From the IMG/VR virus record IMGVR_UViG_3300045988_103986, positions 1 to 64,000 of that record: a stretch of 64,000 bases of DNA. One strand, 5' to 3'. The first letter of the stretch is position 1. Each line of letters begins with the position of its first letter. The notes below the pieces were generated by a model. The model ran no database searches. It worked only from the letters and a program-made list of their open reading frames with translations, and was not told the DNA's origin. The DNA is from a virus. The position numbers were made by a program, and so were the translations under genes. Positions 1 through 64,000 of the stretch are shown in pieces.

Positions 1-38
1 TGGCAGGGGATGAGGGATTCGAACCCGCAGGCAGTCGG
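1..38 (-). other. 3' fragment of a tRNA gene (T-arm, acceptor 3' strand, CCA) lacking D and anticodon arms; candidate att-core copy
   Basis: Reverse complement reads ...CTGCGGGTTCGAATCCCTCATCCCCTGCCA. The sequence 5' of it (39-80) cannot form acceptor, D or anticodon stems, and the T-stem has one C-T mismatch. Confidence 0.5.
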
Positions 39-94
39 CTAAAATGGCTTTATTTTTTTAAATTTCCGTGGTGTGCCGATTTTCGTGCCGATTT

Positions 95-307
95 TTACAA
101 TTTCGGGAGCACAACATCGAAGTCCGTCAGAGCTTCACGCCGAACCGATTCTTCGTCCTGAAAAACACCCATCCCGACGAGCTGCCGCATGAGGTCTTGT
201 ATTGCTTCTGTGCGGATCACCCGTTTCTTCTCTGCATAGTAGAACTTTGGGATTTCGAAGTAGCTTTCGAAGAATGCTGTCACGCGTTGAAGGTAGTTAC
301 CGCCCAT
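95..307 (-). CDS. hypothetical protein, 70 aa (last gene of leftward operon)
   Basis: Same-strand ORF overlapping the upstream ORF by 11 nt; no recognisable motif. Confidence 0.4.
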   Translation of the reverse strand: MGGNYLQRVTAFFESYFEIPKFYYAEKKRVIRTEAIQDLMRQLVGMGVFQDEESVRREALTDFDVVLPKL

Positions 308-551
308 CCTTCCTCCCTCCGCGTATAGCGCAGATCAGCGACCACTCACCATTGGGGATAATCTGCATCGGATGTCCATACCCACCGTAGGATTTGGATC
401 GGTCGAGTTCATCCGGTGTTTGAGGTTCGAACACAGTTTGATACTCTGCAAATTCTTCATTCCATGCCTTCCCAAGCGCCTCGAAGAACAGTTTCCTAAG
501 TCGTTTGAACTGCCGGCTCCGTTCCAGGCCGTCCATCTCTTCCCATTTCAT
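297..551 (-). CDS. hypothetical protein, 84 aa
   Basis: ATGA start/stop overlap with the dUTPase gene; no motif. Confidence 0.5.
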   Translation of the reverse strand: MKWEEMDGLERSRQFKRLRKLFFEALGKAWNEEFAEYQTVFEPQTPDELDRSKSYGGYGHPMQIIPNGEWSLICAIRGGRKDGR

Positions 552-1156
552 CGACCGCTGCTCCCGAAGCCGTTGTCTCCACGTTCTGTCTTTTCAAGTG
601 ACTCCACTTCCAGCAGCTCGACGCGCTCATACGGAATGATTATCAGCTGTGCAATCTTGTCGCCTTCTGAAACGCAGTACATTTCGTCGCTGGTGTTGAC
701 CAGCGTCACCATGATTTCGCCCGTGTAGCCGACATCAATCGTCCCAGAGCAAAGGATGCCGTGGTTGCGGAGCAGGCCGCTCTTGGCTCTGATCGCTCCG
801 AAGTAACCCTTCGGGATCTCAATATGGATTCCAGTCGGGAACGTGCATCTTCCACCGGCCGGGATGTAGTTTCCTTTGGACGCATACAGGTCCATTCCTG
901 CATCGTCCTGATGTGCATATGTCGGTGTCTTCGCCCCCTTGTCTTTCACGTAACGCACACGGCTGTCCTCAAACTTTGCATTTTTGAGTATGCTCGCCGC
1001 AAGTTGCTCTTGTATGCCGTGCATGTCTTCGTGCTGCTGCATGAGGGCTCCCTGCAGAAACCCGCGCCAGTATGCGCAGGATGTTCCGTTTTGGTCTGGT
1101 TCTGCGTCTATGTGCCTCATAGCAGTGCCAACCACCGTTATCTTATCTTCGTACAT
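548..1156 (-). CDS. dut: dUTP diphosphatase with ~85-aa N-terminal extension
   Basis: C-terminal half carries dUTPase motifs AGMDLYA, IRAKSGL, GTIDVGYTGEI, IAQLII, RGDNGFGSSG. Confidence 0.85.
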   Translation of the reverse strand: MYEDKITVVGTAMRHIDAEPDQNGTSCAYWRGFLQGALMQQHEDMHGIQEQLAASILKNAKFEDSRVRYVKDKGAKTPTYAHQDDAGMDLYASKGNYIPAGGRCTFPTGIHIEIPKGYFGAIRAKSGLLRNHGILCSGTIDVGYTGEIMVTLVNTSDEMYCVSEGDKIAQLIIIPYERVELLEVESLEKTERGDNGFGSSGR

Positions 1157-1494
1157 TACCGTTTCCCCTTCCCTGCGTAGTTGAACTTCTTGATATACGG
1201 ATTCCGATCAAAGAACGGCGTGAAGTTCTTTCCGTATGCCTTTTTCAGAACCCGGTCGATTTGCTCCTGCTTGTAATCTGCTTCTGCGCGGCCTGTCCAC
1301 GCATCGCCATATTCCTCGTCGAGTTCCATCACTCGACGGGCGATCTTTTCCAGGCGCTTTTCACCGAAGCCTTCTTCGTATAGTGCAATGCCAAAGAAAT
1401 CAGCTGCCTTTTGGAATCCGGTGTCTACGCCAATCTGCAGTTCAGTATCTCTGGCAATTTGAAGTCGCTGCGCATAGGTAAGTCCATTAGCCAT
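1156..1494 (-). CDS. hypothetical protein, 112 aa
   Basis: Start moved to the ATG (MANGLTYAQ...) behind a GGGAGGA RBS; 8-nt overlap with the upstream ORF. Confidence 0.55.
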   Translation of the reverse strand: MANGLTYAQRLQIARDTELQIGVDTGFQKAADFFGIALYEEGFGEKRLEKIARRVMELDEEYGDAWTGRAEADYKQEQIDRVLKKAYGKNFTPFFDRNPYIKKFNYAGKGKR

Positions 1495-1687
1495 CGTTTC
1501 CTCCCTCTGTATAGCAGGAACGGATTTTTGCCCCGTTCCAAAATGTGAATTCAACCGTATAGAAGCGGCCCTTCGGATGCACGTATATGACTTTCCCGAA
1601 GAGCAGTTCTTTGTCCGTTGGTCTACCGATTGTTTTGTCCGGCGAGAAGTTAACCAGACGCTTTACGGTTTGTCCGACCTGTACCAC
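1487..1687 (-). CDS. hypothetical protein, 66 aa
   Basis: GTG start 7 nt after GGAGGA; coupled to neighbours. Confidence 0.5.
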   Translation of the reverse strand: MVQVGQTVKRLVNFSPDKTIGRPTDKELLFGKVIYVHPKGRFYTVEFTFWNGAKIRSCYTEGGNDG

Positions 1688-1850
1688 TTTTCTTTCCTCC
1701 GTCCTGCGGCCGATAGACGCGGCCGTCCTTGTAGGCTTTATATCCCGCTTTCATCATGCTTCGGATGGTGTCATCGTCGTAGATGCAGGACTCATGTTCT
1801 GTCATCATCATGCCTTTACCATCCAGTGCGCGGACAATTTCAAACTTCAT
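1650..1850 (-). CDS. hypothetical protein, ~66 aa
   Basis: ATG (MKFEIV...) behind a GGGAGGA RBS; overlaps both neighbours; start uncertain. Confidence 0.4.
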   Translation of the reverse strand: MKFEIVRALDGKGMMMTEHESCIYDDDTIRSMMKAGYKAYKDGRVYRPQDGGKKSGTGRTNRKASG

Positions 1851-2088
1851 CCTGTTCGTCCTCCCGCGCACTTTCAATGAGATCTCTCATCGTGGATTTC
1901 CGGTAGTTTTTCTTGATGAATGCCGCAATGGGGGCTTCTTCTGGCGAATCTTCGATTTCTTTCAGGCACTCATCGTGAACATACGTCGAGAATCCATCGA
2001 ACCATACAGTGTCGTTTAGATAGATCTCACCGGCGCACCAAGCGCAGCTGGCAGCAGGTGCTTCTTGCTGCACGTCAACATACATCAT
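1840..2088 (-). CDS. hypothetical Cys-containing protein, 82 aa
   Basis: ORF in the operon with a CAWCAGE...HDEC motif (possible zinc ribbon). Confidence 0.5.
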   Translation of the reverse strand: MMYVDVQQEAPAASCAWCAGEIYLNDTVWFDGFSTYVHDECLKEIEDSPEEAPIAAFIKKNYRKSTMRDLIESAREDEQDEV

Positions 2089-2332
2089 TGCTTTTCACCG
2101 AGTTCTCTTTCTGAGATGGATTGACGAGCATCATGTTTTCACGCATTTCATTCCTGAGTTTTGTATATCCTGGCATGTCTGGAGTATGTTCCTCTGCACA
2201 AGCCTGATGTACACAATATCCTGAGATGAAATAACTTCCATCGTCGAAGTAGAACGATTCTTCGTCTGATATTTCCTCGCCGCACAGTTGGCAGTGCGTG
2301 CTAAAAGCCTTATCCCGATATTCTTTTAACAT
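2075..2332 (-). CDS. hypothetical zinc-ribbon-like protein, 85 aa
   Basis: Start at MLKEYRD behind GAAGGAGAG; CQLCGEE...CVHQAC motif. The annotated 152-aa ORF overlaps the loader gene. Confidence 0.5.
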   Translation of the reverse strand: MLKEYRDKAFSTHCQLCGEEISDEESFYFDDGSYFISGYCVHQACAEEHTPDMPGYTKLRNEMRENMMLVNPSQKENSVKSNDVC

Positions 2333-2882
2333 CCGTCTCTCCTTCCAAATCTCCGACGGCTCCCATGCGAATCGATTGTAATAGTGCCTGGACTTCCTGC
2401 GGTAATTTTGCCTGTTCGCGTTCTCTCTGCTGAACCGTTCTAAATGACCTTTGAATATTTGATGCCACAACGCTTTGCAATGAATCTGCATCCAGTAATG
2501 CCCATTCACTAAGCTGTTGCGGACTTCCGACAATACGTTGAAGCGTAGGACTCAGTTTATCAAACTCTTCCTGCGCACCATATATGCCATTCCGGCACGC
2601 AGCAGATATTTTCGCCCACGCTTCCATCTCGGAAAGGTCATCATCTTGTATCAGTTTTCTCATCTGTTCCTTGATTGTGCCAATGTTAGGAGGGAACTCC
2701 CGATTGCTTGCCACTATGATAGATTTCACTGCTGCAGCAACGAGCCTCGGGTCATCATCCTCAAACATTGAAGTCCACAAGTTGATTGTGGCGGTGATAT
2801 CCGAGTCTGACACATTCCTGTAGAAGTTTGGATAGGCCGTTCGTAGCACAGCAAGGATTCTTCTTGTTTCGTCTCTTGTCAT
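2310..2882 (-). CDS. replicative helicase loader/inhibitor (SPP1 G39P-like)
   Basis: N-terminus MTRDETRRILAVLRTAYPNFY...FPPNIGTIKEQMRKL matches my recollection of the G39P family consensus; lies next to the replisome organizer. Confidence 0.75.
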   Translation of the reverse strand: MTRDETRRILAVLRTAYPNFYRNVSDSDITATINLWTSMFEDDDPRLVAAAVKSIIVASNREFPPNIGTIKEQMRKLIQDDDLSEMEAWAKISAACRNGIYGAQEEFDKLSPTLQRIVGSPQQLSEWALLDADSLQSVVASNIQRSFRTVQQREREQAKLPQEVQALLQSIRMGAVGDLEGETDVKRISG

Positions 2883-3715
2883 ACGTCCTCCCGCAAAAAT
2901 GGATTGCTACTAGATGCTTCGCGCAATGACTGGTTTGTGTTTCTTAAATTACACTGACTACCACCACGGTCCTGTGCCCTAGCCAACCACGAAGTTATGA
3001 ACGCGCGGACTCCGCGCCGGGTTTTTCGTTTCGTCGTGTTTGATTCGCACCAACCTGCCATCTTGCGAAGTTCTTGCATAACGTCAACGGCAGGGTAAAG
3101 TACACTCCACTTAGTCACATCTTCTTCCGTGATATCGAAGAAAGATTTGTCGTTCAGAATTAGAGAGATTACGGGCGGCGTGGAGTCGGACTTTTCCAGC
3201 TCCGCGCAAGAAGTATCGTTAGATACTTCTTCTATCTCTTTCTCTATCTCTATATCTATATCTTTCTCTATATCTACGCTGCAATTTTGTTGCAGTTTGT
3301 TGCACTTCTGCTGCGCTTGCGTTGCATTGTCGTTGCATTGCAACGCTTTTCGGCGTTCCCGGCATAACCTTGACCTTTGCGTACTAGCTGCTTCAGATTG
3401 TGTATTTTCTACAGCATATGGGATAAAAAAGTGAATATCGTCCGACGTCTCCAACAGTCCACACGACAGAAGATATTGGACAGTTACTGTTACGTTTTCC
3501 GGTGTTTCGTCGAGCTCCAATGCCAATTCATCGGCAAACGACTTTTCCAGTCCTGTAAACGTGATGATCCCATCGTGTTTCATGGCAACTAGCTGCATTT
3601 TGAGGTAGATTATCGTGTATGTATCTCCACCAGCCAGTTTTCGCAACTTTTTGATTCGTTTTGAACTGAAAAAATCGTCTTTCAGTTTCAGCCAGTGGTA
3701 TCTTTTCTCGCCCAT
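2879..3715 (-). CDS. phage replisome organizer (Phage_rep_org_N-type N-terminus)
   Basis: YHWLKLKDDFFSSKRIKKLRKLAGGDTYTIIYLKMQL... N-terminal signature; GAGGTG RBS at the chosen start; downstream of ssb. Confidence 0.7.
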   Translation of the reverse strand: MGEKRYHWLKLKDDFFSSKRIKKLRKLAGGDTYTIIYLKMQLVAMKHDGIITFTGLEKSFADELALELDETPENVTVTVQYLLSCGLLETSDDIHFFIPYAVENTQSEAASTQRSRLCRERRKALQCNDNATQAQQKCNKLQQNCSVDIEKDIDIEIEKEIEEVSNDTSCAELEKSDSTPPVISLILNDKSFFDITEEDVTKWSVLYPAVDVMQELRKMAGWCESNTTKRKTRRGVRAFITSWLARAQDRGGSQCNLRNTNQSLREASSSNPFLREDV

Positions 3716-3726
3716 TCCACTACACC

Positions 3727-4152
3727 TCAAAACGGAAGATCATCCGCATTCTCGTCGAGCATCGTGAATCCGTCCGGAACATCAGATGCCGGCGAAACTT
3801 CGGCTCCGCTGGTCTTCGCTGCTCCATCCGACTGTCTGCTTCCGCAGAAGTAAATCTGGTCCGCCAGTATCTCAGCGTTGCGGCGCTTGTTTCCTTCTTT
3901 GTCTGTCCATGTGCGGATCTGCAGGCGTCCGTCAACGACTGCCATGCTCCCCTTGTCGAGGTATTTCCCTGCGACCTCTGCTTTCTGATTCCATGCAACC
4001 ACGTCGAGGAAGTCGGTCTCCCTCTCCTGCCCTTGGGCGACGTAGTCGCGCTCAACCGCAAGCGTGAAACTTGCTACCGGCTTGCCACTCTGCGTCACTC
4101 GCATTTCCGGCTTTTTTACAACTCGTCCCTGTATGGTGATTCTGTTCAGCAT
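3727..4152 (-). CDS. ssb: single-stranded DNA-binding protein
   Basis: OB-fold N-terminus MLNRITIQGRVVKKPEMRVTQSGKPVASFTLAV and acidic tip ...DDLPF. Confidence 0.9.
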   Translation of the reverse strand: MLNRITIQGRVVKKPEMRVTQSGKPVASFTLAVERDYVAQGQERETDFLDVVAWNQKAEVAGKYLDKGSMAVVDGRLQIRTWTDKEGNKRRNAEILADQIYFCGSRQSDGAAKTSGAEVSPASDVPDGFTMLDENADDLPF

Positions 4153-4292
4153 CTATTTGCTTCTCCTTTGATTTGATCGTTTGCCTGCCTCGCGCCGCTT
4201 GTGGCCGTTTGAGGCGAGTTCTGGTTTTCTGTGTCTCATTTCACGTCAAGGTCATTTTCTTCCGCCATGTGGCCTCCAGCGGCCTCACAGCG

Positions 4293-4484
4293 CTAGTGTG
4301 TGACGGTCAAGGCCGTCAAAATCACACTGACCATGATTGCACACCCTCCGACGAGAGCATATCGTATGCGTTCGGTTGATGTGCTGCATCGTTTTGCCAC
4401 ACTGCAAAAGACGCATCCTCCGAAAAGGCAGAATACAGCTGCAAGGATGACCAGCACCCTGGAAAGTGAGTTCATTTCACGCAC
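4293..4484 (-). CDS. small membrane protein, 63 aa
   Basis: Two hydrophobic segments (VLVILAAVFCLFGGCVF; GGCAIMVSVILTAL). Confidence 0.45.
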   Translation of the reverse strand: MREMNSLSRVLVILAAVFCLFGGCVFCSVAKRCSTSTERIRYALVGGCAIMVSVILTALTVTH

Positions 4485-4681
4485 CTCTTTCCTTCTCGAA
4501 TGAGCTGTCGCTGACGTTTTGTAAAAGATGCCGTAGGTGAAAGCCTTTTTCGCTGCTGTGCGATTTGAGCTTTGATTGCGGCGTCTTTCTCTAAGAATTC
4601 AGCATAGTCTTTACATTTCCCGTGGCAGCCTGGTTGATGTTTCGGGCAATCTTTACACGGGGCGGATATGATTGCTGCCAT
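4472..4681 (-). CDS. Cys-rich small protein, 69 aa
   Basis: CKDCPKHQPGCHGKC motif; coupled ORF. Confidence 0.5.
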   Translation of the reverse strand: MAAIISAPCKDCPKHQPGCHGKCKDYAEFLEKDAAIKAQIAQQRKRLSPTASFTKRQRQLIREGKRCVK

Positions 4682-4696
4682 GCCAGTCCCTCCGTT

Positions 4697-5368
4697 TCAT
4701 CTGCAAAAGTACATTCCGTCCTGATAAACTACGATCTCAGTCCCCTGTATGTTTTCCGACTGGAAAATCACGTCATCAGGAAGGAGCTTTTCTCCGAGCA
4801 ATACACGTTCGGCGCAGCGATATGCGCGCTCAACGGCATCTTTTTCCTCCGGGTTCGATGCTCTGTCTTTCCAAACAACACCGGTTCTGTCGAACACGTT
4901 GTACTGAAGCGGCTGCGTCAGCACTTCTTCCATGGTGTTTGGATATCTGGGGTCATTCATGCGGTTCAAAATCACATTTCCGACCATGATACGAGTTTCG
5001 TCGCTGCAGTCGTCCCCGCCAGCTTCAGCGTAAATTGCTCGTGCCAAAAGCTCTAAGTCATATGGGTCATCTGTGATAAACCCGCCGTTTCCACCAACAC
5101 CATCTTTCGTATGAGGTGGATGGCAGAACTGCGAATCGTCAAAAGCTTCTTCGTCATCCGCTTCCTGCGGGGCCTCCTGAATCGTTTCCTCCGGTTCTTC
5201 CGGGTCTTCCGGTTCATTCAGCGATTCTTGACTTGCGGCAGCCCTCGTAGCGTCCACCTCGGATGCTGCCTGATTTGCAAGCGCTTGCTCAATGCCACTC
5301 TGAAAAATTAGAAGCGTAACCGATATGAGGACGAGGATCACGCAGACACAGAAAAGGAATTTTCTCAT
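4697..5368 (-). CDS. secreted cell-wall hydrolase, SleB/CwlJ (Hydrolase_2) family
   Basis: N-terminal signal anchor, acidic linker, then LLARAIYAEAGGD...VGNVILNRMNDPRYPNTMEEVLTQPLQY core. Confidence 0.75.
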   Translation of the reverse strand: MRKFLFCVCVILVLISVTLLIFQSGIEQALANQAASEVDATRAAASQESLNEPEDPEEPEETIQEAPQEADDEEAFDDSQFCHPPHTKDGVGGNGGFITDDPYDLELLARAIYAEAGGDDCSDETRIMVGNVILNRMNDPRYPNTMEEVLTQPLQYNVFDRTGVVWKDRASNPEEKDAVERAYRCAERVLLGEKLLPDDVIFQSENIQGTEIVVYQDGMYFCR

Positions 5369-5775
5369 GCTACCGGGCCTCCTTCTCTGGCTTCTGCAGT
5401 AAGAAGCTTTTGCTTCGCTCTGTAATATTGGCTATTTTGAGCGGACAGCCCTGGATGCGCTGCGTAGTATGCACGTTTCTTGGCTTTGATCTCTTCCGCG
5501 TGCTCTGCGTAGTAGCGAAGATTATACTCGCGTCGGTCCCGGTTCTTTTCACGTTCTGCACGACGTTCGGCAGCTTTCCCGTCGTACCAGCCAATGTGTT
5601 TGTAGCTCGCTTTGTAGCAGCTTTGACAGCAGTAGTAAGTAACCGCTTCCTTCTTTCCATCCCGTTCAATCATTCTCATAAACGGTGAACCTGCGCTCGT
5701 AACTACCATCTGGCCGCATGTTCCGCATGGACGGATGATCGTCAATCGACGGTCAGTCTTTTTTCTTACACTCAT
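5365..5775 (-). CDS. hypothetical zinc-finger/coiled basic protein, ~136 aa
   Basis: CGTCGQ...CCQSC motifs; start uncertain because the longer ORF overlaps the upstream gene. Confidence 0.45.
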   Translation of the reverse strand: MSVRKKTDRRLTIIRPCGTCGQMVVTSAGSPFMRMIERDGKKEAVTYYCCQSCYKASYKHIGWYDGKAAERRAEREKNRDRREYNLRYYAEHAEEIKAKKRAYYAAHPGLSAQNSQYYRAKQKLLTAEAREGGPVA

Positions 5776-6265
5776 ATTGCTGTACCAACCGTTCAAGGTA
5801 GAACTGTGCTTTTTTGAGGTCTTCCACCGGCTTTCCCTTGAACGGATGCCGCCAGATGTACTTGACTGTCTGCCACGCCAATACCGCCGATACCGGGTCG
5901 GACCATCCTTCAACCATCGCATTCAGGGCGTCGATGCACTCAATGGAGCCTTGGCAATAGTGCGTCGGATGATCTACGAAATTTTCAGCCGGTTTTTCGT
6001 CTGCGTCCTGATTCATAAATGCGTTGACCTGCGCCATTGGCTTTTTAGCTGGTGCAGGGAGAACCATTTCCTGATTCCAGCATTTCTCACAGAGTTCTGC
6101 ACTTGCTTTAGACGTTCCACTACACATTTCAAGCGGGAAACTACACATTTCAAGCGGAACAGGAAGAATATCTCTATATGCGTGTGGGCAATAACGTATT
6201 CCACCGTAGCAGCTTTTGTTTTCCGCGCCCGGTTCCATTTTCAGCACAAATTCTCTCTGTGTCAT
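5753..6265 (-). CDS. DUF3310-like phage protein
   Basis: DHPTHYCQGSIECIDAL...KYIWRHPFKGKPVEDLKKAQFYLERL signature; ATGA overlap at the start. Confidence 0.65.
   Translation of the reverse strand: MTQREFVLKMEPGAENKSCYGGIRYCPHAYRDILPVPLEMCSFPLEMCSGTSKASAELCEKCWNQEMVLPAPAKKPMAQVNAFMNQDADEKPAENFVDHPTHYCQGSIECIDALNAMVEGWSDPVSAVLAWQTVKYIWRHPFKGKPVEDLKKAQFYLERLVQQYECKKKD
6119..6157 (-). repeat. in-frame 21-bp tandem duplication inside the DUF3310-like gene
   Basis: ACTACACATTTCAAGCGG at 6119-6136 and 6140-6157, encoding PLEMCSF/PLEMCSG. Confidence 0.85.
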
Positions 6266-6444
6266 TCCTTCACGTCCTCCGTCCTGTAATATCTGCACCC
6301 GCAGTCAACTGCCCCGCCGAAGAACTGGCTCGACGCATTGCAGCAGGTGAAATCATCCCATGCGTCGCATCCCACACACGATCTCTGTGTAGTAGTCGGC
6401 TCTTCACGCGCAGTTAATGGCGCTGTTCCTTTTCGTTCTGGCAT
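6262..6444 (-). CDS. Cys-rich small protein (paralog of 6414-6575)
   Basis: CVGCDAWDDFTCCN...DCGCRYY parallels the neighbour's CEGCKWWESFNWACCN...NCGCKYF; start uncertain. Confidence 0.4.
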   Translation of the reverse strand: MPERKGTAPLTAREEPTTTQRSCVGCDAWDDFTCCNASSQFFGGAVDCGCRYYRTEDVKE

Positions 6445-6575
6445 TTTCCATTGTCCTTTCGTTCGAAATACTTACATCCGCAGTTGACGAAATCCGCACA
6501 ATGTGGGCTGTCTCCGTTACAGCAGGCCCAATTAAACGATTCCCACCACTTGCAGCCTTCGCAGGTATCGTTCAT
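6414..6575 (-). CDS. Cys-rich small protein, 53 aa (below ORF-track cutoff)
   Basis: My own translation: MNDTCEGCKWWESFNWACCNGDSPHCADFVNCGCKYFERKDNGKCQNEKEQRH; ATGA overlap with the upstream stop. Confidence 0.45.
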   Translation of the reverse strand: MNDTCEGCKWWESFNWACCNGDSPHCADFVNCGCKYFERKDNGKCQNEKEQRH

Positions 6576-6793
6576 TGTGCCTTCTCCTTGACGAAGTACC
6601 GCTTGTACCGCGTGGCATCTCCAAAGCGGTCTGTGGCCGTCTCCCAGACATCCTCAACCTCATAGCCAAGTCTGTGCTTCAAATCCCAAATCCGCGCGCC
6701 AAGACGTGTTGTGCCAAGTTCTCTGGTCGCTTCCAGCTGCGTGATAGATCCATGCTGTTTGCAGTAAGCGATAATTCTTTCGCAATCGTTCAT
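6572..6793 (-). CDS. winged-helix/HTH DNA-binding protein, 73 aa
   Basis: IIAYCKQHGSITQLEATRELGTTRLGARIWDLKHRLGYEV resembles the HTH_39-type family; AAGGAG RBS. Confidence 0.55.
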   Translation of the reverse strand: MNDCERIIAYCKQHGSITQLEATRELGTTRLGARIWDLKHRLGYEVEDVWETATDRFGDATRYKRYFVKEKAQ

Positions 6794-6806
6794 GCTGTTC
6801 TCCTTT

Positions 6807-6998
6807 CTAAACGTCGACCCAGTTCCGGCAGAGCATGGCGAGCGAAACATAAGCGATGGCTTCGTCTCCAACCTCTACCCAAAATTTCCCGTACATGCTG
6901 ACAATGCTGACTTCATATGCTTTTCTGTGCTTCAGGCCGTGATATCCTGTTTTTCCGATGTATCGCATTCGGATTTTGCTGTATTTTTCGTTCATCAT
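6807..6998 (-). CDS. hypothetical protein, 63 aa (first gene after module element 1)
   Basis: AGAGGGAG RBS embedded in the conserved element. Confidence 0.5.
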   Translation of the reverse strand: MMNEKYSKIRMRYIGKTGYHGLKHRKAYEVSIVSMYGKFWVEVGDEAIAYVSLAMLCRNWVDV

Positions 6999-7007
6999 TT
7001 ATCACTC

Positions 7008-7052
7008 CCTCTATTTTCAGCATACTCATGCCTCCAAATGATTTAGGTCATA
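7008..7052 (-). promoter_or_regulatory. module-start element, copy 1
   Basis: Reverse complement TATGACCTAAATCATTTGGAGGCATGAGTATGCTGAAAATAGAGG; 5 copies in the window, each at the head of a gene block. Confidence 0.55.
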
Positions 7053-7190
7053 TGAAAAAACACCCATATGTTCTGCACATACGGATGTTTAAGGAGTATT
7101 CATAACTTTTTCTCTATTTTCGTGTCACAGGTGTTGGCTCAACGCCAGAAAAAATTTTTTTGCATTGCATCCCATCGCACGTTTTTGGAA

Positions 7191-9661
7191 TCAGATTACA
7201 TCGAACAGGCACAGATTGTCGTTCTGCTGAGACTCGTCAAACTCCTTCAGGTAGCCGACCGCATCGCGGAAGTAGTCATTATTGAGCTCGATGGTGTAGC
7301 CACGTCTGCCGGCCTTGATGGCTTCCAGTGCAACGGTCCCGAGTCCGCCGAACGGGTCAAGCACCAAATCCCCAGGGTTGCTGTACCGGTTGATGAGCCT
7401 GTCGACGATATCTAGCTGAAGCGGGCAAACGTGGTTCTCTTTCCGTCTCTGGCTCTGCGTCGTGTTGAGCGTCCGCATTCGGTTGATATCGTCCCACACT
7501 TGGTCTGTCCAGCTTCCGGGCGCAACTACCATGAACGTGGCCGGCAGATGCCCGTCCTTGTCAAGCTCTTTCGCCAGTTTTACATGCTCGTCATAGCTGT
7601 AAACGGAATCACGGCTGTATTTCCGATAAATTGCTTGCAACTTTCCCGTGTCAGTATGCAGCAGTTCGTCTTTCGTAATCAGCCGATTTCCGGAACTGCG
7701 CCAGAACCCGTGTGCATCGATCTGCCATTGAGCGCGTGTGTATTCGTCCTTCGTCTTGGATACGCGCTCATCTGCATATGCTTTGGAGCGGTCGGTTGGA
7801 AGCTTCCGGAATAGCAAGATGTACTCCGGGCAGCCGACACCCATTTTTGTCCCGTCCTTGCACTGCTCAGACCATCCAAGCCGGTACGTCTGGTTGTTCT
7901 CTCGAACGACGTCCGTAACGACCGTAATCATGCCAAAGTACGCAAAACCGTGCTTCATGTAATGGCTGATACACATGGCATGAAACGGCTCCATCGTCGG
8001 CATACCGGTTCCGGTCGCGTTGCCGAAAAGAACGCGGTCTTTTACATGGCAGCAGAAGACACGTCCAGGTTTCAGCACGCGCAGAAGGTTCGGGGTCAGA
8101 TAGTCCATCTGCTCAAAGAACTTTTGCGTATCTTCGTTGTGACCGAAGTCGTTATAGCTTGGTGTGTACTCATAGTGATTTGAAAACGGAATCGATGTGA
8201 CAATCAGATCGACGCTGTTGTCCGCCATCTTTTCCGTTTCCTCGCAGCAGTCATTGTTGACCGCAATCCAGTTTTCGCCTTTGATCTCCACTCTCTCAAC
8301 TCCTATGCTTCTTTCCATTTCCTGTTTCATGCGTTCGCCTGAGAGACCATATTTCTTGACAATATCTCGCATCTGCTCCTGCATGTAGTCGTGTTGCTTC
8401 CATTTCTTTTGAAGCACGTCCCAGATTGGAATCTCCGCCTCCGTGTAGATGATGTCCACAATGACCTTCTCCGTCTGTAAAAAGCGGTAGCAACGGTGAA
8501 TGGCCTGAATGAAGTCGTTGAACTCATAGTCGATCCCAACGAAAATCATTCTGTGGCAATGCCTCTGGAAATTGCATCCCTGTCCGGACAGCTCCTTCTT
8601 CGTCGCAAAGAGCCGGATTTTGCCGTCCGAGAAGTCAATCACACGGCGTTCTCGCTCGTCATAGTCCATCGTTCCGTAAATCTCTACGGCCTCTGGCATA
8701 ACTCTGTGAATTTCGTGCCGCTCCGCTTCAAGATCGTGCCAGAGGATAAAGCTTGCGTTTGGGTCACTGTCGACGATTTCTTTTGCTAAACGGACTCTTG
8801 CAGCTATTGTCTCACGTTTTTCGCGTGATGCCTCCTGAAGGTTTGTGGCAGAATCGTTCATCATCTTCACTTGACCATCCCGGTCCGTGATCTTTCCGAA
8901 TTCGTCGTGAACAACATGCGTTCTGACTTCGAGTCCAGGAAGTTCATATCCCTCGTCAGAATATCCGAGGTCTGACGGTTTTCCAAGGAACAGCGCCCAT
9001 GAACTGACCCACAGCCAGAATTCTTCTTCACGGTGGGGATAGAGGGTCAGGTTGTTGGCCTTGGTGCTGTCCCGCTTGAAGAACCGTGTAAGGGCCTGTC
9101 CGGTGTCCATGACTTCGAGATATCCTGCATAGTGGATGATCTCTTTGTACTTGTTCGGTGCCGGAGTGGCCGTTGCTACCATCTTGTATTTGACACCCTT
9201 GAACTTTTGGAGGAACGTCTGATAGGTCTTGCTTCCAAACGAGCGCAGCACCGACGCTTCGTCAAGGCTCGTCGCCGCGAAGTACGCCGGGTCGATATCC
9301 CCGTCCCGGACGCGCTCATAGTTGGTAAGCATGATCTCCACCCCGGCATTCTCGCGTACCTCCTGCATCGTCCGTACATAGACCGGCTCTTCGTATCCCA
9401 GAATATTCACGGCGTCCCGCTTGAACTCCTGTCGAACGCCAAGCGGAAGCACAATCAACGCTGGCCTTCCTTCATGTTTCGCGGCATGATGGCAGAACTC
9501 CCGTTCCTGTACAGTTTTACCCCACCCCGCAGCGCCCAGCGCACTGCGTCTCTCTGGTGCGGTTTCAGCGCTTGATTGATATCTTCTTCCGGAACGGAAA
9601 AGCCGCTCACCGGAGCTGTCTCGATTTTTGATTTCAGAAATTCCAAGTATTTGCTGTTCAT
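7191..9661 (-). CDS. SNF2/DEAD-like helicase fused to a beta-class amino DNA methyltransferase; N-terminal 45 aa lie in another frame (frameshift near 9520-9545)
   Basis: Helicase motifs GWGKT and SLDEAS. Methylase motifs DLIVTSIPF (motif IV) and DPFGGLGT (motif I). The true start MNSKYLEFLKSK...LKPHQRDAVRWAL is in ORF 9455-9661. Confidence 0.8.
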
Positions 9662-9669
9662 CTTGTCTC

Positions 9670-10485
9670 CTATACAAACACAGTGTCATCCAAGACCTGC
9701 GCATTGTTTGTGATTTTAACTGTCATATCGTCTGTCAGCGTAATAATGACTTCCGCTTTAGATGCTGCAAATGGCAATAAGGCAGATTTATACTCTTTAC
9801 AGACCATCCGTTTCCCATCTTCCATTGTGAACTTGTTCCCGCTTGAATCCTTGTACACGCAATCTGGATTGCACGTTGCGAGTTTTGCGTATCTTCCGAT
9901 AAATGTCGGGGACATCTCTGCATACTTCGGGTACTCTTTCACGAAACGGTCATATTCCACTGGAAACAGTCTTTTGAATTGGTGCAGGAAATTCGGTACG
10001 GTTTCATCCGCATATTTCGTGACAATATCTCCGCACATATTTCGTGGGTTATAGCCAAGTACGTTGTCCAAATTGTCCGGTGTCAGCATTGGCCTGTCCA
10101 CTAGTAAATGTTGATTTGTGAATATCGCCGTTGATGCGTTCAGTCGTCTTCCGTCCAATTTGAGGTCAACGTAAGGAAGATTCAGATACGCCATATCTCC
10201 AATGCGAATTACATACCAATAGGATGGGTATCTGAGTTTACGATATTCTGGCGAATGCCGCGCTGCGTCTGTCACAGTGTCATAGCGTTTGCTCTGTTTT
10301 GTGCCTCCATCCACTTTTTCAACTCTGCCAAGTTCACACCGTCGGTTGAACGGTATGGTAACGTTCAGGCATTTTCCCTCGTGGTATGCGGAGCATTCCT
10401 GCGCGTGATCGCAGTAAATATATTCTGCCCGAAGCCGGTTATTTCGTTTTCCTTCGCCGTAGAGAGCAACGTTTATGAGCGCCAT
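9670..10485 (-). CDS. hypothetical protein, 271 aa
   Basis: Long ORF abutting its neighbours; Cys cluster CDHAQECSAYHEGKC near the N-terminus. Confidence 0.6.
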   Translation of the reverse strand: MALINVALYGEGKRNNRLRAEYIYCDHAQECSAYHEGKCLNVTIPFNRRCELGRVEKVDGGTKQSKRYDTVTDAARHSPEYRKLRYPSYWYVIRIGDMAYLNLPYVDLKLDGRRLNASTAIFTNQHLLVDRPMLTPDNLDNVLGYNPRNMCGDIVTKYADETVPNFLHQFKRLFPVEYDRFVKEYPKYAEMSPTFIGRYAKLATCNPDCVYKDSSGNKFTMEDGKRMVCKEYKSALLPFAASKAEVIITLTDDMTVKITNNAQVLDDTVFV

Positions 10486-10746
10486 TTATTGTCCTCCTTT
10501 TCCAAGGGAGCAGAACCCATCCTCCGGCATATTAAGGCCGGTCGCGTCACGGAAGCCGCACCTAACATATGTCCCACACCACGAAATTTCTGCCCGGCGG
10601 CCATCACAGTCCCTGCAGCGTGTAACCTGTACTGCGTCCACTGCCGGCAGTCGGCTGATCTCAGCAAATGCCGCAGCATAGTCCCCAGATGTCCGGCGCA
10701 CGATTTCGAGCGCGTCTTCCCTGTAAATCAGCTGCTTGTCCATCAT
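10486..10746 (-). CDS. hypothetical protein, 86 aa (paralog of 12219-12596 C-terminus)
   Basis: LPAVDAVQVTRCRDCD...EDGFCSLG parallels APTVDAVKVTRCKDCK...PDGFCNYG. Confidence 0.55.
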   Translation of the reverse strand: MMDKQLIYREDALEIVRRTSGDYAAAFAEISRLPAVDAVQVTRCRDCDGRRAEISWCGTYVRCGFRDATGLNMPEDGFCSLGKGGQ

Positions 10747-11114
10747 GCTTCACCGTCCTTGATTTCGGCCAGCCAAAAATCACGGCGACATTTTCTGCAT
10801 TCTTCCTCGTCTCTCACAAGGCAGCAGAGAGCATCGTCGTCTTTATTGTGACATCTTTTATCTACGACGATCGGACAAATAGGGGACATCCCGTCAATTT
10901 CAATTCTCGCATTCGGGAACATCTTCAAAAACTCGCTCTGCCTCGTTTTAACAGGATGTTCTTTTGACCATTGCTCAACGATAGGAACCAGATCAATAGC
11001 TTTTGCACATAATGTTGCGCAATATGCAACTTTGTTTCCAGGGCAGTTCATGCACCTACTCATATAAAAATTGCACATCCTAGTTCGTTCTTTTAAGAAT
11101 TCAACAGCATCCAT
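10743..11114 (-). CDS. hypothetical Cys-rich protein (tandem paralog A)
   Basis: MDAVEFLKER...KEHPVKTRQSEFLKMFP...CRRDFWLAEIKDGEA; GGAGGA RBS. Confidence 0.55.
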   Translation of the reverse strand: MDAVEFLKERTRMCNFYMSRCMNCPGNKVAYCATLCAKAIDLVPIVEQWSKEHPVKTRQSEFLKMFPNARIEIDGMSPICPIVVDKRCHNKDDDALCCLVRDEEECRKCRRDFWLAEIKDGEA

Positions 11115-11129
11115 ATCTCCGTCCTCCAA

Positions 11130-11516
11130 TTATGCTTCTTCGTCCTTGATTTCGGCCAGCCAAAAATCACGACGACAATCAGGGCAGAAACTAACAATTT
11201 TTGAGCATCGACCAGTCTCATCGCGAAACAACGAGCTAAGTTTGGCAGGGCAAATCTCAAGAACGCCTTCATAAAGCCTAGCATCCGGCCACTGCTTCAA
11301 AAACTCGCTCTGCCTCGTTTTGACCGGGTGTTCTTTTGCCCACTTCTCGACCGCAGCAACACATTCCTCTGCGTTGTTGGTGAGATCGTTCATATGGCAT
11401 CCGCGTCCAATATCGTCAAGTGGACAGCCTACACACGGTTTTCCCGTAATGTTGTGCTTAGAATCAAAAGAATCGCACATTCTCGCATATGCTTTGATAT
11501 ACGTCACAGCATCCAT
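11130..11516 (-). CDS. hypothetical Cys-rich protein (tandem paralog B)
   Basis: MDAVTYIKAY...KEHPVKTRQSEFLKQWP...CRRDFWLAEIKDEEA; AGGAGGA RBS. Confidence 0.55.
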   Translation of the reverse strand: MDAVTYIKAYARMCDSFDSKHNITGKPCVGCPLDDIGRGCHMNDLTNNAEECVAAVEKWAKEHPVKTRQSEFLKQWPDARLYEGVLEICPAKLSSLFRDETGRCSKIVSFCPDCRRDFWLAEIKDEEA

Positions 11517-11527
11517 TTTCCATCCTC

Positions 11528-11962
11528 CTACATCCAGACCATATCGCATTTGTTGTCCACGCAGTCCTGCAAGATTGCCTTGAAGTCTCGGAACATTGCG
11601 CAGTCGCTCCGGCCGGCATAGCCGTAGCAGATGTTGTCATCGTAGTCCCCGATGACCTTCAGAATTTCCTTGCAGGCTCCGTAACGCGTCGTAGCTTCGC
11701 TGTCAGGGGCAAGCAGGAACTTCACAACTTTTACGGGAAAGTGGTTTTCTGCAAGTATCCTGTCTGCTTCCGTGGCCCAATCTTTCCAAAACTTCTCTTC
11801 CACTTCCGGTTGCATGATGATCGGCGCGTTACAAAGCTTCTCGTAGTGACCGTAAAACGGTTCTCCCATGAGTTGTGCCACTTTCCGCCGCAGCTGCATG
11901 AATCCGCCGCATCCAAGGTCAATTTCCCGACCAGTTTTCTTGCATTTAATCGTTACGCCCAT
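11528..11962 (-). CDS. hypothetical protein, 144 aa
   Basis: ORF in the coupled gene train; no motif. Confidence 0.55.
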   Translation of the reverse strand: MGVTIKCKKTGREIDLGCGGFMQLRRKVAQLMGEPFYGHYEKLCNAPIIMQPEVEEKFWKDWATEADRILAENHFPVKVVKFLLAPDSEATTRYGACKEILKVIGDYDDNICYGYAGRSDCAMFRDFKAILQDCVDNKCDMVWM

Positions 11963-11968
11963 ATTCTG

Positions 11969-12229
11969 TCACCATCCATATCCATCCCCTCTGATTTCAA
12001 TTTTGCCATCAACAGTGAGGCGAGTGTTGCTGTCATCCCACGTCACATGGCACGAATTGCATTGGGCATTTATAACTCCAACGGCTTCTTCTCCGCACTT
12101 TTTCCCATGCTTCGACGGTCTCCCGTTTTTCAAAATCGGGGAGTCGCGCGAGTAGGAGTAAAAGTCCACAAGAGTCATCCGTCCGCCGCAGTGCGGGCAT
12201 TTATTTGCCAAGACCCATTCACCGTTCAT
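11969..12229 (-). CDS. zinc-ribbon protein, 86 aa
   Basis: Start at MNGEWVLANKCPHCGG behind AAGGAGG; second pair CNSCH. Confidence 0.5.
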   Translation of the reverse strand: MNGEWVLANKCPHCGGRMTLVDFYSYSRDSPILKNGRPSKHGKKCGEEAVGVINAQCNSCHVTWDDSNTRLTVDGKIEIRGDGYGW

Positions 12230-12596
12230 CGCTTGCCTCCTTTGGCTCCCCGTAGTTGCAGAACCCGTCTGGTACTGGATCGTCCAGCCCGCGCCTGTTC
12301 GCGCAGTATGGGTCATTCTCGTTGTTCTGACGGAAATCTTTGCAGTCTTTGCACCGCGTTACCTTGACGGCATCAACGGTCGGAGCATTCTCCAAGATAC
12401 CCCGTAGCCCGTGATAGAACTGCTTTGCACGGGAGAACAGTTCCATGCAGTGGATATAGACGGACAAATCATCATCTATGCTCATGTGTTTCTTCAACTC
12501 TGGGATTGTCGAGCAGTACATTTTCTCCATGATTTCTCGCTGTTCTTTGATAATCGCATCAGCGTCGGTCAATCGCATTTGTTGTCCTCCTTTCAT
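12219..12596 (-). CDS. hypothetical protein, 125 aa
   Basis: See the paralog note at 10486-10746. Confidence 0.55.
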   Translation of the reverse strand: MKGGQQMRLTDADAIIKEQREIMEKMYCSTIPELKKHMSIDDDLSVYIHCMELFSRAKQFYHGLRGILENAPTVDAVKVTRCKDCKDFRQNNENDPYCANRRGLDDPVPDGFCNYGEPKEASDER

Positions 12597-12775
12597 GCTT
12601 CCGCGTATTTCTTATCAAGGATGCTCATGGCCTTCTTCCACGCGCGATCTCCGATGTGCAGTTCGGCGGGGAAGTAGACTCTCTCAAGTCTGTTGATTTT
12701 TGCGGCAGTCAGTATCGATCTGCCGTTCTCGTCAAGAAGGTCTAGCAGGTCCTGATCTTTGATGTAATACACCAT
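12593..12775 (-). CDS. hypothetical protein, 60 aa
   Basis: Start MVYYIKDQ behind GAGGGGGA; ATGA overlap at the stop. Confidence 0.45.
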   Translation of the reverse strand: MVYYIKDQDLLDLLDENGRSILTAAKINRLERVYFPAELHIGDRAWKKAMSILDKKYAEA

Positions 12776-12776
12776 T

Positions 12777-13046
12777 TCAAAGTTCCCCCTCTGGCACACC
12801 GAACATCTCTATGATTTTTTTCATGACCTCACCGATTTCCGGTTTTCCATCATACAAGTAACCTTCAATGGAATAATCGGACGGTTCTTGGAGGTTCCAG
12901 TTGTTCTTTACTGCATAGTCGATCATGTCCTTGAACAGCTTGCTCAAGTCTTCCATTGTGGATCGATATACGGCATATGATTTGCGCGCCGTTTCCAGTT
13001 TGCGCTCGACCGCTTCGAAAAGAACTTCATTTACAGATTTAGACAT
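12777..13046 (-). CDS. hypothetical protein, 89 aa
   Basis: Start MSKSVNEV behind GGAGGA. Confidence 0.5.
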   Translation of the reverse strand: MSKSVNEVLFEAVERKLETARKSYAVYRSTMEDLSKLFKDMIDYAVKNNWNLQEPSDYSIEGYLYDGKPEIGEVMKKIIEMFGVPEGEL

Positions 13047-13239
13047 ATGGTGTTCCTCCATTTGCAAGTATTTCTTTCATTCCATCTGGGAGAGCGAATG
13101 CCCCCGGCATCAGATCGAGGATTTTTCTTCGCAGCAGCACTTCTGCCTCCCGCTTGGTCAACTGCTTCTCGCGCTGCTTAGGTGGCAGTTCCCCGTTCTT
13201 GGCCGCAATGGCTGTCGGGTTATGTTTGTGCTGACCCAT
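13039..13239 (-). CDS. hypothetical basic protein, 66 aa
   Basis: Coupled ORF. Confidence 0.45.
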   Translation of the reverse strand: MGQHKHNPTAIAAKNGELPPKQREKQLTKREAEVLLRRKILDLMPGAFALPDGMKEILANGGTPYV

Positions 13240-13254
13240 TCTATTTCTCCTTCA

Positions 13255-13497
13255 TCAGTGGTGCGTCCTCAAATTCCATTTTTCGAGTGCGGCCGGCCGT
13301 TCGTCTTTCACGACTTTCACTTCTCCATAGTCTGAAAATTCAACTTCTACCGTGTAATCGTTCTTTGGAGTTCCGACGCCGCACTTTGTGCAATGGATTC
13401 CAAACTGCCAGCCGCGCCGTGTTCCGAACTCAAAACTTGCTTTTCTGAAGAATTTTGCTTCACCTCCGCAGAACGGGCAAGGTTTAAGGTTCGTCAT
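13255..13497 (-). CDS. Lar-family (restriction alleviation) zinc-ribbon protein
   Basis: MTNLKPCPFCGGEAKF...HCTKCG, the typical Lar-type signature. Confidence 0.6.
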   Translation of the reverse strand: MTNLKPCPFCGGEAKFFRKASFEFGTRRGWQFGIHCTKCGVGTPKNDYTVEVEFSDYGEVKVVKDERPAALEKWNLRTHH

Positions 13498-13993
13498 TTC
13501 CATTCACTTCCTTTCTCGCTTTTACAATTTCCCGCCGGGAGCTGCGCCACATCATCAGGAGCATTTCCTGGAGCGGCCTTTTTCTGTCGATGCGGCGAAC
13601 ACGCTGCACCACTTTCAGAATGTACGGCAGGAATTTATAACTCAGCTTTTCCGGGCACAGAACGCCAACGCTGTATGGCAGTTCGTCCCGAACCTTTTCG
13701 TAGACTTCCAGCGGCATGACGTAGTAGTTGAAATCCCCGATCAGATTGTGACCGTTCTTCGAGTGGAAGTCTTCGACGGAGGACTTGATCTCGTAGCAGT
13801 ACACATCGCCCTTCTCGATGCCGGACACGCTATTGTTGACCGGCTTGAACTGCATATAGTCCACGCGAATGGGAGAAACGCTGCCGTAGTCGAACGTGAC
13901 TTCCTTGGCCCAATAGACGCGCGGGTCGTTCTTCGGGTCAATATGTTCTTCCAGCAGTTTCGAAAGCCACTTCGTCGTTTCTGGTCTGTTCAT
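13484..13993 (-). CDS. hypothetical protein, possible PD-(D/E)xK nuclease fold
   Basis: VDYMQF ... YCYEIKSS resembles a D...E-x-K motif; weak. Confidence 0.4.
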   Translation of the reverse strand: MNRPETTKWLSKLLEEHIDPKNDPRVYWAKEVTFDYGSVSPIRVDYMQFKPVNNSVSGIEKGDVYCYEIKSSVEDFHSKNGHNLIGDFNYYVMPLEVYEKVRDELPYSVGVLCPEKLSYKFLPYILKVVQRVRRIDRKRPLQEMLLMMWRSSRREIVKARKEVNGNDEP

Positions 13994-14174
13994 TGTTTGT
14001 CGGTGTCACCGGCCTTTCTTGCATTTCTTTTCGCCACGGCTCATATTTGGGCTGCGTAGTGTTTGAGGTATATGTCGATGCCGCAGCTTCGCAATGAGAA
14101 CACTCCCCGTCGCAATATTCATATCCCGCGCCGCACGGGTGGAGCGCGTAATCACTTCTGAGATATGTCCGCAT
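13938..14174 (-). CDS. hypothetical Cys-rich protein, 78 aa
   Basis: HPCGAGYEYCDGECSHC motif; overlaps neighbours. Confidence 0.4.
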   Translation of the reverse strand: MRTYLRSDYALHPCGAGYEYCDGECSHCEAAASTYTSNTTQPKYEPWRKEMQERPVTPTNNEQTRNDEVAFETAGRTY

Positions 14175-14397
14175 TTGCTGCCTCTCTTTCTATCCTTTCG
14201 CAGAGTTCATCTGCGATGTTAAGCCCGTACATCAGCTCTTCGAATCCGCATCCGGAACCATCACTGAGCACGTCGACATCAACTCCGTGACGTTCCAGCC
14301 ACTCAGCCACCTTCCGGTTGAGTTCTGCAGCTTTGTAGGAATAGTGTGCAGTAAGCACCATCCACTCGTAGATATACTTTGGTATTTTCAATGCCAT
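14152..14397 (-). CDS. hypothetical protein, 81 aa
   Basis: Coupled ORF. Confidence 0.5.
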   Translation of the reverse strand: MALKIPKYIYEWMVLTAHYSYKAAELNRKVAEWLERHGVDVDVLSDGSGCGFEELMYGLNIADELCERIEREAANADISQK

Positions 14398-14403
14398 TAA
14401 GAT

Positions 14404-14613
14404 CTACCATCCTTTTACTCGTTTCAGCTCGTGGTCTGCTTCCTCTCTTGTGAGGAATACAGTTTTGCCGATATTAAAAACGTCTTGCAGCAGGAAGGCG
14501 TCCGGCTCAATGTATGGCTCGCTTTTATCCGGATATGTTTCAAATGTCCACTTTATTCTCCACACTGTATCGCCCACCTTGCGCGGCAGGATGATGCACC
14601 GGCCTTCCTTCAC
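14404..14613 (-). CDS. hypothetical protein, 69 aa
   Basis: VGDTVW...VFLTREEA motif, shared with the C-terminus of the next gene (IGDTVW...VFLSQEEA). Confidence 0.5.
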   Translation of the reverse strand: MKEGRCIILPRKVGDTVWRIKWTFETYPDKSEPYIEPDAFLLQDVFNIGKTVFLTREEADHELKRVKGW

Positions 14614-14628
14614 AGAACGGACACCGTT

Positions 14629-15057
14629 TCACTTCATCCAATGTGACGCCGCCTCCTTTGCTTCCTCCTGACTAAGAAAAACAACGCTCCCGAAGTTGCT
14701 TAGTCTCTCATAGTCTCCGCCATGTCTTCCCTCCAGATAAACTGCATCCGCCATAACATGTAGCGGAATTACGGGCTCCGTGTCCGCAGCCCACACCGTA
14801 TCGCCGATTTTGCACGGTCGGATGACAATTTGATGGTTTCTGTCTGCCTCAGCCAGCTCGCGGAGGCGATTTGGGATTTTTCCTTTGGCTCCATCCAGTG
14901 TCCCGACATAATACGCCATACTGCTTTTAATCGTCTCGTAGCACTCACAGCCAGTGGCGCTACTCTGCGCCATCGGCTCCCCCCCGCATTGTCTGGAGCA
15001 CGCCCAATAATGGATGCACTCTTCACAGGCTCTTTCAAGATTTTCTTTAGGTGGCAT
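14629..15057 (-). CDS. hypothetical protein, 142 aa
   Basis: N-terminal Cys cluster CEECIHYWAC; C-terminal domain paralogous to 14404-14613. Confidence 0.5.
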   Translation of the reverse strand: MPPKENLERACEECIHYWACSRQCGGEPMAQSSATGCECYETIKSSMAYYVGTLDGAKGKIPNRLRELAEADRNHQIVIRPCKIGDTVWAADTEPVIPLHVMADAVYLEGRHGGDYERLSNFGSVVFLSQEEAKEAASHWMK

Positions 15058-15060
15058 GTT

Positions 15061-15927
15061 TTATTCCTCCATTCCTTCAAGAACCATTTGTCCCGGCAGC
15101 ACGCCGTCCTCCAGACTCCAGTGCAGGACGTCTTCGCCGGTCTGCCAATCGCACGGCAGGCCGCGGCTGCGGCGCTCCTCGATCATCCGGCCATAAGCCC
15201 GGATGTAGGCATCCCGGTATCCGGGGTAGCGCGCGAGCTGCACCTTCCGGTGCTTGCCCGCCATCGGGCAATTGATGCAGCCCACGCGATCTTCGCCGCA
15301 GGCGTAAAGCGGATTCATACAGATCTTTTCTGCTGCGCAGTAATCCCAGATGGATTCGGTCGGCCAATCGATAATCGGATTGACCGTTCGGGTCCCCTTG
15401 AGCTGGCAGTTTTCCATCAACATGCGGCTTTCGTCATTGTCGTTCATCAGCGTCAGCCGCTTTTCCTTATTCTTATGAAGCGCTTCCATAACGCCGCGGG
15501 ATTTGCGCTTTTGCGACTCGGCCCACCGGACGCCGGTCGCGATCCACCTGCCACGTCCGCTGGTCTCTTTGAGCGCCGCGCAGCAGTAGCGCATAATGCG
15601 TGTCGGCGGCACCAGCTTCAGCGGGATTAGTCGCCACATGGTCATGTACGTCCCATCCGGCTGCTTGTGCTTATCGATATCGCACGGTACGCCCGCCAGC
15701 TCCAGCCTTCGGAATGTTTCCCGCACATGCCAGACGGTCTCCGGCGCATCAGCTGTCGTCAGCGAGTGCAGCACCTCATACGGGATTCCTGCCGCGCCCG
15801 CCAGATGCAGAAGAACGTCTGAATCCTTGCCTCCGGAATAAGTGATAACAAGCGGCTGCTTGTACAAGCGCAGGCTCATTTCTGACGCCATTCGTAGCCG
15901 CTCCATCGCTGTTTTCTCTAAGTCCAT
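15061..15927 (-). CDS. PAPS-reductase-family PP-loop ATP pyrophosphatase
   Basis: PP-loop VITYSGGKDSDV, plus a C-terminal Cys pair GCINCP. Confidence 0.8.
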   Translation of the reverse strand: MDLEKTAMERLRMASEMSLRLYKQPLVITYSGGKDSDVLLHLAGAAGIPYEVLHSLTTADAPETVWHVRETFRRLELAGVPCDIDKHKQPDGTYMTMWRLIPLKLVPPTRIMRYCCAALKETSGRGRWIATGVRWAESQKRKSRGVMEALHKNKEKRLTLMNDNDESRMLMENCQLKGTRTVNPIIDWPTESIWDYCAAEKICMNPLYACGEDRVGCINCPMAGKHRKVQLARYPGYRDAYIRAYGRMIEERRSRGLPCDWQTGEDVLHWSLEDGVLPGQMVLEGMEE

Positions 15928-15942
15928 CAGTATCCCTCCAAT

Positions 15943-16197
15943 TCAATCCGTATCATTGCGCTTCCGGAAACAGATCTGCTTCCCAATCTCGAAAATGTCG
16001 GCTTCGGCCACTTCATCCGACCAGCAGAATGGCAGGCCGAGTTCGTATGCCTTCATCGTTCCGAAGAAAGCACACTCCCGGCAATCTGCCCCAGGTACTT
16101 GCTTCAGCAATTCCGGGACCCTGTAGATCTCGACATCCCGGATTTCTCCATCAATTATCAGTTTCTGCGTCTCATAGCTCTTTTTTATTCCATTCAT
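15943..16197 (-). CDS. hypothetical protein, 84 aa
   Basis: Start MNGIKKSY with ATGA overlap. Confidence 0.5.
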   Translation of the reverse strand: MNGIKKSYETQKLIIDGEIRDVEIYRVPELLKQVPGADCRECAFFGTMKAYELGLPFCWSDEVAEADIFEIGKQICFRKRNDTD

Positions 16198-16613
16198 GTT
16201 CCCTCTCCGATTGAAAGCTGGTTCTGCCGGTAGCATTGGAATAGCGTCTGACCCTTATCGTTGAGCATATACGGAAGGAAGATTTCGTCCAGCTGTACCA
16301 TCTCGGATTCCAGAATCGCCATCTGCGCAGCTACCCAGTCCTTCACGATGCGCCAAGCGACACGCTCGGCCTGATCTCGGTCGCATTTGACTTTCTGCTT
16401 TGTAAGTACATTCCACACTGCGTCGACGTTTGCTGGCAATTTGACTCCGCGCGGGCCATTCGGTGTATCAATCAGGAAGGACAGTGCTGTGATATGCCCG
16501 TCATTGTCGTAATCCTGCATGATTTTCTTCGCACCATGTTTGACGAGCTGCCCCTGAATCTCACCAAGCGTCGCAAACACATCGACCTTCGTCGTGTAAT
16601 TCATGATGGGCAT
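16194..16613 (-). CDS. hypothetical protein, 139 aa
   Basis: Coupled ORF. Confidence 0.55.
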   Translation of the reverse strand: MPIMNYTTKVDVFATLGEIQGQLVKHGAKKIMQDYDNDGHITALSFLIDTPNGPRGVKLPANVDAVWNVLTKQKVKCDRDQAERVAWRIVKDWVAAQMAILESEMVQLDEIFLPYMLNDKGQTLFQCYRQNQLSIGEGT

Positions 16614-16616
16614 GGT

Positions 16617-17069
16617 TTAATCCTCCCCGGCCGCAATAGGAAGTGGCATCCAGTGGGTGACATAATATCCGGTGAGTGGAGCATCTTCGATTCCCAGAAG
16701 AGCATTGGCAAGGACTTCACTTTCTTTATCTCTTCCGATGTGCCATATCTTTTGTTCGGTGTCAAAAACTGCGGGCGAAACGAACTTCCTGTCATACGGT
16801 TCATCTGTGAATGGATTACTTACTGACTCAATGACAGTAACAGTGCAGCGCACCCACCCATATGCAGCTTTAGCCTTCGGAAGGTCGTCTTTGACACTGA
16901 TCCACGCCGGCATGTGGTTCAGCAACTCGTTATATGCCGTTGTTAAGGCACCTAACGATTTGTCTAGTTCCGCATTATTAGCCGCAAGCCTCCCAATTTC
17001 ATTGGCTGCAGCTACTGCCAGCGAGCCGCCATGCCGCCTAAGTTCCTGCAAAATCTTTTGTTGTGTCAT
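16617..17069 (-). CDS. DUF551-like protein
   Basis: C-terminal WISVKDDLP...VTHWMPLP pattern. Confidence 0.5.
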   Translation of the reverse strand: MTQQKILQELRRHGGSLAVAAANEIGRLAANNAELDKSLGALTTAYNELLNHMPAWISVKDDLPKAKAAYGWVRCTVTVIESVSNPFTDEPYDRKFVSPAVFDTEQKIWHIGRDKESEVLANALLGIEDAPLTGYYVTHWMPLPIAAGED

Positions 17070-17072
17070 TTT

Positions 17073-17960
17073 TCAGTTCCTTTCATCAATTTCGTTCACG
17101 ATGATATAGTTGACAATGGCATCTACGCACTCCAACACCACCCTCGATGCCGGCGTACTGTTCCATGTTTTTGCTGGAAACCATGTAGGGTTCAGCCCCG
17201 CATATTGAAAAATCTGTTTACTCAACGTTTCTGCCTCATCTGCGCTCAACTTCTCCACTTCATATTGAAGTGGGAACCGGCGAACCAGCGCCGGGTCAAG
17301 TTTGTCAAACCGATTTGTGGTTCCGATGACAATAACGTTGTTTGGCAGCCGGTCCATCTCCTGCATAAGTGCAATGACGACTCTATTCATTTCTCCGACA
17401 TCTTGATCTTGCCCACGTGCCAAACCTATGGCGTCGATTTCGTCGAAGCAAAGGACACACGGAGCAGATTTCGCATAATCAAATACCTTCGCGACGTTAG
17501 ATTGCGTAGATCCCAAATGGGAATCTACCAAAGATGAAAATCGTACATAAACAAACGGCAGTTTTGCCTTATGTGCAATATATCGAGCCAGCTCCGTTTT
17601 TCCGCATCCGCTCTTTCCGTGAAGGATAAGAGCAGGCAAATAAGATAAACCCATTCGAGAGAGTTTGTCCGCTGCCCGATATACATTCAGCAGTTTCTCG
17701 GTGATTACTTTTTCACCGTCTCGCAGAAAATATTTCCGTTCGGGGAAGATTTCTGAGTCTTCTGCTTCCAGAAGTCCTTTCAGATTGGGCGGCAGTTCTA
17801 AAAAGTTTTTCTGCGCCTCTAATCTGCGTAACATTTCCGCCCGGAATCGCTCGTCTTTTTGAGTTTTCGTTTCTTCCAGAATGATTTTTGCCTGTTGCCT
17901 TGCGTGTTTGATATCACCATCGCAAACGTAACGTAGCAGGATTTTTTCACGATCTGTCAT
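17073..17960 (-). CDS. AAA+ ATPase
   Basis: Walker A GKSGCGKT, Walker B VLCFDEID, sensor region IGTTNR. Confidence 0.8.
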   Translation of the reverse strand: MTDREKILLRYVCDGDIKHARQQAKIILEETKTQKDERFRAEMLRRLEAQKNFLELPPNLKGLLEAEDSEIFPERKYFLRDGEKVITEKLLNVYRAADKLSRMGLSYLPALILHGKSGCGKTELARYIAHKAKLPFVYVRFSSLVDSHLGSTQSNVAKVFDYAKSAPCVLCFDEIDAIGLARGQDQDVGEMNRVVIALMQEMDRLPNNVIVIGTTNRFDKLDPALVRRFPLQYEVEKLSADEAETLSKQIFQYAGLNPTWFPAKTWNSTPASRVVLECVDAIVNYIIVNEIDERN

Positions 17961-18223
17961 TTATACCTCTTCTCCCATTCCAATCCTCCAAACATAGTCA
18001 TTTGCTCCATGTCCGGTTTCTTTTTCTGCGCCGCCCTCCGTTTCTCAACCGGCCTGTATTCCCGTTCTGGGTTAAGAACGTCTATCGAGCAAAATTCGAA
18101 GTGCGGGCAGCGGTTCATCCGCGTTATCTGACGGTCAGTTCGAATTTCGTCTTTTGGCTCGCACCAAATCATGTCATCACCTTGAAGATAAGCATTTACG
18201 CAGTAGCGACAGTATTGCTTCAT
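17957..18223 (-). CDS. hypothetical Cys-rich protein, 88 aa
   Basis: CRYCVN...WCEP...CPHFEFC. Confidence 0.5.
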   Translation of the reverse strand: MKQYCRYCVNAYLQGDDMIWCEPKDEIRTDRQITRMNRCPHFEFCSIDVLNPEREYRPVEKRRAAQKKKPDMEQMTMFGGLEWEKRYK

Positions 18224-18822
18224 GGATTCTCCTCTCGCATTTTAGGTCTCTCTAACGGTTTAAAAATTGTAGGTTGGTGCGATTTACGCCCGTTTTCTGC
18301 ACTCCACACACACCACATCACGTCCATAAGTGGTGCGCCTCCGTGTTCTTCCTTGAAGTAGAAGTTCGGCCTCCATGTAAGCGGCAGCACATAATCCGGT
18401 CGTACCTCTCGGAACAATCTCAGCCTTTTTGATGCGTGCCAATATTGTGATTTCAACAGCATGGCGAACGGATGAACAAGCTCGTTTGCGTGGCGAATAA
18501 ACTGCTCCGAAAGCGCAAACGGCGGATTTGTAATAATCCAGTCACACGGCAGCCATAGATCTGCGTTAGGTGGACCATCGACTGCTAAGAAATCTGTACC
18601 TGTCATAATGTCAGATTCATAAACCGTATGCCCATGCGTCGAAATTTGCCTCGCCATATCACCTTCACCAGCTGCAGGGTCCCAAACACGGAAAAATGAC
18701 GGAATATCTAGGAACCGTAAAAGTGCTTCTGTGACATCTGGTGGGGTAGGATAAAGATCTGTCGGGCGGCGATCTCGTTCACCATTCCCACCGATCATCT
18801 GCGTCGCTCGTAAGCTCTCCAT
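18220..18822 (-). CDS. N6-adenine DNA methyltransferase (small, NPPF type)
   Basis: WDPAAGEGDM (motif I) and IITNPPF (motif IV). Confidence 0.7.
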   Translation of the reverse strand: MESLRATQMIGGNGERDRRPTDLYPTPPDVTEALLRFLDIPSFFRVWDPAAGEGDMARQISTHGHTVYESDIMTGTDFLAVDGPPNADLWLPCDWIITNPPFALSEQFIRHANELVHPFAMLLKSQYWHASKRLRLFREVRPDYVLPLTWRPNFYFKEEHGGAPLMDVMWCVWSAENGRKSHQPTIFKPLERPKMREENP

Positions 18823-18834
18823 AGCTGCACCCCG

Positions 18835-19005
18835 TCACTTGAAAATGACCATTGCGGAGAAGAATTGTGACCAGCCGTATCCAGTTTTTGTAGCGCAGTG
18901 CTGATATTGGATTTCGACTTCCTCATTGTTGTAGCCCTCAAGCACTGCATTTAACTCACTTGTAAGTTCCCTCTCATCGCTTGCAGCAAAAATTTCAACT
19001 CTCAT
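18835..19005 (-). CDS. Cse60-like small protein, 56 aa (below ORF-track cutoff)
   Basis: My own translation: MRVEIFAASDERELTSELNAVLEGYNNEEVEIQYQHCATKTGYGWSQFFSAMVIFK; GGAG RBS. The pattern resembles sporulation protein Cse60 (from memory). Confidence 0.45.
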   Translation of the reverse strand: MRVEIFAASDERELTSELNAVLEGYNNEEVEIQYQHCATKTGYGWSQFFSAMVIFK

Positions 19006-19474
19006 TTTTTCTCCTTTTTGTTCAGCAGGTAGTCGGCGCGAAGCGCCCGCGCAAATCCGGTATCCAGGGACTTCCCGTTGTGTGTCGGTGTCTTATCCAG
19101 CGCCGAGCGGCAGAGCTCCAGACATTGCTCGCAGACTGCGTAACCGTATGCAGGAGGATTTTTGCCGCACTTCTTACAGAGTGAGACACCATCCATAAGG
19201 ATTCTTGGTGTCGTGCCGTTGCGGTAGTGGGAAGCATTCGCGGCCCGGCGCTGCCTCGCTGCGCATTCTGAGCAGGTCCTATAACCTGGGCGCGGCTTTC
19301 GCTTTCCGCAAAGCGTACACAAACCAGCAGCAGCACGTTTCTTTGCCGTCTCGGCCGCTTTGGCAGACTGTTTTGCAAGCCTTTCCTTCGACGGCCGGTA
19401 GTGGCTGGGGGGAATGAGTCGTTAATGCAGTCCGGATATGGACATGTGAAGCAGTCGCTCCGTTTACATTTCAT
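19002..19474 (-). CDS. Cys-rich zinc-ribbon repeat protein encoded by two ORFs joined across a C6/G6 homopolymer
   Basis: MKCKRSDCFTCPYPDCINDSFPP (frame 1) continues as SHYRPSKERLAKQ...CTLCGKRKPRPGYRTCSECAARQ...SHYRNG (frame 2). The switch is at GGGGGG, 19405-19410. Confidence 0.5.
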
Positions 19475-19880
19475 CTATTTTCACCCTTGGTATCACGGCG
19501 ACGCACTTCCCTAACGGGATGCCAACAGGTTCTTTACTCCATACAGGGAATCGCATAACGGTAAGTCCTCGGCAGATGGGTTCTGGCACCGCACATACAT
19601 ATGCCTGAATTTCGAGCCGTACTGTACCGTCTTCATTTTTGGACGTAGATACCCAGTCATTTGGAATGTCCCTATTCAGTTCAAATTCACACGTCGCTCC
19701 GGTCATGCGTCCGTTGAGCAAAGTCGCATCGGTGTTGGACTTTGAAAAGACAAGCTCCATGAATCGGGAAGCAGCATAGCGCTGCGGAAGAGTATCGCGC
19801 TGCGGAAGAATATCGCGGCAGTTTTGGACATCTGACCATGCGAAAATTCCAGTTTTGTCCGCAAATGCTATCCTGTTCAT
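19464..19880 (-). CDS. hypothetical protein, 138 aa
   Basis: Start MNRIAFADK behind GGAGGGG. Confidence 0.5.
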   Translation of the reverse strand: MNRIAFADKTGIFAWSDVQNCRDILPQRDTLPQRYAASRFMELVFSKSNTDATLLNGRMTGATCEFELNRDIPNDWVSTSKNEDGTVRLEIQAYVCAVPEPICRGLTVMRFPVWSKEPVGIPLGKCVAVIPRVKIDEM

Positions 19881-20188
19881 TTCGTTGCCCCTCCATCCCA
19901 CAGGAGCGGTTTCCCTTCAGCATCGAACATCACGCAAGCGCCACCGTAATTGCTAATCAGATACATCACGTTTGTTTCGGTATCTACGTACACGGTAAGA
20001 GGGGACTTGTCGGCTTTGACGACCCGTTGAAATCGTTGCTGACTGTGCTCCACTACGGTTTCTGTTTTGGTGGCGTTCTTATCACATTCACCTGCCACCG
20101 CAAACGCAACCGAGACCACTAGCATTGCTATAATCAATATCACAAGCAGAGCGACTGTCCTTACGTAAATCTTCTCACTGAGTTTCAT
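19877..20188 (-). CDS. membrane-anchored/secreted protein, 103 aa
   Basis: MKLSEKIYVRTVALLVILIIAMLVVSVAFA signal anchor; AGGAGGA RBS; ATGA overlap. Confidence 0.5.
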   Translation of the reverse strand: MKLSEKIYVRTVALLVILIIAMLVVSVAFAVAGECDKNATKTETVVEHSQQRFQRVVKADKSPLTVYVDTETNVMYLISNYGGACVMFDAEGKPLLWDGGATK

Positions 20189-20580
20189 GCGGATTCCTCC
20201 TGATCGTAGATCGTGCCACACCGATGAAGCTCATTCTGGTCGTCCACCGTAAGATTCGTGGCGTACCGTCTGTCTTTGCAGTCCCGGACTGCAAATGAGG
20301 CATCTGCCGTGGTAAACTCAACGGAGTACAGATGATTTGGAACGCCTTCGACGCTCAAGATGTCACCCTCGAAGATTTTCTCGCCATTTCTGTCAACAAG
20401 CCCGATGTACTGTCCGACAGTTTCCGGAATGACCTCTACCGCCGTATTGAACGGTTCCCCGTTATCGATGAAGAATTTCCCCTGGCACGGACGGCCACTA
20501 TTCTCTGCGCGCCCAATCAGATATCCATACACCCACTCGCCGCTTCCTACGGCTTTTCCACGAAACAGAATTTTTCTCAA
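20185..20580 (-). CDS. YopX-family protein
   Basis: MRKILFRGKAVGSGEWVYGYL...ETVGQYIGLVDRNGEKIFEGDIL. Confidence 0.7.
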   Translation of the reverse strand: MRKILFRGKAVGSGEWVYGYLIGRAENSGRPCQGKFFIDNGEPFNTAVEVIPETVGQYIGLVDRNGEKIFEGDILSVEGVPNHLYSVEFTTADASFAVRDCKDRRYATNLTVDDQNELHRCGTIYDQEESA

Positions 20581-20602
20581 CTATGAATCCCCTCCTGTTA
20601 AA

Positions 20603-20962
20603 TCATCCGACCTCTTCGCATTCGTCCATCCGGACGTTGACGCGCTTTCCATTTACGTTGATTACGTACCCAATCCTGTCTGGATTGCCCTGCCCTTTGT
20701 ATCTCTCCGCCCGGTACTGCTTCCCAACAACCGGCCGGCACACCGGAAACAGGTCAATCACTTCCGTCACTTTTATGTCAACCATGTCATGAGGCAGTTT
20801 TCCGCGATTGTTCATGTCGTAGCTCTGACGCACGCGCCCATTCGCAATCCGCCATTTGGCCGCGCATGTATAAGAGCAGAAACTATGCGCCGCAGCTTTC
20901 TTACCCCGTTTCCTCGTAACAACCGTTCCGCAGTAGTCGCACGCAAAGGTGATCTTAGCCAT
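20603..20962 (-). CDS. zinc-ribbon protein, 119 aa
   Basis: Start MAKITFACDYCG behind AAGGAG; second pair CSYTC. Confidence 0.5.
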   Translation of the reverse strand: MAKITFACDYCGTVVTRKRGKKAAAHSFCSYTCAAKWRIANGRVRQSYDMNNRGKLPHDMVDIKVTEVIDLFPVCRPVVGKQYRAERYKGQGNPDRIGYVINVNGKRVNVRMDECEEVG

Positions 20963-21161
20963 CTGTCTTGGCTCCTTTCTCAAGCCTGTCAATCATCTCG
21001 GCCGTACAATCGACGCCGCACATCAGAGTTCCGATCTCCCCTGTTGCCTCCAGCCCGCGCTCTTCAAACCAATCTTCCAGTTCCCATCTCAACTCATTCG
21101 CCCGCGCAGCCATGTCCGCAAGCTTATGCAGTTTATATCTGATTCCCAGTGGAATTTTCAT
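20955..21161 (-). CDS. hypothetical protein, 68 aa
   Basis: Coupled ORF. Confidence 0.45.
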   Translation of the reverse strand: MKIPLGIRYKLHKLADMAARANELRWELEDWFEERGLEATGEIGTLMCGVDCTAEMIDRLEKGAKTDG

Positions 21162-21556
21162 CTACCCAGTTTCCTTTCCTGTGAAAAGATCTCAAACGAC
21201 GTTCCCGTCTCGCCCACTTTGATTCGCCCCTTGCAGAAGATCCGCAGATATCCGCACGGCAAACAATCAATCGACCACGCCGGCAGCGCCATCTTCCGAT
21301 AATCGCACGGCCCGAACCATTCTCCATGGCCTCCAATTCCCTCCAGCTCCAGCGTCTCCGAGCACCCGGACAACCGCACGACCGGTTCATCCCCAATGCA
21401 CCCCACAAAGTCCATCACGCCCCACCGGCTGAAGCAGTTATCGTCTCCATCGACCGGAATGATGACCAGACTATCGAACGCCGGACTCTTACTATTGAAT
21501 CTCTCCCTGCGAGGGACCGCCTCGAAGTCTTCCTTCTTCATTTCTCGAATATCCAT
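21158..21556 (-). CDS. hypothetical protein, 132 aa (first gene after module element 2)
   Basis: AGAGGGAGG RBS inside the conserved element. Confidence 0.55.
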   Translation of the reverse strand: MDIREMKKEDFEAVPRRERFNSKSPAFDSLVIIPVDGDDNCFSRWGVMDFVGCIGDEPVVRLSGCSETLELEGIGGHGEWFGPCDYRKMALPAWSIDCLPCGYLRIFCKGRIKVGETGTSFEIFSQERKLGR

Positions 21557-21571
21557 GCTATATTTCGCCTC

Positions 21572-21616
21572 CCTCTATTTTCAGCATACTCACCCCTCCA
21601 AACGATTTATGTCATA
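21572..21616 (-). promoter_or_regulatory. module-start element, copy 2
   Basis: Reverse complement TATGACATAAATCGTTTGGAGGGGTGAGTATGCTGAAAATAGAGG. Confidence 0.55.
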
Positions 21617-22139
21617 CGGTTTTACTTCGAATAGTTTTAAAAACTCCACGTTTCACACGAAACGCCGAACTTATAGTGCAGCTTCGCCGAACCGCAGCCG
21701 CTACCCACCTGCTACCTATCTCAAATATTTTTTCTTACCGTCCGTAGGACACCTGCTTCGTTGCCGTAAGGCAACCGCGCAAATTTTTATTTTTGGGGTA
21801 TGCCCCTATTCGATTCCAATTTTTTGCCCCAGGTTTGGAAAATACCCCCCTCCCCCTATGCTGCATATAAAAAGAAAGCGCCGGCCGAAGCCGACGTCGT
21901 ATGTTCTTCATTATGTGTCCGTGCAGGAGCCATCTCCCTTCGGGGTTTTGAGCCAAGGCAGGGATTGCAGGGGCTTTTTCTATTGATGAGCGGTTTTTCT
22001 TGGCTTGGGGTGTCGAGGTGTGGAACGCCTGGGCGGGAGGAAGTGCTATACCCTGTTCTGAAAATTGGGGCGCTCCTGGACTTGTAAAATGGGGGGTATC
22101 CTGCAAACCGTGGCGGGAATCCTGCATTTCTCGCCGGGT

Positions 22140-22172
22140 GTCGTTTCCTTTACTACCTGTAAAGGAAACGAC
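22140..22172. other. perfect 14-bp-stem hairpin / inverted repeat in an ORF-free tract
   Basis: GTCGTTTCCTTTAC tacct GTAAAGGAAACGAC. Confidence 0.8.
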
Positions 22173-22713
22173 AACGGGGTTATTTTGCAAGATTTCCGTC
22201 ATAACTTGCAAGAATGCGCACTTTGGGCGGTCGTTTGTGTGACACGTCCGGCCCGGCGGGCTTGGCTGTCGGTCAGGGGCTGACGCGAGAACCGGCAGGG
22301 GCTGGGGCTTTGCCCGGAAGTTGCCGCCTGAACAGACGGACGCCGGGGACACTTTCCCCGTCCCCGTTGTGCTGGGTCCTTGCGTTGGTGAAGATGATCT
22401 GTTTGATGGGGTGCGGCTGTGTTGGTTGGTGTCCTGTGGTGCCGGGCTGGTAGGTGGTGCAGGTGGTGGAGCTGGCTGGGATGAAGCTATGCTATAGTGT
22501 ACTATAGAACGCCTGGGCAAACAACGCACGCGCACGCATGACGCGCGGGCACGCATACGCGACGCGGGCGCACGCGCGCGCGTATATAATATAGAGTGGC
22601 GGTGGGAGCATGTGCGGGGCGTGGTGAGGCTGTGCGGGGCTGTGGCGGGGTGATGGATAGGGCTGCGGGGCTCTGGTGACGTGCTAGGGGCTGCGCGTGC
22701 CCTGCGTAGGCGG

Positions 22714-23436
22714 TTAAGCCTGCGCAAGGTAGCGGGCGCGGATCTTATCGATTCGGCGCTGTATTGTGCTCTTGCTGGTGCCAAGGGCTGCAGCAATGGT
22801 GCGGACGGTGTGCCCGTCTGCCAGTGCGCGGACGATCCGCCGGTCGAGCTCGTCGACGGCTGCGGCCTCGATCGCGGCGCGGGTGATGGCTGAATCTTCG
22901 GGGCTGGTGATGGGGGCGGCGGTGACGCTGGGCAGCATATCAACTATACTCTGTGCGTTGTCGTCGCCGTCGTTGTTGTATCTGTTGTCTGGGATTTGGC
23001 AGCAATTCGACGTGTGGCGGTACTCGCTGCGGGCGATGACGTGCGCGGCCTGGGTGCAAGCGGCGTACAGGATATGGGACAACGGGCGCGGCTCGCCGCT
23101 CTGCTCGTTGCGGGTGAGGGCAGGGGCAACGCGGGGCCATGCGTCAGCGGCGACGGTCTGCGCGTCGTCCGGGCATTTGATCCACGCGGTATCTGCTGCG
23201 CGTCCGGTGGCCTCGGCGCGGTGCTTGACGGTCCACGACATGCGGATCAGTGCGGTAAACTGGGCTTCTCCGTCCATGTTGTCCCACTCGCGGCGGGCTG
23301 CTGTGGCGGCTTGGGCGGCTCTGTGCGCCTCTTTCAGGCAGATGGCAAACTGTGCGCGGCTGCGCGTCTCTGGGAACTCTGCGACGGTGGCGCGGTACAG
23401 GCTCCACGCCTGCCGCATGATCTGTGCTTTACTCAT
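22714..23436 (-). CDS. HTH DNA-binding protein with a sigma-70 region-4/LuxR-like C-terminus
   Basis: C-terminus DELDRRIVRALADGHTVRTIAAALGTSKSTIQRRIDKIRARYL; GC-rich codon usage unlike the flanks. Confidence 0.55.
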   Translation of the reverse strand: MSKAQIMRQAWSLYRATVAEFPETRSRAQFAICLKEAHRAAQAATAARREWDNMDGEAQFTALIRMSWTVKHRAEATGRAADTAWIKCPDDAQTVAADAWPRVAPALTRNEQSGEPRPLSHILYAACTQAAHVIARSEYRHTSNCCQIPDNRYNNDGDDNAQSIVDMLPSVTAAPITSPEDSAITRAAIEAAAVDELDRRIVRALADGHTVRTIAAALGTSKSTIQRRIDKIRARYLAQA

Positions 23437-23485
23437 GGGTACGATCTCCTTTATTCGTTTTATTTGATGGGGCGGCTGGTGTGCG

Positions 23486-23761
23486 TCAGCCTGCCGGGGT
23501 TGCGTCGATGACTGCGGGGCCGGAAAACGTCAGCTGCACGCGGTCGCCTCTGCGGTAGTCTCCGGTATCGGTGTACCATGTCCAGCACTCGCCGCGCGTG
23601 TCCTCGCCGGTTACGGCGTCCGTGTCGGCGCTGACGCGCTCCACTGCTACGATCTGGGCCGGTGCGGTGTCCGTTGCCTGTTGTCCCTGCTTGGGGCTTG
23701 TGCAGGCGGTCAGGGCGGCCAGAAGGGCCGCCGCGCCTGTGATGATCTGTATCCGCTTCAT
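23486..23761 (-). CDS. lipoprotein, 91 aa
   Basis: Start MKRIQIITGAAALLAALTAC (lipobox LTAC) behind GGAGAGGAG. The longer 155-aa ORF is Arg-rich nonsense. Confidence 0.6.
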   Translation of the reverse strand: MKRIQIITGAAALLAALTACTSPKQGQQATDTAPAQIVAVERVSADTDAVTGEDTRGECWTWYTDTGDYRRGDRVQLTFSGPAVIDATPAG

Positions 23762-23991
23762 GTTTTGCTCTCCTCTCCGACGGTGAACTCTCCGGCCCAT
23801 GCGCGGATGATTGATCCGGCCTCGGTCACGGCGGTGATCCAGCCGCTGACGTTCGCGGCCTTGCGGCAGCGGATGACGTGCCCGCGTCCGGCGTTGTAGT
23901 CGATTCGCAGGCCCTCGGCGGCTGCGGCGCGGATCTCGGCGGGCGTGTGCCATTGCGGGCGGTCCGTGGGACTAATGTTGATTGGTAGCAT
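23758..23991 (-). CDS. hypothetical protein, 77 aa
   Basis: ATGA overlap with the lipoprotein gene. Confidence 0.45.
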   Translation of the reverse strand: MLPINISPTDRPQWHTPAEIRAAAAEGLRIDYNAGRGHVIRCRKAANVSGWITAVTEAGSIIRAWAGEFTVGEESKT

Positions 23992-24003
23992 GATATTCTC
24001 CTT

Positions 24004-24234
24004 TCAGTTCTCGGTGAAGTACCGGCGCAAGGTGGAATCTTCCGGGCTTTCTGAATCCAGCCACGCATTAAACGCGCTGGGGTTGCGCTTTTCGAGTTCA
24101 TCCATGATCCAGCCGCGCGTGATCGTGGTTTCCGGTGATGTGCTGAGGAATTCCGTTGTTTCCCACGCTTTCAAAAGCTGTTCGTTTGTCAGTTTGGCGA
24201 TGATTGCCGGGGCTGGTGCGGTTTCGTGTTTCAC
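24004..24234 (-). CDS. hypothetical protein, 76 aa
   Basis: GC-rich island ORF. Confidence 0.5.
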   Translation of the reverse strand: MKHETAPAPAIIAKLTNEQLLKAWETTEFLSTSPETTITRGWIMDELEKRNPSAFNAWLDSESPEDSTLRRYFTEN

Positions 24235-24290
24235 TGTTCAAACTCCTTTCAGGTTGTCCCGGCGGCGTGTGCCGCCGGGGTGGTTGGTGA

Positions 24291-25049
24291 TTAAATGATG
24301 TACAGGGTGCCGTTGATCTCGGCGCTCACTGCTTCCTGCTGCATTTCTGCTTTGATCTGCTGGGCCAGCGTCAGCACGTCCGGCAGGCGTTCGCGGAGCT
24401 GGTCGGCGGTGCAGGCCGCGTAAACGATGGTCACGGCCTCGCGGATCAACCCGGCGGAATCGCTCAGCCAGTAGCCCGCGCTCGGTTGGGCGGTTGCGCC
24501 GCCGAACCAGCCGCAAAACTCGCGGGCGACGCGTTCAACCTGCGCGGCGTTGTCGGTGGCGTGGTTGATGTCCTGCGTGCCGGGGACGTAGAGCGCGACG
24601 CGCTGCGGGAGCTCCAGCGCGCCCGCCTGCTTCATGATCTCGGCGGTGTCCTGCGCTTCCTGCGCGGGTGCTTCCTGCTCCTGCGGCGCGGGCGGCGCGT
24701 ACTTGCTCATAGCCTGCGCAAGCTGGTTGATGTGCGCGGGGTGGATTTCTGCGGGCTGGTAGATGTTCTTTGCTTCCAGCTCGTCACGGGTCGCGGCGGT
24801 CTCGATGGTGGCGGCCCACTCGCGGGAGCTGGGCCATATTCTGCCGTCCCACTCGCCGACGGTGTTCACGATTTCAGCGATTGCTTCGCGGGCGGTATCG
24901 TATCCGATCTGCTCCACGATAGCGGCGACGGTCTCGGCGGGGGTCCGGTCGCTGGTTTCGCTGTAGATGTTTACCACGGTTTTGATGTTCGCGCGGGTGG
25001 TCTTGATCTGCTCGCGGCGGGCGGTGATCTCGGTTGCATTCATTTTCAT
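24291..25049 (-). CDS. hypothetical protein, 252 aa
   Basis: First gene of the leftward island operon, divergent from the RHH gene. Confidence 0.6.
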   Translation of the reverse strand: MKMNATEITARREQIKTTRANIKTVVNIYSETSDRTPAETVAAIVEQIGYDTAREAIAEIVNTVGEWDGRIWPSSREWAATIETAATRDELEAKNIYQPAEIHPAHINQLAQAMSKYAPPAPQEQEAPAQEAQDTAEIMKQAGALELPQRVALYVPGTQDINHATDNAAQVERVAREFCGWFGGATAQPSAGYWLSDSAGLIREAVTIVYAACTADQLRERLPDVLTLAQQIKAEMQQEAVSAEINGTLYII

Positions 25050-25114
25050 ATTGGTTTCTCCTTTCCCTTGCGGGGCGTTCGTTGTTTCATTTGATGGCTT
25101 GATTATAGTATAGG

Positions 25115-25274
25115 TTCAACCGTATGTCAAATTGGTTAAAAAGTTATGTTTAACCGTATCATTGTATAAGTTTAGCCGTATTCATGTGTGAAATGTTAGG
25201 ATTTCTCCGTTTTTTGGTCAACCGTATGTAAAAGTCACGATTTTATGAAAAAATCGCTAAAAATTAACCGTATA
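25115..25274 (+). repeat. five same-orientation WARCCGTAT boxes in a divergent intergenic region (iteron/operator-like)
   Basis: AACCGTAT at 25118, 25152, 25220, 25266 and AGCCGTAT at 25174. Confidence 0.7.
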
Positions 25275-25357
25275 TTTTGTGCATTCTGCCGATGGTACAA
25301 AACAGCCCGCGCCGGTAGAATAAAAGGCAAGAAGCAAACGAAAGCGAGGTACATTAA

Positions 25358-25879
25358 ATGCCGATTGCAAAGAATCCTAACGGGGCCCGGACCGACGCCG
25401 AGCGCCGCGCTCAAAACAAGTGGGATCAGGCGAACCGCGTGACGCTGGGCGTGCGCGTGGGCAAGGCGGACGGCGAGGCGTTCCGGGCGTGGTGCGCGGC
25501 GCGTGGTATCACAGTTAACGCGGCGCTCTCGGCCTATGTTGCGGAGTGCCTGCGGGGCGACGCAGACGGCGGCGCAGCTCCTGCGGCCGAGATTTTCCAG
25601 GCGGCGCAGCCTGGGCAGGCGGCAGGCGGTGAGGGTCTGACGCTTCCGGCAGACGTGGCGCGCCTTGCAAGTTTGGCGTCAAATCTTGCGGGAGATCCGG
25701 ACGCGCTCACCTGGGCGCGCCGGGCGCTGGAAACTGCGGCGGCAGCCGAGTCCGACGCATTCGAGCGCAAGCAGGCCGCTTTATCTTCGTTTGAAAAATT
25801 CAAGCCTGAACAGACGGCTCCCGGAAATTCTGGGGACCTACCATCTGAACAGGAAGGCCCGAAAACTCTGGGAGACTGA
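25358..25879 (+). CDS. ribbon-helix-helix (CopG/Arc-like) protein with an Ala-rich tail
   Basis: RRAQNKWDQANRVTLGVRVGKADGEAFRAWCAARGITVNAALSAYV fits a beta-alpha-alpha RHH pattern. Confidence 0.5.
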   Translation: MPIAKNPNGARTDAERRAQNKWDQANRVTLGVRVGKADGEAFRAWCAARGITVNAALSAYVAECLRGDADGGAAPAAEIFQAAQPGQAAGGEGLTLPADVARLASLASNLAGDPDALTWARRALETAAAAESDAFERKQAALSSFEKFKPEQTAPGNSGDLPSEQEGPKTLGD

Positions 25880-25975
25880 CGGCCTGAACAGGGACACCGG
25901 GAAACTCCGGGGCTGATGGACGGACACCGAAAAACTGAACAGAACGTCCGGAAAACTTCGGGGTATAGCAGCGCT
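25806..25975 (+). repeat. 4-5 degenerate direct repeats CTGAACAG-N5-7-CCGGAAAACTCYGGGG spanning the 3' end of the RHH gene
   Basis: CTGAACAG at 25806, 25845, 25884, 25935 plus a degenerate unit at ~25912. Confidence 0.65.
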
Positions 25976-26010
25976 TGGCGAAAGCCGGGCGCTGCTTTTT
26001 GCGTGTTGGC

Positions 26011-26040
26011 GGGACAAATAGTAAATCTGCGTAGATATAA
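26011..26040 (+). promoter_or_regulatory. cassette promoter-like box pair P1
   Basis: GGGACAAAT agtaaatctgc GTAGATATAA. Confidence 0.55.
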
Positions 26041-26077
26041 AGATGAAAGCAAAACTCACTGAATGGAGGGTCATACA

Positions 26078-26569
26078 ATGACGAACAAAGAGATTGGAAA
26101 CGCAATCCGCGCGACGCTGAAGGCGGAAGGATATGCGCCGCGAGATTTTTCCGTGCGCGTCCGTGACTGCGGCTACAGCACGAGCGCGGACGTGACGATC
26201 AAGAATCCGGAAATCCGCCGCGCAAATGTGGAGCGGCTTCTATCCAAATTTGAGCGCGTCGACCGCGACTATGCGACCGGCGAGATTTTGGCGGGCGGTA
26301 ACTGCTACCTTTTTGTGGACTACGAGCGAGGAATCTTCGACGCGCCAGCGCAGGAGATGGCCACGACGGCGGTGGGGATTCTCCGTGAGGATAGCGAGTG
26401 CATCCGCATCTTCGATGGCCTGTATCTCTGCAATCGCAACGGACGCACGGAGCTTCGCCAGCAGAACGACGCAGGGAACTGCGCGTGGCTGATTGGCGGT
26501 TTCTCGCTTCTGAACGAGCTGTGCGTTGCCATGTACAAATACGCAAAATTCGGGACTATCGCGCCGTAA
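26078..26569 (+). CDS. hypothetical protein, 163 aa
   Basis: Start MTNKEIGNAIRATLKAEGY behind GGAGGG; family seen on mobile elements (from memory), function unknown. Confidence 0.6.
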   Translation: MTNKEIGNAIRATLKAEGYAPRDFSVRVRDCGYSTSADVTIKNPEIRRANVERLLSKFERVDRDYATGEILAGGNCYLFVDYERGIFDAPAQEMATTAVGILREDSECIRIFDGLYLCNRNGRTELRQQNDAGNCAWLIGGFSLLNELCVAMYKYAKFGTIAP

Positions 26570-26591
26570 TGGCGCAGTAGCCCCGAACGGA

Positions 26592-26735
26592 ACAAACCAA
26601 GGAAACCAAGAAAACCAGAAAAACCAAGGGAAATATTGAACCGGACAAAACCAAGAAAACTGATGGAATCAGGAATCGGGAAAAACCAAAAAAAACTAGC
26701 TGAATACCGAAACCAACTAAACCGAGAAAACTAGT
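26592..26735 (+). repeat. cluster of ~8 AAACCAAGAAAAC-like words in non-coding DNA
   Basis: aaaccaaggaaaccaagaaaaccagaaaaaccaaggg...aaaaccaagaaaactg...aaaaaccaaaaaaaactag...aaaccgagaaaactag. Confidence 0.7.
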
Positions 26736-26769
26736 GGCTTCCGGAGTTGAAAATTTTTCTTAAAGTTCT

Positions 26770-26799
26770 GGGACAAATCAGAAAACGTTGTAGAACTAA
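26770..26799 (+). promoter_or_regulatory. cassette box pair P2
   Basis: GGGACAAAT cagaaaacgtt GTAGAACTAA. Confidence 0.5.
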
Positions 26800-26837
26800 A
26801 GGTAGAACATCAAAACTACTTTTTGGAGGTACGGAAA

Positions 26838-27161
26838 ATGAGCAAGCTTTACTTTATCGAGACAAACGGCGGCTGGTTGACAGTTGCAACAGACGAAGAC
26901 GGCCGCGCCTGCTATATGCGCGAGGATGGCCGTGAAGATGGATACCCAGACGCTGATCCGCGCTGGGCCGAATCAGACGCGCAGGAGCGCGAGACGATCG
27001 CCGAGAAGTGGCTGCGCTCCATTGCAGACTGGAACAGCTTTGATGACCTGTATGCGAACTGCGACGTACAGAGCGGTTTCTGCGGCGTTTACACCGTCGA
27101 GGACTTCAACGCAGATCTGGAAAACGGCAGCGACGAAATCATTGCAAGCATTGATTTCTGA
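26838..27161 (+). CDS. hypothetical acidic protein, 107 aa
   Basis: Start MSKLYFIETNGG behind GGAGG. Confidence 0.6.
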   Translation: MSKLYFIETNGGWLTVATDEDGRACYMREDGREDGYPDADPRWAESDAQERETIAEKWLRSIADWNSFDDLYANCDVQSGFCGVYTVEDFNADLENGSDEIIASIDF

Positions 27162-27175
27162 CATGCTGAAAAATT

Positions 27176-27206
27176 GGGGGCGAGAAATCGTCCCCATTAT
27201 TTTTTT
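27176..27206 (+). terminator. rho-independent terminator
   Basis: GGGGCGA gaaa TCGTCCCC followed by ATTATTTTTTT. Confidence 0.6.
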
Positions 27207-27216
27207 GCTATCGTTC

Positions 27217-27248
27217 GGGACAAGCGCTGATTTTCGGTAGAAATAAAG
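27217..27248 (+). promoter_or_regulatory. cassette box pair P3
   Basis: GGGACAAGC gctgattttcg GTAGAAATAAAG. Confidence 0.5.
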
Positions 27249-27281
27249 ATAGAAAGACAAAACAAATGGAGGTACTTACTC

Positions 27282-27623
27282 ATGACAAACGCTGCAATTA
27301 TTCTGGACGAATCCATCCGGTTAATGAACGACGGCATTCTCAAAGGCACGGGCCGTTTCCTCGACGTGGTGAACGAAGACGGCAGCACATCGAAGCTTGA
27401 GATTCCCGAAGAGATCCATACCTTCAACGCCTGGAAGCAGCGCGGTTTTATCGTCCGCAAGGGTGAGCACGCCGTCGCGTCCTTCCCCATTTGGAAGTAC
27501 ATTAACGGCAAGCGCAAAGAAGCCGAAGAACCGCTGGATGGCGACGACGAGGTGCGCGGCTACTGCCGACTGAAGCTTTCCCATTTCTTCACGGCGGAGC
27601 AGGTGCAGCCGCTGACCGCATGA
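27282..27623 (+). CDS. hypothetical protein, possibly ArdC-N-like ssDNA-binding fold
   Basis: HTFNAWKQRGFIVRKGEHAVASFPIWKY resembles the W-x3-G-x2-V-K-K-GEKG motif of ArdC N-domains (from memory; weak). Confidence 0.55.
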   Translation: MTNAAIILDESIRLMNDGILKGTGRFLDVVNEDGSTSKLEIPEEIHTFNAWKQRGFIVRKGEHAVASFPIWKYINGKRKEAEEPLDGDDEVRGYCRLKLSHFFTAEQVQPLTA

Positions 27624-27732
27624 GTCGATCTGCTGAAACGCTGGGCGAAATTCGCCCGTCGTTTTTCTGTTTTTCGCCTCTGCTGAATCAATTTGTTGCC
27701 TACCATAAAAGCAGAAAATTTCTTGATTTTCT

Positions 27733-27765
27733 GGGACAAATCCGTTTTTCCGGTAGAAGTATAAG
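27733..27765 (+). promoter_or_regulatory. cassette box pair P4
   Basis: GGGACAAAT ccgtttttccg GTAGAAGTATAAGTGTAAAG. Confidence 0.55.
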
Positions 27766-27798
27766 TGTAAAGAAAAAACAAAAAACGGAGGCGCAAAA

Positions 27799-27912
27799 AT
27801 GAAACACTATTACAAATCCAGCGGCCTGCAGATGTTCTTCACCGGCGCGGCCATCGCAGTCATGTTCATAATTATCCTGTGCGCGGACTCGCTCATCGAG
27901 TTCATTCTGTGA
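27799..27912 (+). CDS. small membrane peptide, 37 aa (below ORF-track cutoff)
   Basis: My own translation: MKHYYKSSGLQMFFTGAAIAVMFIIILCADSLIEFIL; GGAGG RBS. Confidence 0.45.
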   Translation: MKHYYKSSGLQMFFTGAAIAVMFIIILCADSLIEFIL

Positions 27913-27924
27913 GGGGGCGGCATC

Positions 27925-28278
27925 ATGCAATTCATTGCGAACTACGACGCAAAAAACGTCTTCGGCTGTTTTGAGAACGTCGAGCAGCACGCCCTTGCAT
28001 TTTCCGAAGAAACCGCCGCGAAACTGTTTGATTCAGGCATGAAGATCTTCCGGGGCGACGCGAGCACATTGAACGCCCTAAAGATCTGTTTCACTGGTAG
28101 CGTGACGGTCTGTATATACCGCGAAATCGCGGATATTGACAACGGCGTTTTTCGCGTCCGCGTCTGGGACAGGCCGAACAGCTACGACGAAAAAACCATG
28201 AGCAGGCAAGCGCTCAAAAAAATGGTGCTTTTCAAAATTTCGCAGGAATTTGCAGAGCCTGCCGAGCAGTCGGCGTAA
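27925..28278 (+). CDS. hypothetical protein, 117 aa
   Basis: GAGGGGG RBS. Confidence 0.6.
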   Translation: MQFIANYDAKNVFGCFENVEQHALAFSEETAAKLFDSGMKIFRGDASTLNALKICFTGSVTVCIYREIADIDNGVFRVRVWDRPNSYDEKTMSRQALKKMVLFKISQEFAEPAEQSA

Positions 28279-28297
28279 CCAGAACAGGAGGAAAACC

Positions 28298-28450
28298 ATG
28301 TTATACAGCGAGATTATCCGTAGCATCGACGAAATTTTAAGTTATTTCAAATTCCACAACAAGAACCTGACAAATACGCAAATTGAAAAACTGTATGAAC
28401 TGCAAGATCTGATTCACGAACTTCGCATCACGCAGGAGAGAAATAAATGA
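28298..28450 (+). CDS. hypothetical protein, 50 aa
   Basis: Start MLYSEIIRS behind AGGAGGA. Confidence 0.5.
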   Translation: MLYSEIIRSIDEILSYFKFHNKNLTNTQIEKLYELQDLIHELRITQERNK

Positions 28451-28578
28451 AACGAAACCAGTACCGCAAAACCTTTGAATTTTTCAGCACAGAACAGCAA
28501 GCCGCCGTATTTGTGGCGGGGCCGTGGCGGTCCGCCGACGGCAGAGAAAACAAGTTTATCGTCTGGTATTACATCTGA
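28447..28578 (+). CDS. hypothetical protein, 43 aa (below ORF-track cutoff)
   Basis: ATGA overlap; MKRNQYRKTFEFFSTEQQAAVFVAGPWRSADGRENKFIVWYYI. Confidence 0.4.
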   Translation: MKRNQYRKTFEFFSTEQQAAVFVAGPWRSADGRENKFIVWYYI

Positions 28579-28591
28579 GGGGGGGCAAATC

Positions 28592-28858
28592 ATGAAGGTA
28601 TTCGTAGTGGTTCATCATTGGGACACGCCCGACAATGAGGGCGTGGAAGTCCTGGGCGTTTCCTCAACGGTAGAGAAAGCCCGTGCGCAGATCGTGGCAG
28701 GTGCAGGCGAAACCAGAGCAGAATACGACGAAGATTTCTGGGACGAGGATATGTCGTGGGACGAACCCATGAGCATTCACCTCGGCCGGTGTGGACGCGA
28801 CTATCTGGAACAGTCCACGGTCTACAGTTGGGAAATCTCCGAGCAGGAAGTTGAATGA
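28592..28858 (+). CDS. hypothetical acidic protein, 88 aa
   Basis: Start MKVFVVVHHWD behind GAGGGGGGG. Confidence 0.6.
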   Translation: MKVFVVVHHWDTPDNEGVEVLGVSSTVEKARAQIVAGAGETRAEYDEDFWDEDMSWDEPMSIHLGRCGRDYLEQSTVYSWEISEQEVE

Positions 28859-28875
28859 AAAAGTACCGGCGCAGC

Positions 28876-28910
28876 GGGACAAATGCCACTGCGCCGGTAG
28901 ATATATAGGT
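28876..28910 (+). promoter_or_regulatory. cassette box pair P5 (embedded in an 11-bp-stem hairpin, 28864-28899)
   Basis: TACCGGCGCAG cGGGACAAATgcca CTGCGCCGGTA GATATATAGGTGTAAAG. Confidence 0.55.
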
Positions 28911-28946
28911 GTAAAGAAAACCAAGAAAAACAGGAGGTTTCATACA

Positions 28947-29609
28947 ATGACGCAACTCGAAATTTTCCAGGAAATCGCCGACGCTGTGAACGCAGCAGCC
29001 GGTTCCAAGAATCCCAAAATGACCATCGTAACCGAAAGTGAGTTCGGCGGTGTGTACTTTTTGCACATCAACGCACATTCCGCAGATATAAAGCCTTATG
29101 CGCAGTACAAAGACGCGCTGACGATCTACTTCAAAAAGCGCGGTGGCCGCTCAGTCTATGGAATGCGCTTCTATGGTACAAAGCCCGTAGCAATCTTCTC
29201 CGGGTGGAAGGAGACAACATGGGAGCAGCCCAGAAGCTTCCTTTGCTTTGACAAGAATATGTTCTACGGTCTGGTTGATGGCTTCCCGAAGGAACAGAAG
29301 ATTTCCGAAGAATCCGAGCGCGTTCACCTGTCCGAGATTCAGCAGAAGGGTAAGGTCTACAAGGTTGTTAGCATGAACCCGGATGACCCGCAGCCACGCA
29401 TGATTGTCGAAACGTATGAAACTGCCGAACACTTAAAAAAAGCATTTGAGACTTCCGGTGAGTTCCGCAGCGTATCGTGCCGGGCAGAATTGCAGGGCGC
29501 GCCGAAGCTCAAGAACTTCTGCGGGCCGATGTACGATGGGGAGGACGATCAGGGCCGCGCTGTTATCCGGTACGAGTCGCAGGAAGTCTACGATATTTTG
29601 AGCCTCTAG
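28947..29609 (+). CDS. hypothetical protein, 220 aa
   Basis: Start MTQLEIFQE behind CAGGAGG. Confidence 0.65.
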   Translation: MTQLEIFQEIADAVNAAAGSKNPKMTIVTESEFGGVYFLHINAHSADIKPYAQYKDALTIYFKKRGGRSVYGMRFYGTKPVAIFSGWKETTWEQPRSFLCFDKNMFYGLVDGFPKEQKISEESERVHLSEIQQKGKVYKVVSMNPDDPQPRMIVETYETAEHLKKAFETSGEFRSVSCRAELQGAPKLKNFCGPMYDGEDDQGRAVIRYESQEVYDILSL

Positions 29610-29625
29610 GTTTTTTACGTAGGCT

Positions 29626-29660
29626 GGGACAAAACCGCTTTCCCCTGTAGATACATAAGT
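29626..29660 (+). promoter_or_regulatory. cassette box pair P6
   Basis: GGGACAAAA ccgctttcccct GTAGATACATAAGTGTAAG. Confidence 0.55.
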
Positions 29661-29712
29661 GTAAGCGAACGGCATTCCCGCCCCGGAGGTTACGAGGGCA
29701 AAGGAGAATATC

Positions 29713-29913
29713 ATGCACATCATCGGATTTACCATCAAGCAAGCCGGGCAGGCAATCGGCAATACCCCTATCCGAGAGCAGGCAACAGGGGCAGCCAAAG
29801 CCCGCGCCCAGCAGACGCGATTCCCCGTTTCCGTCATTGCCCACTGTGACACTGGCAAGGAGATAGAGGTCATCTTCCATCCTGATGGCACCAGCGAACG
29901 GATCAGAAAATAA
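29713..29913 (+). CDS. hypothetical protein, 66 aa
   Basis: AAGGAG RBS. Confidence 0.55.
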   Translation: MHIIGFTIKQAGQAIGNTPIREQATGAAKARAQQTRFPVSVIAHCDTGKEIEVIFHPDGTSERIRK

Positions 29914-29959
29914 TCGACGCCGCCTGACCTACCGGGCATACGGGGAGAAAGGTTTTACC

Positions 29960-30313
29960 ATGAAAAAAATTATCGCTTTGTTTCTTGCCGTTATTACTGC
30001 CGCTGCTGTCCTCTGTGCAGCACATAAGCCGATCACCACATACGCGCACACTGCGCTTATCACGGCACTGGACTATGATACCGATACCGCAACAGTCACC
30101 GGCTACTCTGGTCTAACGTGGACGTTCTCCGGCTGCGAGGACTACTGCGTCGACGATCTGGTTTCCCTCACCATGTCAGACAACGGAACCAAGGAAACTG
30201 TACTGGACGATGAAATCCTGTCCGCCACCTATGCAGGGTATCTCCCCTATTGGTACATTTATGGCGGCGACGGATATGCTGCGTTCAATGGAATTGAGAA
30301 GGCGGGAAAGTGA
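29960..30313 (+). CDS. secreted protein, 117 aa
   Basis: Start MKKIIALFLAVITAAAVLCAA (signal peptide). Confidence 0.6.
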   Translation: MKKIIALFLAVITAAAVLCAAHKPITTYAHTALITALDYDTDTATVTGYSGLTWTFSGCEDYCVDDLVSLTMSDNGTKETVLDDEILSATYAGYLPYWYIYGGDGYAAFNGIEKAGK

Positions 30314-30389
30314 TGGAGATATAGATATTCCGGACGGCATAGAGAAAATCGCAGGGAATCAAACGCTTCCCTGTTTTTTCTTTTTCTGC

Positions 30390-30425
30390 GGGACATTTTC
30401 TTTTCTCACAGTAGATATATAAGTG
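30390..30425 (+). promoter_or_regulatory. cassette box pair P7
   Basis: GGGACATTT tcttttctcaca GTAGATATATAAGTGTAAAT. Confidence 0.5.
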
Positions 30426-30471
30426 TAAATAAAAAGCCGCCCAGAGGTCACGAGGGCAGAAAGGACATAAC

Positions 30472-30744
30472 ATGGAAAGTCGCATCAGGATTAAGGCAAC
30501 AATGCCGGAGATGTACACTTTTTTCAAGGAAGAAACAGGTGTGCGATTTATGGAAATCCACGATATGCGGTATTCGTCAGATGAAATCGACCACATGCAG
30601 GCAGCCGAACGCAGCAAAACCGTATTCGAATGGCGTGTAATTCTTCGGCATCCCGGAGAAAAAACGGCACTCCGTGGTACATTTACGATTCCCGGCATAA
30701 AGAAGAAGCTGGGAAAGTTGAAAGCGGAGTGCAAAGTTTTTTGA
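30472..30744 (+). CDS. hypothetical protein, 90 aa
   Basis: AAAGGA RBS. Confidence 0.6.
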   Translation: MESRIRIKATMPEMYTFFKEETGVRFMEIHDMRYSSDEIDHMQAAERSKTVFEWRVILRHPGEKTALRGTFTIPGIKKKLGKLKAECKVF

Positions 30745-30803
30745 TACTGCATCCGATGAACGATTGCGGAGAACTACTCGCTCTTTTCTTTTTTATATTT
30801 CTC

Positions 30804-30836
30804 GGGACAAATTGAGATTTTCAGTAGATATAAAAC
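30804..30836 (+). promoter_or_regulatory. cassette box pair P8
   Basis: GGGACAAAT tgagattttca GTAGATATAAAACCAAG. Confidence 0.55.
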
Positions 30837-30875
30837 CAAGAGGACAAAACACTACAGAACATGGAGGAAATCAAA

Positions 30876-32075
30876 ATGTATTACATTATCAACCGTGAAA
30901 CAGACAAACTCGAACTTTACTTTTCGAAGGAAGAGTATCAGGCCATGCCGGACGAAACGAAGTCCACGATCAGAAGCAACTTCCTTTTCTCCCGTCGTGG
31001 CGGCTGCTGGGTAAGCCGTGCAAAGCGTCCACACCTTTCCTATGTTGAGCGCATAGCAAAAGACCTTGGTGCGGAGTATCAGGGCAAGACCGGCGAAGAA
31101 CTGACCTTCGAAGAAAAGATGGAACGGCAGGCAGACCGCGCAGCGGCCAGAGCGGAGCGCATGGACGCACGATCTGACGCAGCTGCGCAGCGCGGCGAAG
31201 CCCTGCAGAAGCCCGTCGAGAATATGCGCGGCGATATCGCGTTCTTCACGCAGCCGAACATCAACACGTCCGCAGGCCGCGCGTTCACCCGGCAGCGCGA
31301 GCGCATGTTTGCGGCGTTCGACCGTGGATTCGAAGAGTTCAAAAAATCAGAGTATTACGCCCAGCGGGCGGAAATTGCCCGCAGAACAGCAAATCTGGAA
31401 AATTCCAAGGATAAGGCATTCTGCGACCGTCGAGTGAAAGACGCGCAGAAGAACATCAAGGCCATCCAGAAAAATCTCGACCACTACCATGCCATGCTGG
31501 AATGTGACGGAATGGGAGAACAGCAGAAGCGCTTCGATGGTACGCCTATCGAGCGTGCAGAGATCGAGCGCTGGATTGAAGACACAGAAGAACGTCTGGA
31601 ATCCGAGATTTCCCGCCTCTGCTATTATCAGTCCTGCATCGACGATCTGGGCGGCGTGCAGTTCAGCAAAGAGAACATCAAGCCGGGCTACGTCGTGAAA
31701 ATCAAACATTACAACGACTGCACCGTCCTGCGAACCGGCCCGAAAAACATTATCTATCGCACCCCGAACGGATTCAATCTGACTGCCGCCTACGCCGAGA
31801 TTCTGGAAATCGTCAAAGCAGAGGAAACGATAAAGCCGACGCACCCGTTCAAGGTCGGCGAGGAATTCACCGTCAGCACCCTTCAGGCCGGTGCATGGGT
31901 TCCGGACACGTGGGAGGTCATCAAAGCCACGGTTGCAACCGTCACGTTGAAAAACCAGGCTACCGGTAAGACCGTCAACAAAAAGCCGCGAATCGGTTGG
32001 ACGAGCAGCGGAGAGAAATGGAAGATTTCAGTCGGTGAATACTCCACAGACATCTGCAAGGACCTTGAAAAGTAA
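30876..32075 (+). CDS. hypothetical protein, 399 aa, DUF3560-like central region
   Basis: ERQADRAAARAERMDARSDAAAQRGEAL...EYYAQRAEIARRTA resembles the DUF3560 helical core (from memory, weak); start MYYIINRE behind GGAGGA. Confidence 0.65.
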   Translation: MYYIINRETDKLELYFSKEEYQAMPDETKSTIRSNFLFSRRGGCWVSRAKRPHLSYVERIAKDLGAEYQGKTGEELTFEEKMERQADRAAARAERMDARSDAAAQRGEALQKPVENMRGDIAFFTQPNINTSAGRAFTRQRERMFAAFDRGFEEFKKSEYYAQRAEIARRTANLENSKDKAFCDRRVKDAQKNIKAIQKNLDHYHAMLECDGMGEQQKRFDGTPIERAEIERWIEDTEERLESEISRLCYYQSCIDDLGGVQFSKENIKPGYVVKIKHYNDCTVLRTGPKNIIYRTPNGFNLTAAYAEILEIVKAEETIKPTHPFKVGEEFTVSTLQAGAWVPDTWEVIKATVATVTLKNQATGKTVNKKPRIGWTSSGEKWKISVGEYSTDICKDLEK

Positions 32076-32092
32076 AAATATCTACCGGAGGC

Positions 32093-32126
32093 GGGACAAA
32101 GTTCCCGCTTCCGGTAGATACAAAAG
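32093..32126 (+). promoter_or_regulatory. cassette box pair P9 (sequestered in a 16-bp interrupted hairpin, 32080-32119)
   Basis: ATCTACCGGA g GCGGGA caaagt TCCCGC t TCCGGTAGAT. Confidence 0.55.
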
Positions 32127-32164
32127 CAGAACAGGAAAACCAAGAAAACTGGGAGGTACATAAA

Positions 32165-32755
32165 ATGGGTTGGACTTGGCAGTGTGCGAAATTTTACGAT
32201 AGGAAGGGTAACATCGACCGCAAAGCAGAGTGCGACGATCTGTACACATGGAACAATGAAGAAACCGGAGACAAATGCCGCGTTTTGAAGTCCGCAATGG
32301 TGGGCGCGACGTGGTACGGTGCTTGTGAGAGAACCAGACCCGGCCAGAATCCATACGTTTTCGCTGGCGTGTGCCTGACGAGCGTAGACAGCCGCGAATA
32401 CTACAACTTTGGTTACAAGGACATGGATGAATCTATGGGGCCGTGTGAACGTGAGTGCCCGGTCTCCATCCTGAAACTGCTTTCCGCACGCGATGACAAA
32501 TGGGCGATTGAGTGGCGTGCAGCCTGCCGGGAGAACGCAGCGAAAAAGTCTGCTGCCAAGAAAGACCCGAACAGCCTGCAAAATCTCCCGCTCGGTGCAA
32601 AAATCACAGTGCAGAAACGTGGCCAGGGCATCGTGCTCGAAAAAGGAAGAATCAGCAACCGTAAGAATCCGGTATGGATTTCGCGGGCTGAGAATGTGTA
32701 CTATCCTCTGTCCCACATCAAGCGGTACGGCTACACACTCTGCAATCCAGCCTAA
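32165..32755 (+). CDS. hypothetical protein, 196 aa
   Basis: GGGAGG RBS; conserved-looking core YYNFGYKDMDESMGPCERECPVSILKLL. Confidence 0.65.
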   Translation: MGWTWQCAKFYDRKGNIDRKAECDDLYTWNNEETGDKCRVLKSAMVGATWYGACERTRPGQNPYVFAGVCLTSVDSREYYNFGYKDMDESMGPCERECPVSILKLLSARDDKWAIEWRAACRENAAKKSAAKKDPNSLQNLPLGAKITVQKRGQGIVLEKGRISNRKNPVWISRAENVYYPLSHIKRYGYTLCNPA

Positions 32756-32821
32756 ATTTCCAAGTCATGTAGAAATTTCAGAATCCACATGTTAGAATGG
32801 GATGAGATTGGGGGGTTGCCG

Positions 32822-33052
32822 ATGTTCTACAAAGCCGGCGAGTACCGGATAAACCAAGAAAACGAATTTATTTCCGCCTCGACTGGATTGCCGCTGAAAC
32901 CAGGCGATCTGGTGGCGCTGGAGGCTTTCTGTGACGCGAATGATATTTCGCCGATAAAATCCTATGGGAGGAAAATCGTTTCACAGAACCGCGAGGTAGT
33001 CGTTGTGAACGGTGTGAAGAAGCTGTACAAATCTGCCGTTGTTCAGATTTGA
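32822..33052 (+). CDS. hypothetical protein, 76 aa
   Basis: Start MFYKAGEY after the G-rich tract; start uncertain (alternative at 32789). Confidence 0.45.
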   Translation: MFYKAGEYRINQENEFISASTGLPLKPGDLVALEAFCDANDISPIKSYGRKIVSQNREVVVVNGVKKLYKSAVVQI

Positions 33053-33060
33053 ATCATCTT

Positions 33061-33221
33061 CGTGAGGTCACGAAATAGATTGCAAGCAGGTTGCAAGTTG
33101 GTTGCAACATTCCAAGCGGTAATAGGAAAATAGCACGCGAAACGCACGGAAAACACACGAAAAACGCACGCAAGTTGTAAGCAAGTTGTAAGCAAGTTAC
33201 CATTTCCGCGAGGTCACGAAA
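33061..33221 (+). repeat. repeat-dense intergenic block
   Basis: Flanking copies of GAGGTCACGAAA (33064, 33210; the first lies within palindrome CGTGAggTCACG). Internal repeats: TTGCAAG x3, CGCACG(G)AAAA x4, GTTGTAAGCAA x2-3. Confidence 0.75.
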
Positions 33222-33236
33222 ATGGTTGAGAACCAA

Positions 33237-33278
33237 GAAAACCAGAGCCATCCACGTTCGGACGGTTCTGGTTTTTTG
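33237..33278 (+). terminator. rho-independent terminator
   Basis: AAACCAGA ...20 nt... TCTGGTTTTTT. Confidence 0.5.
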
Positions 33279-33289
33279 TTTGGAAATGC

Positions 33290-33322
33290 GGGACAAATGC
33301 GGATCTTGCGTAGAAATACAAG
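33290..33322 (+). promoter_or_regulatory. cassette box pair P10 (orphan: faces the 3' end of an opposite-strand gene)
   Basis: GGGACAAAT gcggatcttgc GTAGAAATACAAG. The next + strand start is >1.6 kb away. Confidence 0.5.
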
Positions 33323-33333
33323 CAGGCAAAACA

Positions 33334-34857
33334 TTAAGTGCCCCGCATTTTCATGCTCTCACGATATTGCTCGGCATCCGGCAAATACTTAAAGTCCACT
33401 GTTTTGTCATAGTTTTCTCGGACGACTTGCTCGATTTCCTTTAGGCTTACATGAAAAAATTCTTTTCTCCCATTCACCATATTGACCCGTTTGTCCGCAA
33501 AGGCATTGTGAAGCGCTGTTTCCAGTTTCGGAGCATCATCTGAGAAAATCAGCGCATGAATATCGAATCTAAACGGAACCGATGCGCCTCCGAGTTCGTC
33601 AATTCGGTCTTTCGGTTCTAAGCGTCTGGTCATACCTATTTTGTAGACACCTTCACCGAATGCCCCGATGTTCGATATCACATAGACGTACCCGGCTCTC
33701 TCATTTGCAGCGCGATAATCCACATCCTTTAGCGCCTTCTCCAAATCAGAAATCTCTCCATTGACGGCCTCAATTTTTTCTTGGATAAGCTTCTTCCGCT
33801 CGTCATTCGATTCGCTTTCCATTTGCTCATTCAGGCGCTGCATAAGGTTCTCGTAGTGAATATGTTCTTTTTCGATTCGTCTACGTTCTTCTTCGATTTC
33901 CTTTTGTACTTTGAGATTTTCACGTTCAATTTCTCGTTGCTCGCGCGCACGTTCTTTTTCTTCCTGCTTCTTGCGTGCGTATTCATACGCAAGGGCAAGC
34001 TCCTTGTGTTTAAGCTCCAAAAACTCAAAGGATATTTGAATGGCATTCACAGCATTTATCCCGTTGATTTTTTTGTAAATCTGGTCTATCCGTTTTTTCA
34101 TGCTATCAAAATTGTTGAATTTCACTTTGTCGATAGCATTTTCACACTCTGTATTAAAGGACAAAAGCGCAGATTTTATGTTGTCTTCAATCATCTTTCT
34201 GCCCTGTGACAGACTTCCATTTACCTTCCACTGCGTGGAACAATTTGCCGCGACGCCTAACCGTATCATTCGCTTTTGATTCTCACGGCAGTTTTGCAGC
34301 TCTGCTTTGTATTCCTCTGACGACGCAAAGTCGTACATCGGCTTATAGAGGCCAAATTCCTGCATCAGTTTTTCATCTTCAAGTTCTACGACCGCCTCTC
34401 GCAGTTCTGCCCCTTTGCCAGCAAGTTTTTCGATTTCTTTCTGTCTTTGCAAAATGTCGTGTTCAAGTCGAGATTCTTCATTTTTGAGAATTGCAATGTG
34501 TTCTTTCGCAGCAATGATCTGGCCGTGTTCATCGGTAAAAGCATTTTCATAAAACGCCTTGTCTTGTTGTAAGGACGCGACACTACTCTGCAGTGCCGAT
34601 ATTTCCGAACTCTGGGAATCTGAACGTTCCTGTAGTTTTTTGCGCTCCATCTCAGATTTCTTTAAAGCCAACGTCAAATCAGCGCACTCTTTGGCTTGTC
34701 TGGAAACTTCTTGTAACAAGTGTTTTTTCTGCTGGGACGCCTGATTGAGTGATTCAGATAACTCCGCGACTTTTCTTCTTAACTCGTCAGCTTCTTTCTG
34801 TTTCGCTGCAAGGTTGTCCTTTAACTCTTGTACTCTGAATAAATCCGTAACTCCCAT
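33334..34857 (-). CDS. coiled-coil DUF4041 protein with a C-terminal T5orf172/GIY-YIG-like nuclease domain
   Basis: N-terminal heptad-rich 160 aa. DUF4041-like core GLYKPMYDFASSEEYKAELQNCRENQKRMI. C-terminus GYVYVISNIGAFGEGVYKIGMTRRLEPKDRIDELG...FRFDIHALIFSDDAPKLETALHNAF. AT-rich relative to neighbours. Confidence 0.8.
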   Translation of the reverse strand: MGVTDLFRVQELKDNLAAKQKEADELRRKVAELSESLNQASQQKKHLLQEVSRQAKECADLTLALKKSEMERKKLQERSDSQSSEISALQSSVASLQQDKAFYENAFTDEHGQIIAAKEHIAILKNEESRLEHDILQRQKEIEKLAGKGAELREAVVELEDEKLMQEFGLYKPMYDFASSEEYKAELQNCRENQKRMIRLGVAANCSTQWKVNGSLSQGRKMIEDNIKSALLSFNTECENAIDKVKFNNFDSMKKRIDQIYKKINGINAVNAIQISFEFLELKHKELALAYEYARKKQEEKERAREQREIERENLKVQKEIEEERRRIEKEHIHYENLMQRLNEQMESESNDERKKLIQEKIEAVNGEISDLEKALKDVDYRAANERAGYVYVISNIGAFGEGVYKIGMTRRLEPKDRIDELGGASVPFRFDIHALIFSDDAPKLETALHNAFADKRVNMVNGRKEFFHVSLKEIEQVVRENYDKTVDFKYLPDAEQYRESMKMRGT

Positions 34858-34894
34858 TTCACATCAGCCTCATCAAATTATAATAAAAGTATAT

Positions 34895-34923
34895 TGACAG
34901 CATCATTTTATTATGCTATTATT
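34895..34923 (+). promoter_or_regulatory. canonical sigma-A promoter
   Basis: TTGACA - 17 nt - TATTAT, 22 nt upstream of the RHH start. Confidence 0.7.
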
Positions 34924-34945
34924 ATGCTTGAAAGGAGGATATTGC

Positions 34946-35104
34946 ATGGCACGACCGAAAGAGAACACTGAGCGGATAACCGTTTTCTTCCCGGCGGATG
35001 CACTTGAAAAAATGAAGGAAGAAGCTAAACGCCGTGGAATGACCGTAAGCGGATACGTTCGTTTTGCAGTTCTTGAATATCTCCGTGAAAGCCGAGATAA
35101 ATAA
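34946..35104 (+). CDS. ribbon-helix-helix (CopG-like) protein, 52 aa
   Basis: MARPKENTERITVFFPADALEKMKEEAKRRGMTVSGYVRFAVLEYL; AAGGAGGA RBS. Confidence 0.7.
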   Translation: MARPKENTERITVFFPADALEKMKEEAKRRGMTVSGYVRFAVLEYLRESRDK

Positions 35105-35199
35105 AAAATCGAGCAACCGTAGCTAAGTTTGGCGACCCACTACGATTGCTCTTGTGCCAAAACCGCAGGGGTTTTGTCTATTCAAGTATAGACGAAGCG

Positions 35200-35228
35200 C
35201 CCTGTAAAAGTCAAGCACTTTTACAGGG
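35200..35228 (+). terminator. 12-bp-stem hairpin, terminator-like
   Basis: CCCTGTAAAAGT caagc ACTTTTACAGGG followed by a T-rich stretch. Confidence 0.5.
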
Positions 35229-35315
35229 ATTTCTATACCCTTTTTCAGGAATTTCAGAATAGTTTTAAAAGCATCCGCAGCCCCTACAAATTTCGAACAT
35301 TTCGCCTATAAACGG

Positions 35316-35361
35316 TATGACCTAATTCATTTGGAGGCCGAACTATACTGAAATTAGATGG
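35316..35361 (+). promoter_or_regulatory. module-start element, copy 3
   Basis: TATGACCTAATTCATTTGGAGGCCGAACTATACTGAAATTAGATGG. Confidence 0.55.
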
Positions 35362-35395
35362 GTATTGCCACCAAACACGATTAAAGGAGAAAAAT

Positions 35396-36223
35396 ATGAG
35401 CTATTTAGAAACGATCAACAACACCAATATCGCAATCAAAGAGTATCAGGGGCAGCGCGTCGTCACGTTCAAGGATGTTGACACAGTGCATGGAAGACCG
35501 GATGGAACCGCGCGGAAGCGTTTCAATGACAACCGTGAACACTTCATCGAAGGCGAAGATTTCTTCAAAGTTAAGTGTTCTGAGGTGCGTCCGTTTTTCG
35601 GACAGACCCCGCCGAACGGTTTTAACCCCGATGCAGACATTGTTCTCGTGACTGAATCTGGCTACCTCATGCTTTCGAAGTCCTTTACAGACGATAAAGC
35701 TTGGCAGGTACAGCGGCAGCTTGTGAAGGGTTACTTCCGGGCAAAAGAAGCCGTGCAGCTCTCCCCTGCCGAACAGCTGCTTGCGCAGGCGCAGCTCATG
35801 GTCGAGCAGGAGCGTCGGATCAAGGCTCTGGAAGCCAGTAACGCCGAAAACGCACGGGCAATGGAGACGGTCAAAGACGCCATCGACATCATGGTAGCGC
35901 CGCCCGTAACGGCTGGCAACTGGCAGAGCCAGATGAACCGGAACGTCCGCGCATTCTGTATGCAGACGGGCCTCGACTTCCACGAAACGTTCAGACAGCT
36001 TTATGCGGAACTGGAAGTATCGGCCGGTGTCAAGCTTGGTGTCCGCGTTAAGTTCGCACGCCAGCGTCTGCAGGTCAACGGCGCAACACAGACCGAGATC
36101 GCGGCCGTCTCAAAACTCAGCATTGTCGCGCAGGACAAGAAACTGCGAGAGATTTTCAACAGCCTGTACAACCGTATGGTTGCCAGATACACAATCAATA
36201 CGGACAGAACACAGAATCGTTAA
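35396..36223 (+). CDS. ORF6N-domain antirepressor-like protein
   Basis: IKEYQGQRVVTFKDVDTVHGRPDGTARKRFNDNREHFIEGEDFFKV. Confidence 0.75.
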   Translation: MSYLETINNTNIAIKEYQGQRVVTFKDVDTVHGRPDGTARKRFNDNREHFIEGEDFFKVKCSEVRPFFGQTPPNGFNPDADIVLVTESGYLMLSKSFTDDKAWQVQRQLVKGYFRAKEAVQLSPAEQLLAQAQLMVEQERRIKALEASNAENARAMETVKDAIDIMVAPPVTAGNWQSQMNRNVRAFCMQTGLDFHETFRQLYAELEVSAGVKLGVRVKFARQRLQVNGATQTEIAAVSKLSIVAQDKKLREIFNSLYNRMVARYTINTDRTQNR

Positions 36224-36236
36224 AGGAGGTAAAAAC

Positions 36237-36800
36237 ATGGCAGAAAGACGCATGTTTGCAAAATGCGTTGTTCAATCCGCACAGTTTCTGAAAATGCCGG
36301 TCGCGGCCCGGCTTTTGTATTACGACCTTGGCATGGCCGCTGATGACGATGGCGTCGTCGAAGCATTCACCGTACTTCGTACAACGGGCGCGTCCAAAGA
36401 CGATTTGATGACCCTCGCAAGCAAGAAATTCGTTCAGGTCATAAACGATGATCTAGTTACGGTCATCCTTGACTGGAAACGAAACAACCAAATCCGTAAA
36501 GATCGATACCGCCCTAGCATTTACCGAGACCTGCTTTCTTCGCTTGGAGCGGTCGTAGAGGAGTCAGTTGTAACAGAGGAAAACGAAGAACGAGAGAAAA
36601 CAGAAAAATGCCCATTCTGCGGTGGTGACGCATATTTGCATTTTGCGCAAAGCCGTTATCTCTTCGTCAAATGCGACGTCTGTGGCGCAACCGGAAAATC
36701 GTATTATCAGAACCTGACAACAGAAGAAATGGACACCGGCGAATGGGTGAAGACAACAGCCGCTGTCAGTGCAGTTCGCGCTTGGAATCGGAGGAACTGA
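36237..36800 (+). CDS. second replisome-organizer N-domain protein fused to a Lar-like zinc ribbon
   Basis: MAERRMFAKCVVQSAQFLKMPVAARLLYYDLGMAADDDGVV...DWKRNNQIRKDRY, then CPFCGGDAYL...CDVCG. Confidence 0.75.
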   Translation: MAERRMFAKCVVQSAQFLKMPVAARLLYYDLGMAADDDGVVEAFTVLRTTGASKDDLMTLASKKFVQVINDDLVTVILDWKRNNQIRKDRYRPSIYRDLLSSLGAVVEESVVTEENEEREKTEKCPFCGGDAYLHFAQSRYLFVKCDVCGATGKSYYQNLTTEEMDTGEWVKTTAAVSAVRAWNRRN

Positions 36801-36801
36801 A

Positions 36802-37746
36802 ATGGAAGAAGAGAAGAAAGCATTTTTGCTTTACCATGAGGGTATCGACGATATCCTCACCCTTCCAAGGGAAAGCGCCGGTGCAGTCATTCAGGCGATT
36901 TACGTCTACGTGAACACCGGCGCACTGCCGAAAGACTTTACCCCGCTTGAAGAAATGGTTTTCCGGCATATGCGTCAAGGGATAGACCGCAATGCGGAGA
37001 AGTGGGAGCGCGAACGAAAGAAGCGGCAGGACAGAGCCAGAAACGCGGCCAACGCCAAGTGGAAGAAGTTCGCAGAGGAACACGGGACAACCACTGACGA
37101 ACTGCAGCGCCTTATGGACACAGCTGCTAAAGCATGCAATAGCATGCAACCGCAGAATGAACCATGCTATAGCATACCAGAGCATAACAATGAATGCGCA
37201 AGCACGCCAAAGCAGGATATTTTATGCCAAAGCATGCACGAGCAGATTAAGCATAACACAGAAAAAAATAATTCTGCTAATAAAGTAAATGTAAGTGTAA
37301 ATGTACCTGTAAGTGTAAGTGGTAATGGTAGTGTACCTGTTAGTGGTAGTGTACCTGTAAGTGTAAGTGCCAATGATCCTGTACCTGTTAAAGAAGAAGT
37401 GGGAGTGGAAAAGGGAAAGGAAGAGGGTGCAGGGGGAAACCATTGGGAAGAACCGCGTCCTTCGCGTGCTGCGCCGATGTTGCGTATGAACGCCGTGATC
37501 GTACCTGACGAACCGCCGAAGTCGAAGGACGGGTTGGTTTTTGGAAGCGAAGATTATATCCGGATATTTAACGAAGAGTCCGACCGGTTTGCTCTGCCGG
37601 GAGAGAAGCCGCGCTATTTTGCCGACTTGACCGGTCCAATGCTGGTCAACCTCGAACGCTGCGAGCAATCCAGGCTGCAGAGTGGCCGTCCGAAGGAACG
37701 GTCTTCCCTTGTGAGAGATGAACTGATCGCACATGGTTTTTGGTGA
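36802..37746 (+). CDS. DUF6291-like protein with a low-complexity V/S/P/N repeat
   Basis: FLLYHEGIDDILTLPRESAGAVIQAIYVYV...RNAEKWERERKKRQDRARNAANAKW. A GTAAGTGTA/GTACCTGT DNA repeat at 37290-37390 encodes VNVSVNVPVSVSGNGSVPVSGSVPVSVS. Confidence 0.6.
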   Translation: MEEEKKAFLLYHEGIDDILTLPRESAGAVIQAIYVYVNTGALPKDFTPLEEMVFRHMRQGIDRNAEKWERERKKRQDRARNAANAKWKKFAEEHGTTTDELQRLMDTAAKACNSMQPQNEPCYSIPEHNNECASTPKQDILCQSMHEQIKHNTEKNNSANKVNVSVNVPVSVSGNGSVPVSGSVPVSVSANDPVPVKEEVGVEKGKEEGAGGNHWEEPRPSRAAPMLRMNAVIVPDEPPKSKDGLVFGSEDYIRIFNEESDRFALPGEKPRYFADLTGPMLVNLERCEQSRLQSGRPKERSSLVRDELIAHGFW

Positions 37747-37763
37747 GAAGGAGGTTTTGCGCC

Positions 37764-38135
37764 ATGAACAACAATGAAATTCAGAAGGAGTTGTCCCGTC
37801 TGACGAAGCGCTATGCAGATGTCGGGGCCACAGAAGAAAAAGTCCTTGAACTGTTCGAGGCAATGAAAATCCGTTTCGCTGGTCGAGGCGACGAAGCTGC
37901 CGTGCTGGGTGTCCGTATGTCGCTGGGCGAGTATTTCCACCGGGAGGAAATTTTCTCCCTCGATGATGTCTGCTGCATGGTCGCACGACCGAAAGAGGAA
38001 GTCATTGCACACATAATCGCGATGGGGCCAGAGGTCATGCGCAGGCACATTGTCACCGTAGAGCCGTCGCCATATTTGGTCGAATACCTCAAGCGAAAGC
38101 ACGAACGCGAAAACCGGCAGGACGGCCAGCAATGA
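37764..38135 (+). CDS. hypothetical protein, 123 aa
   Basis: Start MNNNEIQKE behind AAGGAGG. Confidence 0.6.
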   Translation: MNNNEIQKELSRLTKRYADVGATEEKVLELFEAMKIRFAGRGDEAAVLGVRMSLGEYFHREEIFSLDDVCCMVARPKEEVIAHIIAMGPEVMRRHIVTVEPSPYLVEYLKRKHERENRQDGQQ

Positions 38136-38160
38136 TGTTTCCAAAAAGTGCAGAACCCGT

Positions 38161-38193
38161 GGGACAAATTTGGATTTTGTGTAGAAACACAAA
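38161..38193 (+). promoter_or_regulatory. cassette box pair P11 (no gene directly downstream; followed by hairpin GCCAC..GTGGC)
   Basis: GGGACAAAT ttggattttgt GTAGAAACACAAATAGG. Confidence 0.45.
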
Positions 38194-38251
38194 TAGGGGC
38201 CACACCGCCAAGTGGCTTTGAAAAAACTCTCCCAGACCTTAATCTTCCCTA

Positions 38252-38280
38252 TTGACTTTTGGGGCTACATGAATTATATT
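38252..38280 (+). promoter_or_regulatory. canonical sigma-A promoter overlapping an inverted repeat (operator-like)
   Basis: TTGACT - 17 nt - TATATT; CATGAAT tatattgt ATTCATG spans the -10. Confidence 0.65.
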
Positions 38281-38313
38281 GTATTCATGGGCTACAAGAA
38301 GTGAGGTGAAAAC

Positions 38314-38481
38314 ATGAGTCCACGCACTGGACGCCCGAAATCAGAGAATCCCAAATCAAACCCGCTTCACGTCCGTTTGGACGATAAGACGCTGAAAGTT
38401 CTTGACGATTACTGCGAAAGAACCGGCAAGAAGCGCACAGAAGCCATTCGGGACGGGATTCTCTTATTGGAAGGTAAATAA
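38314..38481 (+). CDS. ribbon-helix-helix (CopG-like) protein, 55 aa (below ORF-track cutoff)
   Basis: My own translation: MSPRTGRPKSENPKSNPLHVRLDDKTLKVLDDYCERTGKKRTEAIRDGILLLEGK; GAGGTG RBS. Confidence 0.65.
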   Translation: MSPRTGRPKSENPKSNPLHVRLDDKTLKVLDDYCERTGKKRTEAIRDGILLLEGK

Positions 38482-38656
38482 GAATCCCCCACGCTGTTCG
38501 ATCTTGGCGGACTGACAGCATGAGGGATGGTGTCCACATCTTGCGGAAGATGGGGAGCGTAAATATATTACTACGCTCCCCGGAAAAGGTCAACCTTTTT
38601 GCGGGGATTTTTCTGTACATATGGAGAAATCCAGGAAAAGTAAAAGGAGAAATTTT

Positions 38657-39382
38657 ATGAATGAATTGGCGAAAATTATTCCCATCAACACCGAAAACCC
38701 CGAACGAATCACGGTCTTTGCCCGTGACCTGCACGCATTCTTGGAAGTCGATACGCGCTTCAATGACTGGTTTCCCAGAATGTGCGAATTTGGTTTTGAA
38801 GAGGGAAAAGACTTTTACTCATTTTTGAGTAAAACCCAAAACGGCGGTAGACCGTCCAGAGACGCAGAACTCACTATTGATATGGCAAAAGAAATCTGCA
38901 TGTTGCAGCGCAACGAAAAGGGCAAAATCGCGCGCCGCTATTTCGTCGAACTTGAAAAGGCGTGGAACAGTCCGGAGAAGGTCATGGCGCGGGCTTTGCA
39001 GATTGCAAACAATCAGGTAAAGCAGTTACAGGCGAAAATCGAAGCCGACGCGCCCGCCGTGTTCTTCGCCGAAGCCGTAACTGGCGCGGACACAAACATC
39101 CTCATCCGTGATATGGCGAAACTGCTTGCGCAAAACGGCGCAGACATTGGTGGGAACCGTCTGTTCGAGGTTTTGCGCCGGGATGGATATCTCATCAAGT
39201 CGGGCAGCGATTACAACATGCCCACGCAAAAGGCCATGGAACTCGGCCTGTTCTTCGTAAAGGAAACGCCGCGCATTGCCAAGGAAGGAGCCGTCATTGA
39301 TCGGACGACCAAGGTAACACCGAAAGGCCAGAAATATTTTATCAACAGATACGCGCCGAAGAAAGCGCTATTGGAAAATTGA
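38657..39382 (+). CDS. AntA/KilAC-type phage antirepressor
   Basis: VFARDLHAFLEVDTRFNDWFPRMCEFGFEEGKDF...TIDMAKEICMLQRNEKGKIARRYF (AntA), then IRDMAKLLAQNGADIGGNRLFEVLR...MELGLF (KilAC). Confidence 0.85.
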   Translation: MNELAKIIPINTENPERITVFARDLHAFLEVDTRFNDWFPRMCEFGFEEGKDFYSFLSKTQNGGRPSRDAELTIDMAKEICMLQRNEKGKIARRYFVELEKAWNSPEKVMARALQIANNQVKQLQAKIEADAPAVFFAEAVTGADTNILIRDMAKLLAQNGADIGGNRLFEVLRRDGYLIKSGSDYNMPTQKAMELGLFFVKETPRIAKEGAVIDRTTKVTPKGQKYFINRYAPKKALLEN

Positions 39383-39404
39383 AAAACGAAAAGGAGAAGC
39401 AAGA

Positions 39405-39611
39405 ATGAATATCAAAGAAATCTATGAGCACACACAGAATGTCGACGGCTGGATTCTCGGCATTGATGGCAGCGCAAGCCCGGTGGATCTGAGCAATCCG
39501 GCAATCATGGCCGGTGTCGGGAAATTCCATGTGAAGACGATCTATCCGGAATTCGACGACGGCAAAATCATCGTCGAGCTGGACGTTGCCACCACGGTTG
39601 AGACCGATTAA
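39405..39611 (+). CDS. hypothetical protein, 68 aa
   Basis: AAGGAG RBS. Confidence 0.55.
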   Translation: MNIKEIYEHTQNVDGWILGIDGSASPVDLSNPAIMAGVGKFHVKTIYPEFDDGKIIVELDVATTVETD

Positions 39612-39728
39612 AAAATATTTTTTCGGCTTCCTCGCGGCACTTCGGCTGCGACAACTCCAAATATTCTTCGACAAGTTCCGAATTTTCCTTCTCTTTTGGA
39701 GATATCTGAACTTCTTCGACAGTTTTTA

Positions 39729-39773
39729 TATGACCTAAATCATTTGGAGGCATGAGTATGCTGAAAATAGAGG
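39729..39773 (+). promoter_or_regulatory. module-start element, copy 4
   Basis: TATGACCTAAATCATTTGGAGGCATGAGTATGCTGAAAATAGAGG followed by a CAA-rich leader. Confidence 0.55.
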
Positions 39774-39831
39774 CAGGTAACAAACGAAGCCAAGCAAACA
39801 AGCAAACAAACAACAACAGGAGGAAAAAGCA

Positions 39832-40191
39832 ATGACAAAAACCGAATGCGCAGTCTATGATCTGCTCAAGGAAATCGGCGTACCGACTCACAAAAAAGGC
39901 TACGCCTACATTCAGGAGGCAGTCACCAACAAGTACGATGGCAAGTACGAAGACTTCTCCATCACCGGGCCGAAAGGCATCTATTGCGACGTCGCAAAGA
40001 AGTTCAGGACTGAGGCCAGCCGGGTGGAACGTGACATTAGATCGGCTATCGATTACGCGTTCAACTACGGAGATCCCAAAGTGCTGTACGGCATCTTCGG
40101 AAACTCCATCGCTCCCGGAAAGGGAAAGCCAACAAACGCCATGTTTATCTTCCAGTGCGCAAAGGAACTTGAGCGGCGAAAGTCGGCTTGA
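39832..40191 (+). CDS. stand-alone Spo0A C-terminal (DNA-binding) domain homologue
   Basis: LLKEIGVPTHKKGYAYIQEAV / IYCDVAKKFRTEASRVERDIRSAIDYAF / KPTNAMFIFQCAKEL align with B. subtilis Spo0A [21 protein letters not shown] / [28 protein letters not shown] / KPTNSEFIAMVADKL (from memory). Confidence 0.85.
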   Translation: MTKTECAVYDLLKEIGVPTHKKGYAYIQEAVTNKYDGKYEDFSITGPKGIYCDVAKKFRTEASRVERDIRSAIDYAFNYGDPKVLYGIFGNSIAPGKGKPTNAMFIFQCAKELERRKSA

Positions 40192-40212
40192 CAGAAAATC
40201 CCCGCAGGCAGC

Positions 40213-40245
40213 GGGACAAATGCAAAAACTCGGTAGAACAAAAAG
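40213..40245 (+). promoter_or_regulatory. cassette box pair P12
   Basis: GGGACAAAT gcaaaaactcg GTAGAACAAAAAGTGCAAAG. Confidence 0.5.
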
Positions 40246-40291
40246 TGCAAAGCAAATGCAAAATCAAAATCAGAAAAGGAGATCAGCCACA

Positions 40292-40528
40292 ATGAAGAAA
40301 GAAAAATGCGCCGCTCTGGTCTATGTCCCGGAGCTCACCCCGGAAGATGTTTTCAGCCACCTTGTGTGTCACCACGCAGACGTTGTACGCGCCAGAAACG
40401 CGCAGCGGGCCTACAAGCGCCAGGTTGAACGCAAACACCGCTGTATTGCCTCTATTGTGATCGTCGTGTCCTCGCTCGCTACGGCCGCCACGCTGCTCAT
40501 CACGAGTGGTGCCATTCACTTCCTGTGA
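40292..40528 (+). CDS. C-terminally membrane-anchored protein, 78 aa
   Basis: MKKEKCAALVYVPE...IASIVIVVSSLATAATLLITSGAIHFL; AAGGAG RBS. Confidence 0.5.
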   Translation: MKKEKCAALVYVPELTPEDVFSHLVCHHADVVRARNAQRAYKRQVERKHRCIASIVIVVSSLATAATLLITSGAIHFL

Positions 40529-40541
40529 TTGGAGGCCGCGC

Positions 40542-40709
40542 GTGTACAAGTTGTATGACAGTTATCCGGACTTCCCTGCCCTCGTCGGCACGTTTGAAAG
40601 CGTCGACGAGGCGCGGGAAGCCGCACGGAAGCTAGACGAAGCAACGGGCGGGAAATTCTTCCCGAGACTCGTCAAGGATGGAAAGGTCATTCAAGATTGG
40701 GGGTATTGA
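40542..40709 (+). CDS. hypothetical protein, 55 aa (GTG start)
   Basis: GGAGG 6 nt upstream of the GTG; start uncertain. Confidence 0.4.
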   Translation: MYKLYDSYPDFPALVGTFESVDEAREAARKLDEATGGKFFPRLVKDGKVIQDWGY

Positions 40710-40712
40710 GGA

Positions 40713-40958
40713 ATGACGTATGCGACACTGGAAATCATCGCCTCTCTTCTTGAGAAGGAGAAGAACATCCGGGAAAAGGAATGCGAGCTCCTGCGCGAGA
40801 AGCTGAATTCTGCGCGCGGCAAAGCGGAAGACGCGCCAGAAGATGACGAACTCTCTCATGTAGCAGAGTTCGCCCGAGCATTGTACGAAAAGGCCAGAAA
40901 GAGGCTTCTCAACCATGAACGCGCTTATGAGGACTTCCTTGAGCATGATTTTCGATAG
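40713..40958 (+). CDS. hypothetical helical protein, 81 aa
   Basis: ORF abutting the previous stop. Confidence 0.5.
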   Translation: MTYATLEIIASLLEKEKNIREKECELLREKLNSARGKAEDAPEDDELSHVAEFARALYEKARKRLLNHERAYEDFLEHDFR

Positions 40959-40974
40959 GAAATTTATTTGGAAG

Positions 40975-41008
40975 TGGGACAAATCCATTTTTTCGGTAGA
41001 AACATAGG
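40975..41008 (+). promoter_or_regulatory. cassette box pair P13
   Basis: GGGACAAAT ccattttttcg GTAGAAACATAGGTGTAAG. Confidence 0.55.
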
Positions 41009-41043
41009 TGTAAGACAAAACACCATACAGGAGGCCAAAAACA

Positions 41044-41223
41044 ATGAAGAAAGTTGAGGAATTATGGAACGAGTTCGGCGATGTGCCGATGAACCCGGAA
41101 ACAGAGTGCATTGAGGAAACATGGAACGGGTTCCCAGCCGGAACAAATCGGGAGGAAATTTGGCACTGGTTCGAGGAAACATTCGACGTTCGCGTCGCTG
41201 ATCTGATGTACGGAGGTATCTGA
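41044..41223 (+). CDS. hypothetical acidic protein, 59 aa (below ORF-track cutoff)
   Basis: My own translation: MKKVEELWNEFGDVPMNPETECIEETWNGFPAGTNREEIWHWFEETFDVRVADLMYGGI; CAGGAGG RBS. Confidence 0.5.
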   Translation: MKKVEELWNEFGDVPMNPETECIEETWNGFPAGTNREEIWHWFEETFDVRVADLMYGGI

Positions 41224-41224
41224 A

Positions 41225-41815
41225 ATGGGACAGCGTTCACAGATCTATGTCCGCGCGTCCGGGCAGCTCATCGTTGCAAACTACTATCAATGTAACTATG
41301 CCGAGCGAATGATTTCGCGTGCTAGATACGGCATTGAGTGCATCGATTCGGTCAAGGACTACAGCCACTGGATTTTTCTCCGCGACGTGAACGTCGAACA
41401 TTTGCGCCGTATTCTGGACGTAAACTTCGACCTCAAGGACCACCAGACTTCGAGCAAGATCATCGAAGAATGGAAGGACGTTTTTCCAGACAAGCCTTTC
41501 AACGATGTCGTGTTCAACTGGCAAGACAATAACGACGGTCAGCTGTTCATCGACTTCACGAAAGACGGGAAGATCTCTTATGCGTTCCGGAAGACGGAAG
41601 ACATGACGTGCGAAAGCCCGATGTCTGCTGCCGAATACATGGAATGGGATCGTCGGAACTGGCTGGATTGCGAGTCCATGACGAAGGCTGAAAAAGCCAC
41701 CTGCCGCCGTAACATTGCAGCTATCGATAAGATGGCAAGACTTATGACCGCAGAGGAATTGAAAGAGTTCGTCCATCATGACTACGGGTACAAATCCGTT
41801 CAGGAGGCAGACTGA
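41225..41815 (+). CDS. hypothetical protein, 196 aa
   Basis: GGAGG RBS; coupled. Confidence 0.65.
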   Translation: MGQRSQIYVRASGQLIVANYYQCNYAERMISRARYGIECIDSVKDYSHWIFLRDVNVEHLRRILDVNFDLKDHQTSSKIIEEWKDVFPDKPFNDVVFNWQDNNDGQLFIDFTKDGKISYAFRKTEDMTCESPMSAAEYMEWDRRNWLDCESMTKAEKATCRRNIAAIDKMARLMTAEELKEFVHHDYGYKSVQEAD

Positions 41816-41816
41816 C

Positions 41817-42089
41817 ATGACCTTTAGAGATTTCTGTACAGGCTTCCGCGATTACTGGCCGAACTTCGTTGCAAAGCACTGGAACTTCTCACAGTGCAGA
41901 AACGGATACAGTGCCGGGTACACGCCGAAATATCCAGAAAAGACAGCAGCGGATTTCGACGTATTTTATAACACTTGCGACGGCTCATGGACACTCTACG
42001 CTGGAACAGCGTGCGTCCCGATTATAAGAAGGTTTGAATCCTTCGACAAACTTGCGAAGCAGGCTTGTGAACCCGCAAAATGCCCGTAA
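41817..42089 (+). CDS. hypothetical protein, 90 aa
   Basis: Start MTFRDFCTG 1 nt after the previous stop. Confidence 0.5.
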   Translation: MTFRDFCTGFRDYWPNFVAKHWNFSQCRNGYSAGYTPKYPEKTAADFDVFYNTCDGSWTLYAGTACVPIIRRFESFDKLAKQACEPAKCP

Positions 42090-42126
42090 GTTCCCGCAAG
42101 ATACCCGCAAAAAACGTAGATTTTCC

Positions 42127-42160
42127 GGGACAAATCCGGAATCCAGGTAGAACAGTAAAT
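42127..42160 (+). promoter_or_regulatory. cassette box pair P14
   Basis: TTCCGG GACAAA TCCGGAA tccag GTAGAACAGTAAATGTAAG (box 1 forms a hairpin loop). Confidence 0.5.
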
Positions 42161-42204
42161 GTAAGCAATCACACAACAACAATTATTTTATGGAGGTAAA
42201 AACA

Positions 42205-42909
42205 ATGGCAAAGGAAACCAAGGAAACCAAGGAAATCAGACGGTACATCAAGCTCACGTTTATCGAGCCGGTGCTGGGTACCTGGCCGAGCAACGAGAAT
42301 GTTGCGCGTGACTTTATCGCGTCCAAGGCCCCGGACGCAAGCACGATTGAGGATGAGGTCGCAGCGGTCGGCGTAGATGCCGTCGCAGACAAGGCAATGA
42401 CGATCTTCCCGCGTGTCGATGGTAAGCCCGTGTTCTATGATTATCAGATCAAGGGATTTTTCAAGGACACCTGCAGTGCCCTGGCTCGTGCGAAGTACAC
42501 GAAGTCCAGCACACTGAAAGCGTATAAGAAGGTCATCGACGGTATGATTTTCCCATTCCCTCGCGCGATTCCCATTGATGTCCATGGCGAAATTGGAGAG
42601 TGTCAGCGTCCGCTTCGTGCGCAGACCGCACAGGGCGAGCGTGTGAGCCTCGCAAACTCCGAGGAAATCCCGGCCAAAAGCACGATCAAGTTCGGCGTGA
42701 CACTCGCAGATCCTGCGCACGAGGCGTTGCTGAAAGAATGGCTGGACAACGGATTCTTCCGTGGCCTCGGTCAGTGGCGGAATTCTGGCAAGGGTCGCTT
42801 CGTCTACAAGATGCTCGATGAGGAAGGCAACAACCTCGGCGGAACGGAAGAAAAATTTGGTCGCATGACGGAGGAAGCGAACTTCTTCCCGGAGGAAAAG
42901 GCGGGCTGA
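42205..42909 (+). CDS. hypothetical protein, 234 aa, with RAMP-like motifs (speculative)
   Basis: GGAGG RBS. YDYQIKGFFKDTCSAL and the glycine loop GLGQWRNSGKGRF (G-h-G-x5-G-x-G) recall Cas7/Cas6 RAMPs. Acidic/aromatic tail. Confidence 0.7.
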   Translation: MAKETKETKEIRRYIKLTFIEPVLGTWPSNENVARDFIASKAPDASTIEDEVAAVGVDAVADKAMTIFPRVDGKPVFYDYQIKGFFKDTCSALARAKYTKSSTLKAYKKVIDGMIFPFPRAIPIDVHGEIGECQRPLRAQTAQGERVSLANSEEIPAKSTIKFGVTLADPAHEALLKEWLDNGFFRGLGQWRNSGKGRFVYKMLDEEGNNLGGTEEKFGRMTEEANFFPEEKAG

Positions 42910-42919
42910 TAGGCCCGCC

Positions 42920-44395
42920 GAACGGGGCAATGGAAATGCGTCGCCCGGCCCAGCCTGGATTGGCATCGCAAAGGAGCAGCACTGCTCAGCGAAGCTCAGC
43001 GCAGCAAAGGAAAAGCGAGGTAGCGCAAGGCGTAGCAACGGAGAGGTGGAGCGCCGCACAGTCAAGAACTGCATAGGCCCGGCTGAATTCTGTTTTGGGA
43101 CGTGAAGATCAGCGAAGGCTTCGCGGGGCGATGCGTATCTCAGCAACGCAAAGGAAAAGCGGAGACTGGCGTAGCGCTGAAATGGAGCGGCTGGGAGATG
43201 TTTCGCATAGTGAAGGCGAAGTATTGAGAAGCAGTGACCAGGAAACAGCCCACAAGCCCCTGCCTTTAGGCATGGTGATAGTCTAAACATACGGTAGGGC
43301 GGGACACGCCCGAACCTATACGCTCGGGGAGACTATGTAAGACGCCACTACGGTGCAACGGTCGCTGAACTGAGAATCCCTCGGCTTTAGCCGTGGGGAG
43401 TGTCAAACGCGATGGCTGGGCATCGAAATGAGTCGCCTTGATGCGCCCGGAAAAGCAACGGCATTGCAGGGTGAAGCAACGCGTAGCGGAGGCAAGGCAG
43501 AGTGCAGTCGTGCTTGGTATAGCAAAGGAATGGCAAAGCAGTGCACAGAAATGCAAGGGTGAAGGACTGAGCTGCAAAGCATTGTTTGGCAATGGCATTG
43601 AGATGAATCGAAGCGCGATGGACTTGCTCGGTACTGCGCAGCAAAGGCTCTGTGAGGGTTAGCTTTGAGACGCGAAGCAATGGCGATGCACCGAGAAGCC
43701 GGGAGAGGCCAAGGAACGCAATGGTTCTGCACTGCTTTGAATCGCAACGGCGTCACATAGCATGGAAACGCATGGCGAAGCAAAGGCAAGGCGGAGAGTA
43801 GCTACCTACTGCTGAGGAATGCAAAGGATTAGTTGAGAAGCGAGTAGCCACGCAAAGGTAAGGCTAGGAAGGGCTAAGCGTAGCGACGCATCGGCACAGT
43901 GTATAGTGTGGCCGGGCGCTGCAATGGCAGAGCGAGGCGTGGCCTTGCGGAGAAAAGCAGTGGCGAAGCAACGCGAGGAAAAGCAAAGATTAGCAACGGC
44001 ATAGTACAGTATCGAATGGTCGGGTTATGCAAGGGAATGGCGACGAGTCGCACGGACCGGCACAGCGCGGCAGGGCATAGCAGAGGCATGGAACTGCGAG
44101 GCGATGCACGGGTTTGCGAAGGGAAAGCGGTGCAAATCGAAGTGCGGAGCGGCAACGAAAACGTAAAGGAATGCCACGCAGTGTGATGGATAAGGATTGC
44201 ATGGGAACGCTCTGAAACGCGAAGGTGAGGCGTGGCTTGGTAAGGAGATGAGCCGCGCCGATATGCAAAGGCAGGGAAGGGTAATGCAAAGAAATGCAAC
44301 GGATGAGCAAGGATAGGCACAGGGCAGCGATGTCTGGCAATGGGAAGGCGACGTCCGGTAACGTGACGCGAGGGCTTTCAACTGTCTGCGAAAAA
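42920..44395 (+). repeat. ORF-free purine-rich tract with 22 same-strand GCAANGG motifs
   Basis: Stops in all frames. Motif starts include 42927, 42968, 43004, 43035, 43148, 43455, 43522, 43553, 43589, 43641, 43677, 43718, 43744, 43780, 43821, 43852, 43921, 43993, 44029, 44265, 44296, 44337. I found none on the - strand. Confidence 0.8.
43234..43406 (+). mobile_element. miniature tnpB-less derivative (LE joined to RE/omega-RNA scaffold) of the IS at 48152-49471
   Basis: 43234-43275 is nearly identical to 48152-48193. 43285-43406 is ~90% identical to 49350-49471, ending GGGGAGTGTCAA. Confidence 0.8.
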
Positions 44396-44507
44396 ATTTT
44401 TTGATGTCTATTGGGTGCTAAAAACGCTCAAGGAGACGTTCGCTCTGCATAATGTTCTGATACCGCATATATTTCCGAACTTACCAGAACATTTTAGCTA
44501 AAAACAA

Positions 44508-44548
44508 TATGACCTAAATCATTTGGAGGTCCGAGTAAAATAAAAAGT
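44508..44548 (+). promoter_or_regulatory. module-start element, copy 5 (upstream of integrase)
   Basis: TATGACCTAAATCATTTGGAGGTCCGAGTAAAATAAAAAGT. Confidence 0.5.
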
Positions 44549-44564
44549 GTAAGGGGGATTTCAA

Positions 44565-45653
44565 GTGGCGTTCCCAAATGGATATGAAAAGTTCCGCGAA
44601 GCGATGATTGCTTACGAAGACAACCTGAGAGCGATCGGGCGCGCAGAAACAACAATCGAAAACGAAGAGCGGATTTTCAAATACTTCTCCGGCTTCATGC
44701 TGGAAAATGGCCGGTGGGACAAGCGCGAAGAGAGTTTCATAGACATTCAGGCGTGGCGAGACCAGCTGCGGCGTGACGGGAAAAAGCCGTCGACAATTAA
44801 GCAGTATCTGAAAGTTCTGAGCAGCTTCTACAAGTTCGCCTCTTCCGCGCAGCTCGGAGACAAGCGCTGGTACGATCAGAATCCCGTTGGTGCCCTACTT
44901 TTGCCGGACACCAAAAAGCGGGACAAGCGCCCATATGACGAACTTCTCACAGACGAGCAAGTTCTTCTCCTGTGGCGGAACAATCCTCCGCAAAAGCTCA
45001 GACGGCCAGAATATTGGGAGCGGAATTACGCCATCGTCGTTCTGCTGCTGACTACAGAGATCCGCAACAGGGAGCTTCTGGCGCTCACGCCGAGCGACCT
45101 GGACTGGGAAAACTCAGAGCTGATCGTCGATCATGGCAAGGGTGATAAATACAGGTCCGTGGACTTCCCTCTCCTCGCGCAAACCGCCATGCGGATTTAT
45201 CTGAATAGTGGAATCCGACCAGAGACTGCAGGAGACCATGACCCGCTCTTTGGGACAGAGGCAACCAGAGACTTTCAGGGAGCCAACAAAGGCGCGGAGT
45301 GGCACGCAGGGACGCGACAGTGGCTCTCAAACGTGGTCCGGCGTCATGTGAAATCCGTAACCGGTGTAGATGATATCCGATCTCACGACCTGCGGCACAT
45401 CGGTGCGCGGCTTGACCTGAACAGCGGGATGAGCATTGAGGAACTGCAGTCAAAACTTGGGCATGAGTCAGTTTCAACAACACAGATCTATTCCGGCAAA
45501 CTCACCAGCCGCAAGAAGCGACGCATGACAAAGATAGTGCTGGAAGAAAAAGACCGTCAAGCTCAAAGAAATATCGAACGTTTGGAGGTTAACGGAGATA
45601 ATTTTTTCGGGCAGCTCCGGTTGAAGCAATTCCAGCAGCCGGAGACAGCGTAG
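44565..45653 (+). CDS. int: tyrosine recombinase/phage integrase (GTG start)
   Basis: N-terminal SAM-like domain; catalytic region NRELLAL...HGKGDKYR...IRSHDLRHIGA...LGHESVSTTQIY. Confidence 0.9.
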   Translation: MAFPNGYEKFREAMIAYEDNLRAIGRAETTIENEERIFKYFSGFMLENGRWDKREESFIDIQAWRDQLRRDGKKPSTIKQYLKVLSSFYKFASSAQLGDKRWYDQNPVGALLLPDTKKRDKRPYDELLTDEQVLLLWRNNPPQKLRRPEYWERNYAIVVLLLTTEIRNRELLALTPSDLDWENSELIVDHGKGDKYRSVDFPLLAQTAMRIYLNSGIRPETAGDHDPLFGTEATRDFQGANKGAEWHAGTRQWLSNVVRRHVKSVTGVDDIRSHDLRHIGARLDLNSGMSIEELQSKLGHESVSTTQIYSGKLTSRKKRRMTKIVLEEKDRQAQRNIERLEVNGDNFFGQLRLKQFQQPETA

Positions 45654-45749
45654 GCAAAACCAAGAGAACCAAGAAAACGAACAGTCAGAAGGCCAGCGGT
45701 AAAAACCAAGAAAACTAAAACTCTCCGGGTTCCGTTCAACCCGGTACAC

Positions 45750-45817
45750 GATGGGAGCAGGTGCGCGGGATAGCTCACGACCATACCGTATCGGTTCGAA
45801 TCCGATTCCCACCACCA
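45750..45817 (+). other. truncated tRNA-like element (68 nt, good T-arm/acceptor/CCA, no canonical D/anticodon arms); attP-core candidate
   Basis: GATGGGA...GCGGGATAGCTCA...ATCGGTTCGAATCCGATTCCCACCACCA, ~100 nt downstream of int. Confidence 0.45.
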
Positions 45818-46007
45818 GCCGCAGTTTTTTCATTTGTTTTCCTGCGGCACGGCATATGGCCTCCTTTCTGATAAAGAAAAGCGTCACCCACGTAAGCGCA
45901 GACGCTCGCTGGAACATGTTAGAGATTCCGGTGCTCTGATTTGAGAAGATCAGCTGTGGGTTTCGGTCAAGAGCGCACCCGAAGCCGTGTAAAACGGGGT
46001 GCAGCAC

Positions 46008-46081
46008 CCAGCATTGGTGTAGCGGTAGCACATCAGTCTTCCAAACTGAGAGCGCGAGTTCGAGTCTCGTATGCTGGTCCA
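46008..46081 (+). tRNA. tRNA-Gly (anticodon UCC)
   Basis: Hand-folded cloverleaf: acceptor CCAGCAT/ATGCTGG, D-arm GTGT-AGCGGTA-GCAC, anticodon arm TCAGT-CTTCCAA-ACTGA, T-arm GCGAG-TTCGAGT-CTCGT, encoded CCA. Confidence 0.65.
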
Positions 46082-46082
46082 T

Positions 46083-46567
46083 GCGGTAGAGTGTAGCGCA
46101 AAGAAATTTCACAAGAAGTAGCGAGGATAGGCCGTCCACCGGATTTGCAACCGGTGTGCCAGAAAACTTGCACACGCTGAAGGTAGCTATGGACTGTATC
46201 ATTTCTTCGGTCATGCGCGGCCGAGCACTCTATCGCAACCACATGGGCATTACGGCGGGCCCAGGGAAAGTTTTGAAGTTCCAAAGGCTTGGTGAAATGA
46301 TATATCCGGCCATCCGCTCAATCTGTAGGTAGTGCAAGTACGACAGATTGCGAATTTAATTAGCTGGCTCCGGCTTAATGTGTGAAAAAACGGATGCGAC
46401 CGATGCACCGGCGCAGGGCTGAAAAGTTCCGTGGTCAATTCCTCTTGGCTTCCAGACGGCTCGCTGTGAGGCGTGAAAGATGGAAGAAAAACCGGTGTGG
46501 CGACGCAGACCAACGGCGCAATGCCGCGTCTAGGCGTTGAGTAATGGCGGCTCTGGGGGCCAAGAGT
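46083..46567 (+). ncRNA. candidate structured RNA (unclassified)
   Basis: ORF-free. Long-range helices 46083-93/46226-36 and 46442-49/46559-66. Local hairpins at 46137-56, 46154-75 and 46321-48. Strand inferred from the flanking genes. Confidence 0.3.
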
Positions 46568-46596
46568 GATTGGCTGTGACAAAATGGAGGAAACTT

Positions 46597-47055
46597 ATGA
46601 ACGGAGAAATAATTCCTGTTGTTCTTCTTGGAAGTCTCTTCTTTGTACTTCCACTTGTCCTTTATGTGGAATGCGAAATCAATTGTGATGTTTTCGGTGA
46701 CGAGCACGACGGCCATGCACACCTGACTTTTGAAGAATTCTACGCTTACTATCTCATTTCCCCAAACAAATGGGATATCGATCTGGATTCGCTGTATTAC
46801 AACAGAGGGGAAGATTTCATCCGGAAAAAGGTCACGTTTCTTCGTGTCAGAGACGTCATTCGATACAGAAGGTTTGCAAAAAAACGCCACGATCAATGTC
46901 TTTGTGAATACTCTGATATTTCAAAACTTGCCATCATAAAGGGCATGAGTGAAGATGCCGGAAAACTGCAAGAGTCCGCATTGAAAGATATCGAACGAGC
47001 AACCAAAAGGTACATAGAAATCGTTCGTAGATGTGTAGAGGTGGACCAAAGATGA
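46597..47055 (+). CDS. membrane-anchored protein, 152 aa
   Basis: Start MNGEIIPVVLLGSLFFVLPLVLY behind GGAGGA. Confidence 0.6.
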   Translation: MNGEIIPVVLLGSLFFVLPLVLYVECEINCDVFGDEHDGHAHLTFEEFYAYYLISPNKWDIDLDSLYYNRGEDFIRKKVTFLRVRDVIRYRRFAKKRHDQCLCEYSDISKLAIIKGMSEDAGKLQESALKDIERATKRYIEIVRRCVEVDQR

Positions 47056-47309
47056 GTGATAATGGCACAGCGTACTGCATCAGGTGCGGTAAGAAGACAG
47101 AGTATTCGATAAAGCTTCAGCGCGTGAGGGTGAATGTTTGTGGGGTGCGTTTCAGTTATATTGAGAAGGACCCCTGTTGCACGAACTGTGGAGAAAGCGT
47201 CTACATCTCGGAAGTCGAAGATCAGAATGTTGATGCCAGAACGCTCGAATTCAACAAAGCGAGGGAAAAGCTCAGACACAAGATAGATTCAAACGGAGGT
47301 AAATCATGA
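47052..47309 (+). CDS. zinc-ribbon protein, 85 aa
   Basis: ATGA overlap; CIRCGKK...CTNCGE. Confidence 0.55.
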   Translation: MSDNGTAYCIRCGKKTEYSIKLQRVRVNVCGVRFSYIEKDPCCTNCGESVYISEVEDQNVDARTLEFNKAREKLRHKIDSNGGKS

Positions 47310-47623
47310 GTCTTAATATTCGTTACTTAACCAACGGCACAAAAAACGTCTACGTTGTTATCGACAGTCGCCCGATTACTGTCAACTGCTACGAAACGCG
47401 GGATGAGATTCCGGTTCAGATCCGGCACTATGCGCCCGAAGGAGAGCCGATGTTTGTCGGTCCTGACGGAGCGCGGCTTCTTTTCGCAATGAAGGCGCTG
47501 TATCCAGAGCTGATGTGCGAATACTGCGGAAAGCCCGGATATTCAGGTGCTGTTTGCATATTTGAATCGTGCGTCGAGCCGTGGAAAACGTGCAAGTACA
47601 GGTACACGGGGTCAGGAGCATGA
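47306..47623 (+). CDS. hypothetical protein, 105 aa
   Basis: GGAGG RBS; ATGA overlap. Confidence 0.55.
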   Translation: MSLNIRYLTNGTKNVYVVIDSRPITVNCYETRDEIPVQIRHYAPEGEPMFVGPDGARLLFAMKALYPELMCEYCGKPGYSGAVCIFESCVEPWKTCKYRYTGSGA

Positions 47624-47943
47624 ACGATATCAGGTCGGTTGATTTCAGCGACGCGCAGCTTAAATCGTTCCTGTTTGAGGTGTACAGTGCAGGATTTGAA
47701 GCCGGATATTCCCGATGTACAGACATACACACTGGTTTCAGCACATGGTATCGTAATGTAATTCAGAAAGACAATCTGCCGGTCTATGCGGCACTTGACA
47801 GTACCAACAAGGACGTGCAGAATGCGATGGATAGCGTCCTCTGTATCAATCAGATTCTGTATTCGGGCCGCTATGAGTCCATCCGGCCGCAGATTGGATT
47901 TGCAGAAAAAGTATTGAAAGATTTCATCGCCGAAAGGTGTTGA
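47620..47943 (+). CDS. hypothetical protein, 107 aa
   Basis: Start MNDIRSVDF with ATGA overlap. Confidence 0.5.
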   Translation: MNDIRSVDFSDAQLKSFLFEVYSAGFEAGYSRCTDIHTGFSTWYRNVIQKDNLPVYAALDSTNKDVQNAMDSVLCINQILYSGRYESIRPQIGFAEKVLKDFIAERC

Positions 47944-48233
47944 GATACCATCCGAGTTTGGCTAGTTCGCACAAGCGTTCCGCTGTGTAGAAAATCGGAA
48001 CCCATGAAAGTCCTCGTTGCGCTGGTACGCCAAACACAACAGCGCGGGCAAAAATCGTTGGTGAATATCGCGCGTAACACGCAACGTTGACTGCTGTTCA
48101 ATAATTCGGGAAACAGACAAAGAGCAGGCTTGGTTAAAGGCTCATAGTGCGGTGACCAGGAAACAGCCCACAAGCCCCTGCCTTTAGGCATGGGGTAAAG
48201 GGCTGCAAGTCTACTTATTGTTGGAGATGAAAC

Positions 48234-49346
48234 ATGGGATATTCCTACAAATTTAGGCTGTACCCAAATACGGAGCAGGAGAACTTAATACAGCGTACTT
48301 TCGGCTGTGCTCGATTTGTGTATAACCACTTTCTCTCTGAACGCATCACGCAGTATCGAGAAACCGGGAAATCTCCTACACGTTTTCAACAGGACAAAGA
48401 ATTGACGCAGCTGAAGAAATCGGTTGAGTGGCTGAAAGAGGTTGATGCAACCGCACTGCAATCTTCTTTGCAGAGCCTTGATGCCGCCTATCAGAACTTC
48501 TTCCGTCGAGTGAAATCCGGTGAAAAGCCAGGATTCCCACGGTTCAAGAGCAAGCATGACCACCGCAAAAGCTACAAGAGCAAAGCCGTTGGAACAAACA
48601 TCAAAGTATTGGACGGTGCGGTCCAACTGCCGAAACTCGGCAAAGTCAAATGCCGTATCAGCCGAAAGGTTGAGGGCAGAATCCTGTCTGCTACGGTATC
48701 ACAAAATCCGAGCGGCAAATACTTTGTATCGCTCTGCTGCACTGATGTGGAGATTGAGCCGCTTCCAAAGACAGGCTGTGTTATCGGCGTTGACATGGGG
48801 CTGAAAGCATTCGCAATCACGTCCGATGGAACGGAATATCCAAACCCGCGTTATTTAGCCAAGAACCAGAAGAAACTTGCCAGATTACAACGGCAACTCT
48901 CCCGAAAATCAAAGGGGAGCAACCGACGCGAGAAAGCGAGGATTCAGGTGGCGCGGTTACATGAGCACATCGCAAGCCAGCGCAGCGACATGATGCACAA
49001 GCTGTCAACGCAGCTCATCCGGGAGAACGATGTAGTCTGCATCGAAGACTTAGCACCGAAGAACATGGTCAAGAATCATCGCCTTGCGAAGTCCATCAGC
49101 GACGCATCGTGGGGCGAGTTCAGGCGGCGGCTAGAGTACAAGGCCGCGTGGTATGGAAAGAAAGTCATAGCGATAGACCGGTTCTTCCCATCCAGTCAGC
49201 TATGTTCCTGCTGCGGGTATCGGAATACCGGAACAAAGAATCTAGCGGTGCGGGAGTGGACGTGCCCCAAATGCGAAACACACCACGACAGGGACATCAA
49301 CGCCGCGAAAAACATTTTAAGTGAGGGCTTGCGCCTGTTGGCCTAG
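48234..49346 (+). CDS. tnpB: RNA-guided endonuclease TnpB
   Basis: [12 protein letters not shown]-terminus; RuvC triad contexts [23 protein letters not shown]; zinc finger CSCCG...CPKCE. Confidence 0.9.
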
Positions 49347-49471
49347 CCAAAACACACGGTAGGGCGGGACACGCCCGAACCTATACGCTCGTGGAGACTA
49401 TGTAAGACGCAACTACGGCGCAACGGTCAGCGAACCGAGAATCCCCCGGCTTTAGCCGTGGGGAGTGTCAA
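49347..49471 (+). ncRNA. omega-RNA scaffold / right end of IS copy B
   Basis: Conserved in all three copies: TAGGGCGGGACACGCCCGAA ... GAGAATCCCCCGGCTTTAGCCGTGGGGAGTGTCAA, with hairpins GGGCG/CGCCC and CCGGCT/AGCCG. The 5' limit inside tnpB is not determinable. Confidence 0.6.
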
Positions 49472-49511
49472 AGGTTGGTTCGGCGGGACGCCGCTGCATG
49501 AGCCTGCATAC

Positions 49512-49588
49512 AGGGGTATCGCCAAGCGGTCTAAGGCATGGGACTTTGACTCCCATATGCGCAGGTTCAAATCCTGCTACCCCTGCCA
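49512..49588 (+). tRNA. tRNA-Gln (anticodon UUG)
   Basis: AGGGGTA-TC-GCC..GGC-A-TGGGA-CTTTGAC-TCCCA-TATGC-GCAGG-TTCAAAT-CCTGC-TACCCCT-G-CCA. Confidence 0.8.
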
Positions 49589-50244
49589 GCCGCCCGTTGG
49601 GGTTCTCCGCGCGACTACATTTAACATGGGGAAAAATACGGCTATCCATTCACGCACGCAATAGAGTGATCGTGAATCGTAGCGGCCCCGGCTAAAGGCG
49701 CTGTACCCGCGGCGTCCAAGGAGAACGAGGCAAAAATGCAGCTATATGGGCCAGAAAACGGGATAGTAGCCACGCTGCAATATATGATGGTGCTACGAAG
49801 CTGTAGACGATGAACGCCTGGTAATACAGGACGGCTCAGCCGATAATGAATGAGTAAGATAGCGTCTACGGAAATAGGAGCTGTAGTAAATGGAGTGAAA
49901 TTAACAGCCATCATATCCCCTGCGCTTGATGCGTGGGCTGCCGAAACCAATGCGTGTTTCGGCCAAAAAGGTAAAGGTCAAGCGGATATAGACCTTCGTA
50001 GAGACGGCACAAGTCCATTTTGGAACGTCCCGTTCAGCTTGCCGGGAAAGACTCACTAGTGGTCGAACTGGATGAATCCGCACTTGTTCGTAATGCTTGG
50101 GGCGAACTGAAATCCGCCAAGCTAGGCAGCACCTTTGGGAACGCTTTCAGGACTGCTGATACATAAGCGCCGGTGCGCAACCACCTAATTTGCCGTTGGT
50201 TTGCGCGCAAAACCTCACGTCCGGTACGTTAAGCCGGGATTGAT
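49589..50244 (+). ncRNA. candidate large structured ncRNA (GOLLD/ROOL-class hypothesis)
   Basis: 655-nt ORF-poor spacer between two tRNAs with at least 7 helices, e.g. 49602-08/49720-26, 49648-54/49671-77, 49803-09/49863-69, 49941-47/49956-62, 50095-100/50117-22. Confidence 0.35.
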
Positions 50245-50319
50245 GGGCCGTTAGCTCAACGGTAGAGCAAGCCGCTCATAACGGCTCGGTCGTAGGCTCG
50301 ACACCTACACGGCCCACCA
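50245..50319 (+). tRNA. tRNA-Met/Ile2 (anticodon CAU) with an atypical T-loop
   Basis: GGGCCGT-TA-GCTC-AACGGTA-GAGC-A-AGCCG-CTCATAA-CGGCT-CGGTC-GTAGG-CTCGACA-CCTAC-ACGGCCC-A-CCA. The T-loop is CTCGACA instead of TTCRAWY. Confidence 0.7.
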
Positions 50320-50346
50320 TTCATTCTTGAGAAAGGAGGATTACAC

Positions 50347-50622
50347 ATGAACAAGGAAGAACTCGTTCAGGCAGTTGCCAGCAAGACCAACATGCCGAAG
50401 ACCGCCAGTTTGGAGGCCATCGATGCCGTTTTCGCAGCAATCGAAGAATCTCTCATTGCGCACGAAGATGTCACTATCGCTGGTTTCGGCAAGTTCACTG
50501 CGAAGTACCAGAAGGCCAGAACCGCGAGAAACCCGGTCACGGGTGGACCGGTCGACGTTCCGGCAAAATTCTCGGTCAAGTTCTCGGCAAGCAGCGTGCT
50601 GAAAAAAGCAGTTGCAAAGTGA
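50347..50622 (+). CDS. hup: HU-family DNA-binding protein
   Basis: MNKEELVQAVASKT...IAGFGKFTAKYQKARTARNPVTGGPVDVPAK. Confidence 0.9.
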   Translation: MNKEELVQAVASKTNMPKTASLEAIDAVFAAIEESLIAHEDVTIAGFGKFTAKYQKARTARNPVTGGPVDVPAKFSVKFSASSVLKKAVAK

Positions 50623-50678
50623 ATCATGGGGCTATTTTGCCCCTCTACATAGTAAAATCACAGAAAGGATGCAATTTC

Positions 50679-51224
50679 ATGTTAGATATCAAGATCCATC
50701 GCGGCGATATTTTCTGGATTCGTCAGGACTATAGTGCCGTTGGCTCCGAGCAAAAAAAGAATCGTCCGGCGATCATTGTCAGCAACGACAAAAATAATAC
50801 ATATTCCGAAACTGTAGAGATTGTTTATCTCACAACCGCTGAGAAAAAGCCCATGCCAACACACGTTGCTATCGAAACGATGGGCAAGCAGTCTACTGCA
50901 CTTTGCGAGGCCATCTACACAATCGATAAGGAACGCTTGGAGAACTACTACTGTACATTAACGACCGAGGAAATGAAACTCGTTGACCAGGCTGTTCTCG
51001 TCTCCTTGGGGCTTACGGCCCCCCCTATTTGTACCGTAGCCGCATCACAAGAGCCAGAACCCGAAAAGGTCTGTGTTCCGATCAACCCGCCATTTGGTTT
51101 GGAAGATGCACTCCGCGCAGTGCAGAAGGAACGCGATACACTGCTTGCGCAGAAGGAGATCTACGAGAAAATCTGTGCCGCCGCACTGCCGCGTTGGCCG
51201 AAGGAGGTTGAGTTGGGCGCATGA
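50679..51224 (+). CDS. PemK/MazF-family toxin domain with a ~70-aa C-terminal extension
   Basis: IHRGDIFWIRQDYSAVGSEQKKNRPAIIVSNDKNN...VEIVYLTTAEKKPMPTHVAI. Confidence 0.7.
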   Translation: MLDIKIHRGDIFWIRQDYSAVGSEQKKNRPAIIVSNDKNNTYSETVEIVYLTTAEKKPMPTHVAIETMGKQSTALCEAIYTIDKERLENYYCTLTTEEMKLVDQAVLVSLGLTAPPICTVAASQEPEPEKVCVPINPPFGLEDALRAVQKERDTLLAQKEIYEKICAAALPRWPKEVELGA

Positions 51225-52306
51225 TTTATCTTGACCACGCAGCTACTTCTCCTGCGCTTCAATGCGCGAAGGTCGCCTTCAACGCGGTTTCAGCAACAAT
51301 ATGGGGAAATCCGAACTCTCTGCATTCCTTCGGGCAGGACGCCAGAAAGATGCTGGAATCCTCCAGAGAGAGTGTGGCGCGGTGCTTGGGGTGTGAGCCG
51401 GAACAGGTGTTCTTCGTTTCCTCTGCAACAGAAGCTTGCAGGATTGCAATCACGAGAATGACGGAATCATGCAAAAAGGTCCATGTAACGAAAGTAGAAC
51501 ATGCAGCCGTAACCAGCATGACAGACCGCAAGGTATATAGTGACCGCCGGAACGATAATCGTGGTTTTGTGCATATCCACACTAACAACGAAACTGGCGA
51601 AATATACGATTTGAAAAGTGCTTTTTCAGGGTATGATTTGACGTTCTCCGACTGTACCGCAGCCATGGGGAAGCAAAAAATCAACTTCCGTGAAAGCGGC
51701 ATAAACTTCATATGTGGATCAGGGCATAAGATCGGCGCTCCGGTTGGAATTGGTGTTCTGATTGCAAAGAACCCAGCGGACATCACTGAACGTTTCCATT
51801 TTGGCACACCATCTGTTCCCCTTGCTGCCGCATTTGCATCGGCATTGGAGTTCCGCACCAAAGAGATAGATTTGTTTGCTGGCGTAACAGAATTCTTGCA
51901 TGACCGCCTGATTGATGGTATCATGAATGAAATACCAGACGCGCAGTTCAACGGTTGTCCGTGCTTCAGGCATCAGATGAAGCAATCTCCGTACATTGCA
52001 AACATCTCTTTCCCAGGCATCGAAAACCACGCGCTTGTCCTGCGGCTTGCCGCTGATGGCCTGATGGTTTCTTCCGGCGCGGCGTGTTCCAGCGGTGACA
52101 ATGAGCCATCTCGCGTGCTTCTTGCTTCCGGGTATTCTGAGGAACGTGCACGGTCAGCTATCCGTTTCAGTTTCGATTACAAGCTTGATTTCGATGCAAA
52201 CGATATGGGCAACAACTACGGGTTGAACCTTGAACGCGATGCAAGAATCATCGACGAGGCCGTGAAGATCGTGGCTCAGAACGTGCGGGAAATGAGGGGT
52301 ATATAA
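51221..52306 (+). CDS. class-V aminotransferase / cysteine desulfurase (NifS/IscS-like)
   Basis: MIYLDHAATSP...GNPNSLHSFG; PLP lysine in CGSGHKIGAPVGIGVL; active-site loop SSGAACSSG. Confidence 0.85.
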   Translation: MIYLDHAATSPALQCAKVAFNAVSATIWGNPNSLHSFGQDARKMLESSRESVARCLGCEPEQVFFVSSATEACRIAITRMTESCKKVHVTKVEHAAVTSMTDRKVYSDRRNDNRGFVHIHTNNETGEIYDLKSAFSGYDLTFSDCTAAMGKQKINFRESGINFICGSGHKIGAPVGIGVLIAKNPADITERFHFGTPSVPLAAAFASALEFRTKEIDLFAGVTEFLHDRLIDGIMNEIPDAQFNGCPCFRHQMKQSPYIANISFPGIENHALVLRLAADGLMVSSGAACSSGDNEPSRVLLASGYSEERARSAIRFSFDYKLDFDANDMGNNYGLNLERDARIIDEAVKIVAQNVREMRGI

Positions 52307-52307
52307 T

Positions 52308-52811
52308 ATGCCGCGCAAAAAGCTCAATTACACAGACAACTATTACAAGCCATTCCCCACTCGTCTTCGTAGGCTCATGCGTGGGGACGCAGGGAAAATC
52401 AACAGAACTGTATCGCAGCAAGAATTAGCGGATTATCTCGGCCTGAAGGCAAGACAGTCTGTATCTGCATACTGTGACGGTTCTGGACAGCCCAGTTGGG
52501 AGAATATCGCCAAAATCGCAGAATACTTCAGCGTATCTACGGACTGGCTGCTAGGTGTAACAAACATTGAAAGTGTTGAGCGAAACATTCAAGTTGCAGC
52601 TTCTACACTCGGCATTTCTGGGAAAGCTGCTGAGAATCTCGCAAGGATTTCAACTGAAACCGAAGATGATAACATATTTATTTCCCTCAAGAAATCAGCG
52701 GCACATGATGCACTAAATAGGATTCTGGAATCAGAAGATGTGCTTTGGGTTGCGGAAGCTACAGATCATTTGTTGGACATAGAAAAAGCACGTCCGCGAA
52801 ATATACTTTAA
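52308..52811 (+). CDS. XRE-family HTH regulator
   Basis: TVSQQELADYLGLKARQSVSAYCDGSGQPSWENIAKIAEYFSVSTDWLLG. Confidence 0.7.
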   Translation: MPRKKLNYTDNYYKPFPTRLRRLMRGDAGKINRTVSQQELADYLGLKARQSVSAYCDGSGQPSWENIAKIAEYFSVSTDWLLGVTNIESVERNIQVAASTLGISGKAAENLARISTETEDDNIFISLKKSAAHDALNRILESEDVLWVAEATDHLLDIEKARPRNIL

Positions 52812-52818
52812 TCCACGC

Positions 52819-52852
52819 GGGACAAATCTGATTTCCCGGTAGAATCATAACT
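52819..52852 (+). promoter_or_regulatory. cassette box pair P15
   Basis: GGGACAAAT ctgatttcccg GTAGAATCATAACTGTAAG. Confidence 0.5.
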
Positions 52853-52896
52853 GTAAGCCCTCACGGGCACATCAAAAAATATAGGAGGAAAAACAA

Positions 52897-53241
52897 ATGG
52901 CAATGGATATTCAGGATATGGTGGCTGCAATGCTGGCCAAGGATGAGGCTTTCCACGGAAACGAGCTGGTTCCCGCGAAAGTTGAGGTCTACAACAAACT
53001 CAAGGAACACGGAGCTGCGATTGCGAAGGCGCTGCGTACTCCGTGGCACGCGGACGATCTGGAGGTACGGGATCGGAACACGTTCGTCTACGTCGACTTC
53101 CCTCTCCCAGTCAACATCCTCAATGACAGCATCCGCAACCGCATTTCTGAAATGTACAAGCTGGCTGATATGGTAACGCTCGCAGATGTCAACTGTCGGC
53201 TGCGTATGACCTTCACGGTCGCAAACGTCTGGAAAGAGTGA
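52897..53241 (+). CDS. hypothetical protein, 114 aa
   Basis: TAGGAGGA RBS. Confidence 0.6.
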   Translation: MAMDIQDMVAAMLAKDEAFHGNELVPAKVEVYNKLKEHGAAIAKALRTPWHADDLEVRDRNTFVYVDFPLPVNILNDSIRNRISEMYKLADMVTLADVNCRLRMTFTVANVWKE

Positions 53242-53250
53242 GTGGATATT

Positions 53251-53445
53251 ATGACGAAACAGGAACGCCTTATCGTATCGGCTTATACTGGCGTGTTGAT
53301 GTGTGGCTTTTGGGAGTTTCACAACTATGTGGAACAGCTTTTGCAGCGTCCAGTTTTCACGCACGAGTTTGCAACGGAAGATGTGCAAAAAGAGATTAAG
53401 GAAAAGGCGCGGCCGGCATTTTTGATGTTATGCCAGGAGGATTAA
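53251..53445 (+). CDS. hypothetical protein, 64 aa
   Basis: ATG start MTKQERL (alternative GTG at 53242). Confidence 0.5.
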   Translation: MTKQERLIVSAYTGVLMCGFWEFHNYVEQLLQRPVFTHEFATEDVQKEIKEKARPAFLMLCQED

Positions 53446-53476
53446 GAGAGATTTAAATAGAGAATTGGAGGCAGCC

Positions 53477-54019
53477 ATGAAGAAACTTTCAGAGATCATC
53501 CCCGGAAAAACTTTTGAGTTCGCAGGTGAGAGATTCGTTGTTTTGCTTCAGGGTGATGGCGCTACGCTTGTACTGCTGGCGCAGAGCGCGGAAAAGCTTC
53601 CCTTCAATGACAGAGCGGACATAGAAAAACTCAGCGATTATACCTGCTCTGATTTGAAGGAGCACATTGACAAATGGGTAGAAAAACTGCCGCGTACTCC
53701 CGAGGAAGCTGCAGCCATTCTCCCGTTTGAAGTTGACCTGAGTTGCCTCGACCGCGGTATGACTTATGGAAATATCACGGTCAAAGCAGCGCCCCTTACG
53801 CTTTGGCAGCACCGACAATTCGAAGACATAATTCCCGAAAACAAGGATGACTGGTGGCTCGTCACGCCGGCGGTCAGCACGCGGGTTCCCATTACGAACC
53901 CCGATGTATTCTGCCTTGTGTGGCGTGTCTGGAAAAGCGGAGACAGGGGCATTGGAGTTGCGTATATGCCGCAGGGCGTCCGCCCCGCCTTGCTGCTCAA
54001 ATCTGATATCAACGTATAG
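53477..54019 (+). CDS. DUF6273-like domain protein, 180 aa
   Basis: C-terminus DWWLVTPAVS...GVRPALLLKSD resembles the domain repeated in tail proteins 58716-60518 and 60535-62808. Confidence 0.55.
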   Translation: MKKLSEIIPGKTFEFAGERFVVLLQGDGATLVLLAQSAEKLPFNDRADIEKLSDYTCSDLKEHIDKWVEKLPRTPEEAAAILPFEVDLSCLDRGMTYGNITVKAAPLTLWQHRQFEDIIPENKDDWWLVTPAVSTRVPITNPDVFCLVWRVWKSGDRGIGVAYMPQGVRPALLLKSDINV

Positions 54020-54030
54020 GGAGTGAATGT

Positions 54031-54228
54031 ATGGGAGGTAAACTCCACACGAACGTTGTCAAGAACCGCTACACATTCCTTGTTGTGTACGATGACAAAG
54101 ATAATGAAGAACTCACGGTCGAGGCCGAAAGTGTAGGTGCAGCAGCGTTAATGTTGCCGCATCATCGGAGAGGCGCAGTGCTTTTGAACAGCACGCCATT
54201 GGAAGTAGAGGGCAATAAACATGGATGA
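54031..54228 (+). CDS. hypothetical protein, 65 aa
   Basis: AGGGAG RBS. Confidence 0.5.
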   Translation: MGGKLHTNVVKNRYTFLVVYDDKDNEELTVEAESVGAAALMLPHHRRGAVLLNSTPLEVEGNKHG

Positions 54229-54511
54229 AAATCAGGAAATGAAGCGGTTCGCCGACCGGCTCTGGGACTACTTCAAACCGAAAATTGAAGAACTGACAAG
54301 ATCGAACATTTGGTATTTCCGGGCGCAGGTCACACGAGTGGCTGCAAACGGCAAGATCACCATTCAGCGAGCATTCGATAAAGAAATCGCTCTCCCCTAC
54401 GTCTCCAGCATGGAGAATGCAGCTGTCGGCACGCAGGTCACTGTCTTCGTTCTCGGAAGCAGCATGACAAACGCTGTTATCGTCGGGGACGGGACGTTGA
54501 GCAATCTTTAA
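54221..54511 (+). CDS. hypothetical protein, 96 aa
   Basis: Coupled ORF; last + strand gene before the convergent terminator. Confidence 0.55.
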   Translation: MDENQEMKRFADRLWDYFKPKIEELTRSNIWYFRAQVTRVAANGKITIQRAFDKEIALPYVSSMENAAVGTQVTVFVLGSSMTNAVIVGDGTLSNL

Positions 54512-54551
54512 AGATTGGAGCGTGAAGACGATTTCTGCAGTTGTGGCGAAG

Positions 54552-54585
54552 AAAAAACCGGGAGGAATTAACCTCCCGGTTTTTT
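54552..54585. terminator. bidirectional rho-independent terminator between convergent blocks
   Basis: AAAAAA CCGGGAGG aattaa CCTCCCGG TTTTTT. Confidence 0.8.
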
Positions 54586-56102
54586 CATACCTTTTTCACG
54601 TATGCTTTGTAGACATAGCCTTCCTTGCCGGACACGGTTCTGACGTAGTACCAGCTCTTCGTCTGATATCCGTACCATGTGACCGTTTCTCCGTATTTCA
54701 GGACAAATCGGACTTCACTGCTGGTAGATGCGGATGCACGAAGATTCAATTCACTGGCCGTGACCTTCATCTTTACGCCGTTCGCTGCGGATTTATCCGT
54801 CTCAATCCAGTTTTCCGACTTCACGGGCTTCGGCTGAACGGCATGATTGCCATATTGCCGTTTGCTAAGATAGTTGCCCTTACCGCTTTTTAGCCAGATC
54901 GCGACAAATCCACGAAGCTTGTTGGGGCGTGCCCACGCAGCAGTTGGTGTGACGTAGCTGCTGGAAGCTCCGCCGTCAAGGTTGATTGCGAATTCGTACT
55001 TCTCAGCGACGAACTTGTTTGCAACAACGTCCATCGGGACCTGTTTCTCTGTGACGATGATGCCGAGCACCTTACCCTTCAGCCCCATGGCCGTCCGGTA
55101 CTTGTTGCCTTCAAGGCCCTTGGGAACCGTGAATCCCTTCACACCGTTCTGGACTATAGCGGGGTAGCCCCCGACTGCATCGGGCGACGTGACGGCTCCA
55201 CGGGCCTCCTGAATGGGCATCTTATAGTCCTTGAAGCCGATGAACGGCTGCCACCCTTGATATTCCATTGTTCCCTTGTGCTTTACGCCGGATGCCGGCG
55301 TGTACTTGCCGTAGTTGAAGAGTTCCGCATTGATGACGATATCGGGGAATCTGTCATTCCATGTAGCGCGAATTGCAACACTGCCGGTTGTTTCCCCTCT
55401 CGCGTCTGCCATTTTGATATGCTCAATTCGGTCAATACGGGAAAACGGGATCTCGGCGAAGATGCCACCTTGGAACTCAGAATACTTCACTGTCGTTGGG
55501 GTTGAAGAAGTTGACGTAGTGGGCTTAGAATCTTCGCTGCCAAGCACGTCCCACTTGGGACGGCCAATTCCACCGATGGAGGCAGAATTTCTGTAGTACC
55601 ACTTTTTAAAAACGCCGCCGCCATTCGCAATCACAGTGTTGCTGCCGGAACTGGTGTTCCCCTCAATGGTATAGATCCGCGCATTATCGACCTTATACAC
55701 GATGCCAGTGTGCGTCATGCTTCCAGGCTTGCCAAAGAAGATCTGGTCGCCTTCCTGCACTTCTGCGACAGGAACGGCCTTCCCTGCGGCTTTGTAGTAG
55801 TTATACGATTCCGTACAGCCAGCACCATAGCCGCCCTTCGGTTGACAGGTTGCTTTCATGCCGAGTGCAAGACCGAATGCCTTGATAAAGCACCAGTCCA
55901 CAAACATATCACACCAAGGGAGTCCCTGCTTGGGGGCATGGTAGGTCCCCCATTTGGCATGGTCACGAGCGTACTTCGTGTAGTTGTTTCTGCCGGCATT
56001 CGCAGTCTTGCTGTCGAGCTCTGCGTTCGTCGCTTTTTCCAGATAACCCTCTTCAGTTGCCGCAATGTCGAGCAGCTTTTTCTTTGCTTCCTGAATGGTC
56101 AT
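54585..56102 (-). CDS. three-domain endolysin: CHAP/NlpC-P60-like peptidase + phosphodiester-glycosidase (NAGPA-like) + SH3b
   Basis: PWCDMFVDWCF and GDQIFFGKPGSMTHTGIVYKV...YTIEGNTS; AINLDGGASSSYV; C-terminal LNLRASASTSSEV...GYVYKAYV. Start at MTIQEAKK behind AAGGAGG. Confidence 0.8.
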   Translation of the reverse strand: MTIQEAKKKLLDIAATEEGYLEKATNAELDSKTANAGRNNYTKYARDHAKWGTYHAPKQGLPWCDMFVDWCFIKAFGLALGMKATCQPKGGYGAGCTESYNYYKAAGKAVPVAEVQEGDQIFFGKPGSMTHTGIVYKVDNARIYTIEGNTSSGSNTVIANGGGVFKKWYYRNSASIGGIGRPKWDVLGSEDSKPTTSTSSTPTTVKYSEFQGGIFAEIPFSRIDRIEHIKMADARGETTGSVAIRATWNDRFPDIVINAELFNYGKYTPASGVKHKGTMEYQGWQPFIGFKDYKMPIQEARGAVTSPDAVGGYPAIVQNGVKGFTVPKGLEGNKYRTAMGLKGKVLGIIVTEKQVPMDVVANKFVAEKYEFAINLDGGASSSYVTPTAAWARPNKLRGFVAIWLKSGKGNYLSKRQYGNHAVQPKPVKSENWIETDKSAANGVKMKVTASELNLRASASTSSEVRFVLKYGETVTWYGYQTKSWYYVRTVSGKEGYVYKAYVKKV

Positions 56103-56133
56103 TTGATATTCCTCCTTTTGCGAGGCCAAAGCC

Positions 56134-56355
56134 CTATTCCTGACTACCGTTCGGTGTGCTGTTCTTATCTTCGCTCTTGGCGCTCTGATAGCCGAAGTAG
56201 AACGTCAGAACCATCACTATGATGGAATAAAAGTCCTTCGGTTCTACCTTGTCACGAAGTGCCATTGCAACAAACGCACCCGTGAGTACAATCGTTACGA
56301 GTGACTTGACCTTAAAAAGGTTCTCGATGATGACTTGCCACCAGCTGTTTTTCAT
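56134..56355 (-). CDS. holin candidate, 73 aa
   Basis: Two TM segments; immediately upstream of the endolysin; polar C-terminal tail. Confidence 0.6.
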   Translation of the reverse strand: MKNSWWQVIIENLFKVKSLVTIVLTGAFVAMALRDKVEPKDFYSIIVMVLTFYFGYQSAKSEDKNSTPNGSQE

Positions 56356-56369
56356 AATAGTTTCCCTTC

Positions 56370-56660
56370 TCAGTCTTTAAGGACTGCTTCAATGATTCGT
56401 GCGGTTGCATCCAAGCCATGCTTTTCCGCCAGTTCCCGTACAAATATGAGTGCGTACTTGCTTCTATTTTCGTTCTTTGCTTTCCAGAAATAAAATCCGG
56501 TAGCTGCAGAAACCTCTACGATCCACCCGCAGAGTACCGTTGCAGCAGCTGCTTTATCGTCAGCAGCCAGGAAAATGACGATAAACACAACAAGCATCAG
56601 ATACGAGAAAATGAGAATGCGTTTGCTCCATTCCATTCCTTTTAAGACACCACTTCCCAT
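56370..56660 (-). CDS. membrane protein, 96 aa (second holin/antiholin candidate)
   Basis: Two TM segments ILIFSYLMLVVFIVIFL and VLCGWIVEVSAATGFYF. Confidence 0.5.
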   Translation of the reverse strand: MGSGVLKGMEWSKRILIFSYLMLVVFIVIFLAADDKAAAATVLCGWIVEVSAATGFYFWKAKNENRSKYALIFVRELAEKHGLDATARIIEAVLKD

Positions 56661-56947
56661 TCGTCCACTTCCTTCTTGATTTTTTCGATGAAAGAATTGC
56701 CCTTGAGTGCCTTGTATGCCTTGTACGAATATTCGAAATTTTCGGCTTCGTACTGGCGGATCTTTTGTGTGTCCTTATTCTTGTAATAGGTGTGCAGCAT
56801 GTCAGAACGAAGTTGACACTTCATTCCGGCCTTGATCGCGCTATCCCCCATGACCCACTCACGGATTGGCTTAACCAGAACCACCAGTACAGCGCCAATC
56901 GTAGTAATCCCACCAAAGATGGTCACGATATCTTTGAAAGTTTCCAT
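56642..56947 (-). CDS. N-terminally anchored membrane protein, 101 aa
   Basis: TM segment IVTIFGGITTIGAVLVVLV. Confidence 0.5.
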   Translation of the reverse strand: METFKDIVTIFGGITTIGAVLVVLVKPIREWVMGDSAIKAGMKCQLRSDMLHTYYKNKDTQKIRQYEAENFEYSYKAYKALKGNSFIEKIKKEVDEWEVVS

Positions 56948-56974
56948 TGCTTTTCTCCAATCATTCGATATTGA

Positions 56975-57016
56975 CGAAGCAAAAGAGAGCCGCGAACGCA
57001 GCCATCTTTTGCTTCG
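56975..57016 (-). other. 12-bp-stem hairpin in a late-operon intergenic region
   Basis: CGAAGCAAAAGA ...18 nt... TCTTTTGCTTCG; no U-tract. Confidence 0.5.
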
Positions 57017-57074
57017 CTCGCGGCCCTCTTCGGCCCTTCTGCGCCGCCCTTTCAGCGCAGGACACTATGGTTTT

Positions 57075-57209
57075 TTATTTCACAGCGGGAGGTGGAATCC
57101 ACTTGCCGCAGAAGAAATGAATACAGGCACTGATTCCGTATGCTGTGTCGGTGAATGATCTGCACAGTTTTGCTCCATGGTTGTTGAGCACGGGACCAAT
57201 CTCACTCAT
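57075..57209 (-). CDS. hypothetical small protein, 44 aa (below ORF-track cutoff)
   Basis: My own translation: MSEIGPVLNNHGAKLCRSFTDTAYGISACIHFFCGKWIPPPAVK; overlaps the upstream stop. Confidence 0.35.
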   Translation of the reverse strand: MSEIGPVLNNHGAKLCRSFTDTAYGISACIHFFCGKWIPPPAVK

Positions 57210-57373
57210 CGTTTGCGCCCTTTCTGGCTTTTCGCCGTGTCACACGTTCAATCTGCCTGCTTGTCTTCTTGAACTGGGTTCCTTTGCAGACCCAGTACAA
57301 ATTCGTTTCCTCAATTACGTCGAAGGTCTCTCCGGATTTGAGTTTGAGAATGTATTGCGCAGTTTTCCTTTCA
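57202..57373 (-). pseudogene. 3' part of a ~57-codon ORF split by IS copy C (its 5' end ATGGCTGAAAGGA lies at 58687-58699)
   Basis: Joining 58699-58687 to 57365 downward restores MAERKTAQYILKLKSGETFDVIEETNLYWVCKGTQFKK... behind RBS GGAAGGGGG. Confidence 0.55.
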
Positions 57374-57510
57374 TTGACACTCCCCACGGCTAAAGCCGGG
57401 GGATTCTCGTTTCTACGACCGCTGCCTGCACCTGCGAGGTCTACGCAATCTCCACGAGCGTTAATTCGGGCGTGTCCCGCCCTATTGTTGATTTCCATAA
57501 TGATTCCTTT
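57374..57510 (-). ncRNA. omega-RNA scaffold / right end of IS copy C
   Basis: Shares TAGGGCGGGACACGCCCGAA and GAGAATCCCCCGGCTTTAGCCGTGGGGAGTGTCAA with copies A and B. Confidence 0.55.
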
Positions 57511-58614
57511 CTACGCCATTAGGCGCATTCCTTCGTGCAAAATGTTCTTCGCGGCGTTGATGTCCCGATCATGACGCGTCCCACATTTGGGGCACGTCCA
57601 CTCCCGCACCGCCAGATTCTTTGTGCCGATGTTCCGATATCCGCAACAGGAGCATAGCTGGCTGGAAGGGAAGAAACGGTCTATCTGTATGACCTTTTTC
57701 CCATACCACGCGGCTTTGTATTCTAACTGCCGTCGGAACTCGCCCCATGATGCGTCGCTGATGGACTTCGCAAGGCGATGGTTCTTGACCATGTTCTGCG
57801 GTGCTAAGTCTTCGATGCAGACTACATCGTTCTCCCGGATGAGTTGCGTTGACAGTTTGTGCATCATGTCGCTGCGCTGGTTTGTGATATGCTCATGCAG
57901 CCGTGCCACCTGAAGCCTCGCTTTCTCGTGCCGGTTGCTCCCCTTTGGTTTTCGGGAGAGCAGCCGTTGTAGTCTGGCAAGTTTCTTCTGGCTCTTGGCT
58001 AAATAACGCGGGTTTGGATATTCCGTTCCATCTGACGTAATTGCGAATGCTTTCAGCCCCATATCAACGCCGATAACACAGCCTGTCTTTGGAAGCGGCT
58101 CAATCTCCACATCAGTGCAGCAGAGCGATACGAAGTATTTCCCGCTGGGATTCTGAGATATCGTGGCCGATAAAATGCGCCCTTTGACTTCCTTTGAAAC
58201 CCGACACTTGACATGTCCCAACTTTGGAAGCTGGACTGCATTTTCAAAAATCTTGATGTTGCAATTCGTCGTGTAACTCTGTCTATGGTCGCGCTTGCTT
58301 TTGAACTTTGGAAAACCGGGCTTCTCACCGTTCTTTACTCGGCGAAAAAAGTTCTTATATGCAGCGTCCAAGTATTTCAGCGCATTTTTTAAAGCGCACT
58401 TATCTGGTTCTTGTAGCCATTCGAGTTCCTTTTTTAGTGCAGTGAGTTCCTTGTCCTGCTGAAAACGTGTAGGAGATTTCCCAGTTTCTCTATACTGCGC
58501 GATACGCTCAGCGAGAAAGTAGTTATACACAAACCGGACACATCCGAAAGTGTGCTGTATTAAGTTTCTCTGAGCCGAATTTGGGTACAGCCTAAATTGA
58601 TAGGAATATTCCAT
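57511..58614 (-). CDS. tnpB: RNA-guided endonuclease TnpB (diverged paralog of 48234-49346)
   Basis: [11 protein letters not shown]; [23 protein letters not shown]; by eye very similar at the protein level to copy B. Confidence 0.9.
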
Positions 58615-58715
58615 ACTTTCACTGCTCCTCGCATTCAGTGGACTTGCAGCCCTTTACCCCATGTCTAAAGGCAGGGGCTTGCGGGCTCCTTTCAGCCATT
58701 TCAGCACCCCCTTCC

Positions 58716-60518
58716 TCACTTCGGCCAGCTCGTGATCGTCGCAATCGGGAAGTCAGCAACCGATACGGCGTTGATTGTCATTGTCCCGTTGCTGGTAAGT
58801 GGACGTGTGAATCCTTGAATCAGATGCCGTTCTACCGGTGAAGACGGTTTGTCCGTCCTAACGATTTCAACAAGACTGTTTTCAAATATATGCATCATCT
58901 GTATGCACTGAATTGATACTGCTTTCTGCAGAACTGTCGTTCTTTTCAGTTTCCACTCAGCGAGATCTCTGCACTGCGTCGTGGTATAGTATCCGGACGC
59001 AGTTTCCCGATAGGTTTTTCTACCTATGAGGTTGATGTTTGTATCGCTGCTCGGGTCAAGATTCTGCGCTCTTCCGGACGCCTGCGGATAGTTATCAGTC
59101 TGCTCGCCAAGGACGATATAGTCATTGAAAACCTCCGTGTTTTTGACCGTGTAAGTCGCACCAAGAAGCTGTGCCTCATCCATTGAGAACTGCCAGAGAA
59201 TCGGCTTGTCCGTATCAACGATGTCATCCTGCGACGGTTCCATTCTGAATGTTCCCGTTTGGTCGTACCCTACCCATGCGTTTACCATCTCCGCCATGCC
59301 GAGTGCAACATCCGCGATTGTTCCGTCGTCGCTGTCTACACGCAGCGTGTATGGCGAGTCTGTCAGCGCAGCTGTCGTGCCATCCGGAAGCGCCTGCGTC
59401 TTCCCATTGTAGTAGTTCGTGAAAACCGGCGTCACATGGTCAATGGGGTATCCGTTGCCCTTGTCGAGCTTCAGGAGCGCCGCCACGGGTTCAAAGATAT
59501 TCGTCCCTACCGGAACCTCATATGTTGCTTCAAGCCGCCCAAACAGGCTTCCATCAATGTATGCCCACTTGTCTACAAGCGGGTACGTCATGGTTCGAAG
59601 ATTTGGGTTCATCGTCTCCTGCGGCTCTTGGATGTAAAAGACGCCCTGCTGGATGTAGTATTCCGAACCATCCGAGAGAATGAGTCCTTCATCGATTGCC
59701 ACCTGCTGACCGAACCAGATATTGTTGACATTATAGTCATACTCGGCATCTACGTTCGAAAGCGTTATGCTCGCTGTCCTTCTCTGGCCGTTTTGCAGAT
59801 TGCAGGTGATGCTTCCCTCTTGAATAAACGTGCCATTTCTCCGTCCGAGCGGATTATTATCGAGCGCAAAGGCTGTACTTCCGTCCGGTTGCAGGAAACG
59901 AATCCGACAGAGCTTTGTAAATGGCGTGCGCAGCTGCGCAAGATAGTCTCTGACTCGTTCTGCGTGCTCGCCAGCATAAACATATCCGGGTGTCGGATCA
60001 GGCGTAGGAGGCTGCGGCGCATTCTTTTGCCAAACCGGATAAAACGTAGCAACTGAGTCTGTCATGTATGTGCCGCCAAGGTCATATGCTTTCTCCCCGC
60101 CGTCCGTTGTGGCCCAACCGACTTGGGTGTAGCCATCACGGCCGAAGATGGCTCCGGCAAGTGTAAGCGGTTCACCTTGGTTTTTGGTCACAGATTGCGC
60201 CGTTCCCGTGCCGTTCATTCCGGGGAGGTAGGTTATGACATACGTTGTGGCTATCGAGTAGCTTCCATCATCGTTCTTGATGACCTTTGTATCTGATTTA
60301 ACGACGAACGCAGGCCGGATGCCTTTGGATTCCGTCTGCGCGGCCCATCCGCCGCTACCGGCCGTATCCTGATACCAGACTGTCGTTGCTCCGGTATCGG
60401 GCTGCGTTCGTGTCCACCAGTTCGCCGCCGCCCCGTTCAGATAGGCAATGAGCGCTTCTTTGCTGCTGTTTTGTTCGAAATATTCAAGCTTTGCACCGTC
60501 GATTGCTTTTGCACACAT
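58716..60518 (-). CDS. tail/baseplate protein with N-terminal DUF6273-like and Listeria-Bacteroides (Flg_new) repeat modules
   Basis: NWWTRTQ...GIRPAFVV; YVITYLPGMNGTGTAQSVTKNQGEPLTLAGAIFGRDGYTQVGWATTDGGEKAY; large C-terminal structural domain; AGGAGGTGG RBS. Confidence 0.6.
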   Translation of the reverse strand: MCAKAIDGAKLEYFEQNSSKEALIAYLNGAAANWWTRTQPDTGATTVWYQDTAGSGGWAAQTESKGIRPAFVVKSDTKVIKNDDGSYSIATTYVITYLPGMNGTGTAQSVTKNQGEPLTLAGAIFGRDGYTQVGWATTDGGEKAYDLGGTYMTDSVATFYPVWQKNAPQPPTPDPTPGYVYAGEHAERVRDYLAQLRTPFTKLCRIRFLQPDGSTAFALDNNPLGRRNGTFIQEGSITCNLQNGQRRTASITLSNVDAEYDYNVNNIWFGQQVAIDEGLILSDGSEYYIQQGVFYIQEPQETMNPNLRTMTYPLVDKWAYIDGSLFGRLEATYEVPVGTNIFEPVAALLKLDKGNGYPIDHVTPVFTNYYNGKTQALPDGTTAALTDSPYTLRVDSDDGTIADVALGMAEMVNAWVGYDQTGTFRMEPSQDDIVDTDKPILWQFSMDEAQLLGATYTVKNTEVFNDYIVLGEQTDNYPQASGRAQNLDPSSDTNINLIGRKTYRETASGYYTTTQCRDLAEWKLKRTTVLQKAVSIQCIQMMHIFENSLVEIVRTDKPSSPVERHLIQGFTRPLTSNGTMTINAVSVADFPIATITSWPK

Positions 60519-60534
60519 ATGGTATCACCACCTC

Positions 60535-62808
60535 CTAGAAACACCATGCCGCTGTGATGCCGTCCACCTCGGACGCGACGCTCCAGTCCGCTTCACCGCT
60601 CCATCCAGTTCTGTCAAAGCAGGTGGTGCTGTTGAGTCTCGGCGAGCGCAAATACCATGCGCGGTTTTTCTTCCGGTTCGCGGCCGTCTTGTAATACTCG
60701 TACTGCGTGCCCTCGCCTGGATAGGAGAATGTCCGTGTGCCCTGCACCTCGATCTCCGACAACAGGAACAGCGTGTCCTCCGTCGTGTCGATGGTCGAGC
60801 TGGCGCTGCCTGCCGAGGTTTTCTTCGTCACGGCTTTCATCGCAGCCACGACCTCTGCCGGCATCACCTGTCTCAGCTTCGGGAATGCATTGTACGTTCG
60901 CACCAGACAGTTCACCCAACCACAGCTATTGCTCTCTGCACCGTTCATCTTATACTGCGTCGCGTAGGTCGTGTGCATCTGGAATGTCAGCGGAGCCTTG
61001 CCCGAGCCGTCGGCATAATCGTCGTGGTTCTTGCCGATGATGTCGATTGCGTAGGTCGTGTTGTTGATCGTCATGTTGCAGCTGTCGCCGACGTTCCATG
61101 TGTCAGGAACCGTTTTTGTCTGACAAGCAAGGATAATGTCTGCCCAGCTATTCTCTCCAAAGTTCTCGCTGAGTCCGTTCTGCAAGCCAAGTTCCAGCGC
61201 AGAGAGCAGGAAAACCTTTGATTCAACTCCGCTTGTCCCTGCTGAAACTGATGTTCCGCTCGCATATGGAATCTTGGCTGTTTGCAGAGCATTCCGAAGG
61301 TTCGCACTGAGAAGATTGTAGAAATCTCCGTTCAGATAAGAAGCAATCTGACTTCCAGAATAGATGCTTGTGCTGCCGCTTCCATTCCAGACCTGTTGAT
61401 TGTAGAGCTGCTTCAGCATCAGCCACGTTCCGTTGCAGCTGCTGTCATACAGGCTGCTTTGCTGCGGGACACCTTGGTTGACCACGATGAACTCAAACTC
61501 AGCTCCATCTATCGTGTCTTTGACGATGGTGCCGGCTGGAAGATTGTCAATCGTCGTTACGTCTGCAGCTTCCTTCTGCCAATACGGATAGAGCGTCACG
61601 CTGGCATCCTGCGTGTATTGGGCTCCAAGACTATAGGCTTTCGCTCCGCCGTCAGTCAGGCTCCACCCGGTCTGTACATAGCCATCACGCGTGAATGTAA
61701 CCCCACGAAGCGTGATAGCCGTCCCCTCCGTTTTTGTCTGCGTCTGCGTGCTGCCGACACCGTTTGCTCCGGGTGCATATGTAACGGTATAGGTGGCAAG
61801 TACAGTGGCCGTTGCTTTGGCTGTCAACGCCAAATTCGAGCTAATACCGGAAACCGTGTACCTTTGAGCGGAGGACACCTTCACGTCAGAGGCGTTGTAC
61901 CATCCATCAAACGTTACCTGATAGCCAGACTGTGAACTCAGCGTGCAGTCCACCCAGCAAGATGTTTGGGTGTTCCCGTTGTAATCGATAAACGGGATGC
62001 CCTGATACTGCCTGGATACGTTTGCAATGTAGTCCCCCGCTATCACGTCGACCGAATACTGATACCACTCGGCCGTCAGCTCAATATCTTCCGGCGTGGT
62101 GCCTAACGTCTGTCCTGGGCTAACAGACATTGTGTATCCGCTGGTAAGACCTACGGCGACCCAATTTGCGAAGGTATAGCCCGGCCGGCTCGGAATCGTT
62201 GTTGAGATTTGAACGTTTGTGTCTTCTCGCACGGTTTGCGAAGAAGGTGCGCCATATCCCCCGTTTGCGTTGTAGGAAATCGTGTGCGTCGGTACAGTGA
62301 TCTCCTGCCAGACGCAGTAGAATACGCGGTCTACATATACCGTTGTTGTCTGCCCCGGCTGCCATTGGGCTGAGGTTGCACTGGCTGTGCCAGCATATCC
62401 GGCGAAGGTTTTTCCGGGCGGAGCGGAGAACGGACAATCCGGGATGGTGATGGTGGTGCCAAACGGGAACGTATTGCTCACGGATTGGCCGGTCCCATCA
62501 TTGGCATAAATCGTGACTGTTTTATCCCCCTGCAATGTGGTAACAGGAGTTCCATTTCCTTCGATCTTCCCGCCATTTGCATCATAGAGCGTGCCAGTCA
62601 GATAATAACTCTTATTCGCTGTCAGTCCGGTAAACGTGACGGCATAATTATTCGACTTGTCAGAAGTCCTTTGACTTCTGGTCGATTCCCCGTCTGCATT
62701 CAGCACCCATTGCAGGTATGCAGCATCTGACGATGATCCGTCCGAAATGCTTTCGTAGTATTCCGCACTGATGGAGTTAGCAGTTGTTTCTAAGATTTTA
62801 ATGCCCAT
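60535..62808 (-). CDS. tail fibre / receptor-binding protein candidate (Flg_new repeats + DUF6273-like C-terminus)
   Basis: Repeats HTISYNANGGYGAPSSQT... and YTVTYAPGANGVGSTQTQTKTEGTAITLRGVTFTRDGYVQTGWSLTDGGAKAY; C-terminus NRAWYLRSPR. Confidence 0.6.
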   Translation of the reverse strand: MGIKILETTANSISAEYYESISDGSSSDAAYLQWVLNADGESTRSQRTSDKSNNYAVTFTGLTANKSYYLTGTLYDANGGKIEGNGTPVTTLQGDKTVTIYANDGTGQSVSNTFPFGTTITIPDCPFSAPPGKTFAGYAGTASATSAQWQPGQTTTVYVDRVFYCVWQEITVPTHTISYNANGGYGAPSSQTVREDTNVQISTTIPSRPGYTFANWVAVGLTSGYTMSVSPGQTLGTTPEDIELTAEWYQYSVDVIAGDYIANVSRQYQGIPFIDYNGNTQTSCWVDCTLSSQSGYQVTFDGWYNASDVKVSSAQRYTVSGISSNLALTAKATATVLATYTVTYAPGANGVGSTQTQTKTEGTAITLRGVTFTRDGYVQTGWSLTDGGAKAYSLGAQYTQDASVTLYPYWQKEAADVTTIDNLPAGTIVKDTIDGAEFEFIVVNQGVPQQSSLYDSSCNGTWLMLKQLYNQQVWNGSGSTSIYSGSQIASYLNGDFYNLLSANLRNALQTAKIPYASGTSVSAGTSGVESKVFLLSALELGLQNGLSENFGENSWADIILACQTKTVPDTWNVGDSCNMTINNTTYAIDIIGKNHDDYADGSGKAPLTFQMHTTYATQYKMNGAESNSCGWVNCLVRTYNAFPKLRQVMPAEVVAAMKAVTKKTSAGSASSTIDTTEDTLFLLSEIEVQGTRTFSYPGEGTQYEYYKTAANRKKNRAWYLRSPRLNSTTCFDRTGWSGEADWSVASEVDGITAAWCF

Positions 62809-62825
62809 CTCAATTCACCCTCCCA

Positions 62826-64000
62826 TCAGTACGGCCATGCTCCGTCAGACTTTGTGATGACGATTCTCGCGTCATCCGTACCTCCAACTTCGACCCAGGA
62901 AATTTTGGCTGTTTGTGCTTGCGTTGGAGAGTTGTCCATTGTGCTGACCTCAATAGCAGCACTTATCCGGATTCTCAGCAGATCACCCTTCCGGCTCTTC
63001 AGAAACAGCGTATTCCTCGTTGTTGACAGCTCCATTATCTCGTTCCGCAGGTTTACAGTGTCAGAATATTTTCCGTCGGAGATCGTTCCAATCAAACTCG
63101 TCAGCGTACCGCTCTTGTAGTTGAACGGTGCCGTCTGGACCGTCGGGTACTGTGTGAAGTTCTGCAAGATCTGAGGCGTGTTGTTGTTGCTGATATCCCC
63201 ACTGGACAGATTCTTTCCGAAGAAGAAAATCTTTTGCGGGTGGAAAACCCCGTTTGCGTCCTTCGTGCATGACAGAACAGACCAATTCCAAATACAGGTT
63301 GTGATTTGATTGCTGATAAGAGCAGCCGAGGACGCCGAGTCATTGATTCCGAACGCATAGTACGTATATGCCTCTGCGTTTTTGCTTCCACAGTCAATCA
63401 CGACGTTGCCGTCCTCCGGACTTGTGTCAAAGACATGCGTAAGGGTCAGACTTCCGGCCAGATAGCGATAAATCGCAAATTTGGTAAACCCGGTGTTTCC
63501 AAATCCTCCGCCATTCAGATCTGTGTCAAAGTCTGCGAAGAACTGCCCCGAAACGTCCGTCGGGTGGTATCTCGGTTCTGCCAAGATGTTATTCCGCACT
63601 GTGCTGGTCAGCTCGTTTTTACTTACCAATACATAGTCACACGTCTGCGAGCCCTCCATCTGCAGAGAAGTGAGTGAATCAAATGAGAAATCGAGAGGAA
63701 TTTCTGTTTTACTCACGAAGCCGGAAGACGTATATGCATTGGTGTTATCCACCCAAACAAAGCTTCCGCCGAACGCCAGTTTCACCATCGTTGGGTTGAC
63801 TGACGAAGATGCCGGGATTGGGCTATCGCACGCAGTCCAGTTGATCCCGTCTTTGCTCTTACCTGCGCTTCCAGCGTAGACCGACAGGAACCAACCTTGT
63901 GCGAATATGATGTTTGGCCCAGAGTGCTCATTGCTGTAAACGTCCCATGTGATTCCGTCATAGCTGCACAACGTTATCCGTGTGTTGTTGTCGCCGACGA
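62826..64000 (-). CDS. virion structural (tail) protein, 5'-truncated by the window edge
   Basis: The frame stays open from 63971 to 64000 (..VGDNNTRITLCSYDG..); lies in the tail gene block. Confidence 0.6.
   Translation of the reverse strand, partial: VGDNNTRITLCSYDGITWDVYSNEHSGPNIIFAQGWFLSVYAGSAGKSKDGINWTACDSPIPASSSVNPTMVKLAFGGSFVWVDNTNAYTSSGFVSKTEIPLDFSFDSLTSLQMEGSQTCDYVLVSKNELTSTVRNNILAEPRYHPTDVSGQFFADFDTDLNGGGFGNTGFTKFAIYRYLAGSLTLTHVFDTSPEDGNVVIDCGSKNAEAYTYYAFGINDSASSAALISNQITTCIWNWSVLSCTKDANGVFHPQKIFFFGKNLSSGDISNNNTPQILQNFTQYPTVQTAPFNYKSGTLTSLIGTISDGKYSDTVNLRNEIMELSTTRNTLFLKSRKGDLLRIRISAAIEVSTMDNSPTQAQTAKISWVEVGGTDDARIVITKSDGAWPY

Follow-up and report, generated by a model that had tools for sequence, protein, structure and literature searches.

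The locus examined here poses the question of why, within an array of small plus-strand gene cassettes of a phage, one intact cassette promoter points straight into the 3' end of a long minus-strand gene, and what this gene and the small ribbon-helix-helix (RHH) gene divergent from it do. The analysis covers the window (the whole stretch of 64,000 nucleotides from the IMG/VR record IMGVR_UViG_3300045988_103986), which is best explained as part of a large temperate phage or prophage of gut Clostridia. Positions 30000-39000 gave no match in a near-identity DNA search against cultured phages and plasmids. The answer that we hold with good confidence is that a SNIPE homologue without a transmembrane (TM) segment occupies a variable cargo slot, that the promoter (P10) has been stranded there, and that the RHH protein is an Arc-like repressor of the adjacent antirepressor module. 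The features of the locus are the following (aa numbers refer to the 507-aa protein).

32789-33052, plus strand: gene of 87 aa, left neighbour of the cargo slot
33238-33275, no strand assigned: 16-bp inverted repeat AAAACCAGAGCCATCC / GGACGGTTCTGGTTTT, 88% complementary, 6-nt loop
33290-33332, plus strand: putative cassette promoter P10, with the box pair GGGACAAATGCGGATCTTGCGTAGAAA at 33290-33316
33290-33297, plus strand: box 1 of P10, GGGACAAA (motif copy)
33310-33316, plus strand: box 2 of P10, GTAGAAA (motif copy)
33334-34857, minus strand: SNIPE (PD-lambda-1) homologue, 507 aa (PADLOC, Pfam, PHROG, BLASTP)
33415-33693, minus strand: its GIY-YIG/T5orf172 nuclease domain, aa 389-481 (Pfam T5orf172 E 7.5e-18, MUG113 E 1.4e-19)
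aa 277-384, minus strand: its long linker helix (AlphaFold2 model)
34009-34176, minus strand: its DUF4041 domain (PF13250), aa 228-283 (Pfam E 4.7e-17, profile positions 1-56 of 56)
34357-34845, minus strand: its coiled coil, aa 5-167 (AlphaFold2 model)
34894-34922, plus strand: predicted sigma-A-type promoter, TTGACA-17-TATTAT with upstream TG, 11/12 matches
34946-35104, plus strand: RHH gene, 52 aa (Pfam RHH_5 E 6e-9, above the curated cut-off)
35105-35214, minus strand: predicted small antisense RNA gene (promoter motif and folding)
35200-35228, plus strand: terminator-like hairpin, 12 bp, T-rich tail (dG -18, z -4.5)
35396-36223, plus strand: ORF6N-type antirepressor, 275 aa (Pfam ORF6N E 6.7e-16; best PHROG anti-repressor match E 1.9e-47)

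The SNIPE homologue

Judged by its sequence, the 507-aa protein is clearly a full-length homologue of SNIPE, the name now given to PD-lambda-1 (Vassallo et al. 2022, PMC9519451; Saxton et al. 2026, PMC13190303). SNIPE is an anti-phage nuclease that cleaves incoming phage DNA, and it acts as a single-gene, direct and non-abortive defence (PMC13190303; single-gene also according to PMC9519451). A PADLOC search, proposed in the first-pass annotation, assigns the protein to PD-Lambda-1 (PDLC03976, E 9.5e-151; protein residues 66-505 against profile positions 36-473 of 491), and phrog_1847 matches it with E 9e-148. In BLASTP the C-terminal 352 aa are 40% identical to a protein of E. coli phage PhiR26_1 that carries the annotation PD-lambda-1, and with the numbering of the latter nine of the nine residues named in the SNIPE paper agree; for an identical database protein, the precomputed Pfam result lists PF13250 as 'SNIPE'. 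E446 aligns with the published catalytic E414 of E. coli SNIPE and is invariant in 46 homologues, among which GYVY389-392, KIG406-408 and R411/R412 are also invariant and Y405 nearly so. The first-pass annotation had proposed a defence candidate made of a coiled coil, a DUF4041-like core and a C-terminal T5orf172/GIY-YIG domain; PADLOC, Pfam and the catalytic glutamate bear out the candidate, and the Pfam domains and the AlphaFold2 model agree on its parts.

The order of these parts (variable N-terminus, DUF4041, long helix, C-terminal GIY-YIG/T5orf172) is shared with E. coli SNIPE, and both are single temperate-phage genes oriented against the neighbouring phage genes, although the hosts differ (a gut Clostridia lineage for the window homologue, E. 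coli for the characterised SNIPE). It is common for cultured temperate phages to carry a SNIPE homologue, for example CDMH1, PLE3, ES18 and Javan prophages. In the AlphaFold2 model (mean pLDDT 84) the helices 5-106 and 112-167 are unbroken and form a long coiled coil. Foldseek searches of the model returned nothing from the PDB at E <= 0.001 (Slx1, a GIY-YIG protein, appears at the non-significant E 0.4-1), and from BFVD nothing beyond T5orf172 proteins and a single SNIPE-like protein of a phage. When PDB sequences were searched with a profile, coiled-coil noise was all that came up. By homology, DUF4041 would bind DNA and recognise an injecting siphovirus by its tape-measure complex, cleavage of the entering DNA would fall to the C-terminal GIY-YIG domain, and the variable N-terminal region, here a coiled coil of ~165 aa replacing the transmembrane helix, would place the enzyme and set its specificity. 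The same homology suggests a single-gene direct defence or superinfection-exclusion nuclease.

A transmembrane segment was not found in the window homologue, whose maximum 19-residue Kyte-Doolittle mean is 0.88 (about 3 in TM-bearing homologues). This does not exclude SNIPE membership, because an N-terminal TM anchor is present in E. coli SNIPE and in 66% of the homologues, and the other 34% form a TM-less class (PMC13190303). The same paper treats the TM-less N-termini by prediction only and reports that removal of the anchor renders SNIPE toxic in E. coli. Since the window homologue also has no anchor, it would need either another membrane-targeting feature or a different control. In place of the transmembrane helix of E. 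coli SNIPE, its coiled coil opens with a conserved MGxxDLF(R/K) start. This motif was considered as a membrane-binding amphipathic helix and rejected, as its hydrophobic moment is 0.41 at best, below that of many internal segments. Between alleles the identity is 24-32% in the coiled coil, 66-74% in the DUF4041 region and 89-92% in the nuclease, a gradient in keeping with the variable N-terminal adapter described in the literature.

The cargo slot and the putative promoter P10

Part of the accessory/early region is an array of small plus-strand cassettes, one conserved box promoter each, extending over about 25.3-42.2 kb with a further copy at 52.8 kb. The box-pair family comprises 16 copies, exclusively on the plus strand, from 25294 to 52819 (none is expected by chance). 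An RBS-preceded start codon lies 36-59 nt downstream in 13 of the 16; for two further copies the rule finds one only at 126 and 165 nt, and P10 (33290) is the sole copy with no plus-strand gene behind it. Position and conservation argue for promoter activity of P10. Its box 2 still has the initial ~16 nt of the conserved leader (TACAAGCAGGCAAAAC) behind it, and the SNIPE stop codon begins 17 nt past box 2, at 33334, so the intact pair is indeed aimed at the 3' end of the minus-strand gene, as the first-pass annotation had it. The inverted repeat at 33238-33275 has a T-run behind it on the plus strand and, on the minus strand, a T-rich stretch that is shorter, and the alignment shows it kept together with the left flank in class C relatives. 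It is likely the terminator of the upstream 87-aa gene, and possibly also ends the SNIPE transcript. A 240-aa HTH protein encoded at 22714-23436 (minus strand) was considered as a sigma factor for the box promoters; it shows only weak region-4-like matches (E about 1e-3 to 7e-6 in PHROGs, 1.8e-3 in NCBIfam).

We compared the slot in about 30 related IMG/VR contigs with the flanks kept, a comparison that had been suggested earlier for relatives lacking the insertion. Between the 87-aa gene and the RHH-antirepressor module the flanks are conserved and the cargo is swapped or absent: it can be SNIPE-A (window type), SNIPE-B (L013 type, 63% identical to SNIPE-A), a HIRAN + Phage_endo_I-like nuclease, an Ltp-type lipoprotein, membrane proteins, or nothing. 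In L048, L049 and L053 the Ltp-type superinfection-exclusion lipoprotein is encoded on the plus strand behind the P10 homologue, and in L055 no cargo gene follows the P10 homologue and the antirepressor comes next, about 250-340 nt downstream. In one relative a 1,021-bp deletion removes P10 and the nuclease half of the SNIPE gene, leaving a truncated copy. The homology with relatives carrying other cargo ends 5-12 nt past box 2 in the alignment. Cargo genes are low in GC; the SNIPE gene has 0.432 (GC3 0.459) compared with 0.49-0.54 (GC3 0.50-0.67) for its neighbours, and low values are also found for the RHH gene (0.459) and for the intergenic 35105-35395 (0.409). Both the AT-richness noted at first sight and the proposal of a later insertion, a defence moron that displaced a cassette gene, are upheld by these data. 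Because in several relatives the P10 homologue drives a plus-strand gene or lacks cargo, an insertion or replacement that stranded P10 is the best reading: the cargo would have displaced the gene formerly driven by P10, joining the flank a few nt past box 2, and P10 would now face the 3' end of SNIPE.

The slot resembles morons and prophage defence hotspots (e.g. the P2 hotspots, PMC9519451) in that the cargo is present, absent or replaced among syntenic relatives, that its base composition is unlike that of the flanks, and that the borders are conserved. Of the further moron features, a terminator-like structure is represented at SNIPE by the inverted repeat 33238-33275, and a promoter of the cargo's own by candidate sites only. 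The slot differs in its left border, a promoter of the phage's own cassette array, owing to which the cargo is predicted to be transcribed head-on. Ltp of phage TP-J34 confers superinfection exclusion at DNA injection via the tape measure protein (PMC3952083, citing Bebeacua et al. 2013 for the tape measure protein as target). It shares with SNIPE the slot, in sister phages, and action at the injection step through the tape measure protein, but it is an unrelated surface lipoprotein, encoded on the plus strand and absent from the window.

P10 might have been kept for a role of its own, driving convergent transcription across SNIPE when the cassettes fire and so silencing the nuclease and/or reading into the RHH-antirepressor module. 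We regard this as unlikely, though it is the most serious alternative. Three SNIPE lineages whose spacers differ (window type, L013 type and L004) all have the box pair intact, 11-21 nt away from the stop codon; for the HIRAN nuclease of class C, also with an intact pair, the distance is 17 nt, and window-type contigs differ in the spacer with the boxes unchanged. Between P10 and the RHH gene there is no strong plus-strand terminator (only a weak 7-bp hairpin at 33590-33607), and the E. coli SNIPE of PhiR26_1 likewise faces flanking early genes. However, the flank including P10 is simply inherited in classes A and C, and whatever the cargo type, the homology stops just past box 2, which is what boxes serving as recombination boundaries would produce; recombination at the promoter boxes can also explain the recurring layout of a promoter against a 3' end. 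Moreover, box 2 is mutated (ATAGAAA) in one HIRAN-class lineage, the L049-type nuclease has no promoter adjoining its 3' end, L002 has a terminator there, and there is no obvious need to silence a nuclease of injected DNA in lytic growth.

A promoter scan of the 88-nt intergenic region 34858-34945 did not find a convincing promoter for the SNIPE gene. By eye, and outside the results of that scan, the minus strand carries a perfect TATAAT 19 nt from the ATG, and TTTCAA-17-TAAAAT with 8/12 matches. An extended form of the P10 hypothesis, in which the slot is a regulated defence cassette expressed in the lysogen from the promoter region shared with RHH and shut off head-on by P10 at the lytic switch, seems to us improbable. 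If true, it would tie a DNA-entry nuclease to an antirepressor (immI-like) switch, a TM-less SNIPE would be kept off the host chromosome by expression control or by the coiled coil instead of an anchor, and the HIRAN-endonuclease would play the part of SNIPE in sister phages.

The RHH gene and the antirepressor module

The RHH and SNIPE genes are divergent and 88 nt apart. The RHH gene does stand behind a sigma-A-type promoter, as first annotated, with the coordinates of the latter corrected by one (to 34894-34922). TTGACA and TGCTATTAT of this region are kept in 7/7 aligned relatives irrespective of the divergent cargo. The PHROG matches of the RHH protein are 'transcriptional repressor' and 'Arc-like repressor', and together with its gene neighbourhood it looks like an Arc-like repressor of the downstream antirepressor module, of the P22 immI type. 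Counting the window and the related loci, each of the 35 RHH copies has, no more than 700 nt downstream, a co-oriented antirepressor gene (called by Pfam ORF6N, Phage_pRha, P22_AR_N and AntA/ANT), and at 14 of the 35 the divergent nuclease is absent. Conversely, none of 78 SNIPE genes of other, species-representative genomes has an RHH of this family nearby, and the closest non-family relative that was checked (P0021, 55% identity) has a resolvase upstream instead. As the RHH promoter region abuts the SNIPE start, the RHH protein may incidentally control SNIPE expression too.

Downstream of the RHH gene a small antisense RNA is predicted. A minus-strand sigma-A-like promoter, TTGACT-18-TATACT (35214 to 35185), would produce a ~74-nt RNA (from about 35178 to 35105) running towards the RHH transcript. 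This RNA would contain a hairpin at the 5' end, a terminator hairpin of 13 bp and a U-run; its predicted fold has a dG of -29.5 kcal/mol and a z of -4.6. Of 26 distinct regions downstream of RHH, 19 have the same promoter type at a distance of 72-88 nt from the RHH stop, compared with a mean of 0.12 (maximum 2) in shuffles. The loop of the terminator-like hairpin 35200-35228 contains the -35 element of this predicted promoter, and its pairing is preserved in the relatives by compensatory changes. All folds given here are single-sequence folds, used in place of consensus folding, which is messy for the RHH-downstream regions because the sequence types align poorly. An Rfam search of 32500-36000 gave no match at E <= 1.

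The immI region of P22, or 'ant moron', has mnt, arc, sar and ant with sieA nearby, according to the summary in PMC2629481. Alike in both phages are a small RHH repressor gene directly upstream of a co-oriented antirepressor gene, a convergent small-RNA promoter between the two (predicted in the window), and a gene that blocks the entry of superinfecting DNA in the same variable region (in the window, by homology). The window differs in having no second, divergent RHH (Mnt in P22), the position of which is held by the SNIPE homologue. The similarity of its RHH to P22 Arc is at the family level only (PHROG E 4.5e-4), and the predicted RNA spans the 3' region of RHH, not a demonstrated ribosome-binding site of the antirepressor.

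In the first-pass annotation the RHH protein was instead the nuclease's regulator or antitoxin-like partner, in a pair of the kind seen in superinfection-exclusion or abortive-infection morons. Such a two-gene unit, a toxin-antitoxin-like moron with RHH as a neutraliser or dedicated repressor, would fit the divergent arrangement over 88 nt, the low GC of both genes, the weak RHH matches to the CopG/BrnA antitoxin families (E 1e-3 to 8e-5, below the curated cut-offs) and the toxicity of anchorless SNIPE in E. coli (PMC13190303), given that the window homologue has no anchor. The same adjacency of SNIPE, RHH and antirepressor also recurs in L002, with a very divergent RHH. We nevertheless find it very doubtful. 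The counts above (0/78, 14/35 and 35/35) couple RHH to the antirepressor and speak against a partnership with the nuclease, and lack the conserved co-occurrence of type II toxin-antitoxin pairs; the genes of the latter are adjacent on one strand and co-transcribed in one operon, whereas here they are divergent with an 88-nt gap. Furthermore, a 98%-identical RHH accompanies a SNIPE of only 63% identity, the neighbour of the unrelated HIRAN nuclease is an RHH of 60% identity, and the SNIPE family is a single-gene direct defence (PMC13190303, PMC9519451), which goes against the abortive type as well. Within the preferred reading, with RHH as an Arc-like repressor of the antirepressor module, a functional tie between SNIPE and that module may still exist, given the repeated adjacency (L002, and the Rha gene near the E. 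coli SNIPE in PhiR26_1). The small ORF beside the latter was considered as an RHH and is not one.

Probable defence cargo in the window and in sister phages

That the gene serves the phage itself, as a homing-type or DNA-processing GIY-YIG nuclease, or is an inactive remnant is highly improbable: T5orf172/GIY-YIG domains do occur in many viral proteins of other function and one relative has the truncated copy, but here the PD-lambda-1 profile match is full-length, the DUF4041 + nuclease architecture is intact with all catalytic and invariant residues retained, the other contigs with the full-length window allele share the ORF, unbroken and at 99.8-100% identity, and the same slot holds the known superinfection-exclusion family Ltp (PMC3952083).

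The picture of the SNIPE mechanism is unchanged by the locus, which represents a prophage defence moron of the ordinary sort. What it contributes is a SNIPE homologue that can be assigned clearly and that comes from an uncultured family of gut-Clostridia phages, in which one position swaps SNIPE alleles, a HIRAN-type nuclease and Ltp; two of these three, SNIPE and Ltp, belong to families with a known action on incoming phage DNA. A further defence candidate marked by the slot is the uncharacterised HIRAN + endonuclease-I-like protein (L025, 3726-5066). Modules of the Arc/sar/Ant-like kind may be widespread among such phages. The alleles form a natural series, 24-32% identical in the coiled coil and about 90% in the nuclease, which is suited to testing the N-terminus of a TM-less SNIPE.

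The 507-aa protein and its family

The layout given in the first-pass annotation, a box-pair promoter facing a minus-strand ORF with a divergent ribbon-helix-helix (RHH) ORF and its promoter, is confirmed by the sequence:

33290-33316, + strand: box pair P10, 27 nt, GGGACAAATGCGGATCTTGCGTAGAAA, read from the sequence
34857 to 33334, - strand: 507-aa ORF, whose stop codon starts 17 nt past box 2
34894-34922: TTGACA-17-TATTAT with an upstream TG, ahead of the RHH ORF
34946-35104, + strand: 52-aa RHH ORF, 88-nt gap from the 507-aa ORF

As had been remarked, the 507-aa gene is more AT-rich than its + strand neighbours (GC 0.432 versus 0.49-0.54, GC3 0.459 versus 0.50-0.67). Low GC is also found in the RHH gene (0.459) and in the intergenic sequence that reaches to 35395 (0.409).

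The suspicion that this gene is a moron or defence candidate is supported by a PADLOC PD-Lambda-1 match (E 9.5e-151, profile positions 36-473 of 491), together with the Pfam domains DUF4041 (aa 228-283) and T5orf172/MUG113 (aa 389-481). PD-lambda-1 was discovered in E. coli by functional screening (PMC9519451) and was renamed SNIPE in 2026; it is a membrane-anchored nuclease, in which DUF4041 binds DNA and probably the tape measure protein as well, and the GIY-YIG domain cleaves phage DNA at injection (PMC13190303). Defence is abolished by E414A, and SNIPE without the transmembrane (TM) helix is toxic (PMC13190303). Homologues were found by tblastn in 47 records of cultured phages, including that of Escherichia phage PhiR26_1, which carries the gene under the annotation PD-lambda-1; the nine residues named in the SNIPE paper all agree with the numbering of the PhiR26_1 protein. 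The window protein is 40% identical to the latter over 352 aa, with E414 corresponding to E446. Among 46 aligned homologues E446, GYVY389-392, KIG406-408, R411/R412 and N459 are invariant, and Y405 nearly so. Judged from sequence, the 507-aa protein is a homologue of SNIPE (PD-lambda-1), a known defence family, and falls into its TM-less subclass.

No transmembrane segment was found in the window SNIPE, the best 19-residue hydropathy being 0.88 versus ~3 in TM homologues. It differs in this from the anchored E. coli SNIPE and belongs with the 34% of homologues that lack a TM helix, for which other membrane-targeting features have been proposed (PMC13190303). The AlphaFold2 model (mean pLDDT 84) has helices 5-106 and 112-167 ahead of the DUF4041 region; one very long helix then spans 277-384, and the C-terminal domain is alpha/beta. 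Most close relatives share the N-terminal motif MGxxD(L/I)F(K/R), considered as an amphipathic helix but not marked as such by the hydrophobic-moment calculation. Identity between this allele (SNIPE-A) and three others of the phage group rises along the protein, from 24-32% in the coiled coil to 66-74% in the DUF4041 region, 75-81% in the linker helix, and 89-92% in the nuclease domain, a gradient that matches the one published for the SNIPE family (PMC13190303).

The cargo slot and the putative promoter P10

Relatives were fetched with three queries (the nuclease, the antirepressor, and the 196-aa upstream protein), and their slots were mapped by tblastn and motif scans. The flanks are conserved (left, genes for 404-, 196-, and 87-aa proteins; right, antirepressor genes), and the content differs.

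Content of the cargo slot in the window and related loci (L-numbers)
Class (a): window, L001, L011, L012; SNIPE-A
Class (b): L013, L014; SNIPE-B, 63% identical overall, with an RHH 98% identical
Class (c): L022, L025-L028 and others; minus-strand 446-aa protein with Phage_endo_I-like and HIRAN domains, RHH 60% identical
Class (d): L048, L049, L053; + strand Ltp-type lipoprotein (Pfam Lipoprotein_Ltp, E 7.9e-31)
Class (e): L042 type; two membrane or secreted proteins
Class (f): L055; cargo gene absent, antirepressor next, ~250-340 nt downstream of the box
Class (g): L038; 1,021-bp deletion, window equivalents 33200-34220

The left-junction alignment shows GCGGGACAAA as invariant, and homology stops 5-12 nt past box 2, which would set the left border of the insertion. 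In class (d) the Ltp gene begins 45 nt past the box, behind a spacer homologous to that of P10. The deletion in L038 (IMGVR_UViG_3300045988_115675, 8160-8320) takes the terminator, P10, and the DUF4041/nuclease part, leaving SNIPE codons 1-213. The SNIPE gene is cargo that can be exchanged within an accessory slot of the phage. The kept flanks, the differing cargo, and the end of homology agree with the earlier proposal that an insertion displaced the original cassette gene, and support insertion or replacement of cargo as the event that would have left P10 without a gene of its own.

P10 is one of 16 box-pair copies that a loose pattern search of the window recovered between 25294 and 52819, every one on the + strand. 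The family consensus is YGGGACAAAT-N10-11-(C)GGTAGAWA-YAWARGT, and the chance expectation for a stricter pattern is 0. The final position of the -10-like box varies freely among A, T, C, and G, unlike the sigma-A consensus. In 13 copies an RBS-preceded start codon lies 36-59 nt 3' of the box, in two more the start codon comes only at 126 nt (38161) and 165 nt (27733), and P10 at 33290 is the sole copy with no + strand gene behind it. The sites (25294-52845) are promoter-like and lie one per small + strand gene. A 240-aa HTH protein (22714-23436, - strand) is weakly sigma-like.

A selected function for antisense transcription from P10 across SNIPE is rather unlikely. In its favour, three SNIPE lineages whose spacers differ (the window type, the L013 type, and L004) have a box pair 11-21 nt from the stop codon, and in class (c) the distance to the stop of the HIRAN nuclease is 17 nt; window-type contigs differ from each other in the spacer, and in PhiR26_1 the E. 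coli SNIPE likewise opposes flanking early genes. However, the P10-containing flank is simply inherited in classes (a) and (c), a junction right after box 2 fits recombination at conserved boxes, box 2 is mutated in one lineage, the nuclease 3' end has no adjoining promoter in L049-type relatives, and in L002, a phage without box promoters, a terminator stands at that end. We read P10 as a promoter that lost its own gene by cargo replacement.

The Ltp-type lipoprotein (255 aa), with the P10 homologue as its promoter, is found on the + strand at L048 4609-5376, L049 9523-10290, and L053 9512-10279. Ltp is a known superinfection-exclusion family (PMC3952083), and its target is given there, by citation, as the tape measure protein (Bebeacua et al. 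2013, cited in PMC3952083); at least two alternative cargoes would then act at the DNA-injection step. The 446-aa cargo (L025 3726-5066, - strand; alleles in L049, L053, L061, and others), a Phage_endo_I-like PD-(D/E)xK nuclease with a C-terminal HIRAN domain, stands in for SNIPE in sister phages. The PADLOC match is limited to its HIRAN part (PDC-M03B), and the protein is an uncharacterised defence candidate. Useful comparative material is offered by the SNIPE allele series, this candidate, and the immI-like modules.

Small ORFs adjoin the slot at L013 7873-8064, L053 10239-10511, L048 5336-5608, and L002 ~7575-7650, the last faced by a sigma-A-like promoter. They end with a hydrophobic helix and KKK/LKK, e.g. 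MVTYSDLIQIGILLVGICSLVLQISKKK, and may represent type I toxin-like peptides or small membrane peptides.

The RHH gene, the antirepressor, and a predicted RNA

The RHH gene had been suggested as a regulator or antitoxin-like partner of the nuclease, which the comparison does not support. An HMM built from six RHH variants was searched against the window and related loci; all 35 matches have an antirepressor homologue (ORF6N, pRha, P22_AR_N or AntA/KilAC) within 700 nt downstream on the same strand, while a divergent nuclease of SNIPE or HIRAN type is present beside 21 and absent beside 14. No RHH of the window family was found near 78 other SNIPE genes (species-representative genomes, up to 5 kb flank), which are 40-59% identical, and where the narrow HMM could miss unrelated RHH families. 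The window has a second such pair, RHH2 (38314-38481) followed by AntA/ANT (38621-39382), and the RHH promoter (TTGACAG ... TGCTATTAT) is conserved regardless of the divergent cargo. The comparative evidence identifies the RHH as an Arc-like partner of the antirepressor, not of the nuclease.

What survives of the small-regulator idea is shared repression. Between the SNIPE and RHH genes lie a perfect minus-strand TATAAT, only 19 nt away from the ATG, and a weak TTTCAA-17-TAAAAT overlapping the RHH promoter, both read by eye and not among the promoter-search matches. Were the overlapping site in use, both divergent promoters might come under RHH repression, a tentative suggestion.

Antirepressor modules are repeatedly found near SNIPE genes. 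In PhiR26_1 (L165, PV340555, 2157-4149) SNIPE has ren on one side and a small ORF plus Rha gene on the other, and is oriented opposite to both; in Clostridium phage CDMH1 (L166, 555-4580) the homologue gp42 is beside the integrase, with an Arc-like repressor and antirepressor pair ~1.5 kb away.

Downstream of the RHH stop, a small RNA is predicted on the minus strand, convergent with RHH:

35214 to 35185, - strand: sigma-A-like promoter TTGACT-18-TATACT
35105-35214, - strand: predicted small RNA gene
~38482-38600, - strand: predicted small RNA gene
L025 5302-5420 and L002 5672-5765: predicted small RNA genes

The ~74 nt between promoter and RHH stop are predicted to fold on the minus strand into a 5' hairpin and, ahead of a U-run, a second hairpin of 13 bp (dG -29.5 kcal/mol, z -4.6), and sequence-divergent versions in L025 and L002 have the same fold. 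The conserved promoter type is a minus-strand TTGACN-17/18-TAnnnT. Of 26 distinct RHH-downstream regions, 19, that of RHH2 included, have it with the -10 ending 72-88 nt away from the RHH stop (shuffled regions: mean 0.12, maximum 2), a count that is not a probability as the regions are mutually related. No Rfam match to this predicted sar-like RNA was found in 32500-36000 at E <= 1. The resemblance of RHH, predicted RNA, and antirepressor to the P22 immunity I region (arc, sar, ant) is one of layout only. The latter sits in a variable 'ant moron' that also has the exclusion gene sieA (PMC2629481).

Further elements of the window

Directly upstream of the terminator and P10, and conserved in relatives, is an iteron-like array (33052-33230) of 11-nt periodic repeats (GCAAG..GTTGCAAG, GCACGnnAAAC, GTAAGCAAGTT), bordered by the palindrome TTCGTGAGGTCACGAA, present in two copies; a binding array and an origin-like element are possible readings. 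The 188-aa protein at 36234-36800 (+ strand) joins a DnaD-like N-terminal part (PHROG 'DnaD-like helicase loader') to a C-terminal Lar-type restriction-alleviation zinc ribbon, and L001 encodes the Lar part separately, in a 78-aa gene. Between the box promoters at 42127 and 52819 lies a stretch (44565-50319) with an integrase (44565-45653), tRNA genes for Gly (46008), Gln (49512), and Met (50245), and an IS605-type TnpB (48234-49346).

Follow-up and report, generated by a model that had tools for sequence, protein, structure and literature searches.

A phage gene for a Cas7-like protein and the pentamer-phased tract beside it: a linked pair that may form a protein–RNA module

In the 64,000-nucleotide stretch of viral DNA considered here (referred to below as the window), a gene for a 234-aa Cas7-like protein is followed by a tract of 1.45 kb which, over its whole length, is built from successive GNNNN pentamers (GCNNN in most cases), punctuated by GCAANG hexamers that move the phase of the G by +1. 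Comparison with related loci shows that gene and tract are obligately linked and in the same orientation, that the phased Gs are under purifying selection, and that the tract code differs between two protein families. We think it probable that the two are parts of one phage module, in which a stand-alone Cas7-like RAMP protein would assemble along a phase-coded RNA transcribed together with its own gene. Three points in this are inferred: a role of the tract as RNA, binding of that RNA by the protein, and a ratio of one subunit to each pentamer. No description of such a module was found in the literature covered by our search, outside which most subscription journals lie.

The features of the locus are as follows.

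42125–42164, + strand: promoter-like cassette directly 5' of the Cas7-like gene (function assigned by position only)
42205–42909, + strand: Cas7-like RAMP gene of family A, 234 aa, its frame confirmed by the list of open reading frames
42900–42919, + strand: GC-rich hairpin around the stop codon (GGCGGGC-TGATAG-GCCCGCC, read directly), with no U-tract on the + strand
42921–43238, + strand: first part of the pentamer-phased tract (GNNNN units and GCAANG hexamer marks)
43239–43406, + strand: 168-bp miniature derivative of an IS200/IS605-family (TnpB-only) element, precisely inserted in the tract
43407–44377, + strand: second part of the pentamer-phased tract, its phase chain stopping at about 44373
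44565–45653, + strand: tyrosine integrase gene, given for context only (Pfam Phage_integrase, E=4e-19; PHROG 1)
46008–46081: tRNA-Gly (ARAGORN and Rfam), 3' of the integrase gene

The promoter-like cassette belongs to a family, spread across the early region of the phage, in which GGGACAAAT-N10-GGTAGAWAT occurs 12 times or more from 26009 to 42125. The first-pass annotation had placed the last cassette of a promoter array ahead of the gene, and the copy at 42125–42164 is indeed the last, and a putative promoter; the same annotation's 234-aa gene is present, with an agreeing frame and a GGAGG ribosome-binding site (RBS) 7 nt upstream, and its stop codon lies, as had been described, inside a GC hairpin lacking a U-tract. 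This hairpin is kept in the closest relatives (in L001, as GGTGGGC...GCCCACC, both arms have changed with pairing preserved) and is absent from more distant ones, where the tract begins 1–10 nt past the stop codon. It scores as terminator-like when read on the − strand; a − strand transcript ending there (42919–42900) was set aside because the hairpin occurs in the closest clade only, and elsewhere the tract spans the interval from the stop codon to the next + strand RBS. There is no promoter cassette between the gene and the tract. What lies 3' of the tract in the window is some 190 nt and the control region of the integrase gene itself, with no abutting RBS. Genes for antirepressors, Lar, a Spo0A_C protein, DUF proteins and the integrase are the neighbours in the window, and the tRNA-Gly gene probably marks the end of the prophage.

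The interruption of the tract at 43239–43406 had been noticed as a miniature IS, and this proved correct. Both ends of the 168-bp insert match full-length TnpB elements (at 48151–49475 and 57368–58690, and at 2689–3997 of L008); the 370-aa ORF of a full-length copy matches Pfam OrfB_IS605 and a Cas12f1-like TNB domain. The insert itself contains no ORF, and it is missing from the relatives L009, L010 and L020, giving an exact junction (43238|43407). It is not part of the protein–tract system.

The 234-aa protein has no match in Pfam, NCBIfam or PADLOC, and only a single, non-significant one (E=0.17) in PHROGs; a Pfam search with 31 distant members of family A gave noise only, and a search of a phage collection with the region returned just three unannotated human faecal phage contigs, containing part of the gene at 66–69% identity. 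Its AlphaFold2 model (pLDDT 77.8, pTM 0.74) has a predicted RRM-like RAMP core fold, and a Foldseek comparison of the model with the PDB gave 135 matches at E<=1e-3, the best 50 of which were all Cas7-type RAMP chains or Cas7-11 domains. Heading these was a type VII Cas7 (8z4j_J, E=1.5e-7), followed by Csm3, Cas7-11 and Cmr subunits, and the matches to Cas7 backbone subunits had E-values of 1e-7 to 1e-5 and TM-scores of 0.5–0.6 (the models for this family and for the second family described below are of moderate quality, with pLDDT of 78 and 71 and TM-scores of 0.4–0.6). A profile of the family matched Cas7 (type VII, E=7e-5) and Csm4 (E=1.3e-4) in the PDB, aligned at the GxGQWRNSGKGRF loop; the C-terminal glycine-rich loop of the window's protein, GLGQWRNSGKGRF, aligns to the loops of both. 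An element, YDYQIKGFFKD, is located where the K-G motif of RAMPs is expected. The most conserved segment (CQRPLRAQTAQGERVSLA) is a β-hairpin in the model (residues 131–155), with a tip of low confidence, and this strictly conserved hairpin may lie where the thumb of Cas7 is expected, as judged from secondary structure only and not from superposition. Among members of family A the CQRPLRAQTAQGER hairpin is invariant and the GQWRNSGKGRF loop nearly so. By its predicted fold and its glycine-loop profile matches, then, the protein is a Cas7-type RAMP. The likeness to RAMPs had originally been suggested from two short motifs, and the fold and profile matches bear this out; the glycine loop had been compared with those of both Cas6 and Cas7, but the protein resembles Cas7 and Csm3, not Cas6.

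Family A has more than 7600 homologues, which fall into 1618 clusters at 50% identity. Named source entries for them read 'hypothetical protein', and a homologue in BFVD with 72% identity bears the automatic name 'Cas system-associated RAMP superfamily protein'. The MAGs that contain members span several phyla by assignment, from Oscillospiraceae to Coriobacteriia, Planctomycetota and Chloroflexota, although a bin does not prove the host. No cas genes (Cas5, Cas6, Cas10, Cas11 or Cas1/2) were found beside the gene in the window or in the related loci examined, nor is there a CRISPR array near the gene in the window.

It was the motif GCAANGG that first drew attention to the tract. It had been counted 22 times on one strand; the actual count on the + strand, within 42927–44343, is 23, and it is truly absent from the − strand, whereas 2000 dinucleotide-preserving shuffles of the tract contained it 1.93 times on average and at most 9 times. 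The spacing of the motif had been called irregular, but the gaps are quantised, 15 of the 22 being 26, 31, 36 or 41 nt (5k+1). The motif is the visible part of a stricter pentamer code, which had been missed. A G occupies each fifth position for at least 25–45 nt on either side of every motif, with a shift of +1 at the motif itself, and the hexamers that cause the shift usually follow one another at those same four intervals. The tract can be segmented into 221 pentamers and 36 hexamers with G at 97% of anchor positions (and C at position 2 of 53% of pentamers); its phase-chain score is 143.5, as against no more than 12.5 in shuffles and in any other stretch of the window, and the autocorrelation of G at lag 5 is 1.69, compared with 0.98 in coding DNA. 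In family A generally, the mean step is 5.13–5.2 nt, and unit length peaks at 31–36 nt.

In composition, the tract is 63% purine on the gene strand (slightly below the two-thirds estimated at first), and each of the six frames is interrupted by stops, as had been reported, with all three types of stop codon present in every one. The − strand frames have 6–9 stops each, with spurious ORFs of up to 148 aa. A recoded or hidden coding region is ruled out, given all stop types in every frame and a period of 5, not 3. Tandem Repeats Finder detected in the tract no near-identical direct repeats of 23–50 nt with unique spacers; the sole recurring element is the 6–7-nt mark, and all the intervening 'spacers' carry the G phase, in keeping with the initial view that this is neither a CRISPR array nor a simple tandem repeat. 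No repeat-like hairpin unit was found in the tract, and Rfam 15 gave no match to it at gathering score (at E<=10 there were only chance matches to eukaryotic miRNA, snoRNA and lncRNA families). Nor is there excess structure, the MFE z-scores of 200-nt windows of the tract ranging from −1.4 to +1.9, the same as coding controls, and this fits an extended, protein-coated strand of RNA.

The association of gene and tract, which the first-pass annotation had proposed to be one system, is strongly supported by their co-occurrence among relatives. In all 86 viral loci there is exactly one tract, on the gene strand, starting 1–25 nt past the stop codon (exceptions to this start being five loci with an inserted HNH endonuclease gene and a few with an ORF running into the tract). 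A tract also adjoins the gene in 78 of 80 genomic loci (47–72% protein identity), where it is on the gene strand, as scored by the phased G, in all except L159; in about ten of these it is 5' of the gene, and in several it is on both sides. Gene and tract have been kept together from 97% protein identity down to 34%, the 34–40% homologues also carrying a tract. A scan for the tract pattern made with DNA alone found 119 loci, with the gene present at 108 of them and in each of these 108 on the motif strand; one locus, L192, has an orphan tract remnant without the gene. The tracts of relatives are 0.26–1.5 kb long, and are intercistronic: in most loci the next gene has its RBS and start codon within 5–40 nt past the tract, with no terminator. 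Close relatives differ at 2.8% of phased-G sites, compared with 9–15% at pentamer positions 2–5, and at 0% and 0.9% for the two hexamer Gs; the phased Gs have thus undergone 3–5 times fewer changes than their neighbours.

A second family of phage proteins (family B; 218 aa, with at least 5005 homologues), Csm3/Cas7-like by predicted fold, has its own version of this arrangement. In 76 of 80 loci the gene is followed by a tract, in this case of GGYNN pentamers with GGCA tetramer marks, each moving the phase by −1 (so that the mean step is less than 5 nt), in units of 9–79 nt as compared with 26–41 nt in family A. The phage L107 carries both genes, and the code of each tract matches the gene that it adjoins. 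An hhalign comparison of the two families yielded only a non-significant match at the glycine loop (E=0.029), so they are unrelated in sequence and the link between them rests on fold.

Under the interpretation that we favour, the first part of the module would be the stand-alone Cas7-like RAMP protein and the second a long RNA co-transcribed with its gene, usually from DNA right past the stop codon and in some lineages from just 5' of the gene. The code of this RNA would consist of one G (usually GC) heading each pentamer, the other four positions being almost free, purine-rich and without a stable fold, and of the GCAANG hexamer as a +1 phase shift, most often each 26–41 nt. The protein would assemble cooperatively along the RNA, one subunit per pentamer and each subunit reading the phased G, in a manner resembling the lining of a crRNA by Cas7 subunits at one per 6 nt; the hexamer marks might fix the register or delimit the units, whether by interrupting the filament or by serving as sites of processing; and the product would be a long protein–RNA filament or a series of short particles. 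That the tract is on the same strand as the gene (163 of 164 loci) and intercistronic, with no intervening promoter and no excess structure, are signs that it is RNA. Several points fit this interpretation less comfortably: some 260 binding sites would far exceed what autoregulation needs; the sequence alone gives no reason for a phase-shifting mark or for units of variable length; no RBS abuts the tract in the window; the tract remnant of L192 lacks the gene; and the 5-nt register departs from that of Cas7 filaments.

As to role, modules are situated among early or accessory genes (for antirepressors, Lar, a Spo0A-like protein and Erf/SSB), and our guess would be either a ribonucleoprotein for host takeover or counter-defence, or a device for dosage or timing that acts on the cistron whose RBS abuts the 3' end of the tract. 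A more specific proposal, which concerns role and is compatible with the favoured interpretation, sees the module as a decoy against CRISPR: by imitating a class 1 effector backbone, the Cas7 look-alike and its RNA would sequester host Cas5/Csm4, Cas10 and Cas11. The nearest folds are those of backbone subunits of types III and VII, Lar and antirepressors accompany the module in its accessory region, and there are precedents in RNA anti-CRISPRs, which give rise to aberrant Cas7 filaments (PMC10651486), and in AcrIIIA1, reported to be a protein–RNA anti-CRISPR (PMC11662646). We nevertheless judge it unlikely, since the protein is highly conserved in both its CQRPLRAQTAQGER hairpin and its GQWRNSGKGRF loop, and its RNA code is its own, across MAGs of several phyla, which suggests a self-contained activity and not mimicry tuned to a host; and the register of 5 nt differs from the 6 nt of Cas7 filaments.

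Slightly less credible again is an RNA-antitoxin or CRISPR-like processing system, in which an endoribonuclease would cut at GCAANG|G and the resulting 26–41-nt RNAs would stay bound, as inhibitors of a toxin or as guides. Here one may point to the peak of unit length at 31–36 nt, near the 36 nt of the ToxI repeat, to arrays that start and finish with the hexamer mark, to a tandem duplication of a unit in L059, to the 5' position of the tract in some lineages, and to the ability of Cas7-11 to process its own pre-crRNA. The units, however, are not repeats in the way that ToxI or CRISPR repeats are, being nearly free in sequence apart from the phased G; the predicted fold is that of a RAMP, not of ToxN or AbiQ, and PADLOC gave no match. 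When 30-nt pieces of the tract were compared with the rest of the 64-kb window on both strands, none matched above shuffled controls except in the IS-derived insert, and a forced G at each fifth base is hard to square with guides acquired from targets. The 9–79-nt units of family B are a further difficulty.

It is also improbable, to a somewhat greater degree, that the tract works as DNA, as phased double- or single-stranded sites (of a centromere, packaging site, origin or integrase arms) to which the RAMP-like protein or one from the host would bind. The mean step in family A approximates half a helical turn of B-DNA, the dinucleotide GC with which pentamers most commonly start is strand-symmetric, some GC-rich lineages (L141, L151, L161 and L162) score on both strands, and in the window the tract adjoins an integrase gene. 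Against this, the phase shift of −1 and mean step below 5 nt in family B rule out helical phasing as a general cause; the anchor is a G and not a symmetric GC, as the values of 97% and 53% given above show, and the purine bias is on one strand; the phased G lies on the gene's strand in 163 of the 164 tract-bearing family A loci, whether the tract is 5' or 3'; and RAMPs are binders of single-stranded RNA. In many phages, moreover, the tract lies between cistrons within an operon, far from any integrase gene and with Erf/SSB, dUTPase or Lar as neighbours, which rules out attP arm sites and makes unlikely the whole suggestion, made in the first-pass annotation, of attP arms or centromere sites. 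Finally, that the tract is a functionless, decaying pentanucleotide microsatellite beside the gene is extremely improbable and already close to refuted: tracts do vary in length, their units do duplicate in tandem, and close relatives show an excess of indels of 5, 10, 15 and 20 nt, but decay would strike all positions equally, whereas conservation here is confined to the phased G and the Gs of the hexamer, and the tract is retained down to 34% protein identity and also next to the second family, whose code is different.

If the favoured interpretation is extended to both families, we give about an even chance to the idea that they represent an unrecognised class of phage ribonucleoprotein, in which CRISPR-independent Cas7-like proteins co-polymerise with their own phase-coded RNA, one subunit per pentamer, using at least two private codes. 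Homologues number more than 7600 for family A and more than 5000 for family B in genome and metagenome data, mostly from gut samples, and thousands of 'hypothetical proteins', with hundreds of bases of 'non-coding' phage DNA on which gene callers now put spurious reverse-strand ORFs, would then be explained. These would be the first Cas7-type proteins to read RNA sequence in a fixed register, and the Cas7 building block would have a second, widespread life in phages, with a dedicated RNA bearing a positional code in place of guides. The modules could be related to, or derived from, the class 1 CRISPR effector backbone, and could inform the origin of such backbones or their borrowing by phages. 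The proposed recognition rule (one G per five bases per subunit) is testable, the two natural codes serving as mutual controls for specificity, and a protein able to polymerise along a programmable RNA might be of use as a scaffold.

Among known systems, the protein most resembles the Cas7 backbones (Csm3 and Cmr4 of type III, Cas7 of type VII and the domains of Cas7-11), in predicted fold and glycine loop, and in the repetition of subunits along a single RNA strand that we propose for it. In contrast to these, the phage locus has no other cas genes, no CRISPR array, no Cas5 or Cas6 partner and no small subunit; the protein is phage-encoded and would be monocistronic with its RNA, a dedicated tract of 0.26–1.5 kb in place of a guide of 30–70 nt. 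Characterised Cas7 filaments, to our knowledge, bind RNA without reading its bases, and a 5-nt register in which a G is read would be without precedent. Those filaments have 6 nt per subunit (PMC10651486), as against the base-specific 5 nt that we suppose here from the phase of the sequence (5 nt, with occasional 6-nt steps).

In grammar, the RNA would resemble the targets of TRAP, which have (G/U)AG triplets 2–3 nt apart with a period of 5–6 nt, each repeat bound by one identical subunit, in unstructured RNA near an RBS. TRAP, however, is a host regulator of unrelated fold that forms a closed 11-mer ring on 11 sites, where the phage tract has hundreds. The layout of the locus recalls the type III toxin–antitoxin (ToxIN) systems, with a protein gene and an adjoining same-strand array of RNA units of about 36 nt; ToxI units, though, are near-identical repeats and the toxin has a different fold, and in the phage there are neither near-identical tandem RNA repeats nor a ToxN/AbiQ-type endoribonuclease. 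Type IV-B Csf is reported to form a Cas7-like filament on RNA that does not come from a CRISPR array, with a function that may differ from those of other class 1 systems (PMC7937560). Csf binds heterogeneous cellular RNA of regular length, together with a Cas11 filament and without a dedicated RNA gene; the phage RNA, by contrast, would be encoded beside its protein and have a specific code. Lastly, Racrs copy the host CRISPR repeat, use host Cas proteins and seed Cas7 filaments (PMC10651486), and AcrIIIA1 is reported as a protein–RNA complex (PMC11662646); both offer parallels for a phage-encoded RNA that seeds Cas7 filaments or acts with a protein; the module described here differs from Racrs in encoding both a Cas7-like protein and a non-repeat, phase-coded RNA.

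The tract on the 3' side of the family A gene (which encodes a 234-aa Cas7-like RAMP protein) carries GCAANGG 23 times on the + strand of 42927-44343 and not at all on the - strand; dinucleotide-preserving shuffles of the tract (2000 in all) averaged 1.93 occurrences and never exceeded 9. The purine content is 63%, and all six frames contain stop codons. The first-pass annotation, which counted 22 one-strand motifs above chance in a two-thirds purine tract with stops throughout, thus holds with small corrections to the count and the purine fraction. Its irregular motif spacing does not: the gaps are quantised, 15 of the 22 being 26, 31, 36 or 41 nt (i.e. 5k+1). When sequences are aligned on the motif, G stands at every fifth position from -25 to 0, at +5 and +6, and then in steps of 5 from +11 to +41, in 17-23 of the 23 sequences at each phased position. 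The whole tract can be segmented into 221 pentamers and 36 hexamers in which 97% of anchor positions are G. The tract is therefore a chain of GNNNN units, in which GCAANG-G is a single 6-nt step that moves the phase. Autocorrelation of G at lag 5 is 1.69, compared with 0.98 for coding DNA nearby (12 kb), and the local phase-chain score of 42933-44373 is 143.5, against 12.5 or less for shuffles and for every other stretch of the 64-kb window.

The chain is broken by a precise 168-bp insertion (43239-43406), missing in three related loci (L009, L010 and L020), whose two ends both match full-length TnpB elements (two in the window, and one at 2689-3997 of a further related locus, L008). Because it retains both ends of the full-length elements, the insert is a miniature derivative, as had been proposed. 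The full-length elements of the window both sit in host DNA beside the prophage:

48151-49475, + strand: full-length IS200/IS605-family TnpB-only element; ORF 48234-49346 (370 aa), matching Pfam OrfB_IS605 and a Cas12f1-like TNB domain
57368-58690, - strand: full-length IS200/IS605-family TnpB-only element; ORF 57511-58614 (367 aa)

The tract shows no excess folding; it matches no Rfam family and, IS copies set aside, has no match or complementarity beyond chance to the rest of the window. Its reverse strand is pyrimidine-rich with few stops, leaving ORFs of 110-148 aa (43266-44381, - strand), and metagenome gene callers annotated such an ORF (186 aa) at 8609-9169 of the related locus L001; reverse-strand ORFs on tracts are almost certainly spurious calls.

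The grammar of family A was derived from 79 distinct related tracts.

Grammar of family A tracts
Pentamer position 1: G
Pentamer position 2: C 53%, A 29%
Pentamer positions 3-5: weak A-richness
Hexamers: GCAAAG, GCAACG, GCAATG and GCAAGG, together 54%
Unit lengths (number of units): 26 (138), 31 (303), 36 (164), 41 (82)

Between close relatives, the phased G is changed at 2.8% of aligned sites, compared with 9-15% at pentamer positions 2-5, and the hexamer Gs at 0% and 0.9%; indels of 5, 10, 15 and 20 nt are in excess. A neutral microsatellite is a very unlikely alternative.

No match to the family A protein was found in Pfam, NCBIfam or PADLOC, and the only PHROGs hit was non-significant (E=0.17). 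Every source giving a name calls it 'hypothetical protein', and one database homologue is auto-labelled 'Cas system-associated RAMP superfamily protein'. The family is large (>7600 sequences in a word-indexed search; 1618 clusters at 50% identity). An AlphaFold2 model (pLDDT 77.8, pTM 0.74) has 135 PDB matches at E<=1e-3, the best being type VII Cas7 (E=1.5e-7, TM-score 0.59-0.62; assigned to type VII according to PMC13069675), followed by Csm3, other type III Csm/Cmr backbone subunits and the Cas7 domains of Cas7-11. Family A profiles also align in sequence, at the glycine-rich loop, with type VII Cas7 (E=7e-5) and Csm4 (E=1.3e-4). Conservation is highest in YDYQIKGFFKD, in a beta-hairpin CQRPLRAQTAQGERVSLANSE and in GQWRNSGKGRF. 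On its modelled fold and loop profiles the protein is a predicted Cas7-type RAMP, which bears out the RAMP-like character first read from its sequence. The accompanying statement that the tract is not a CRISPR array also stands, as neither a CRISPR array nor cas genes were found around the gene in the window. The neighbours of the gene are antirepressors, Lar, a Spo0A_C protein, DUF proteins and an integrase, and the locus includes the following features:

26009-42164: cassette GGGACAAAT-N10-GGTAGAWATATAAGTGTAA, at least 12 sites, e.g. 26009, 27215, 27732, 28876, 29626, 30802, 32093, 40211, 40974 and 42125
42125-42164: cassette GGGACAAAT-N10-GGTAGAWAT, last of at least 12 copies, just 5' of the family A gene
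42205-42909, + strand: family A ORF, 234 aa, with a GGAGG ribosome-binding site 7 nt upstream
42900-42919: GC hairpin enclosing the family A stop codon (L001 counterpart, 8706-8727)

In this prophage the cassette recurs 5' of many early genes on the + strand and, judged by its position, looks to be a family of promoters or operators specific to the phage. Just 5' of its last copy are four copies of CCCGCAA about 11 nt apart (42071-42110), a putative regulator-binding site that may serve the RAMP module. In the L001 hairpin both arms are changed and pairing is kept (GGCGGGC/GCCCGCC to GGTGGGC/GCCCACC); read on the - strand the hairpin is intrinsic-terminator-like, and it is confined to the clade whose protein has an acidic C-terminal tail. 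Between the tract end and the integrase start codon lies an inverted repeat, AATGTTCTG...CAGAACATT (44440-44500), possibly an operator or an element of the attachment-site region. The window lacks a conserved 163-168-aa ORF that relatives carry between tract and integrase gene (L001 9471-9974, L003 5835-6341, L006 4648-5139). Further upstream, two repeat blocks within the ORF of a DUF6291 protein (36769-37746), one of TGCNNNAGCA (37125-37244; 10/30 nt) and one of GTAAxTGTA-type units (37285-37404; 6/12/18 nt), are probably repetitive peptide segments.

Gene and tract are conserved together. All 86 viral-contig loci (protein identity 61-97%) have exactly one phase chain, on the gene strand, usually starting 1-25 nt past the family A stop codon and 0.26-1.5 kb long; in five of them (L055, 6656-7273, and L056, L070, L071 and L077) a 205-aa homing endonuclease gene, HNH-type by our reading of the translated sequence, is inserted exactly between stop codon and tract. 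In species-representative genomes (47-72% identity; mostly Oscillospiraceae, Faecalibacterium and other Clostridia MAGs, with other bins assigned to Coriobacteriia, Planctomycetota, Chloroflexota and others) the tract adjoins the gene in 78 of 80 loci, on the gene strand by phased G with the single exception of L159; it is 5' of the gene in about 10 loci, and in several it flanks the gene on both sides. Even homologues at 34-40% identity retain it. In one at 40% (L169), the tract (1562-2294) precedes the gene, and its better-kept phased base is C, the second base of the GC step (CNNNN units), with the GCAAAG marks unchanged and on the gene strand. Conversely, viral contigs were scanned at the DNA level only, for phased Gs together with two marks at a distance of 31 nt; 108 of the 119 loci found encode a family A protein, on the motif strand in all 108. 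An orphan tract of 175 nt (L192, 4324-4498), directly 3' of a dUTPase gene and without a RAMP gene, looks like a deletion remnant, because in the related L278 a RAMP gene intervenes between dUTPase and tract.

It was from L278 (4093-4949), an exception in the DNA-only scan, that a second family, B, was traced (loci L289-L368). Its protein (218 aa, ending ...GVGEWRPERDGQYGKF, with at least 5005 homologues) has no Pfam match and no significant sequence similarity to family A (hhalign E=0.029, glycine loop only); its model (pLDDT 70.9) best matches Csm3 and type VII Cas7 (E=4e-5). The gene is followed by a phase chain of another code in 76 of 80 loci, GGCA accounting for 315 of 694 tetramers.

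Phase codes of the two families
Pentamers: family A, GCNNN (also GANNN); family B, GGYNN
Phase mark: family A, 6-nt GCAANG, +1 shift; family B, 4-nt GGCA, -1 shift

The sources are gut samples, and the spread of IMG/VR sample numbers indicates that family B is apparently also present in other environments. Two phages, L107 (3673-6927) and L345 (1045-5405), carry both families in tandem. In L107 each tract is written in the code of the adjoining gene; as a control within one genome, this phage shows that the choice of code tracks the protein and not genomic base composition. In L345 the codes are mixed in tracts other than the one directly after gene B, and in the long upstream tract (1045-1904) the family B code changes part-way to one like that of family A.

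At the majority of loci the tract lies between cistrons, extending from the RAMP stop codon to 5-40 nt from the next ribosome-binding site and start codon, with no terminator between tract and next gene; in the upstream arrangement it stops about 45 nt 5' of the RAMP start codon. These data fit a self-contained protein-RNA module: the RNA co-transcribed with its gene would serve the Cas7-like protein as a platform for assembly, a G in every five bases would set the binding register, and marks particular to each family would shift it. That the tract acts as RNA, with one subunit per pentamer, we infer from the fold, the in-operon position, the match of code to family, and the near-constant co-orientation of gene and tract (by phased G, in all family A loci with a tract but one). 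A DNA-level array is a less likely alternative, as is a ToxIN-like or guide-processing system. For a protein-RNA module, the setting among early and accessory genes suggests a role in host takeover or counter-defence (an anti-CRISPR decoy being a further alternative), while the ribosome-binding sites that abut the tract suggest translational control of the neighbouring cistron.

Our search of the accessible literature found no description of such a module. The nearest precedent for the RNA grammar is provided by TRAP binding sites, and we know of no Cas7 filament that reads bases. As cited in PMC10651486, known Cas7 filaments have a 6-nt register per subunit, so a 5-nt register that reads G would be a departure on both counts. 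Near precedents are type IV-B, in which a Cas7-like filament forms on non-CRISPR RNA (PMC7937560), and RNA anti-CRISPRs (PMC10651486); neither of these two, nor TRAP, couples a RAMP to a phase-coded RNA dedicated to it, as is proposed for the present loci.
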